Shown: positions 1 through 32,000, counted from the first letter of the stretch. The stretch is 32,000 nt of DNA from Acinetobacter guerrae (GCF_009372255.1 NZ_LXGN01000059.1:4564-36563); one strand, 5' to 3'. Numbers and translations are program-made. The notes: generated by a model from the letters alone, not told the origin.

Positions 1-2
1 TT

Positions 3-1724
3 GTGCAGGCATATGCCCAGATTTCTTTGTTTGGTTTAATTATAGAACCGAAACGCTTGGTTAATTTTGAAAAAGTCGATCATGCCGCGGCACGTGAAAT
101 TTTCTTGCGCGATGGATTAACTACGGGCAACTTAGGCATTGTGCCGCCATTTCTAAAGCATAATCTACTGAAACTTGAAGAAGTAGAGCGGGTTGAAGAT
201 AAGTTGCGTCGTCGTGATTTAGTGGTCGATGAAGAAACCATTTATCAATTTTATGCCGAGCGTGTACCTGCTGATATTGCAAGTCGGAGTAGTTTTGAAG
301 ATTGGCGTGCAACCATTGAGCCGAAAAAGCCGCGTTATTTATTTGTTGAAGATGATGCACTGTGGCAAAGTGACCGACCAACCACCCAGCAATTCCCAGA
401 CTATTTACATAATGGAGATTTGCGTTTAGCAACGACATATCGTTTTGATCCAAGTCATGATCAGGATGGTGCGACTGTTAAAATTCCAATCCAAGCTTTG
501 GCGCAAGTCGATGAAAATCTTTGGTCATGGGGTATTCCTGGTTGGCGACTAGATTTGATTGAAGCGCTACTGAAAGCTTTGCCAAAAGATAAACGCCGTC
601 ATCTGGTTCCAATCCCTGATACTGCCCGAAAGCTTATGCAAAGTGTTGATGCATCACATCTACACGAGCATATTTTTAAGTTTTTAGCGTTTGCCTTACG
701 TGGTGAAGATATTGCCGAAAAAGATTTTTCTTTTGAAAGAATCGATCAATATCTGGTGCCGTTCATATTGGTCGTCGACGAAAAAGGTCGAGTCATTGAA
801 AAAGGTCGTGATTTAGCCGAGTTAAAAGCACGTTGTCGTACCGAAACGCATCGACCTGTTAAACAAATGCAGGGTGAGTTTAAACATTTTCCTGAAAGTT
901 TTGTTTTTGAAGCTTCGCAAAAAGTGACCGGTGTGGTGGTGAAGCAATATCAAGCCCTCGTTCCAGTCAAGGTGTTTTCTGAATTAGAACAAAAAGATGA
1001 ATCTGGTGTAGTGATTCAGACTTTTAATGATCAGGCAGAGGCAATTCGACAGCATCGAGAAGGTGTTATACGTTTATTACATATGCAACTTGGTGATTTG
1101 ATCAGGCAGTTAAAAAAACAGATTTCTAAGCCGTTGGCTTTAGCTTATTCTCCGCTGGGTGATAAAAGCAAACTAGAACAAATGTTGGTCTATGCGACAC
1201 TACAACTAAGTATCGAACAGCTTCCAGTGAATGAAGCGGAGTTTCAGCAATTATTACAGCAGGTCAAGCAGAAATTTTTAACGTTTGGACAACAGGCACT
1301 TCAGGTAATTTCAGATATTTTTATTCAGTGGCAAAGCATACGCCGCCAGTTGATGATGCTGGATTCCGATATTTTTGGTCGTAGCATTGATGATATTGAA
1401 GATCAGCTAGATTTGATGCAACTCAGCGATTTTGTTTATACCTGTGGGTCAGATGTTTGGCTTGAATATCCACGTTATTTAAAAGCATTATTGATGCGTT
1501 TGGAGCGTTTACCAAACAATTTGCAGCGTGACGAAGCTGCAATTAATGAGATTGATCCATGGATGGATAAACTATTTAAGTTTAAAAATAGTCCAAAAAT
1601 GAAAGATTTATATTTCCTGGTTGAGGAATTTAGAATTTCCTTATTTTCTCAACCAATGAAAACCAAGATGCCTGTTTCTCCCGCTCGGCTACAAAAACTA
1701 TGGGAAAAACTAGGAATCGGTTAG
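3..1724 (+). CDS. hrpA: ATP-dependent RNA helicase HrpA, C-terminal part (5' end lies outside the window)
   Basis: The ORF is open from the window edge. The stretch REIFLRDGL...[16 protein letters not shown]...[16 protein letters not shown]...[19 protein letters not shown] is collinear with the E. coli HrpA C-terminal region as I recall it. Confidence 0.9.
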
Positions 1725-1755
1725 AATATTCTGCATTCTTAACAAGGAGTTTTAC

Positions 1756-2865
1756 ATGGGCATCCGTATTACTGGAACTGGTCTTTATCACCCGACTGAA
1801 ACCATCAGCAATGAAGAGCTGGTTGAAAGTCTTAATGCTTATGTGGAACGCTATAATAGTGAAAATGCAGATAAGATTGCATCGGGGGAATTACCTGAAC
1901 GCCGTGGTTCTAGTGCGGAATTCATTGAAAAAGCTTCTGGTGTAAAAAGTCGTTATGTTGTAGAAAAATCAGGCGTTCTCGATCCTGCACGATTACGTCC
2001 ACATTTGCGTGAACGCAGCGATGATGAAATTTCGTTGCAAGCTGAGTGGGGAGTTATTGCGGCTAAGCAAGCGATGCAAAATGCAGGAGTAGGTCCAGAA
2101 GATATCGATGTCGTGATTTTAGCTTGCTCTAATATACAACGTGCATATCCTGCGGTAGCCATTGAAATTCAGTCGGCTTTGGGTATTCAGGGTTATGCCT
2201 ATGACATGAATGTAGCGTGTTCAGCAGCAACATTTGGTTTAAAACAGGCCTACGATGCCATTAAAAGTGGCGCACGTCGTGTGTTATTGGTTAATGTTGA
2301 AATTACCTCTGGTCATACTGATTATCGTTCCCGTGACTGTCATTTTATTTTTGGTGATGTAGCGACAGCTTCAATTATTGAAGAAACTGACAGCAAAGCA
2401 GGTTTTGAGATTCTCGACATTCATTTGTTTACGCAGTTTTCCAATAATATTCGTAACAATTTTGGCTTCCTGAACCGTAGTGAAGAAACCAATCGTGATG
2501 ATAAACAATTTCGTCAGGATGGACGAAAAGTATTTAAAGATGTTTGTCCACTGGTTGCGAAAATCATTACGGGTCAATTGGAAAAAATGCAAATTCAGGC
2601 AGATGATGTTAAACGTTTTTGGTTGCATCAGGCCAATGCCAATATGAATCAACTGGTTGCGAAACTAGTTCTGGGTAAAGAAGCAGAAGCAGAGCGTACT
2701 CCAATCATTCTGGATGAGTTTGCCAATACTTCATCGGCAGGTGTAATTATTGCATTGCATCGTACAGGCGATCAGGTTGATGCTGGCGAATACGGTGTGA
2801 TTTGTTCATTTGGCGCGGGTTACTCGGTTGGTTCAGTGATTGTACAAAAATACAAAGCTGCATAA
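1756..2865 (+). CDS. beta-ketoacyl-ACP synthase III family protein (FabH-like, long form of about 370 aa)
   Basis: An AAGGAG RBS lies 7 nt upstream of the ATG. The protein has a thiolase-fold KAS III layout with an active-site Cys context ([11 protein letters not shown]), a later HQAN motif and FGAGYS near the C-terminus. Confidence 0.85.
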
Positions 2866-2885
2866 GCCTAAACGTAAATACTTTT

Positions 2886-2910
2886 AAACTCTACTTCGGT
2901 AGAGTTTTTT
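2886..2910 (+). terminator. rho-independent terminator after the KAS III gene
   Basis: AAACTCTAC-TTCG-GTAGAGTTT is followed by a T-run. Confidence 0.8.
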
Positions 2911-3124
2911 ATTTTAATGTGTTTGGATTTATGTAATAAGACATTGAAAATACCTGAGGAAAATTAGATATTGAAAGAATGATCCAAAGTACCTGAAATA
3001 AATTTTATTTCATGCTTTCAATCAGAATGTTGCTATAAAAACTCATAATTGCTCAACCCATTTTGCATATAACTGCATAATTTTAAAATAATTTAATGCA
3101 GCTATAATAAGTAAAGCAGGTGAA

Positions 3125-5539
3125 ATGATGGATCGTGATAATCAAACTTCAGAAGAAAATCAGAGCTATGCGAGAATTGAACCCTATGATCAACCTGCTG
3201 GAGGTTGGGGGGCACTTTTGAGTGTTGCACGAAATTTAAAACGACAGGAAACTCTCAAAAAAGGCTCTATTTCTTTACTCAATATTAATCAGCCGACAGG
3301 TTTTGATTGTCCTGGATGTGCATGGCCCGAAAAAAAAGATGCTCATGCATTTAACTTTTGTGAAAATGGTGCAAAAGCGGTTGCATTTGAAGCAACCAAT
3401 AAGCGTGTAACCCCAGAGTTTTTTGCAACGCATACAGTGAGTTGGTTATCGGAACAAAGTGATTTCTTTCTGGAAGATGCAGGACGAATTACCGATCCAA
3501 TGCGTTACGACAGAACAGTAGATAAATACGTTCCTATTAGTTGGGATGACGCTTTCCAATTAATTGCCAAGCATTTGCAGACATTAGATGATCCTAATCA
3601 AGCAGCTTTTTATACTTCTGGACGTGCCAGTAACGAAGCTGCTTTTTTATATCAACTTTTTGTACGCAGTTATGGCACTAATAATTTCCCCGACTGTTCA
3701 AACATGTGCCATGAAACCACCAGTGTTGGATTAAAAGATTCGATTGGATTGGGTAAGGGCACAGTAACACTAGATGATTTTGATCAAGCCGATGCTGTGT
3801 TTAGTTTCGGGCATAATCCGGGCACCAACCATCCTCGAATGTTGGCGACATTGCGCGAGGTTTCAAAACGCGGCGGAACGATTATTGCGATTAATCCTTT
3901 AAAAGAGCGCGGATTGGAACGCTTTCAGGATCCGCAAGCACCTTTAGAAATGATTACCAATGGCAGCACACCGATAAGCCGTTATTATTTTCAGCCAAAA
4001 GTGGGCGGTGATTATGCCATTATGTTTGGTATGCTCAAACATTTGGCAGAGTGGGATCAACAAGCGACTGCCAAAGCACAGGAAAGTGTATTTGATCGTT
4101 CCTTTATTGAGATGAATACCATTGGTTTCAATGAAATGCTGACAGAAGTTCAAAATACTTCATGGTCAGAGATTCATCCGCATACAGGTCTTAGTCCTGA
4201 ACATTTGGAAGCATTAGCAAAACTGTATCGTGAGTCTAAACGTGCCATTTTCTGCTGGGGCATGGGCATTACTCAGCACCGTCATGGTACAGCCAATGTA
4301 CATATGTTAGCCAATCTGATGTTGGCAAGAGGACATATTGGTCGTTCTGGTGCTGGATTAGCACCTATTCGTGGTCATAGTAATGTTCAGGGTGACCGAA
4401 CGATGGGAATCAACGAACGACCAAGCCCTAAAATGTTAGACAATATTGATCGGGTTTTTGGGATTCAATCTCCCCGTGAAAATGGAATGGGCGTGGTTGA
4501 AACCATTAAAGCAATGGCAGAAGGGCGAGTTAAAGTTTTTATTGGTTTAGGTGGGAATTTTGCTGTCGCGACACCCGATACCAATTATACCCAGCAAGCC
4601 TTACGCAACTGTAAATTGACGGTGCATATCACCACTAAAATGAATCGAAGTCATTTGGTGTGTGGACAGGACGCATTGATGCTGCCATGTCTGGGGCGTA
4701 CCGAAGTCGATATACAAGAACATGGTCCACAGTCGATTTCAGTGGAAGATTCTATGAGTAATGTACATTTATCAGCAGGACGGAATGATCCGATCTCGTC
4801 AGATTTACTGTCTGAGCCTGATATTATTGCCAGAATTGCACAAGCAACTTTGCCAAATAGTCAAATCAAATGGCGTTGGTATATCGAGAGTTATGATCGT
4901 ATTCGTGATGCCATATCAGAAGTATTTGATGAATTTCATGATTTTAATCAGCGTGTTTATCAATCTGGTGGGTTTCATCTGGAGCATCCCGCCAATCAGC
5001 ATGTCTGGAATACGCCAAGTGGCAAGGCACAATTTTTAATTACCCCGATTTCTGAAGTCTATGCAGACCAAGAACATCGTTATACAGATGCTTATACGCA
5101 AGCCAAAGTTTATACCTTAATGACCACCCGTTCTCACGACCAATACAATACCACTTTATATGGTCTGGATGATCGCTATCGAGGTGTATATGGTCAGCGC
5201 CGTGTCTTATTTATGAATGAACTGGATATTCAGGCAGCAGGATTTCAAGCTGATCAATGGGTGGACATCGAAAGTATTTATTCAGATGGTGTAAAACGGA
5301 TTGTACATAGTTTTCGTATTGTGCCTTATAACATTCCGCGGGGCAGTCTGGCGGCCTATTATCCCGAAACAAATCCATTAGTCGCGCTAAGTAGCCATGA
5401 TAAATATGCCAAGATTCCTGCTTCCAAAAGTGTTCCGGTGATTTTACATACGGGACATGCCCCTGAGCATTTTAATCTGGCGGCAGAAGTTGATCCTGAA
5501 AAAGCAGATCAAATTATTTCTACAGCACCATTAAGTTAA
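3125..5539 (+). CDS. FdhF/YdeP-family molybdopterin oxidoreductase (formate dehydrogenase alpha-like)
   Basis: The 804-aa ORF has an N-terminal Cys cluster (CPGCAWPE...FCENGAK) and a CHE motif typical of MopB enzymes. It is immediately followed by fdhD. An RBS (GCAGGTG) precedes ATGATG. Confidence 0.85.
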   Translation: MMDRDNQTSEENQSYARIEPYDQPAGGWGALLSVARNLKRQETLKKGSISLLNINQPTGFDCPGCAWPEKKDAHAFNFCENGAKAVAFEATNKRVTPEFFATHTVSWLSEQSDFFLEDAGRITDPMRYDRTVDKYVPISWDDAFQLIAKHLQTLDDPNQAAFYTSGRASNEAAFLYQLFVRSYGTNNFPDCSNMCHETTSVGLKDSIGLGKGTVTLDDFDQADAVFSFGHNPGTNHPRMLATLREVSKRGGTIIAINPLKERGLERFQDPQAPLEMITNGSTPISRYYFQPKVGGDYAIMFGMLKHLAEWDQQATAKAQESVFDRSFIEMNTIGFNEMLTEVQNTSWSEIHPHTGLSPEHLEALAKLYRESKRAIFCWGMGITQHRHGTANVHMLANLMLARGHIGRSGAGLAPIRGHSNVQGDRTMGINERPSPKMLDNIDRVFGIQSPRENGMGVVETIKAMAEGRVKVFIGLGGNFAVATPDTNYTQQALRNCKLTVHITTKMNRSHLVCGQDALMLPCLGRTEVDIQEHGPQSISVEDSMSNVHLSAGRNDPISSDLLSEPDIIARIAQATLPNSQIKWRWYIESYDRIRDAISEVFDEFHDFNQRVYQSGGFHLEHPANQHVWNTPSGKAQFLITPISEVYADQEHRYTDAYTQAKVYTLMTTRSHDQYNTTLYGLDDRYRGVYGQRRVLFMNELDIQAAGFQADQWVDIESIYSDGVKRIVHSFRIVPYNIPRGSLAAYYPETNPLVALSSHDKYAKIPASKSVPVILHTGHAPEHFNLAAEVDPEKADQIISTAPLS

Positions 5540-5598
5540 TTTTTGGCTGGGTGAGTGATAGCGCATTAAATGCATTGTTTTCAGATAAGGAAAAAATA

Positions 5599-6396
5599 AT
5601 GGATGATACTTTGCAGTTGCCATTAGGTTATGAACCTCTGATCGTTCAGCGTTATAGTCATGGAAGTGTTCAGGAGCAGTTAGACGACGTCGTGCAAGAA
5701 ACCCCTGTAGCACTGGTTTACAATGGAATTTCACATGCAGTCATGATGGCAACGCCAACAGAACTAGAGTTTTTTGCACGGGGTTTTAGTCTATCTGAAG
5801 GAATTATTGAACATCTGGGTGAACTTTATGCACTTGATATTGTAGAAACTGAACAGGGTATCCAAGCTGAAATGACAATTTCATCCCGTGCTTTTTCAGC
5901 CTTGAAGTTGCATCGCCGTGCCATGACAGGACGTACAGGTTGTGGGCTTTGTGGCATAGAAAGTTTGCAGCAATTACATCAGGATTTAACGCCAGTCAGC
6001 ACTGAATTTTTATCCGAATGGTTAAATGACATTCCAAATGCAGTTCTGCAGTTAGGCTCACAACAAAAAATCACGGCGCTGACTGGTGGGGCACACGCTG
6101 CGGCATGGGTAGCGAACGGAGAAATTACTGTTTTGTTTGAAGATGTGGGGCGGCACAATGCATTGGATAAATTGCTTGGTTACATTGCTCAGCATCGGTT
6201 GGATGTAACAAATGGCTTTGTACTAATGACTAGCCGAGCGAGTTATGAATTAATACGAAAATGTACGCGACTTAACATTGCATTATTGGCCTGTATCTCC
6301 GCACCAACCAGTTTGGCTATTGAGATGGCTAAAAAATCTGGCTTAGCTTTAGCTGGATTTTGTCGAGGGAAGGGATTCGTGTTGTATAACACATAA
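5599..6396 (+). CDS. fdhD: formate dehydrogenase accessory sulfurtransferase FdhD
   Basis: ETPVALVYNGISHAVMMATP...GFSLSEGII...GRTGCGLCG...GGAHAAA...DVGRHNALDKL matches FdhD signatures. I prefer the ATG at 5599 (AAGGA RBS 7 nt upstream) over the GTG at 5551 used by the ORF track. The start is uncertain. Confidence 0.85.
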   Translation: MDDTLQLPLGYEPLIVQRYSHGSVQEQLDDVVQETPVALVYNGISHAVMMATPTELEFFARGFSLSEGIIEHLGELYALDIVETEQGIQAEMTISSRAFSALKLHRRAMTGRTGCGLCGIESLQQLHQDLTPVSTEFLSEWLNDIPNAVLQLGSQQKITALTGGAHAAAWVANGEITVLFEDVGRHNALDKLLGYIAQHRLDVTNGFVLMTSRASYELIRKCTRLNIALLACISAPTSLAIEMAKKSGLALAGFCRGKGFVLYNT

Positions 6397-6448
6397 ATAA
6401 AACTTAGCGATACTGTAAATTTTTGGCTTTGGCATCAAATCTATGCTG

Positions 6449-7372
6449 TTAACCTGCTTGTTCAGGATCAAGCCGTAAAGCTTCATTTGGGCAAATCGAT
6501 TCGATAATACTTTGTACGACGAGCGGATGTTGTAAATAACCAATAATCTCATGTGGTTTATGTGCAAAAGTTGAAATCCCTTGATTAATAATAGAGGGTT
6601 GAAAGTTGAAAAAACTATGATCCAGTGGGAACGTCGTTAAATAGTCCTCATGTGAGTAAAAATTATGCCAATCGCCTTGTAAGGCTTCGAGTTGTTCGGT
6701 CGGACGGTTCAGTCTGGATTGCACCACTCGAAATGCAAGTGGAGAGGCAAGCGTAATAAAACGACGGATTTTTATTTTTTTTGAAAGTTGTTGCAACAGA
6801 TTGTACGCGATAACCGTGCCTAGCGAGTGGGAAACAATAATGTATTCTTCATCTTCGTCAAAAGATTGAATTACACGCTCGTGGACATTGTTCATAAAGT
6901 CTGGATTAGCTAAATAGAGATACACCTCAAGAATATAACGATGCAACATATTTTCATGTAATTTGGGAAACTTATTTAATAGCATCACAAACTCACGCAA
7001 TACATGATCTTTGGCTAAATGCGAAAATAAATATAGACGCGAAGTCAAAGTAAGTTCCTCGTGGTGTTTTGCCAATAAAGGAATCAATCTTTGATCCTGA
7101 TCAATTTGCTGTGGTTCAGAATGTTGTAAATAGGGTAAATGCCAGTCTTGCCATGCTTGAGGCATAAATGCATCTAAAGGTGTTTCTAGTTGAGCCAATG
7201 TATGTTGATGAATTAAATCACCATAGTAGGGAAAGGCAAGATTTAAGTTGTGAAGCGGAATATGGACATCAAGATGAGTTAAACCAAGTTGAAAAATATT
7301 TAACCAATGATCCTGTAAGCTTTGAGCATCAAAGCCTTGTTGTTGCGCACCGTGTATAAAAATCAGTTTCAT
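6449..7372 (-). CDS. alpha/beta-hydrolase-like protein of unknown specificity
   Basis: The 307-aa ORF begins MKLIFIHGA and carries a nucleophile-elbow-like motif, VSHSLG (GxSxG type). Confidence 0.6.
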   Translation of the reverse strand: MKLIFIHGAQQQGFDAQSLQDHWLNIFQLGLTHLDVHIPLHNLNLAFPYYGDLIHQHTLAQLETPLDAFMPQAWQDWHLPYLQHSEPQQIDQDQRLIPLLAKHHEELTLTSRLYLFSHLAKDHVLREFVMLLNKFPKLHENMLHRYILEVYLYLANPDFMNNVHERVIQSFDEDEEYIIVSHSLGTVIAYNLLQQLSKKIKIRRFITLASPLAFRVVQSRLNRPTEQLEALQGDWHNFYSHEDYLTTFPLDHSFFNFQPSIINQGISTFAHKPHEIIGYLQHPLVVQSIIESICPNEALRLDPEQAG

Positions 7373-7450
7373 TATAATGCTATCAATTATTCTTATGCTT
7401 GATTTGACTGTAACATTGAGATGTCTTACCTGACCAGTACTCGGAACAAA

Positions 7451-7477
7451 AAAAGTGTAGCGTTTTGCTACACTTTT
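7451..7477. terminator. bidirectional hairpin terminator between the hydrolase start region and the permease 3' end
   Basis: AAAA-GTGTAGC-GTTTT-GCTACAC-TTTT has an A-run on one side and a T-run on the other. It lies 29 nt downstream of the permease stop. Confidence 0.7.
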
Positions 7478-7505
7478 GCTAAAGAAATGAAGTAATTAGA
7501 GCTTA

Positions 7506-8924
7506 TTACTTAGAATTGCGATAAAATATAAAGTGGCTGATATAGCAAATCGCAATAAAAATAAGACAGCAAATAAAACCTGTCAGCATTTCAGGATCTG
7601 CCGCCATGCTTAAACAGGTAATCAGACAGAAGAAAAATCCTAAGATAGGTACAATAGGAAATAAAGGTGCTGCAAATTTTAAATCCTGAATAGTATGACC
7701 TGTTTTGTACCACTGCCGTCTGAAATTAAATTGGCTTAAACAAATACTCATCCAGACTACCACCATCGTAAATGCAGCAACACCCAATAGATTTTTAAAA
7801 ATGGTTTCAGGTGCAAATTGTTCAGATAATAGGCCAGGAATCGCACCAAACATGGTAACAATCAACGCAACAATAGGCGTGCCACTTTGGGTAAGTTTAG
7901 AAAAAATACGTGGTAAATGTTGCTGCGAAGAAAGAGACCACATCATCCGTGAAGCAGCATATAAACCTGAATTTGCGGCTGAGAGTAGTGCCGTAATAAT
8001 TACAAAGCGAATAATATCGTCTGCGTAGGGGATTCCAATATAGTTAAACACAGTAACAAATGGACTATTACTCACACTATGACCGCCTAAACCAGCCTGT
8101 TCAAAGGGCAATAATGCGCTAATGACGATAATCGTACCCACAAAGAAAATTAATAAACGCCAGATCGCTGCATTGATCGCCTTTGGAACATTGTCAGCAG
8201 GATCTTTGGTTTCTCCTGCTGCAACGCCAATCAGTTCAGTACCCGAAAAAGCAAAATTGACAATCAGCATAGTGGCAAAAATGGGCATGAGTCCCTGAGG
8301 AAACCAACCTTGCGCAGTCAAATTACTAAATAAAGGGGCTGTTTCGTAACCTTGAAAAGAAATTAAGCCAACAATGGCCAATAAGCCCAATATAATAAAA
8401 CTGATAACGGTAATAACTTTAACCAGAGAAAGCCAGAATTCAGATTCGGCAAAAATTTTAGTTGAGCTTAAATTCAGGGTGAAAATGGTGATTGCAAAAA
8501 TAAGTGTCCAGATCCACATTGAAATATGAGGAAACCATTCCTGCATGAGCAAGGCAGCCGCAGTGAATTCAGTTCCTAAAGTCGCTGTCCATGTCAGCCA
8601 ATATAACCATGACACTACATAACCTGTACTTGGGCCAATATACTTGGCAGCATATGCCCCAAAAGAACCAGAAACAGGCATGTGTACTGCTAATTCACCC
8701 AAACATAGCATAACCATGTAGGCAATCAGCCCACCTAAAATATAGGCAAGGATTGCGCCAACTGGGCCTGTTTGTGAAATGACTTCACCTGAGCCTAAAA
8801 AAAGACCTGTACCAATTGCGCCGCCTAAAGAAAGCATGACCAAATGGCGCGTACTCATTGCTCGTTTTAAAGGAGCGGAATGATTGGATGAGGAGGTTAT
8901 ATTTGAAGATTCAGATGGTTGCAT
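7506..8924 (-). CDS. amino acid permease, APC family (LysP-like)
   Basis: The 472-aa product is a multi-TM protein. RHLVMLSLGGAIGTGLFLGSG...GELAVHMPVSGSF closely resembles the LysP/AroP signature. I chose the start at Met59 of the track ORF (MQPSESS) because the upstream extension translates the tRNA-derived attL repeat. Confidence 0.85.
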   Translation of the reverse strand: MQPSESSNITSSSNHSAPLKRAMSTRHLVMLSLGGAIGTGLFLGSGEVISQTGPVGAILAYILGGLIAYMVMLCLGELAVHMPVSGSFGAYAAKYIGPSTGYVVSWLYWLTWTATLGTEFTAAALLMQEWFPHISMWIWTLIFAITIFTLNLSSTKIFAESEFWLSLVKVITVISFIILGLLAIVGLISFQGYETAPLFSNLTAQGWFPQGLMPIFATMLIVNFAFSGTELIGVAAGETKDPADNVPKAINAAIWRLLIFFVGTIIVISALLPFEQAGLGGHSVSNSPFVTVFNYIGIPYADDIIRFVIITALLSAANSGLYAASRMMWSLSSQQHLPRIFSKLTQSGTPIVALIVTMFGAIPGLLSEQFAPETIFKNLLGVAAFTMVVVWMSICLSQFNFRRQWYKTGHTIQDLKFAAPLFPIVPILGFFFCLITCLSMAADPEMLTGFICCLIFIAICYISHFIFYRNSK

Positions 8925-9037
8925 ACACAACGTCACGTTCAAAATGGAGAAGCGCGCTATTGTAGAGAAAAATTTGAAATGTGCAATCTTGAGGCAGACA
9001 AACAATAGCCAACAAGTACAATAAAAAAGGATTTTAT

Positions 9038-9095
9038 AAAATGGCGTCCCTACGGGGATTCGAACCCCGGTTACCGCCGTGAAAGGGCGATGTCC
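9038..9095. repeat. attL: 58-bp direct repeat carrying a duplicated 3' fragment of tRNA-Glu
   Basis: The sequence is identical base for base to 17587-17644 (AAAATGGCGTCCCTACGGGGATTCGAACCCCGGTTACCGCCGTGAAAGGGCGATGTCC). Identity ends at 9037/17586 and at 9096/17645. Confidence 0.95.
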
Positions 9096-9141
9096 CAAAT
9101 GTCATATTTCACTATGATAATATTTGTAAAGTTTTGTAAAT

Positions 9142-9963
9142 TTATTGAAGTATTGGTAGTTTTTTCAACACATCGTGTAAATGTTCAGGCGCTAGATGCG
9201 CGTAACGTTGTGTAATTCGGATGTCAGAATGACCCAACAATGTTGAAACATGATAGAGAGGGACACCATTCTTAACGAGAAAACTAGCAAATGTATGCCT
9301 TAAATCATGAATCCTTACATAGCCTAGATTTGCTCTTTTTACCGCTAATTCAAATCCACGTCGAAAGCTTCTAATATTTTTATCTGTTTTAGGATTATAA
9401 AAAACATAATGTTTATGTGAACGTAACCTTAGTAATGCAGCAATACAAACAGTGTTTAAAGGCTTATAAACGGTTTTTTTATTCTTTGATAATGAATTTC
9501 GAATAATTAAATATCTATGTTCTAGTGACACATTTGACCAAGTTAGTGTAGTTAATTCAGAAGCTCGACAACCTGTATTCAAAGCCAATGTTATAAAGTC
9601 ATAAAGCATAACATTATCCCTTGTTGCAGTTAATAACATACGACATTCAACAGATGTTAAAAAACGAGGAATGAAATCTGCTTCAAAAAGTTTAAATCTA
9701 TTAAATGGATTTTTAAAATTAGCAGTCTGATTATATTTAAGATAGTAATTAAAAGCCGACCTAATTAAATTTAACTCCCTATTAATTGTAGTGTTTTTAA
9801 CACCTTGTAATTTTCTAAAAGTACAATAGTCTGTTATATGATTAATCGTAATTTCGTCATGATCATAAAACCACTCCAAGTGTTTTAATTTTTCTAAATA
9901 TGTATGCTTTGAATTATAAAGACCGTTTTTACAGTAAAAGTTAACTATTTCTTGTATATCCAT
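9142..9963 (-). CDS. int: tyrosine recombinase / phage integrase
   Basis: The 273-aa ORF has the catalytic signature TGCRASE...HDLRHTFAS...LLGHSDIRITQRYAH (R...HxxR...H...Y). It lies just inside attL. Confidence 0.85.
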   Translation of the reverse strand: MDIQEIVNFYCKNGLYNSKHTYLEKLKHLEWFYDHDEITINHITDYCTFRKLQGVKNTTINRELNLIRSAFNYYLKYNQTANFKNPFNRFKLFEADFIPRFLTSVECRMLLTATRDNVMLYDFITLALNTGCRASELTTLTWSNVSLEHRYLIIRNSLSKNKKTVYKPLNTVCIAALLRLRSHKHYVFYNPKTDKNIRSFRRGFELAVKRANLGYVRIHDLRHTFASFLVKNGVPLYHVSTLLGHSDIRITQRYAHLAPEHLHDVLKKLPILQ

Positions 9964-10216
9964 GATTCACCAATATGTAATATTTTGCCAATCGTGTTTT
10001 TTGAGTGAATTTACAATATACATAAATATCAATAATTTAATAATTTGTTCCTGGCAAAATTTTCAACCAGGATAAGATCTGAAGTTGGTAGATAATGCAA
10101 GTCAGTTCGCGCCCTGCGGGACGCTCTAAAACTCCCGCTTAGAGTTGAGCGGGAGCTTGTAATCAGGGAAATGGTTTCAAAATTCGATAGGGTCAGTTCA
10201 CTCGTAGACACTCGTT

Positions 10217-10471
10217 CTATGATTTATGAGCATCTTCATATTCGTAATGGGTTGCAAACAAAGCCAATAAGATAAAGAATCCCATAAAAACAGTTATTAC
10301 CGCTATACCACGAGATACATAAATTGAGTCAATAAAATAATCAATGTAGTCAACATAAGTCAAAAAGCAGTTAAATAAAAATATACATAAATACTTTAAG
10401 AAAAACAGGGCAATAGGAAGTAGTGCTAGAAATATAAATGTATAGGCAAGATATTTTAAAAATGCTTTCAT
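10217..10471 (-). CDS. small membrane protein with 2-3 predicted TM segments, translationally coupled to pI/Zot
   Basis: The 84-aa ORF is very hydrophobic. Its ATG overlaps the TGA of the Zot-like gene (ATGA at 10468-10471). Confidence 0.55.
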   Translation of the reverse strand: MKAFLKYLAYTFIFLALLPIALFFLKYLCIFLFNCFLTYVDYIDYFIDSIYVSRGIAVITVFMGFFILLALFATHYEYEDAHKS

Positions 10472-11991
10472 AGCGCATTTGCTCCAGTAATTTTCTTTTG
10501 TAAGTCAGATTGAACGTAATTATTTGCTTGTTGTTGATCATGCAAATATGAAAGATATAGCTCATATTCTTGAGCAGTCATTTTGGCATTATCTTTCGTA
10601 GTATTTTGTTGACTATAAAGCGAACTACTTGGCGAATTACTGTTTTGATTAGATAGTCCATTTTGTTGTCCTTGTTGAGCAAAATAATTGAAAGGGCGAT
10701 CACCAGACATGATTTTTTTGCAATCAGATTGTGATACTTGTAGACGCGTTCCTTGTTGTGTATATCCAGTAAAAGTGCCATCACGATTGGTCATACAACC
10801 AGACAAAACAGGCTTTGCAGTCACATCGTAATGAACAGAATTTTGAATTTGATCAGTATCAAACGGTTTATTCGGGTTATAAGAAACTACAGTTGTTTGA
10901 CCAGATGAATTAGTGGCAGAAGCTTTATTTTTAGATAAGTCATTGAACCACTGAACACACTCAGGCTTTTCTACATTAACTGCCTTGCGACATTCCTGAG
11001 CAGCGTTAAATTGCTGATCAGTTTTTGTTTGTTTGGATGAGTTAGGCTGTGATTGATTTGCAGTTACAGGCTTTCCATTCAAACCATTAGACACTTGATC
11101 ATAGATGACGTTGTCGCGTGTAACGAAATAGCCAAATAAACAAGCCATAACAATCACGAAAGCACCGATGAAATAGACAAATCTGGGAATACGTTTCTGA
11201 GATGTATCAATCGTGGTCGATTTATACAATGTAAAAATACGGTCAGCAGGCTTAAATGATGTCTTAGATTCACAGTTAATTTTATTAATTAATGCATTGG
11301 GATTATCACGTGCAGAGCCGTACTGATAAACTTTGCACGTCCAACCGAAAGGACGTGTCAAATGATAATGAGCCGTAAACAACTCTTTCATCACAGGATG
11401 CAAATATCGTGTTGCTTGGGTGATGATATAGAAGTCAAATCCACGATGACGATGTATCGTAAGATGCATAATCATTTCATCTTCAGACTTTTTATTTTTA
11501 TATGGTTCTACAAGTTGTATTTCGTCAATAACAATAATTGAGCCGTCTGGGGCATCACGCCAATCGTAAATTAATGGACGTGAATACGGGATTTTACAAG
11601 CTTTGATATTTGTATAAATAGTGCGAACGGGCTGTAAAAACTGAAAATCCTGTTTTCCGTATTGATCATTAATGCGATCTACAATTTCATTATAAATCGT
11701 GGTTTTCTTAAAATAATCGTCAGGACGTAAATCTTCAAAGTCTTCATTTAAGAAATGAAAGTAATCATCTGAAAGCATATCAACTTGTGTTATGCGATCA
11801 GATCCAGAGCCTACTTCATAGATATGTAATAGAAATTCATCTTTGAATTTCTCAAATAATGGCTTGTTATGTTCAAAAATGATTTTGTTTTTGCGTACAT
11901 TAATAAAGTTAGCTTTTTCAATAAGATCAAGTTTATTAACGACAAAAGCAGTTTTTTGAGAGCCTGGCGTACCAGTGACTAAATATAACAT
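10468..11991 (-). CDS. Zot / pI-family phage assembly ATPase
   Basis: The N-terminus MLYLVTGTPGSQKT is a Walker A motif, and IIVIDEIQ is a Walker B motif. A central TM segment (FVYFIGAFVIVMACLFGYFV) is followed by a Q/N/S-rich C-terminal domain. A GGAG RBS is present, and the gene sits after the pVI-like gene. Confidence 0.8.
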   Translation of the reverse strand: MLYLVTGTPGSQKTAFVVNKLDLIEKANFINVRKNKIIFEHNKPLFEKFKDEFLLHIYEVGSGSDRITQVDMLSDDYFHFLNEDFEDLRPDDYFKKTTIYNEIVDRINDQYGKQDFQFLQPVRTIYTNIKACKIPYSRPLIYDWRDAPDGSIIVIDEIQLVEPYKNKKSEDEMIMHLTIHRHRGFDFYIITQATRYLHPVMKELFTAHYHLTRPFGWTCKVYQYGSARDNPNALINKINCESKTSFKPADRIFTLYKSTTIDTSQKRIPRFVYFIGAFVIVMACLFGYFVTRDNVIYDQVSNGLNGKPVTANQSQPNSSKQTKTDQQFNAAQECRKAVNVEKPECVQWFNDLSKNKASATNSSGQTTVVSYNPNKPFDTDQIQNSVHYDVTAKPVLSGCMTNRDGTFTGYTQQGTRLQVSQSDCKKIMSGDRPFNYFAQQGQQNGLSNQNSNSPSSSLYSQQNTTKDNAKMTAQEYELYLSYLHDQQQANNYVQSDLQKKITGANAL

Positions 11992-12056
11992 TTTTACTCC
12001 TACGCGCGGGCTTGGTCGGGCGTCGAAGCTCCTACTCCCGCGCCCGCGCTATGTCG

Positions 12057-12335
12057 TCATTTTTTCTTTAGTAGATGTAATGGGGAGGCTTGTTTATAGT
12101 GCTTTGCGACAATTGCACCCAAAACCAATGAAAAGTAAATATGCAGACCAGTGACACCGAGCATTTGTAAAAGCACAGCAGGCAATTGATTCACAGAATT
12201 ATGAAAGTGATTAATCATCGTATTAATGATTGCTAATGCAATACCAGCAGTACCTAGAGTTACGCCCGCACCTTCTAATACATTTTTTAAGAAGCCTTTT
12301 TGTACGCTTGCAAGTAATGTCGATAAACTAGGCAT
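12057..12335 (-). CDS. pVI-like minor coat / membrane protein (assigned by position)
   Basis: The 92-aa hydrophobic ORF overlaps the end of the pIII-like gene by 8 nt. It occupies the gIII-gVI-gI position of Ff-type phages. Confidence 0.45.
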   Translation of the reverse strand: MPSLSTLLASVQKGFLKNVLEGAGVTLGTAGIALAIINTMINHFHNSVNQLPAVLLQMLGVTGLHIYFSLVLGAIVAKHYKQASPLHLLKKK

Positions 12336-13557
12336 CTTGACGTACTCCGGCGACTATATAGAGCGCATGTAATGAGCCAAGAGCAACAACAATCGGATAT
12401 ACAAAAGTCGATATAGCTTCACACCACATCGTAAAGTCGAATGAAAAATCTAGAGTTCCACCGTTCCATTGGAAAGTGAGAGGGATTTTTGCAGGGCATG
12501 CAGTAGAGAAGTTTATAGACGAATCAGGTTCAGTTTCTGTATTTTGATCAATATCTAATTCGTTATCAGATGGCTCATCTTTTTTTACCCAGTCAATAAC
12601 ATCACAAACAGCAGTTGCCCAAGAACAAAAAGCAGGCAATGAAAATGAATTTGCACCTGTTTCAGGATCAGGTTCATTTTCTTTAATTTTGTCATCTTCA
12701 GTACGAGGAGATGCATTTTCAAGCTGACGTTTAACTTCTTGAACAGTCGGAGAATTCGCATATTCCCAGTCATTTAAGGGTTTCCAAAGATTTGTTTGAA
12801 CTTCTGGTTTGTATTTAGGTTCAAGCTTTGCAGCCAGTTCAGGTTTTGAGTAATCGGGATGTGTATGATTCGCATATTCTGCAAGTTCTTCTTCAGTAAG
12901 AACTTCTTTGTCTGGTTTTATTTCTTGATCTTTTGTCGCTTTAACAGAAGCAAAATCGTTTCCCCAAGGACCAGAAAATTCATATTCTTTGACCCAATTG
13001 ACTTTGTTTTGTTCTAGATCGCCAACCCACTTCACGAATTTAAAGTCAGTACCACGTATTCTTAATTGTTCTTTCGCTGCCTCAAGGGGACAACCATATG
13101 TATTCTGGCCACCTTGCCATTTAACTGAGAAATATTTTCCATCTTCGAAAATATTTCCAGAACATTGATTCGGAGATCCAGTATCAGATTGTTGTTTATA
13201 TCGCCAGATACTTTGAGCTTGAGGATCAATAATCCAGTCAACTGCTTCAAGTAAAGCTTGTAATGCATCATATCCATTCAATGCCCAATTAGCACGACGT
13301 AAAAGTCTAGACATTCCAACAGCGCCCGCTTTAGCTTTATTTGCAGTAGTTTTTGGATCAATTTTAACTTCGTATTTTTTATCGTTAATAGCATCGCCAT
13401 ATTGATCAACTTTATACGCTTTAACTTCAATATTTAATGGTTTTTGAACAGGTTCATATTCCCACTTTTCAGCAGCACCCGCAAAAGCGTGATGAAATGG
13501 AACAATATAAATGCTGAACATCAATAATATTGTCAGATATGTTTTATAACGACCCAT
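12328..13557 (-). CDS. pIII-like adsorption / minor coat protein
   Basis: The start was moved to MGRYKTYLTILLMFSIYIVPFHHAFA, a signal-peptide-like N-terminus. The 409-aa product has a C-terminal membrane anchor (YPIVVALGSLHALYIVAGV) and directly follows the coat gene and its terminator. Confidence 0.55.
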   Translation of the reverse strand: MGRYKTYLTILLMFSIYIVPFHHAFAGAAEKWEYEPVQKPLNIEVKAYKVDQYGDAINDKKYEVKIDPKTTANKAKAGAVGMSRLLRRANWALNGYDALQALLEAVDWIIDPQAQSIWRYKQQSDTGSPNQCSGNIFEDGKYFSVKWQGGQNTYGCPLEAAKEQLRIRGTDFKFVKWVGDLEQNKVNWVKEYEFSGPWGNDFASVKATKDQEIKPDKEVLTEEELAEYANHTHPDYSKPELAAKLEPKYKPEVQTNLWKPLNDWEYANSPTVQEVKRQLENASPRTEDDKIKENEPDPETGANSFSLPAFCSWATAVCDVIDWVKKDEPSDNELDIDQNTETEPDSSINFSTACPAKIPLTFQWNGGTLDFSFDFTMWCEAISTFVYPIVVALGSLHALYIVAGVRQDA

Positions 13558-13620
13558 GTCACCACCATTATAGAAATCGGTAAAATCCAATAAAAAATTG
13601 AAGCTTCTGGCATACATCAC

Positions 13621-13651
13621 TCCAAAATAAGTTAGCCCCCGAAGGGGCTAA
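13621..13651 (-). terminator. hairpin terminator after the major coat gene
   Basis: TTAGCCCC-CGAA-GGGGCTAA sits 4 nt downstream of the coat stop. On the minus strand it is followed by TTATTTTGG. A strong terminator after gene VIII is typical of Ff phages. Confidence 0.7.
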
Positions 13652-13654
13652 GGT

Positions 13655-13939
13655 TTAGGCAGCGTTAGCACCTTTGTTAAGTTTTCGATAACCGATGATC
13701 ATTGCTGTAAGTGTTGCAGCAGCAACCAAAATCGAAACAATGATTGTTCCCGCTGCACCTAACTGACCAGTAATTGCAGTACCTACAGCAGTCAAATCAG
13801 TAACCTCAGCGTGAGCTGAATTGGCAAGAATTAAACCCGTAGTTGCAGCAGTACCCGCAGCTAGACGACCACGAAATTTTTGAAACCAAGTTTTTTGATG
13901 AACTTGTTGAACCATTGGTGTTACGTTTGAATAAGCCAT
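13655..13939 (-). CDS. inovirus major coat protein precursor (pVIII-like)
   Basis: An AGGAGA RBS lies upstream of the ATG at 13939. A 44-aa leader ends in ANSAHA. The predicted 50-aa mature peptide is EVTDL...(hydrophobic core)...YRKLNKGANAA, with an acidic N-terminus and a basic C-terminus. Confidence 0.75.
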   Translation of the reverse strand: MAYSNVTPMVQQVHQKTWFQKFRGRLAAGTAATTGLILANSAHAEVTDLTAVGTAITGQLGAAGTIIVSILVAAATLTAMIIGYRKLNKGANAA

Positions 13940-13962
13940 GACAATTTCTCCTATGTTGTTGT

Positions 13963-14166
13963 TTAGGCTAGTTTTGCAGCTTTCATAATGAAGCTGTAAG
14001 CGATCAAAAGACCGCATATCTTCGCAATCTCTTTTGAAATCGCGATAGAATCGGCTTGAGTAATTGCCAAACCACCGAAGATTTGAGCAATACTCAAAGG
14101 AACATAGTCCGTGCATGTTTTTACGTTATTTACAATTTCAATAGCGGAACAAACGTACACGTCCAT
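13963..14166 (-). CDS. small partly hydrophobic phage protein (possible minor virion protein)
   Basis: The 67-aa ORF has an AGGAA RBS and lies immediately upstream of the coat gene, in the gVII/gIX position. Confidence 0.45.
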   Translation of the reverse strand: MDVYVCSAIEIVNNVKTCTDYVPLSIAQIFGGLAITQADSIAISKEIAKICGLLIAYSFIMKAAKLA

Positions 14167-14177
14167 TTTTTAAATTC

Positions 14178-14492
14178 CTAAGACAAAAGTTTTTGTATTT
14201 CAGCAAAAGACATTTGCTTATCAGAGATATCTATAGAACAAGTCATTCGATCCGAATAACCGTTAAGATCAAAATCAAAGTATTTAATACTCGTACCTTG
14301 AGCTGATTCATGTTTATAACGACCAATAGAGTGAATGAACGATTTACGTATTGCTTTTTCACCAATAAAGACAAGATCATCTACAGATGATTTAGAAAGC
14401 AATTCTTGAAAAACAACCGATTTAGAAGTAATTCGATTCAATCGTTCAGCATGTTGTTGTCGGTCATATTCTTTTTCACTAATACCAAACAT
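14178..14492 (-). CDS. hypothetical soluble phage protein
   Basis: The 104-aa ORF starts 2 nt after the stop of the 35-aa micro-ORF. I recognised no motif. Confidence 0.5.
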   Translation of the reverse strand: MFGISEKEYDRQQHAERLNRITSKSVVFQELLSKSSVDDLVFIGEKAIRKSFIHSIGRYKHESAQGTSIKYFDFDLNGYSDRMTCSIDISDKQMSFAEIQKLLS

Positions 14493-14494
14493 AA

Positions 14495-14602
14495 TCAGCC
14501 CTCACATTTAGACATGTGGAACGGCAAATATTGATAATGAAAATAGCTAAAGCATTTCAGGCATTCGGCTTGATTGTCACCGTTCATAAATACATATTTC
14601 AT
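14495..14602 (-). CDS. 35-aa Cys/His-rich micro-ORF (MKYVFMNGDNQAECLKCFSYFHYQYLPFHMSKCEG), absent from the ORF track
   Basis: I translated this by hand from the reverse complement. A GGAG RBS lies 8 nt upstream, and the TGA is 2 nt from the next ATG. The spacing is CxxC-x4-H-x6-H-x3-C. Confidence 0.4.
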   Translation of the reverse strand: MKYVFMNGDNQAECLKCFSYFHYQYLPFHMSKCEG

Positions 14603-14622
14603 ATTTGCCACTCCGAAATAGC

Positions 14623-14952
14623 CTAAGCAGATTTTTGAGCCTGATTGACTGTTGATTTTTGATCAGTAGGGGAGGACTTTGGAACTAAGTCTTTAATAAT
14701 CGTGGTCATCGATTTACCATTTGAAACTTGTTCTAGTGTTGCTTCAGCAACAAGCGGGAACTCAAGATGCTTGATCTTGTCAAAATTGGCAGAAGTACCC
14801 CATTTCATTTGTTCACCAACTTCACCGACGAAATTATCGCCCTCTTGTAAGTCAGCTTTGAAGAAAACAGTAGTACTATCAAATGGACGTCCGTTGTATT
14901 CGCCCTTAGTTGATTTAGCACCCAAAACGATCATGTCTGTTTTAAATAGCAT
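14623..14952 (-). CDS. putative ssDNA-binding protein (gV/RstB position)
   Basis: The 109-aa ORF has an AAGGA RBS and overlaps the Rep 3' end by 11 nt. The assignment rests on position and size only. Confidence 0.4.
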   Translation of the reverse strand: MLFKTDMIVLGAKSTKGEYNGRPFDSTTVFFKADLQEGDNFVGEVGEQMKWGTSANFDKIKHLEFPLVAEATLEQVSNGKSMTTIIKDLVPKSSPTDQKSTVNQAQKSA

Positions 14953-16423
14953 GGATAAATTCCTTATAAGATGATTGGTTCACAAGCGGTACACCGACAA
15001 ATAATGAATAATCTTCATCATTGTTATTTGCTTGGATTGGTTGATCGAGACGTAATGCAGCCATAACAGCAGCATGTGAAAAATTAAGACGTTTTGGTAC
15101 AACGTCCTTATCAGATGAAATGATGTTTAATAAATCTTCATCATTGATGAACTTGCGGAACTGACGGATATATTTACCGAATTGATGTTTAACGATTTCC
15201 AATGCTTTATCGACATTGATCGTTGCCTGTTTTTTTACAAGCTCACATTTTTCTGGTGCTACAAAATCATTCAACTTGTCACATAAAACTTCAAGGGCAG
15301 GGTATGAATCTTTAAAGTAAGCACTTGGCTTTAGAAGAATATCTAAAGGTAAATAACGGTCAGTCGATTTAAGCTCAAGCTCGGCACGTGTCCAAAGACT
15401 TAATGAATCGCCCTCTTTTTTGCCACGTTCATAAAAACGAAGAAATTTAGAACTTGAACGATTGCCGATAGTTAGAGTACGACCCTTGCCGTTAATACGC
15501 TTCCAGTCACCGAGTTTATTTATTTCTGAATTGCGACCACCGCACCAGAACATTTCTTGAGAATCCCATTGGTCAGCAAGATCGACAGACACCCATTCGC
15601 TTTCAAAATCATCAAATGCAATATCAACACGGTTTAATTTTGGTGTTTTGGCTTCTGTTTTGAGCCAATTATAAAGTTGTTCATTCCAACCCTTGCGAGC
15701 CAAAGCGCAACCAGTACCATTAATTTGAACCGTAATTCGTTTATTATTATGACCGTACAAGACAACCCCCAAATTGTCTTGCAGATCATAGCCGTACTTA
15801 TTCCAGTGCATTCCCTTGTCACGTTTTTGAGTAATACCGAAACCGAAAATTTCAAATAATAATTGATCAAGCCATGTTTCTATTGCATCGCCGACAGCAG
15901 CATCGACTTGTTCTGGTTGAAGCTGAACGTATTTATCACCAAAAGTGCTTTGGCAAAAGCTAAAAGTCACCCAGTCAAGACCTACAATATTATTTTCAAT
16001 AGGTGAACAGGTGAGAACTGGTACAACGCCTTGGGGAGTTGAAATTAACTTGCAGTTATCTAAATGACGTGGAAAAGCCCATGACTCAGATGTCTGTTGC
16101 GTATCCGCTACCCCTATATTATAAAAAGGGGTGCTTTCTGCCGTGTTTTGCGCAGTTTTGGCGAATTTTTGTACAAATATTTCTTGAATAGAAATTTCAG
16201 CAGGTTTGGATTTTTTCTCTTGTGGTTGATCAAATGCAGACAGTTTATTTTTTACAATGCCATCGAGCATGTTCTTTAAAATCTGACCATCAGAAAGAGC
16301 TACATCGCCAAAAGCTGTAGATGCATGGATTTCATCAAATATGAATTTTTGACGATCATAGATTTCTACAAGTGATAATGATGAATTATCAAATTCAAAA
16401 ATGAGATTCATTAAATTGTTCAT
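14942..16423 (-). CDS. rolling-circle replication initiation protein (Rep_trans/RstA-like)
   Basis: The 493-aa ORF carries LRFYERGKKEGD...WTRAELELKS, which resembles the Rep_trans (PF02486-type) signature as I recall it. It sits upstream of the structural module. Confidence 0.65.
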   Translation of the reverse strand: MNNLMNLIFEFDNSSLSLVEIYDRQKFIFDEIHASTAFGDVALSDGQILKNMLDGIVKNKLSAFDQPQEKKSKPAEISIQEIFVQKFAKTAQNTAESTPFYNIGVADTQQTSESWAFPRHLDNCKLISTPQGVVPVLTCSPIENNIVGLDWVTFSFCQSTFGDKYVQLQPEQVDAAVGDAIETWLDQLLFEIFGFGITQKRDKGMHWNKYGYDLQDNLGVVLYGHNNKRITVQINGTGCALARKGWNEQLYNWLKTEAKTPKLNRVDIAFDDFESEWVSVDLADQWDSQEMFWCGGRNSEINKLGDWKRINGKGRTLTIGNRSSSKFLRFYERGKKEGDSLSLWTRAELELKSTDRYLPLDILLKPSAYFKDSYPALEVLCDKLNDFVAPEKCELVKKQATINVDKALEIVKHQFGKYIRQFRKFINDEDLLNIISSDKDVVPKRLNFSHAAVMAALRLDQPIQANNNDEDYSLFVGVPLVNQSSYKEFIHAI

Positions 16424-16533
16424 TTAATATCTCCCATTACTTCAGATGACTGAACTTCTTTTAAATCATGAAGAAGCCAAGCAAGAGTTGATAAGACGAT
16501 AAACAAAGAAATAAAAAAGATTCGAATATCCAT
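16420..16533 (-). CDS. 37-aa single-TM micro-ORF (MDIRIFFISLFIVLSTLAWLLHDLKEVQSSEVMGDIK), absent from the ORF track
   Basis: I translated this by hand. Its ATG shares one base with the TAA of the upstream 85-aa ORF (TAATG). Its TGA overlaps the Rep ATG (ATGA). Confidence 0.4.
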   Translation of the reverse strand: MDIRIFFISLFIVLSTLAWLLHDLKEVQSSEVMGDIK

Positions 16534-16790
16534 TACTCTTCTCCAAACGCTTCTATTAATTCTTGATTTGCGTTTTTATAGATTTCTGCAAAAGCATCTA
16601 TCGTTGATGCGTCATAAGACCAGTCATGAGCAACAGTTGCTAAATGCATTAGACATTTTTCTGCTGAAATGGCAGGTGTTAAAGCTTCAAGACATGGTTC
16701 AGCGTGATCTGATACGATTTTGGCTACTTGTTCAAAGGCAGCTTGGATAAAATCTGTTTTAGTTTTAAAGACTAATTGAGCATCGTTCAT
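16533..16790 (-). CDS. acidic 85-aa hypothetical phage protein (first gene of the minus-strand module)
   Basis: The ORF has plausible protein composition and is coupled to the downstream genes. I recognised no motif. Confidence 0.5.
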   Translation of the reverse strand: MNDAQLVFKTKTDFIQAAFEQVAKIVSDHAEPCLEALTPAISAEKCLMHLATVAHDWSYDASTIDAFAEIYKNANQELIEAFGEE

Positions 16791-16824
16791 TTAGAATGCT
16801 CCGAAACAGACAGGGGATTTAAAA

Positions 16825-17208
16825 TTGATATTAGAAAAAATTCTTGTTGTATTGATTGTTCTTACAGTTTTGTCTTTAGTGACATGGTGGACACAAAGAA
16901 AAGGAAAACCCAAAGTAAGAAGAATGGGAACAGATAAAAACAGTCGTTTATCAGATTTAAATCTTCTATATGACCGAGCTAAAAAAGAGTTCATAAGCTT
17001 AGAGGTCAGAAAATTTACAGATAAAGTTGTTATTAGCGAAAAGTCACTATTTAACAAGAATCCAAAAGACTTAGTTTTTATTACACTAAATCCAAACAGG
17101 GGAAAATCAGTATCTAAAAAAGGACTATTTGTAGTAGCACGATATCCACATGTACCAACAAGAGAAGAAATGCAAAAAGATTTTGCACGTGTCTTGAATA
17201 AATACTGA
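16825..17208 (+). CDS. N-terminally membrane-anchored basic protein, unknown function
   Basis: The TTG start is preceded by AGGGGA 7 nt upstream. A TM helix (ILVVLIVLTVLSLVTWW) is followed by a K/E-rich soluble part. I prefer this ORF over the antisense 140-aa ORF, which contains no Glu at all. Confidence 0.5.
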   Translation: MILEKILVVLIVLTVLSLVTWWTQRKGKPKVRRMGTDKNSRLSDLNLLYDRAKKEFISLEVRKFTDKVVISEKSLFNKNPKDLVFITLNPNRGKSVSKKGLFVVARYPHVPTREEMQKDFARVLNKY

Positions 17209-17267
17209 TGCATAAAAAGCCCCTTGATTGTTCTCGATTATCAATATCGGGTTCTTTTTTGTAAAAC

Positions 17268-17343
17268 TTCCCAAATTTGGGAATGCATGAACAAAAAAAA
17301 CTTCTAATATTTGTTAAGTAAAATACTTAACTAATTTTAGAAG
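17268..17343. promoter_or_regulatory. operator-like palindromes upstream of the HTH regulator gene
   Basis: A perfect 16-bp palindrome, TTCCCAAATTTGGGAA, occupies 17268-17283. A 43-bp nested inverted repeat, CTTCTAA-5-GTTAAGTA-AAA-TACTTAAC-5-TTAGAAG, occupies 17301-17343 and ends 16 nt before the ATG. Confidence 0.5.
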
Positions 17344-17359
17344 CACAAGAGGTTAAAAA

Positions 17360-17647
17360 ATGCTTAAAGAACTAATTGAGGCAGGAAAAGAAAGATTTGG
17401 AAGCTATGAAAAACTAGCATGTAGGCTTGATGTATTACCGCCAGTAATTTCAGATTGGAAAGCAGGAAGGAAAAAACCCAACACAATTCAAGTCATGCAA
17501 ATGGCTGAATTTGTTGGGTTTGATCAGTTCCAAACCCTCTGCTTAGTCATGCAAGAAATCGACATGAAAAACGCAGAGCTTTGGAGAAAATGGCGTCCCT
17601 ACGGGGATTCGAACCCCGGTTACCGCCGTGAAAGGGCGATGTCCTAG
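17360..17647 (+). CDS. HTH DNA-binding regulator (Cro/CI/YdaS-like), candidate prophage repressor
   Basis: The 95-aa ORF has an AGAGG RBS and a helix-turn-helix-like segment, SYEKLACRLDVLPPVISDWKAGRKKP. Its last 20 codons and stop lie in attR and the tRNA-Glu sequence. Confidence 0.6.
   Translation: MLKELIEAGKERFGSYEKLACRLDVLPPVISDWKAGRKKPNTIQVMQMAEFVGFDQFQTLCLVMQEIDMKNAELWRKWRPYGDSNPGYRRERAMS
17587..17644. repeat. attR: 58-bp direct repeat (part of the intact tRNA-Glu gene plus AAAA)
   Basis: The sequence is identical to 9038-9095. Confidence 0.95.
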
Positions 17648-17666
17648 GCCTCTAGACGATAGGGAC
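17591..17666 (-). tRNA. tRNA-Glu(UUC): tRNA-Glu (anticodon UUC), 76 nt with encoded CCA
   Basis: The reverse complement is GTCCCTATCGTCTAGAGGCCTAGGACATCGCCCTTTCACGGCGGTAACCGGGGTTCGAATCCCCGTAGGGACGCCA. It folds as a cloverleaf and is near-identical in layout to E. coli tRNA-Glu. Confidence 0.95.
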
Positions 17667-17683
17667 GTTTAGCAGGTGGGCGT

Positions 17684-17712
17684 ATAGTAGGGCGATTTAC
17701 AGGGAGTGTCAA
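17684..17712 (-). promoter_or_regulatory. sigma-70 promoter of tRNA-Glu
   Basis: On the minus strand I read TTGACA, a 17-nt spacer and TACTAT, followed by a GC-rich discriminator (ACGCCC). The -10 element lies about 18 nt upstream of the mature tRNA 5' end. Confidence 0.55.
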
Positions 17713-17898
17713 ATGATTTTTGGAATAAAAAAGACAAAGTAAAATAAGTGTTTAAATTTAGAGCAATACTGAATAGAAAACGAACTATGCATCAATTTGC
17801 TTTAGACTAATGTTAAAAATGATGCGCTTTCAATAATAGCTTAGATCAAGATAAATGCTGTAATTAACAATTTATTTCAAATTGGCAGTAGGTGGGTG

Positions 17899-17926
17899 TT
17901 GCAAATTTATATGAAGCCTGTATATT
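17899..17926 (+). promoter_or_regulatory. candidate sigma-70 promoter for the cold-shock gene (long 5' UTR)
   Basis: TTGCAA, a 16-nt spacer and TATATT would give a leader of about 150 nt. Long leaders are typical of cspA-type genes. Confidence 0.3.
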
Positions 17927-18079
17927 ATACTTGGCAAAAATAGCTTTGTTTCAGTAAATCTCTCATTTCGCAGTTTTATTCATAATCCTTCGTTTGTTTT
18001 AGATATTTTAGTTTCATTGTTTATTTTTTGAGTTAATTCCATGTTGGATCAATGTTTTTAAAAAATAGAGGATTATGGT

Positions 18080-18295
18080 ATGTCAAATAATACTGGTACA
18101 GTTAAATGGTTTAATGAAACTAAAGGTTTTGGTTTCATTCAGGCAGATTCTGGCGAAGATGTGTTTGCACATTATAGCGAAATTTCAAATTCAGGTTTTA
18201 AAACCTTACTAGAAGGCCAACGTGTACAATTTGCTATTGTACAAGGTAAAAAAGGTCTTCAGGCTAGCAATATTACTGTTGTACAAGGTAACTAA
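18080..18295 (+). CDS. cold-shock protein, CspA family
   Basis: [15 protein letters not shown] (RNP1) and DVFAHYS (RNP2) are present in a 71-aa product. Confidence 0.95.
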
Positions 18296-18314
18296 GCCTT
18301 AGTTAGATAGTTTT

Positions 18315-18350
18315 TAAAAAAGCCCATAAGTAAATTATGGGCTTTTTTTT
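18315..18350. terminator. bidirectional terminator between csp and the DMT gene
   Basis: AAAAAA-AGCCCATAA-GTAAA-TTATGGGCT-TTTTTTT. Confidence 0.8.
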
Positions 18351-18359
18351 GTTTTGTAA

Positions 18360-19250
18360 TTATGATCTTATCTCAACATTTTGACTAAATTTCCAACACA
18401 TGATTGCTCCAAAACTAACTAGACAGGTTCCCAACCAAAAAGTCCAATGTGGCATGGTTTGAAGTAATAGGCTTGCAAATAAGCTTGATAAAACAGGTGT
18501 AAAATAAGAGGCGAGTAATAAGAATTGAATCTGACCAAATTGTAAGCTTTGATTCCAGTTTTTATAGGCAATGCCAATCATGGTTCCCATAATGATAATA
18601 ATCAACCAGAGTGATGTGGATGGCATTTGCCATGATTGATGCGTAATAAAAAATAAGAGCCATAACGAAATTGCGGTTAAACAAAAAAATAGGGGTACGC
18701 CATTATGACCTTGTGCATATTTCGGAGTCATTACACAGTACATTGACCATAATATTGCCGCAATAAATGCAAGTAGATAAGCAACAGGATTTTTTGTAAT
18801 GATATCTAAAAATAAAGAAAAATTAAAAAAATCAGGATTAATGACGATTCCAAGTCCTATGAGAGAAATTAATATACCTAAAAATGCTGGCAGTCGAAAA
18901 AAAAGCTGTCGATTTAAGTAGGCAAAGAAAAGAGTAAGACTTGGCCATAAATAATTGACCATTGCTAAAATTAACGCTTCTTGACGAGTATGGGATAGAC
19001 CAATTGAACTTAAAAATAGAATTTCATAAAGAACAAAAAAACTGCCACAGAAAATTAAATATTTTTTGGGTAATACAACGGTAAAAGCGCGAGGATTTAA
19101 TAGCACGATGCTGATAGCACTTATGCTATAAAGCAGTGCAATACCAAGTAGGGGTGTCAACTGTTCGGTAACTAACTTTACTCCGCCAACAATGCTTGCC
19201 CAAATTAAAATGGAAGATAAGCCAACTAAATTGGCAGTAATGGGCTTCAT
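18360..19250 (-). CDS. DMT-superfamily (EamA-like) transporter
   Basis: The 296-aa ORF has about 10 hydrophobic segments arranged as two repeated halves. Confidence 0.7.
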   Translation of the reverse strand: MKPITANLVGLSSILIWASIVGGVKLVTEQLTPLLGIALLYSISAISIVLLNPRAFTVVLPKKYLIFCGSFFVLYEILFLSSIGLSHTRQEALILAMVNYLWPSLTLFFAYLNRQLFFRLPAFLGILISLIGLGIVINPDFFNFSLFLDIITKNPVAYLLAFIAAILWSMYCVMTPKYAQGHNGVPLFFCLTAISLWLLFFITHQSWQMPSTSLWLIIIIMGTMIGIAYKNWNQSLQFGQIQFLLLASYFTPVLSSLFASLLLQTMPHWTFWLGTCLVSFGAIMCWKFSQNVEIRS

Positions 19251-19357
19251 TCAACAATACCAACACGAACAATACAATTATTTTAAACAGAAGAATGAGC
19301 AAGAAGACAAATTATTTTTTTAAAGTTATGCACTGCATTAAGTCATAAATATAAAAA

Positions 19358-19438
19358 TGCACCAATATGGTTCGTAATTTTATGTATAAAAATTCCTGAA
19401 AATGAAAATGTCTGAATATGGTGCAATTAAAATTGCAC
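19358..19438. promoter_or_regulatory. candidate NtrC enhancer half-sites upstream of glnA
   Basis: TGCACCAATATGGTTCG lies at 19358-19374. TGGTGCA and TTGCACGC lie within the 18-bp palindrome GTGCAATTAAAATTGCAC at 19421-19438. Both resemble the TGCACC-N5-GGTGCA consensus. Confidence 0.35.
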
Positions 19439-19520
19439 GCAGTATAATAGTCTAGGGATACAGGTTTCTATTTTAATATTCTGCTAAAGAATTCAATAAA
19501 TTAGAATAGTCCTAAAAAGT

Positions 19521-19536
19521 TGGTATGGGAATTGCT
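19521..19536 (+). promoter_or_regulatory. sigma-54 (-24/-12) promoter of glnA
   Basis: TGGTATGGGAATTGCT fits TGGYAYRNNNNTTGCW with exact GG-N10-GC spacing. It lies about 67 nt upstream of the glnA ATG. Confidence 0.65.
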
Positions 19537-19602
19537 TTATATCTGCCAACGACTAACACGCACTTCACAAGTGCAATAATACTTCATTGGAGCATACAGA
19601 GC

Positions 19603-21012
19603 ATGGCGAACAAGGTCCTCGAACTCATCAGAGAAAGTGGCGCTAAATGGGTCGATTTTCGCTTTACGGATACTAAAGGTAAAGAGCAACACGTTACTTA
19701 TCCAGCAGATTCAATTGATGAAGATACATTTGAAGACGGTAAGATGTTCGACGGTTCTTCAATTGCAGGTTGGAAAGGCATTGAAGCATCTGACATGATT
19801 TTACGCCCAGATGCAGAAACTGGTTTTATCGACCCGTTCTTTGCTGAGCCGACAGTGGTTGTGACTTGTGACGTTATTGAGCCTTCAACGGGTCAAGGTT
19901 ATGAACGTGATCCACGTTCGATTGCTCGTCGTGCAGAAGAATATTTAAAATCTACAGGTATTGGCGACACAGCATTTTTTGGTCCAGAACCAGAATTTTT
20001 TGTATTTGACGAAGTGAAATGGGACATTGATATGTCTGGCGCTCGTCATACATTGATCGCTGAAGAAGCTGCATGGTCAACAGGTAAAGACTATGAAGCA
20101 GGTAACTCAGGTCACCGTCCACGTGTTAAAGGGGGTTACTTCCCAGTTCCTCCAGTAGATTCTTCACAAGATATGCGTGCAGAAATGTGTGCAAAAATTG
20201 AAGACATCATGGGTCCTGGTCGTGTAGAAGTACATCACCATGAAGTTGCATCTTGCCAGTTAGAAATTGGTGTAAGTTTCAATACAATGGTTCGTAAAGC
20301 TGACGAAGTACAACAGTTCAAATATGCAGTTTGGAACGTTGCGCATCAGTACGCTAAAACAGCAACCTTTATGCCTAAGCCTATGGTTGGTGATAATGGT
20401 TCTGGTATGCACGTTCATATGTCGATCTCTAAAGATGGCAAGAACTTGTTTGCTGGTGATGAGTACGCTGGTTTGTCAGAAATGGCGCTTTATTTCATCG
20501 GTGGTGTCATCAAGCACGCTCGTGCATTGAATGCAATCACAAACCCATCTACAAACTCTTATAAGCGTTTGGTTCCTCACTTCGAAGCGCCGATTATGCT
20601 TGCTTACTCTGCACGTAACCGTTCAGCGTCTATCCGTATCCCTTATGTGTCTAGCCCGAAAGGTAAGCGTATTGAAGCTCGTTTCCCAGATCCAATGATG
20701 AACCCGTACTTGGGCTTTGCAGCATTGTTGATGGCGGGTATTGATGGGATTCAAAACAAAATCCATCCAGGTGAAGCTGCTGACAAAAACTTGTATGACC
20801 TTCCTCCTGAAGAAGAAGCGAAAATCCCGACAGTTGCTCATAGTCTGGATATGGCGCTTGAAGCATTACAAAATGATCACGAATTCCTTCTTAAAGGTGG
20901 CGTGTTCACTAAAGAAATGTTGGATGCTTACATCGAACTTAAAACTGAAGATGTACGTCGTTTAAATACAACGACTCATCCAGTTGAATTTGATATGTAT
21001 TACAGCTTGTAA
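19603..21012 (+). CDS. glnA: glutamine synthetase type I
   Basis: The 469-aa product runs from [23 protein letters not shown] and contains the motifs [21 protein letters not shown] and the adenylylation-site context [10 protein letters not shown] chose the start at 19603 (GGAG RBS) rather than the track's 19525. Confidence 0.95.
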
Positions 21013-21025
21013 TCCATTTCGAATT

Positions 21026-21055
21026 AAAAAGCTCGCTTAATGCGGGCTTTTTTTT
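21026..21055 (+). terminator. glnA terminator
   Basis: AAAAAGCTCGC-TTAAT-GCGGGCTTTTTTTT. Confidence 0.75.
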
Positions 21056-21126
21056 ATTGATCTTTTTATGAGTGATAGCATTAGGTTATTAGAGATTTAT
21101 GCTCTAATGCTCAAATTTTAGATATA

Positions 21127-21158
21127 AAAAAACCCGCTTTAATGCTGCGGGCTTTTTT
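21127..21158. terminator. hairpin terminator downstream of tRNA-Asn (bidirectional form)
   Basis: AAAAAACCCGC-TTTAATGCT-GCGGGCTTTTTT. Confidence 0.65.
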
Positions 21159-21163
21159 GTATT

Positions 21164-21239
21164 TGGCTCTCCCACCTGGGCTCGAACCAGGGACCTGCGG
21201 ATTAACAGTCCGTCGCTCTACCGACTGAGCTATGGGAGA
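21164..21239 (-). tRNA. tRNA-Asn(GUU): tRNA-Asn (anticodon GUU), 76 nt with CCA
   Basis: The reverse complement is TCTCCCATAGCTCAGTCGGTAGAGCGACGGACTGTTAATCCGCAGGTCCCTGGTTCGAGCCCAGGTGGGAGAGCCA. The anticodon loop is CTGTTAA. Confidence 0.95.
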
Positions 21240-21475
21240 ATCTGAAAGCGATTATAAGGAGATTTAAAATAGGGTCAAGCCCAATCTGTCATGTTTGCTT
21301 CATTTTAGGTGTGTATGTTCTTTATTTGAACAAATGTTGCCCACAGCATAAAAAACCTTGTACTTTTTTGGACAGCTTGCTATGTTTAAAAGCATCAAGT
21401 GTTTGAACAATTATCAAACCGTGTGGATTTAACCCAACTTGCCAGCACTAAATGGCTAAATCGGAGGGCAGTATT

Positions 21476-21901
21476 ATGCCAATTCTTCATATTCAAGATA
21501 TCTTCTCGCAATTTCAGTACTATCAATCCCATTATCTGGATATTTTGCATGATCCAGAGTTGTACTATCAGCCTGTTTTAGATGCTCATATTCATTTTTC
21601 TATTATTAGTGAAGAAAAAATTTATCTGGGTGATTTATTGCAGCTATGGTTTGGCGATAAATGGACAGAACATCAAGTTAAAGTTCTTGAGGATGCAACT
21701 CACGGGTTATGGGAACAGTTTTCCGAATGTTGGCACAATTCTTTATTTCTTTTCGCTATTGAGCGTAAAGGTTTGTTTGCTGGTACATCTGCATTAGCAT
21801 GGAGTACTGAAGAGCAACAAATTAAAGAAATTACTTTAGAACAGACATTGCCCTATTATTGTCATTATTTAAGTTTAGAACGACCTAAGCGTTATAGTTA
21901 A
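21476..21901 (+). CDS. hypothetical protein (141 aa)
   Basis: A GGAGG RBS lies 8 nt upstream of the ATG at 21476, which is an in-frame internal Met of the track ORF 21452-21901. I recognised no motif. Confidence 0.5.
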   Translation: MPILHIQDIFSQFQYYQSHYLDILHDPELYYQPVLDAHIHFSIISEEKIYLGDLLQLWFGDKWTEHQVKVLEDATHGLWEQFSECWHNSLFLFAIERKGLFAGTSALAWSTEEQQIKEITLEQTLPYYCHYLSLERPKRYS

Positions 21902-21934
21902 TGGGTTGAGATATTTATGGGGGAGCTTTTCTAG

Positions 21935-22618
21935 TTAAAGCTCTGCCACAGAAACATCAAAATTTGTTAGCACGATTTTGGTGGTCGTTGAAATATGATC
22001 TTTGATATGTTGCTGTGCCATTTCAATATCACGTTCAATTACGGCATTTGCAATATTCTGATGTTCTTGCTTTAAATCACGGTCATGCTGGTCAAATACA
22101 GCAGAAAGCCTGCGATAACGTTCATTTTGTACGTTAAGTGTTTTGCGGATATGGTGTAACCAATAACTATCACAAGAAGCAATAAGCGCGTAATGAAAAG
22201 CACTATGCGCTTCTTCCCAGACACTGTCTGTCAACTCAGGGGCATTAACCTGACGTTCAGGTAGGTGATTTAAACGATGTAGGCTTGCAATAATATTAGC
22301 TTCCCAAGATAAATCGCCTTTTTTAATTGCATGTTCAATACAAAGACTTTCTATATGAATACGGGTATTGGCTAGATCCTGTAGATCTTTGGTGGAAATG
22401 GGCGAGACTCGAAAGCCTTTTTGCGCCTCAGAAATAATCAATTCTTCAGATGTTAAACGAGACAATGCCTCACGTACTGCACCGAGTGATGCAGTATATT
22501 TTTCACACAGTTCATTAATTTTTAATTTCGAACCTGGTGCTAATTTACAGGAAAGTATGTCATCCCTGATGCACTGATATGCAAAAGTGGTTTGGCTTAG
22601 AGCTTTTATTTGTTTCAT
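21935..22618 (-). CDS. GntR-family (FadR/FCD-type) transcriptional regulator
   Basis: An N-terminal winged HTH (ILSCKLAPGSKLKINELCEKYTASLGAVREALSRL) is followed by a helical C-terminal domain. The gene is divergent from the catabolic genes. Confidence 0.85.
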   Translation of the reverse strand: MKQIKALSQTTFAYQCIRDDILSCKLAPGSKLKINELCEKYTASLGAVREALSRLTSEELIISEAQKGFRVSPISTKDLQDLANTRIHIESLCIEHAIKKGDLSWEANIIASLHRLNHLPERQVNAPELTDSVWEEAHSAFHYALIASCDSYWLHHIRKTLNVQNERYRRLSAVFDQHDRDLKQEHQNIANAVIERDIEMAQQHIKDHISTTTKIVLTNFDVSVAEL

Positions 22619-22777
22619 TGGCTATAGCTTCCCTGTCTGTGTAATTGAAGTATACGAAAAAAATTCTGAGATATAAATATTTTTTAAAAAAATATATTTT
22701 TATATTGAAAAAATATATTTTTGGATTATATTGGAATCATGAACAGTTTTTAATCGATATATACAGGGAGTAAAGCC

Positions 22778-23635
22778 ATGCGTTTTTTAAGTTATATGCA
22801 GGCAGGTAAAAAGGGATTAGCCATTCGAGTGGATGATCAACTTATAGGTTTAAATGAATCAGAAGCACACTATCCAGGATCATTAGGACAATTGTTGCAA
22901 CAGGGACAAACAGCCTTAACCGATGCCGCAGAAGTTTTAAAACAGGGAAATATCATTCAGTTAGAAAACGTCGAATTGCTACCGCCATTAAATCAACCTC
23001 CTAAAATTATTTGTGTAGGTTTAAATTATGCCGACCATACCAAAGAATCACCTTATGAGCAGCCTGATTATCCCACTTTGTTTTCTAGATTTAACTCTAG
23101 TCTGATTGCGGATGGTCAACCGATAAAGCGCCCTTTGTGCTCGGAACAACTGGATTATGAGGGTGAATTAGTCGCAATTATTGGTAAGCGCGGTCGTCAT
23201 ATTGCAAAAGAAGATGCACTGGATTATGTCGCGGGTTATTCAATATTTAATGATGCTTCAATTCGTGATTATCAGTTTAAAGCACCGCAATGGACGGTCG
23301 GTAAAAACTTTGATGATACAGGTGCATTTGGGCCAGAGTTTGTGACTGCGGATGAATTACCCGCAGGTGCTAAAGGCTTATTACTTACTACACGGCTAAA
23401 TGGCAAAGTGGTGCAACAGGCCAATACCAGTGACATGCTTTTTGATATTGAAACTTTAATTAGTACGATTAGTGAAGCCATTACGCTTGAGCCAGGTGAT
23501 TTGATTGTTTCTGGTACTCCTGCGGGTGTGGGTTTAGGTCATAAACCGCCTTTGTGGATGAAACAGGGTGATGTGTGTGAAGTCGAGATCGAGAAAATTG
23601 GAATACTACGCTCACCTATTGTGAATGAAAGCTAG
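22778..23635 (+). CDS. fumarylacetoacetate hydrolase (FAH) family protein
   Basis: The motifs IICVGLNYADH, DYEGELVAIIGK, TVGKNFD and SGTPAGVG are typical of the FAH/HpcE-like fold. An AGGGAG RBS is present. Confidence 0.85.
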   Translation: MRFLSYMQAGKKGLAIRVDDQLIGLNESEAHYPGSLGQLLQQGQTALTDAAEVLKQGNIIQLENVELLPPLNQPPKIICVGLNYADHTKESPYEQPDYPTLFSRFNSSLIADGQPIKRPLCSEQLDYEGELVAIIGKRGRHIAKEDALDYVAGYSIFNDASIRDYQFKAPQWTVGKNFDDTGAFGPEFVTADELPAGAKGLLLTTRLNGKVVQQANTSDMLFDIETLISTISEAITLEPGDLIVSGTPAGVGLGHKPPLWMKQGDVCEVEIEKIGILRSPIVNES

Positions 23636-23727
23636 TCATTAAGAAATGAGCTAAACAAGACGGTGTTATTCGGCTCAAATCTAGAGAGAAAGTAAGGACT
23701 ACTTTTGATGACCTAAAGAGGATTGCA

Positions 23728-24651
23728 ATGAAAACTACATCAGATACACAACGTCCTTTTGGAATCCATTCTGTTGATCATTTTTATATTGATGTTCCAG
23801 ATTTGGCTGTTGCTCATAAGTTTTATCAAGATTTTGGTTTACGGGTTGAACAACAGGCAGATCGTCTGCTTTTAAGAACCTTTCAGGATGAACATATTTG
23901 GGCCTATATCGGACAGGGTGATAAAAAAATTCTGCGCGAGATTTGTTTTGGTGCTTATCAACAAGATATTGAAGATCTGAAGCACAGAATCTTGGCAGAG
24001 AATTTACCTGTTATAGAACATGCTCAAGGTTTTTCATTTCATGATCTGGATGGTGTTTTGGTCGATGTTCGTATCGCTGAAAAAGTTACACCTGATAGCA
24101 AAAAACCAGTGACTTGTGCTGAAGCACATGCGGGCGAGCGTGGAGCCAATTATCGGCGTTTAACGACACAGGTTAGACCGCAGCGTTTATCACATATTTT
24201 ATTATTTACTTCGGATTTAGCTCGAACAATTGATTTTTATCATCGTACGCTTGGTTTAAATTTGTCTGATTATTCGGAAGGGATTGTGGCATTTATGCAT
24301 GCTCCGCATGGTGCCGATCATCATACGGTTGCTTTCGCTCAGTCTACAGCAGCAGGCTTTCATCATTGTAGTTGGGATGTCGCTTCGCTTGAAGAAGTTG
24401 GGCTTGGTGCGATGCAAATGTTTGCTGAGGGTTGGGATCGTGGTTGGGGAGTAGGTCGACACGTATTGGGTTCAAACTATTTTTACTATGTACGTGATCC
24501 ATGGGGAAGTTATTGTGAATATTCCTATGACATTGACTATATCCCCGCAGGTTTCGAGTGGCCTGCCGCCAATCATGACCCCGAAGATTCTTTGTATTTA
24601 TGGGGGCCAAATGTCCCTGAAGATTTTGTTGTGAATTACGAAATTAATTAA
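23728..24651 (+). CDS. type I extradiol ring-cleavage dioxygenase (VOC superfamily, catechol 2,3-dioxygenase-like)
   Basis: The 307-aa product has two VOC modules, with HILLFTSDL...FYHRTLGL...HHTVAF...GFHHCSWDV...GVGRHVLGSNYFYYVRDPWG..CEY. Confidence 0.8.
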   Translation: MKTTSDTQRPFGIHSVDHFYIDVPDLAVAHKFYQDFGLRVEQQADRLLLRTFQDEHIWAYIGQGDKKILREICFGAYQQDIEDLKHRILAENLPVIEHAQGFSFHDLDGVLVDVRIAEKVTPDSKKPVTCAEAHAGERGANYRRLTTQVRPQRLSHILLFTSDLARTIDFYHRTLGLNLSDYSEGIVAFMHAPHGADHHTVAFAQSTAAGFHHCSWDVASLEEVGLGAMQMFAEGWDRGWGVGRHVLGSNYFYYVRDPWGSYCEYSYDIDYIPAGFEWPAANHDPEDSLYLWGPNVPEDFVVNYEIN

Positions 24652-24699
24652 ATCGTTACAAACCAAATTATCGCTCGGTATGAGAAATGGAGTTTCATC

Positions 24700-26529
24700 A
24701 TGAGTCATTCAACCGCACAAAAATATGATATCGAAGTACCTGTTTTAATTGTAGGTGGTGGTCCAGCAGGACTTGTGTCATCACTTTTGCTTTCCCGATA
24801 TGGTATTAAAAGTTTATTAATTAATAAGCATAGCTGGACTGCCAATGGTCCTCGCGCGCACATTACCAATCAGCGTACGGTAGAAGTCTTTCGTGATGCT
24901 CAGGTCGAAGAACAGGTCAAAGCCTTGTCGCTACCACATGATTTAATGGCGAACAATATTTGGGCAACCAGTTTTTCAGGACAAGAAATAGCCCGATTGC
25001 TGACATGGGGCAATGCCATTGAGCGTAAGTCAGATTATGAAAAAGCCAGTCCATCGGAGATGTGTAATATTCCCCAACACATTTTAGAGCCGATTTTAGC
25101 GAATGAAGCATTACGAGCAGGATCTCTCACGCGTTTTAATACTGAATTGATTGATTTTATACAGGATGATCAGGGGGTGACTGCAACCATTTTAGATCGA
25201 ACTACTCAGCAGCAGCTTCGTGTTCGCTCACAATATATGATTGGTGCTGATGGCGCACGTAGTCTGGTGGTTGATAAATTAGGACTTAATTTACAGGGTG
25301 AAATGGGATTAGGTTGCGCAGTCAATGTTTGGTTAAAAGCAGATTTAACTAAATACTGCGAACATCGACCAGGGGTATTGTATTGGATTGTGCAACCAGG
25401 GAGCGATTACTGGGTAGGTAGTGGCACATTTATTTGTGTAAAACCTTGGGATGAATGGATCATGTTATATATGTATGATCCTGCCGAAGGTGAACCTGAT
25501 TTAAGTCATGAAGCGATTATTGCGCGTGCAAAAAAAGTCATTGGTGATGATGAAATTGATATCGAAGTTTTAACCACCAGTAAATGGCAAATCAATCATA
25601 TTGTGGCTGAGCAATATTCTAAAGGTCGGGTATTTTGTATGGGAGACGCTGTACATCGTCATCCACCAGCAAATGGTTTAGGAACCAATACCTCGATACA
25701 GGATGCATTTAATCTGGCGTGGAAATTGGCAATGGTTTTAAAAGGTCAGGCAGGTCATGGTTTACTTGAGTCTTATACACAGGAACGCCAGCCTGTCGGT
25801 AAAGCTGTGGTTAATCGTGCCATGCAATCTGTTCAAAATATGTTGCCAATTTCTCAAGCATTGGGTTTTAAACCGGGGCAGTCTGAGCAGGAAGGCTGGG
25901 ATAGCTTAAATGAACTGTACAGAGATACTGAGTTAGGGCAACAACGTCGTGATCAATTACATCAGGCAGTACAATTACAGCATTACCAGTTTAACTGTCA
26001 TGGGGTAGAACTTGGACAATACTATGCCAGTCAGTCAATTGTCAGTGAGAAAACCACACCGAAAAAAACGCAAGATGCAGAATTATATTATCAGCCTACG
26101 ACAAGCCCAGGAGCAAAACTACCTCATGCGTGGTTGCACGATGTCAAAGGCAAGCGACTTTCAACGTTAGATATTTGTGGACATGGGCAGATGACTTTGT
26201 TAACAGGGCATGGTGGAGATTGTTGGCAGCAAGCTGTGCAGTATGTCGAACAGCAAACAGGACTTAAGGTACAAGTGAAACAGATAGGTCTTGGACTCGA
26301 ATATTTTGATTCCTACGGAGATTGGGCATCATTACGGGAAATAGAAGAAAATGGTTGTGTACTGGTACGACCAGATCATCATGTAGCATGGCGCAGTAAT
26401 AAGGCAAGCAATGATGCCAATCAATTATTAATGGATGTTGTGAATCAAATTCTGGATAGAGCAGGGATAATCTCTACACATGAATCTACATCGGTGGGTC
26501 GCAGTACCGTGTTGCTAGAAGCACATTAA
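24700..26529 (+). CDS. FAD-dependent aromatic monooxygenase (phenol hydroxylase / TfdB / MhpA class) with a C-terminal thioredoxin-like domain
   Basis: The GxGxxG motif VLIVGGGPAGLVSSLLL and GDAVHRHPPANGLGTNTSIQDAFNLAWKL are present. The 609-aa length is typical of the PheA/TfdB group. Confidence 0.85.
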   Translation: MSHSTAQKYDIEVPVLIVGGGPAGLVSSLLLSRYGIKSLLINKHSWTANGPRAHITNQRTVEVFRDAQVEEQVKALSLPHDLMANNIWATSFSGQEIARLLTWGNAIERKSDYEKASPSEMCNIPQHILEPILANEALRAGSLTRFNTELIDFIQDDQGVTATILDRTTQQQLRVRSQYMIGADGARSLVVDKLGLNLQGEMGLGCAVNVWLKADLTKYCEHRPGVLYWIVQPGSDYWVGSGTFICVKPWDEWIMLYMYDPAEGEPDLSHEAIIARAKKVIGDDEIDIEVLTTSKWQINHIVAEQYSKGRVFCMGDAVHRHPPANGLGTNTSIQDAFNLAWKLAMVLKGQAGHGLLESYTQERQPVGKAVVNRAMQSVQNMLPISQALGFKPGQSEQEGWDSLNELYRDTELGQQRRDQLHQAVQLQHYQFNCHGVELGQYYASQSIVSEKTTPKKTQDAELYYQPTTSPGAKLPHAWLHDVKGKRLSTLDICGHGQMTLLTGHGGDCWQQAVQYVEQQTGLKVQVKQIGLGLEYFDSYGDWASLREIEENGCVLVRPDHHVAWRSNKASNDANQLLMDVVNQILDRAGIISTHESTSVGRSTVLLEAH

Positions 26530-26550
26530 ATTTAACAAGTTCATATAAAT

Positions 26551-26586
26551 AAAAAACCCGCTAGATCAATCTAACGGGTTTTTTTA
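26551..26586. terminator. bidirectional terminator between the monooxygenase and aminotransferase genes
   Basis: AAAAAACCCGCTAGAT-CA-ATCTAACGGGTTTTTTT. Confidence 0.75.
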
Positions 26587-26601
26587 TTTCAAATTTTTAA
26601 A

Positions 26602-27834
26602 TTAAGCCTTTTTCTCTGCTTCGATTGAAGCAATGGCAGCGTCAATTCCATCAATAGATTCAGCTGCTTTTTTGATACGGGCTAAAGCATCAACTAAAAC
26701 TTCATCAGCCGTTGCATATGAGATACGCATAAAGCCACCCAGACCAAAAGCATCACCTGGTACAACGGCAACACCTGTTTCTTCAAGTAACCATTCAGAA
26801 AACTCGGTGCAAGATTTTAAACCTTTGGCACGAATCAGTGGACGAATATTGGCATAAGCGTAGAAAGCGCCATCGGCTGGTAAGCAGCTAATACCATGAA
26901 TTTCGTTTAAGCCATTTACAACTAAGTCATGGCGGCGTTTAAATGCCTCAATCATTGGCTCAAGTACATCTTGTGGGCCATTCAATGCCGCTTCAGCAGC
27001 AACTTGTGAAATTGAAGTTGGGTTTGAAGTGGATTGAGACTGAATTTTTTTCATTGCGCCGATGAGCTTTGCTGGACCTGCTGCATAACCAATACGCCAA
27101 CCTGTCATTGCATAGGCTTTAGATACACCATTTAAAACAATGGTGCGGTCATACAAATCTGGAGCAACAGTCACGATATTGTAGAACTCATCTTCCCAAC
27201 GAATCGGTTCATACATATCGTCAGAAGCGATATAAACCTGTGGGTGTTTGCGCAAAACTTCAGCCAATGCTTCAAGTTCAGCTTTGGTATAAATCATACC
27301 TGTTGGGTTAGAAGGGCTATTTAGTACCAATAAACGAGTATTTGGTGTAATTGCTGCTTCTAACTGTTGTGGTGTAATTTTAAAACGTTGGTCTTCACCA
27401 CATTTTACAATCACAGGTGTCCCTTCTGCGATAATTACCATATCTGGATAACTTACCCAATAAGGTGCAGGGATAATGACTTCGTCACCTTTATTTAACA
27501 ATGCCAATGCAAGGTTAAAAAATGATTGTTTACCACCACAAGATACCAAAATCTGGTTCGCTTGATAATCAAGATTATTGTCGCGTTTAAATTTTGCAAT
27601 GATTGCTTTTTTTAGGCCTGGCGTACCATCAACCGCTGTATATTTAGTAAAACCATTATTAATGGCTTCAATAGCAGCATCTTTGATGTGTTGCGGGGTA
27701 TCAAAATCTGGTTCACCTGCGCCCAAACCAATGACATTTTTACCAGCAGCTTTGAGTTCAGCAGCTTTATTGGTAACAGCAAGAGTAGGGGACGGTTTGA
27801 TGGCATTCACACGATCAGACAGACGTACGTCCAC
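26602..27834 (-). CDS. class I pyridoxal-phosphate-dependent aminotransferase (aspartate/aromatic type)
   Basis: The GTG start is preceded by AAGGAA. The product contains NSPSNPTG and the PLP-lysine context GVSKAYAMTGWRIGY. Confidence 0.9.
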   Translation of the reverse strand: MDVRLSDRVNAIKPSPTLAVTNKAAELKAAGKNVIGLGAGEPDFDTPQHIKDAAIEAINNGFTKYTAVDGTPGLKKAIIAKFKRDNNLDYQANQILVSCGGKQSFFNLALALLNKGDEVIIPAPYWVSYPDMVIIAEGTPVIVKCGEDQRFKITPQQLEAAITPNTRLLVLNSPSNPTGMIYTKAELEALAEVLRKHPQVYIASDDMYEPIRWEDEFYNIVTVAPDLYDRTIVLNGVSKAYAMTGWRIGYAAGPAKLIGAMKKIQSQSTSNPTSISQVAAEAALNGPQDVLEPMIEAFKRRHDLVVNGLNEIHGISCLPADGAFYAYANIRPLIRAKGLKSCTEFSEWLLEETGVAVVPGDAFGLGGFMRISYATADEVLVDALARIKKAAESIDGIDAAIASIEAEKKA

Positions 27835-28051
27835 GGCAGCATTCCTTCTTATGGGATTAAAAAAAATAAAAGCATACTATCTTAGCCCAAAATTGTTGAG
27901 ACGTGTTTTATTATCAAAACAAATTTATAAAAAACATAACGCGAGTGTAATTCAAATAAACGAATAGACATTTACTTTGTTATTTTTAGCGGCATCTTGG
28001 GTGAAAATCATTTAAAATAAGCAAAGATCACCCAAAATTTAAGTGAACATC

Positions 28052-28234
28052 ATGAGTGAACAAAAGCCCAAAGCGAAAAAGGCTTTAGTGAAATTACCTT
28101 TTCCAATGCCTCAAGCGGCAGATTACGAAGACGAAGATGCTGTGCATAATCAGGTTCGTCCAAAACCTGAACAATATGCAGATCGTACTTGGATGCCACC
28201 ACGTGGTACGCGTAGGTCGATGGGAAAACGCTAA
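28052..28234 (+). CDS. small basic/acidic hypothetical protein (60 aa; 63 aa if the GTG at 28043 is used)
   Basis: The ORF has its own downstream hairpin terminator, but I saw no clear RBS. Confidence 0.45.
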   Translation: MSEQKPKAKKALVKLPFPMPQAADYEDEDAVHNQVRPKPEQYADRTWMPPRGTRRSMGKR

Positions 28235-28268
28235 ATTCCAGTCATCTTTAATCAAAGCGACAAATCAG

Positions 28269-28301
28269 AAAAACCCTTCATCTAAATGTAAGGGTTTTTT
28301 T
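28269..28301 (+). terminator. rho-independent terminator
   Basis: AAACCCTT-11 nt loop-AAGGGTTT followed by a T-run. Confidence 0.7.
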
Positions 28302-28347
28302 ATGGGGCACATATTTAAGCTTGACGGATCTTCGTTATTTATATTAT

Positions 28348-28362
28348 TGTTATAGTATAACA
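28348..28362. promoter_or_regulatory. Zur box overlapping the promoter of the L36 paralogue
   Basis: TGTTATA-G-TATAACA is a perfect 15-bp palindrome matching the gamma-proteobacterial Zur operator core (TGTTATAnTATAACA). It lies 22 nt upstream of the ATG. Confidence 0.7.
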
Positions 28363-28384
28363 TAATATTTTAAAGGTTGTTTTT

Positions 28385-28510
28385 ATGCAAGTTCTATCTT
28401 CTCTTAAAAGTGCAAAAAAGCGTTCGCCTGATTGTCAAATTGTTCGTCGTCGTGGCAAGCTTTATGTCATTTGTAAATCTAATCCGCGTTTTAAAGCACG
28501 GCAGGGTTAA
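28385..28510 (+). CDS. ykgO: 50S ribosomal protein L36, zinc-independent paralogue (YkgO type); absent from the ORF track
   Basis: My hand translation is [41 protein letters not shown] (41 aa). This is very close to E. coli YkgO as I recall it. Confidence 0.9.
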
Positions 28511-28533
28511 AACAGGCTTTTGCCTGTTTTTTT
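28509..28533. terminator. bidirectional terminator between the L36 paralogue and the GGDEF gene
   Basis: AACAGGC-TTTT-GCCTGTT followed by a T-run. Confidence 0.75.
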
Positions 28534-29968
28534 AAATTGCTTCTTTATCTTGATAAAAATGTTTTTTGCGTTGATACATTTGCTGGTCAGCGCGTTTAAG
28601 CATAGATTCGATACTTTCACTTTCGAGTGTGGTGGCAGAACCAAACGACATACTAATTGGTTGGCTTGAGTAATATTGGTTATCAATATTAAATAGTTCC
28701 TGAATGGTTTGTAGCATGACCAAAACAGCCACTTCATCTGTTCCTGGCATCAGGATGACAAACTCATCCCCCCCAATACGTGATGCTGTATAGGTTGTAT
28801 TTTGAATAGCCTGAGTCAATACGCTACCAACACGACGCAATAAACCATCGCCCACGTCATGCCCAAGTTGATCATTGACTTCTTTTAAGCCGTTCATATC
28901 CAGAAAAATACAAGATACTGGTCGCAATATGCTGCGTTCCAGACGATTTAATTCTTCAGTAAAGAAAGAACGGTTATACAGTTTGGTCAGAACATCATGT
29001 TTGCCCAAATATTCCAGATAATTTTCTGCTTTTTTCCGTGCAGTAATGTCGGTTAAAGCAACCTGAATGAGTCCCCAATCTTCTTCATAACCTGGAAAGA
29101 CCGTAAATTGTAATAGTACATTTCGGATTGTACCATCTAGTGCATAATTCACAGCTTCACGCTGATGGTGAATGTTGCCTTTCCATAGTTCAATCAGTTG
29201 TTCACGGAAAGTATTCAGCATTTCATTTGAAAAGACTTTGTGGATGTTTTTGAGTAAAGTTTGTTTGTCGGGCGCCTGAAACAAATCCAGTGTAGCCTGA
29301 TTGACATCCAGTATTAAAATGTCCTCAATACATTGATTGACAAATTCAGGATGCACATCTAAAAAAGTACGAAAATCATCAATCCCGATCTGTTTTAATT
29401 GATCAATACGAACTTTGACCCGACTGAAATCTTCAACCCAAAGAGAAGCAGGTGAATACACAAATCTTGCTTCAGCTAATCGACGATTTTTTTCCTCAAG
29501 TCTGCGTGCATTTTGATAAGTTGTGACATCTTCGGTGGTGATTAATAATCGTTCAAAAGATTGTTCATAACCAGGCAATATGGCGCCACGCAATTGAATA
29601 TCCAAACGTTTGCCAGATAAGCTGTAATTCACTGCAACACTGGAAAATTGTGTTTTCCCTTCCCATAAATCGACTAATTCATGAATATGCGATTTGAACA
29701 TATCTTCCTGAAAAATACGATCAAGATTGTCGCATAAATGTTCCTGTGAATTTGCTTCAAACAAATCGAGGGTTTTTTGATTCACAGAGATAATTTTGAT
29801 TTTATGCGCACATTGACGAACCCGATCAAGATCGTTACTTAAAAACGTGTATAGATCTTCAATGCCCTGAGCTCGCCATGCATTAAACTGGGTTTTTATA
29901 TCGCTATAGTCTTCCAGCCACATTGGAATCGGTGCAAGGTCAAAAATAGATGAATCTAAAGTCTGCAT
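28532..29968 (-). CDS. diguanylate cyclase with two PAS-like sensor domains
   Basis: The C-terminal GGDEF domain contains RIGGDEFVILM. Two internally similar N-terminal modules are present (...LFEANSQEH... and ...LFQAPDKQT...). Confidence 0.85.
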   Translation of the reverse strand: MQTLDSSIFDLAPIPMWLEDYSDIKTQFNAWRAQGIEDLYTFLSNDLDRVRQCAHKIKIISVNQKTLDLFEANSQEHLCDNLDRIFQEDMFKSHIHELVDLWEGKTQFSSVAVNYSLSGKRLDIQLRGAILPGYEQSFERLLITTEDVTTYQNARRLEEKNRRLAEARFVYSPASLWVEDFSRVKVRIDQLKQIGIDDFRTFLDVHPEFVNQCIEDILILDVNQATLDLFQAPDKQTLLKNIHKVFSNEMLNTFREQLIELWKGNIHHQREAVNYALDGTIRNVLLQFTVFPGYEEDWGLIQVALTDITARKKAENYLEYLGKHDVLTKLYNRSFFTEELNRLERSILRPVSCIFLDMNGLKEVNDQLGHDVGDGLLRRVGSVLTQAIQNTTYTASRIGGDEFVILMPGTDEVAVLVMLQTIQELFNIDNQYYSSQPISMSFGSATTLESESIESMLKRADQQMYQRKKHFYQDKEAI

Positions 29969-30101
29969 TCAGGAAATTCCAATGAATTATTTAATTTTTC
30001 AGGGAGTATAAAACCAACATCTAGTCTTGGAAATAGAAAGGTGTAAAAAATAGACAGTTTAAGTGAAGTGTGTAAAGAGAACTATCGTAAGTGTTCAATT
30101 G

Positions 30102-30151
30102 AAAAAAAGTCTAGGTTGCTATTTTATAAGCGAATAAAACAGCAGCCTAGA
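30102..30151 (-). terminator. terminator of the 266-aa gene
   Basis: On the minus strand I read TCTAGGCTGCT, a 20-nt loop and AGCAACCTAGA, followed by CTTTTTTTC. Confidence 0.6.
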
Positions 30152-30159
30152 CATCGACT

Positions 30160-30960
30160 TTATGATTTTATCCGATTAATGGGATGTTGAATGGTGATAT
30201 CACCGCGCCAAAGTTTAATGAAATCTTGTTCATCAATGTCATATAACTCCATCAGCGCAACAATAACACCGACAAAAATCATGGCCCCTTCGCTATTACC
30301 ATGAAAATTAAAAATTTTACCATTGAGCTTACTCAGGATGTCTTCGAGTTCACGTTCACGACCTCGACCGTAACGATCACGCGGGTAAATATCTTCATTC
30401 AAAACAATTAAGGCAATAGATTTTTCGGCATCATTTAAATCAGTTTTGTTTAATGCTTCTTCAAAAGAGTCGCTGCCATGATCAAAATAAAAAATTACAT
30501 CGTCGTTAATAAAAGACTGCACGGTATGGGAGGTTAAATCTGGAAATTGAGAAATGGCATTTTCATCAATATAGGGTTTAAAGGACTCAGGCAATATCAC
30601 ATTGGAATGAATGCCTTTAAATAAGGGTGCAATTTCTGAAACTTTATAACCCGCAATACCGCAACCCAAAGCAGTAATGAAATATTTTATTTTGGGATGA
30701 TGTTTGGCATAGATTTTAAAATCATTCACATAATGCTCAATTTGAGACAATGGCATTCTTTGTAGGTGTTCATTTAAAGTGGGAATGGCAAAGCTTTGAC
30801 CTGCCCAACCACGACCCACATGATTTACTGCGCCAAAATGCTGTGCAGCGACACGCGCTGCACCATGTGTGTGTTGCCCAGCCATATTACTGCCAAAGAC
30901 AAAAACCGTATCTTCAGGAAGTTCAGTAACAATGCTTTCATCGTGATAATGGTATGTCAT
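30160..30960 (-). CDS. two-domain protein: N-terminal domain of the family I recall as 'A1S_2505 family phage non-structural protein', C-terminal domain unknown
   Basis: The 266-aa ORF has the N-terminal motifs VFVFGSNMAGQHTHGAA and GQSFAIPT. The family name is recalled from memory and not verified. The C-terminal ~130 aa are acidic and carry no motif I recognise. Confidence 0.45.
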   Translation of the reverse strand: MTYHYHDESIVTELPEDTVFVFGSNMAGQHTHGAARVAAQHFGAVNHVGRGWAGQSFAIPTLNEHLQRMPLSQIEHYVNDFKIYAKHHPKIKYFITALGCGIAGYKVSEIAPLFKGIHSNVILPESFKPYIDENAISQFPDLTSHTVQSFINDDVIFYFDHGSDSFEEALNKTDLNDAEKSIALIVLNEDIYPRDRYGRGRERELEDILSKLNGKIFNFHGNSEGAMIFVGVIVALMELYDIDEQDFIKLWRGDITIQHPINRIKS

Positions 30961-31126
30961 AGGGTTTGAATTCTGAGCTTGATTTGTTCCATGTTGCAGA
31001 GGAAAAGCGGATGGGTCAAGTACAAAATGTAGAAATTAAATTTACAGGAAAAGCCTTTAAATTGAGGGTGAATTGCCCCATAAAGGGCTTAGCGAAATGA
31101 ATTTTTGAAAAGAAGAGAGCAGGCGA

Positions 31127-32000
31127 GTGAGCGATAAGCAACCCTTTGAGTTAGTGACCAGTTATCAGCCAGCGGGTGATCAGCCTCAAGCGATTGAAAA
31201 ACTGGTGCATGGTGTTGAAAGTGGCTATCGCAATCAATTGCTATTGGGGGTTACGGGTTCTGGTAAAACCTATACCATGGCGAATGTGATTGCACAAACT
31301 CAGCGGCCAACGATTGTCATGGCACATAACAAAACGCTTGCAGCACAATTATATGGCGAGTTTAAAGCTTTCTTTCCCAATAACTCAGTCGAATATTTTG
31401 TCAGTTATTATGACTATTATCAGCCAGAAGCTTATGTACCCTCGTCTGATACGTTTATTGAAAAAGATGCGGCGATTAATGATCATATCGATCAGATGCG
31501 ACTTTCTGCCACACGAGCATTATTAGAACGTCGTGATGCAATTATTGTAGCATCAGTATCTGCCATCTATGGTTTGGGTGATCCCGAAGCCTATATGAAA
31601 ATGTTACTGCATGTGGTCGAGGGTGATCGTATCAACCGTGATGACCTGATTCGCCGTTTGGTTGAAATGCAATATACCCGCAATGAACTTGAGTTTTTAC
31701 GGGGTACTTATCGAATTCGGGGTGAAATTTTAGATGTATTTCCTGCCGAGTCGGATCAAAATGCGATTCGTATCGAGTTGTTTGATGATGAAGTCGAATC
31801 GATTCGCTGGTTTGATCCTTTAACAGGTAAAATGTTGCGTCAAGTGCCGCGTGTGACAATTTATCCAAAAAGCCATTATGTGACGCCAAAAGACAATTTA
31901 TCGCGCGCGATCGATACCATTAAAGTTGAATTACAGGATCAGCTTAAATTTTTCCGTGAACACGACAAATTGATCGAAGCACAGCGCATTGAGCAACGTA
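31127..32000 (+). CDS. uvrB: excinuclease ABC subunit B, N-terminal part (runs off the window; absent from the ORF track)
   Basis: My hand translation from the GTG at 31127 is [26 protein letters not shown]...[18 protein letters not shown]...[23 protein letters not shown]. These are classic UvrB motifs. Confidence 0.9.

Follow-up and report, generated by a model that had tools for sequence, protein, structure and literature searches.

A complete-looking filamentous prophage at the end of a tRNA-Glu gene in Acinetobacter guerrae

Gene content of the element

The DNA analysed here, referred to as the window, is a stretch of 32,000 nucleotides from Acinetobacter guerrae (NZ_LXGN01000059.1, 4564-36563), and all positions are counted from its first letter. 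Between 9038 and 17644 lies a complete-looking filamentous (Inoviridae-type, inovirus) prophage, placed at the end of a tRNA-Glu gene. The minus strand of the element contains 13 open reading frames (ORFs) and its plus strand two, with overlaps of 1-11 nt between neighbours (Zot/o84, 4 nt; p6/p3, 8 nt; Rep/109-aa protein, 11 nt; o37/Rep, 4 nt; o85/o37, 1 nt), as a preliminary description of this DNA had reported. The modules listed in that description were recovered, and its gene list proved incomplete in omitting a 273-aa tyrosine integrase (9142-9963, minus strand). The filamentous-phage identity proposed there is borne out by profile matches to Rep_trans, Zot/pI, DUF2523 and a TspB-C pIII-like protein and by a Pf1-like coat, and all core ORFs are full length in comparison with their homologues.

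The replication genes are on the minus strand. The first gene of the Rep operon, o85 (16533-16790; phrog_20873, E 3e-39), is conserved directly upstream of Rep in nearly all relatives. Next comes o37 (16420-16533), a putative micro-ORF with a transmembrane segment at whose position a small ORF is called in some relatives; judged by its 4-nt and 1-nt overlaps with its neighbours, it is translationally coupled to Rep. The rolling-circle replication initiator itself (14942-16423, 493 aa) matches the Rep_trans profile sought for it (PF02486, E 1.8e-20; phrog_453, 1e-91) and is full length relative to homologues of 490-495 aa. The following gene, in the gene V position, encodes a protein of 109 aa (14623-14952) that belongs to a family of unannotated function (phrog_4994, E 6e-33) and gave no match in a sequence search of the PDB. 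Its AF2 model (pLDDT 86.5) has a predicted OB-fold, and SSB, PriB and other nucleic-acid-binding proteins with an OB-fold make up most of the top 50 Foldseek matches in the PDB; these matches are weak (best E 4e-3, TM 0.4-0.5), the best ones all being SSB/PriB. The model thus agrees with the earlier suggestion of an ssDNA-binding protein after Rep, and this function is probable.

Three small minus-strand ORFs separate the replication genes from the coat gene. The conserved, Cys-containing micro-ORF o38 (14495-14611) has tblastn matches of 37-75% in many relatives, in some of which it sits between o85 and Rep. The soluble protein o104 (14178-14492) occurs in only one of 32 IMG/VR relatives (L084, 82%) and had no match in family and defence searches. 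The small protein o67 (13963-14166), with a hydrophobic C-terminus, is found in relatives alongside the coat/p6/Zot module (66-88% in L085, L094, L097 and L120), and its pVII/pIX position makes it a candidate minor coat protein. Of the ORFs that had been put forward as candidate accessory functions, o104 occupies a variable (accessory) slot, and o85, o67, o38 and o127 (see below) are conserved parts of modules.

The morphogenesis genes follow on the same strand. The major coat protein precursor (13655-13939, 94 aa) shows the AHA/E cleavage context and the predicted 50-aa mature peptide already described, and BLASTP aligns it with the Pf1 coat precursor (NC_001331, 821-1069) with the cleavage sites in register and with modest statistics (38% over 69 aa, pairwise E 4e-5). 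A Pfam search gave no match for it, and the match to phrog_2145 ("major head protein", E 0.0026) is weak. Past the coat gene, the hairpin terminator seen earlier is found at 13632-13651 (minus strand), as an intrinsic-terminator-like 8-bp stem with five G-C pairs and then a T-run. The pIII-like adsorption protein (12328-13557, 409 aa; phrog_7568, E 5e-31) has a signal peptide, a C-terminal anchor and an alternative GTG start at 13620 that would give 430 aa; its TspB C-terminal domain, recognised by NF041109 (E 1.7e-8; score 34.3 bits, cutoff 24), is typical of pIII-like adhesins in Neisseria and Acinetobacter filamentous phages. It is followed by a 92-aa pVI-like minor coat/membrane protein of the DUF2523 family (12057-12335; PF10734, E 5e-8; phrog_1242, 3e-14), whose gene position is that of the DUF2523 gene in phage M02. 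The pI/Zot-type assembly ATPase (10468-11991, 507 aa) was confirmed by the Zot profile (PF05707, E 1.4e-12, score 47.9 bits, cutoff 20.3; phrog_197, 6e-53; phrog_1041, 2e-37) and by its Walker A (GTPGSQKT, aa 7) and Walker B (IIVIDE, aa 152) motifs and transmembrane segment (aa 271-290), in agreement with the first assignment. Among deposited phages, its closest counterparts are in Dulem virus 65 (48%) and Acinetobacter phage M02 (33%). The small membrane protein o84 (10217-10471), which overlaps Zot, had no match in family searches (Pfam, PHROG and further profiles), and its slot is variable, being occupied in relatives by unrelated ORFs of 44-102 aa.

Immediately past Zot, about 115 nt (10103-10217, minus strand) form a structured noncoding element composed of a direct-repeat block GAACGAGTGTCTACGAGTGA, a block CTGATTACAAGCTCCC, two hairpins and then GAACTGA. 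It is present as a single copy, on the gene-sense strand and immediately past Zot, in about 20 relatives, among them circular integrase-less genomes and isolate phage M02. Hairpin 2 covaries, with compensatory changes in 7 of its 12 predicted pairs, and an Rfam search gave no match. With low confidence, it is probably a cis-acting ssDNA site that serves for packaging or as the origin of the complementary strand.

Both plus-strand ORFs lie next to the right end, and this divergent module of a membrane protein and a helix-turn-helix (HTH) regulator was not mentioned in the preliminary description. The N-terminally membrane-anchored o127 (16825-17208) belongs to a small unannotated family (only 22 clusters among 1.84 billion representatives) and had no match in a fold search. 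Its protein is conserved, 29 columns being invariant across P0223-P0225 and L084, and a homologue (79%) sits at the equivalent place in a different inovirus prophage (L123); on this conservation, o127 is taken as a real gene. A 140-aa ORF antisense to it was rejected, since homologues were found among relatives for o127 and none for the antisense frame. The o85 and o127 starts are divergent and separated by 34 nt, which leaves little room for promoters. The regulatory intergenic region that follows (17209-17359) contains a terminator-like hairpin of o127 (17233-17251), a perfect 16-bp palindrome TTCCCAAATTTGGGAA (17268-17283) and an inverted repeat with 20-nt arms (17301-17343) immediately upstream of the regulator; its palindromic sequences may form an operator. 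The regulator (17360-17647, plus strand, 95 aa), a repressor candidate, matches phrog_638 ("transcriptional regulator", E 3e-11), and its last 20 or so codons run through the right repeat, antisense to the tRNA. Its homologues in L114, L117 and L120 show weak or faint HTH_3 matches and overlap their attachment sites in the same way. In relatives o127 accompanies the regulator, and together they probably control lysogeny.

Attachment sites, integrase and empty sites

A repeat search of the window recovered the reported 58-nt direct repeat, with copies at 9038-9095 and 17587-17644 that are 58/58 identical, 8549 nt apart in spacing and separated by 8,491 bp of DNA. Because an intact tRNA-Glu(TTC) gene occupies 17591-17666 on the minus strand (ARAGORN; Rfam tRNA, 58.2 bits), the repeat equals the 3'-terminal 54 nt of this gene plus 4 nt (AAAA on the plus strand). 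The right copy, attR, lies within the intact gene, which is the integration target; the left copy, attL, lies outside any complete tRNA, and its Rfam tRNA match is partial and sub-threshold. Identity stops abruptly on both sides, as had been noted: AAAA is preceded by AGGATTTTAT in one copy and by CTTTGGAG in the other, and GTCC is followed by CAAATG or TAGGCC. A 17-mer derived from the repeat has two sites only within the window, both of them the repeat copies, against 0.01 expected by chance.

The tyrosine integrase is XerC/D-sized and is recognised by PF00589 (E 1.8e-30) and phrog_1 (E 7e-54), with similarity to XerA/C/D models below the cutoff. An alignment with five relatives shows no variation at its catalytic residues (R133, H219-x-x-R222, H245 and Y254), and its closest phage integrase is that of Pseudomonas phage D3 (37%). 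Integration by an enzyme of the element's own was a mechanism absent from the preliminary description. Upstream of the gene, the region 9964-10102 (minus strand) keeps conserved blocks across lineages whose integrases share only 42-66% identity, and it is a probable int promoter/leader. This region includes a 14-mer, TATTTATGTATATT, that occurs twice in the window (10015-10028 and 10380-10393; 0.04 expected).

The empty-site comparison proposed earlier revealed such sites in related species. attL adjoins an amino-acid permease gene, and in 49 of 80 Acinetobacter loci nothing separates tRNA-Glu from the permease gene, the tRNA start lying about 190-240 nt upstream of that of the permease. About 50 other Acinetobacter species have the tRNA-Glu gene directly upstream of the equivalent permease gene; their empty sites are cross-species ones (about 84% nucleotide identity), none from A. 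guerrae itself. Window positions 17672-17587 and then 9095-3107 are matched without interruption by the A. ursingii locus (L001), and synteny with the empty-site species is lost on the tRNA's far side. The junction predicted earlier, in which tRNA-Glu would be followed by the sequence from 9096, was on the wrong side, 9096 being prophage DNA and the host flank expected after the tRNA being the sequence up to 9037. It is very probable that the element is an integrated inovirus and that a tRNA-specific integrase of its own inserted it.

Relatives and known filamentous phages

Rep identity ranges from 50 to 89% in 32 IMG/VR contigs, of which several are circular; the best match has a Rep of 89%, and a different integrase (42%) and Zot (43%) on that contig. 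None of these uncultivated inoviruses is the same phage, nor is Dulem virus 65, and relatives are also present in many Acinetobacter genomes. Relatives of like architecture (L120, L058 and L123) are flanked by tRNA-Glu repeats, whereas L114, with an integrase 42% identical, is flanked by tRNA-Arg repeats instead, and the int/att/regulator/o127 cassette occurs on differing phage backbones. The element is a mosaic, and the Acinetobacter inovirus group exchanges its integration (integrase/att), replication and morphogenesis modules. It is a genuine, though rather ordinary, member of this widespread and already catalogued group; prophages "with direct repeats in a tRNA or next to an integrase" are a recognised category (Roux et al. 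2019, PMC6813254).

The Pf prophages of Pseudomonas aeruginosa (Pf4/Pf6-type, Pf-tRNA-Gly/-Met/-Sec; PMC7549136) resemble the element in being temperate and in having their own XerC/D-like tyrosine integrase and an attachment site formed by the 3' portion of a tRNA gene, which is 27-46 bp long in Pf as against 54+4 bp in the element. Pf phages have five integrase types, each matched to a tRNA or tmRNA target (PMC7549136), and among the element's relatives the integrase type likewise tracks the target (tRNA-Glu versus tRNA-Arg lineages). In both groups integration modules are swapped between structural lineages, and both have a Pf1-like coat, a terminator past the coat gene (annotated as rho-independent at the equivalent place in Pf1), no secretin and a divergent repressor region. 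However, the Pf4 Rep lies after Zot, whereas the Rep_trans gene of the element is upstream of the ssDNA-binding gene (Ff/CTXphi order). Besides, no XisF-like excisionase was recognised in the element, no Pseudomonas phage integrase is more than about 37% identical to its own (the best being that of siphovirus D3), o127 has no Pf counterpart, and the host genus differs.

The host genus is shared with the A. baumannii phages (Af1, groups A-J, PMC11209303; M02, OQ693633), and so is a morphogenesis block of coat, TspB-C-domain adhesin, DUF2523 and Zot. M02 also has the noncoding block GCGAGTGTCTACGAG...CTGATTACAAGCTCCC immediately past Zot, but its Zot is only 33% identical and its Rep unrelated. 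Af phages are described as using an IS110-type transposase, or as having flanking replication/regulation modules like those of XerCD-dependent phages (PMC11209303); a tyrosine integrase and a tRNA site are unmentioned in the two papers on these A. baumannii filamentous phages (Af, PMC11209303; M02).

CTXphi and Ff share with the element the order replication, ssDNA-binding, coat, pIII, pVI and pI, and the regulator transcribed opposite to the Rep operon is CTXphi/Ff-like. RstA-type initiators belong to the Rep_trans family. CTXphi, which lacks an integrase, relies on the XerCD of its host for integration at dif, and Ff is not known to integrate; the element differs from both in its own integrase and tRNA attachment site. 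It has no toxin cargo and no secretin, whereas Ff has pIV.

Proposed life cycle and alternative explanations

In the proposed life cycle, a circular phage DNA of about 8,549 bp would carry an attP formed by the last 54 nt of tRNA-Glu(TTC) plus 4 nt. The integrase would recombine this site with the chromosomal tRNA gene, an event that would leave the tRNA gene complete at attR, with only part of it repeated at attL beside the permease gene. The main minus-strand operon would express, in order, o85, o37, the Rep_trans initiator, the OB-fold ssDNA-binding protein and the small proteins, and then the Pf1-like coat, the terminator, the pIII-like adhesin, the pVI-like protein and the pI/Zot ATPase; its products would replicate the phage DNA by the rolling-circle mode and extrude ssDNA filaments across the envelope. 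Since the element encodes no secretin, that of the host is probably used. Taken together, prophage identity, integration, replication and assembly, lysogeny control, the cis element and mosaic membership make up an explanation that is very likely correct.

Whether the element can still excise and make particles is evenly balanced. The main alternative, an inactive (cryptic or domesticated) prophage that arrived by the same route, lost excision and particle formation and stays as a passenger or for a host benefit, is a serious possibility that we nevertheless hold to be somewhat improbable. Profile searches of the element's ORFs recognised no pIV secretin, which fits inactivity; many inoviruses without their own secretin, however, use that of the host (CTXphi, Pf). 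Neither did these searches recognise an excisionase/RDF, but Pf RDFs, being HTH proteins of small size and low conservation, are easily missed (PMC7549136). The scant promoter room in the 34-nt gap also speaks for inactivity, whereas the intact, full-length core ORFs, the perfect identity of the att repeats and the intact integrase catalytic residues speak against it. The circular junction is missing from public collections, as exact attP, attB and attL junction patterns were not found in metagenome or viral contig collections; this is expected, because these consist of assembled contigs in which Rep identity to the closest relative is about 89%. One further public copy exists and no more, a Logan contig that corresponds to window 9066-17616; it is uninformative on the circle because a k=31 graph break at the repeat gives the same ends.

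A non-autonomous satellite or integrative mobilisable island borrowing filamentous-phage genes (like RS1 and TLC-phi in Vibrio) is very improbable. Reliance on host functions such as the secretin, and the cassette joined to differing backbones, would suit it; to our knowledge, satellites lack a full replication and morphogenesis set, and here the full set is present (Rep, ssDNA-binding candidate, coat, pIII-like, pVI-like and pI), in a size and order like those of autonomous inoviruses, isolate phage M02 and Pf1 among them. Circular integrase-less relatives in IMG/VR show that the modules belong to autonomous phages. Finally, a chance or artefactual repeat, with the block being ordinary chromosome or a misassembled contig join, is hardly credible: the Logan assembly breaks exactly at the repeat, so that short-read assemblies alone cannot prove linkage, but an exact 58-nt repeat in 32 kb is beyond chance, like architecture with tRNA 3'-end repeats is seen again in independent assemblies, some of them long contigs or complete genomes, and an NCBI 82-kb A. 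guerrae contig has the identical protein set. The NCBI annotation of these proteins already exists and is generic only.

The tRNA-Glu insertion and its integrase

The element at 9038-17644 is supported as a temperate, tRNA-integrating inovirus, closest to the Pf phages of Pseudomonas in its logic and to the filamentous phages of A. baumannii in its host. Its ends are defined by the only long direct repeat detected between positions 8000 and 19000, which is 58 nt long, 100% identical in its two copies (9038-9095, attL; 17587-17644, attR) and has a spacing of 8549 nt. Two tRNA genes are present in the window, and one of them, tRNA-Glu(TTC), is located at 17591-17666 on the minus strand (Rfam, 58.2 bits). 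The right copy of the repeat consists of the 3'-terminal 54 nt of this gene plus 4 nt beyond it. The flanks of both copies are unrelated, on the outer and the inner sides alike, and a 17-mer taken from the repeat is found in the window at the two repeat sites only (0.01 occurrences expected). The direct repeats are thus the 3' part of the tRNA, and an intact tRNA-Glu is regenerated at one end of the element. The repeat search and the tRNA prediction confirm as written the 58-bp duplication of the tRNA-Glu 3' end reported in the preliminary description.

A tyrosine integrase, omitted from that description, is encoded at 9142-9963 (PF00589, 1.8e-30), and its gene ends 46 nt from attL. The catalytic residues R133, H219-x-x-R222, H245 and Y254 show no variation when aligned with five relatives, and judging from its sequence the enzyme looks functional. 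Among deposited phages, the nearest integrase is that of the Pseudomonas siphovirus D3 (37%).

The empty site was surveyed in 80 Acinetobacter loci fetched with the flanking permease as probe. In 49 of them a full tRNA-Glu directly precedes the permease, its start lying about 190-240 nt ahead of the permease start, and nothing intervenes. The closest loci (L001-L004, from A. ursingii and three other species, with about 84% nucleotide identity) align to positions 17672-17587 and then straight to 9095-3107, which is the empty site expected, in a comparison across species only. A search for such a site in related genomes had been proposed as a check, but its wording was wrong-sided: position 9096 belongs to the prophage and the host flank ends at 9037. 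The attP junction would consist of ...GCAGAGCTTTGGAG, the 58-bp att and CAAATGTCATATTTC, and the restored attB junction of ...AAAAAGGATTTTAT, att and TAGGCCTCTAGACG. With the integrase added and the side of the empty site corrected, the profile matches, the repeats and the empty sites support the earlier reading of an integrated filamentous phage.

Gene content

Between the att copies there are 13 minus-strand ORFs, which overlap by 1-11 nt or are separated by short gaps, and two ORFs on the plus strand. The prophage has a G+C content of 35.6%, vs 40.2% and 38.7% in the flanks. Gene identities were obtained from Pfam, PHROGs and NCBIfam searches. The Zot/pI assembly ATPase (10468-11991, minus strand) matches PF05707 (1.4e-12, 47.9 bits vs a cutoff of 20.3) and phrog_197 (6e-53), with Walker A at aa 7, Walker B at aa 152 and a transmembrane segment at aa 271. 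It is preceded by a DUF2523 protein in the pVI position (12057-12335, minus strand, above cutoff) and by a secreted pIII-like protein (12328-13557, minus strand) with the TspB C-terminal domain NF041109, also above cutoff; the adhesin of filamentous phages from A. baumannii is annotated with the same domain. The rolling-circle initiator, of the Rep_trans type, is found at 14942-16423 on the minus strand (PF02486, 1.8e-20, 73.8 bits vs a cutoff of 29.6; phrog_453, 1e-91). Both the Zot/pI and the Rep calls made from the sequence alone are therefore matched by profiles above cutoff. The canonical order of coat, pIII-like, pVI-like and pI genes was likewise recovered by the profiles and the ORF map, within a unit of 8,549 bp that fits the inovirus range of 5-15 kb. 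Every core gene is intact and full length, and no secretin was recognised among the prophage ORFs in the same profile searches.

The coat candidate is a protein of 94 aa with a signal peptide and a predicted mature peptide of 50 aa (~5 kDa; about 45-55 aa is usual for inoviruses) having an acidic N-terminus, a hydrophobic core and a basic C-terminus. It is 38% identical over 69 aa to the major coat precursor of the Pseudomonas inovirus Pf1 (NC_001331; pairwise BLASTP, E 4e-5) and the cleavage sites are in register (AFA/GVIDTSAV in Pf1, AHA/EVTDLTAV in the candidate). This alignment bears out the coat precursor cleaved at AHA/E that had been proposed, with homology support that is moderate because no Pfam coat model was matched. 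A tblastn search with the coat protein gave no match among phage records. A terminator-like hairpin lies 3' of the coat gene, and Pf1 is annotated with one in the same place.

The 109-aa protein encoded downstream of Rep, in the gene V position, is a member of phrog_4994, a family without annotated function. Its AlphaFold2 model (28 homologues, pLDDT 86.5) is an OB-like beta-barrel with one helix, and its best 50 PDB matches by Foldseek are dominated by SSB, PriB and further OB-fold proteins that bind nucleic acids, although the matches are weak (best E 4e-3, TM 0.4-0.5). Sequence comparison of this protein and the coat with PDB entries gave nothing meaningful. On the basis of the model, it is probably an ssDNA-binding protein.

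Several small ORFs, named here by their length in aa, had been considered candidates for accessory functions. This holds for o104 and o84, which occupy variable slots and gave no family or defence match in the Pfam, PHROGs, NCBIfam and defence-system searches, but not for o85, o67 and o38, which are conserved. The o85 gene (16533-16790, minus strand, phrog_20873) lies directly ahead of Rep in almost all relatives. The o67 protein has a hydrophobic C-terminus and travels with the coat/pVI/Zot block, its position making it a minor-coat candidate. The micro-ORF o38 is conserved among relatives at varying positions.

Noncoding element and putative regulatory region

The 253 nt that separate o84 from the integrase gene are conserved even between the lineages integrated in tRNA-Glu and in tRNA-Arg. 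The Zot-proximal part of this gap contains a conserved noncoding element of about 115 nt (10103-10217, minus strand), composed of a direct-repeat block GAACGAGTGTCTACGAGTGA (with the 7-nt repeat ACGAGTG twice), a second block CTGATTACAAGCTCCC, two hairpins and GAACTGA. The block CGAGTGTNTACGAG is present once per locus, on the gene-sense strand, in 19 of 19 fetched loci; wherever Zot could be placed, the block lies just downstream of it. About 20 Acinetobacter inoviruses share the element whatever their Rep type, including the isolated phage M02 (OQ693633). Compensatory changes were detected by RNAalifold in 7 of 12 pairs, mainly in hairpin 2, and an Rfam scan of the prophage returned the tRNA only, with nothing at 10103-10217. 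A 60-aa ORF at 10029-10211 was treated as non-coding, having no homologues or family matches and overlapping this conserved, partly covarying region.

A packaging signal or a complementary-strand origin would fit the element better than a Rep origin, because it keeps a constant position where the morphogenesis operon ends, within the main intergenic region. It is shared by Acinetobacter inoviruses with unrelated Rep and widely differing Zot proteins, and others with a nearly identical Rep lack it. Possibly it is a cis module exchanged horizontally and specific for the host genus, for example a packaging signal or complementary-strand origin that host machinery would read. A Rep nick site or plus-strand origin, co-inherited with Rep, was rejected because the element is absent from circular or complete relatives with a similar Rep (loci L085, L089 and L125) and present in M02, which has an unrelated Rep (BLASTP, E 1.7).

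Other repeats were observed in the same region. The 14-mer TATTTATGTATATT is found twice on the minus strand (10015-10028 and 10380-10393; 0.04 expected); the copy upstream of the integrase is conserved in two relatives (L118 and L120) and the other one lies inside o84. In the related locus L123, four to five tandem 22-nt repeats TTATACCACTTGATAAAATAAT with an iteron-like look (3897-4006) are located between the ORF downstream of Zot and the integrase, in the position occupied by the cis element in the window.

At the opposite end of the prophage, a 95-aa HTH regulator is encoded on the plus strand (17360-17647; phrog_638, 3e-11). Its ORF crosses attR antisense to the 3' half of the tRNA and its TAG stop is host sequence; the same overlap with att is seen in the tRNA-Glu and tRNA-Arg lineages (L120, 17-304; L114, 4213-4509). 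This overlap is probably incidental, because the tail is antisense tRNA and, in L120, one reconstructed circle reaches a stop at 75 aa. As a weaker idea, integration might alter the C-terminus and thereby act as a state-dependent switch, the regulator having 134 aa in the reconstructed circle vs 95 aa in the prophage (about 40-60 aa longer across cases); it was rejected, the tail being translated tRNA antisense whose GDSNP/GSNP similarity derives from the T-arm. A perfect 16-bp palindrome TTCCCAAATTTGGGAA (17268-17283) and an inverted repeat with 20-nt arms (17301-17343) shortly precede the regulator gene and are plausible candidate operators. Two 25-nt direct repeats are found at the equivalent position in the relative L095.

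The plus-strand gene o127 is a real gene, its N-terminal transmembrane helix and its C-terminal domain both being conserved. An antisense ORF of 140 aa (16791-17213), proposed by a gene caller on a Logan contig, was rejected: it has no homologues, and o127 is conserved at the protein level. The family is tiny (22 clusters among 1.84 billion representatives), and no function was suggested by Pfam, PHROGs, NCBIfam, PADLOC, an AlphaFold2 model compared with the PDB by Foldseek, which gave no fold match, or the search of the full representative library. In at least two different phage backbones o127 is located between the Rep operon and the regulator, and a role in immunity or superinfection exclusion can be speculated. 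The o127 slot of relatives from the A. ursingii group (L120, 412-972; L125, 7664-8224) holds instead a 186-aa DUF2726/DUF559 endonuclease-like protein, and this replacement suggests a cargo slot beside the regulator.

Relatives, described phages and activity

The Rep, integrase and Zot proteins exactly match A. guerrae proteins at NCBI, where the annotations are only generic. Rep homologues with 60-95% identity are found in many short metagenome contigs and many Acinetobacter genomes, such as those of A. ursingii, soli, junii, haemolyticus, towneri, chinensis, nosocomialis, radioresistens, gerneri and nectaris. IMG/VR contains 32 related contigs, several of which are considered circular because of their terminal overlaps; these are devoid of integrase. 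The group is already present in IMG/VR and RefSeq, though without a name. Three relatives that share the general architecture (L120, L058 and L123) are bounded by repeats of the tRNA-Glu 3' end with spacings of 8563, 8105 and 8020 bp, respectively. The bounds of L114, whose integrase is only 42% identical, are tRNA-Arg(CCG) repeats, and in L117 only the tRNA-Arg end is visible since the contig ends inside the element.

Modules are shuffled among the relatives. A similar Rep module is combined in A. ursingii (L125) with a different, PF05356-type coat and a 410-aa Zot, and L123 has a different Rep (445 aa) but shares the o127-like protein, the 95-aa regulator, the integrase and the tRNA-Glu att. 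The integrase, attP, HTH regulator and o127 may move between backbones as one cassette, in which case o127 would be a new immunity or superinfection-exclusion factor. It is rather unlikely that the cis element or this cassette represents new biology and not routine prophage anatomy; they are the parts of greatest further value. Apart from this, the locus L096 shows a 9-nt tandem repeat CCAACWGAC of at least 8 units (3512-3601), between the genes for the 109-aa protein and Zot and probably inside the pIII-like gene, where it would encode a Pro/Thr/Asp-rich linker.

A megablast search of the whole element against GenBank phages matched only the tRNA, with no relative at the DNA level. The closest Zot proteins among deposited phages belong to Dulem virus 65 (48%) and to M02 (33%), and the closest Rep proteins (about 35% identical) to uncultivated human-associated inoviruses. 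Two 240-kb records named 'Acinetobacter phage MD-2021a' (CAKLQF020000004.1 and CAKLQH020000003.1) match only through their annotated tRNA-Glu; their size and draft-assembly-style naming suggest that they are bacterial contigs deposited under a phage name.

In P. aeruginosa, the Pf phages have five integrase types corresponding to five targets, and these types pass between two structural lineages (PMC7549136); this module shuffling, integrase types included, resembles the one in the Acinetobacter relatives. A. baumannii filamentous phages have been described with IS110-type transposases or XerCD-like arrangements, and neither a tyrosine integrase nor a tRNA site is mentioned in the two papers concerned (PMC11209303, PMC12285184). 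The Af groups of Narancic et al. (2024) are defined by a Zot/CoaB similarity of at least 50%, with an IS110 transposase or ends flanked by Rep/regulator genes. In contrast, the element in A. guerrae lacks a transposase and ends in tRNA repeats, and its Zot is only 33% identical to that of the group-A phage M02, the sequence comparison covering this group. It also differs from the CTXphi type, which uses a dif-like attP without a phage integrase, in having its own integrase and ends made of tRNA repeats. Nothing is overturned by the element, and prophages of inoviruses whose repeats lie in a tRNA, or which lie beside an integrase, were already a standard category (Roux et al. 2019, PMC6813254).

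Non-baumannii species of Acinetobacter (guerrae, ursingii, soli, junii, haemolyticus, towneri and others) host a large mosaic group of inoviruses that use tRNA-specific tyrosine integrases, in parallel to the Pf phages. In Pseudomonas and Vibrio, filamentous phages alter biofilm formation, motility, antibiotic tolerance and virulence. The same effects have been described in A. baumannii in two recent papers covering transposase-bearing or XerCD-like prophages only (PMC11209303, PMC12285184). The mosaic group is of value for the annotation of prophage borders and for the reading of 'Zot toxin' annotations, Zot being here the phage assembly ATPase and no sign of an enterotoxin; the group's cis elements and lysogeny modules are possible tools for Acinetobacter phage engineering.

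The chances that the prophage is still active seem about even. The intact core genes, the identical att copies and the catalytic residues of the integrase speak for activity. Against it, the Pfam, PHROGs and NCBIfam searches recognised no secretin and gave no Xis, HTH_17 or MerR-type match to an excisionase or recombination directionality factor (RDF) for any ORF. The missing RDF match lowers the confidence in inducibility and not in the integration route, because small RDFs are often unrecognisable. A degenerate pattern for all four junction types had zero matches in metagenome_contigs, and the attL/attP junction had none in metagenome_contigs and viral_contigs, results that count neither for nor against excision. 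A single further public copy is on record, a Logan contig of 8,551 nt (SRR11855378) equal to window 9066-17616, which comprises the interior and 30 nt of repeat at either end. It was rejected as a circular form; it would reflect a k=31 assembly graph break at the repeat, and so carries no information on a circle.

In the host DNA, the flanking permease gene has the same orientation as the integrase gene, whose end lies about 220 nt upstream of the permease, which makes read-through out of the prophage into this gene possible. A mechanical 530-aa permease ORF starting with TTG (7506-9098, minus strand) crosses attL; translation most likely begins with the ATG at 8918, which gives 470 aa and agrees with the homologues. 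The left flank is syntenic, whereas to the right of tRNA-Glu (17667-32000) neither A. ursingii nor any of the other 79 loci is syntenic, which marks a rearrangement or island boundary at the 5' side of the tRNA. A cold-shock-like gene (18080-18295), an ORF for a predicted membrane protein (18360-19250) and tRNA-Asn (21164-21239) are located on this right side.
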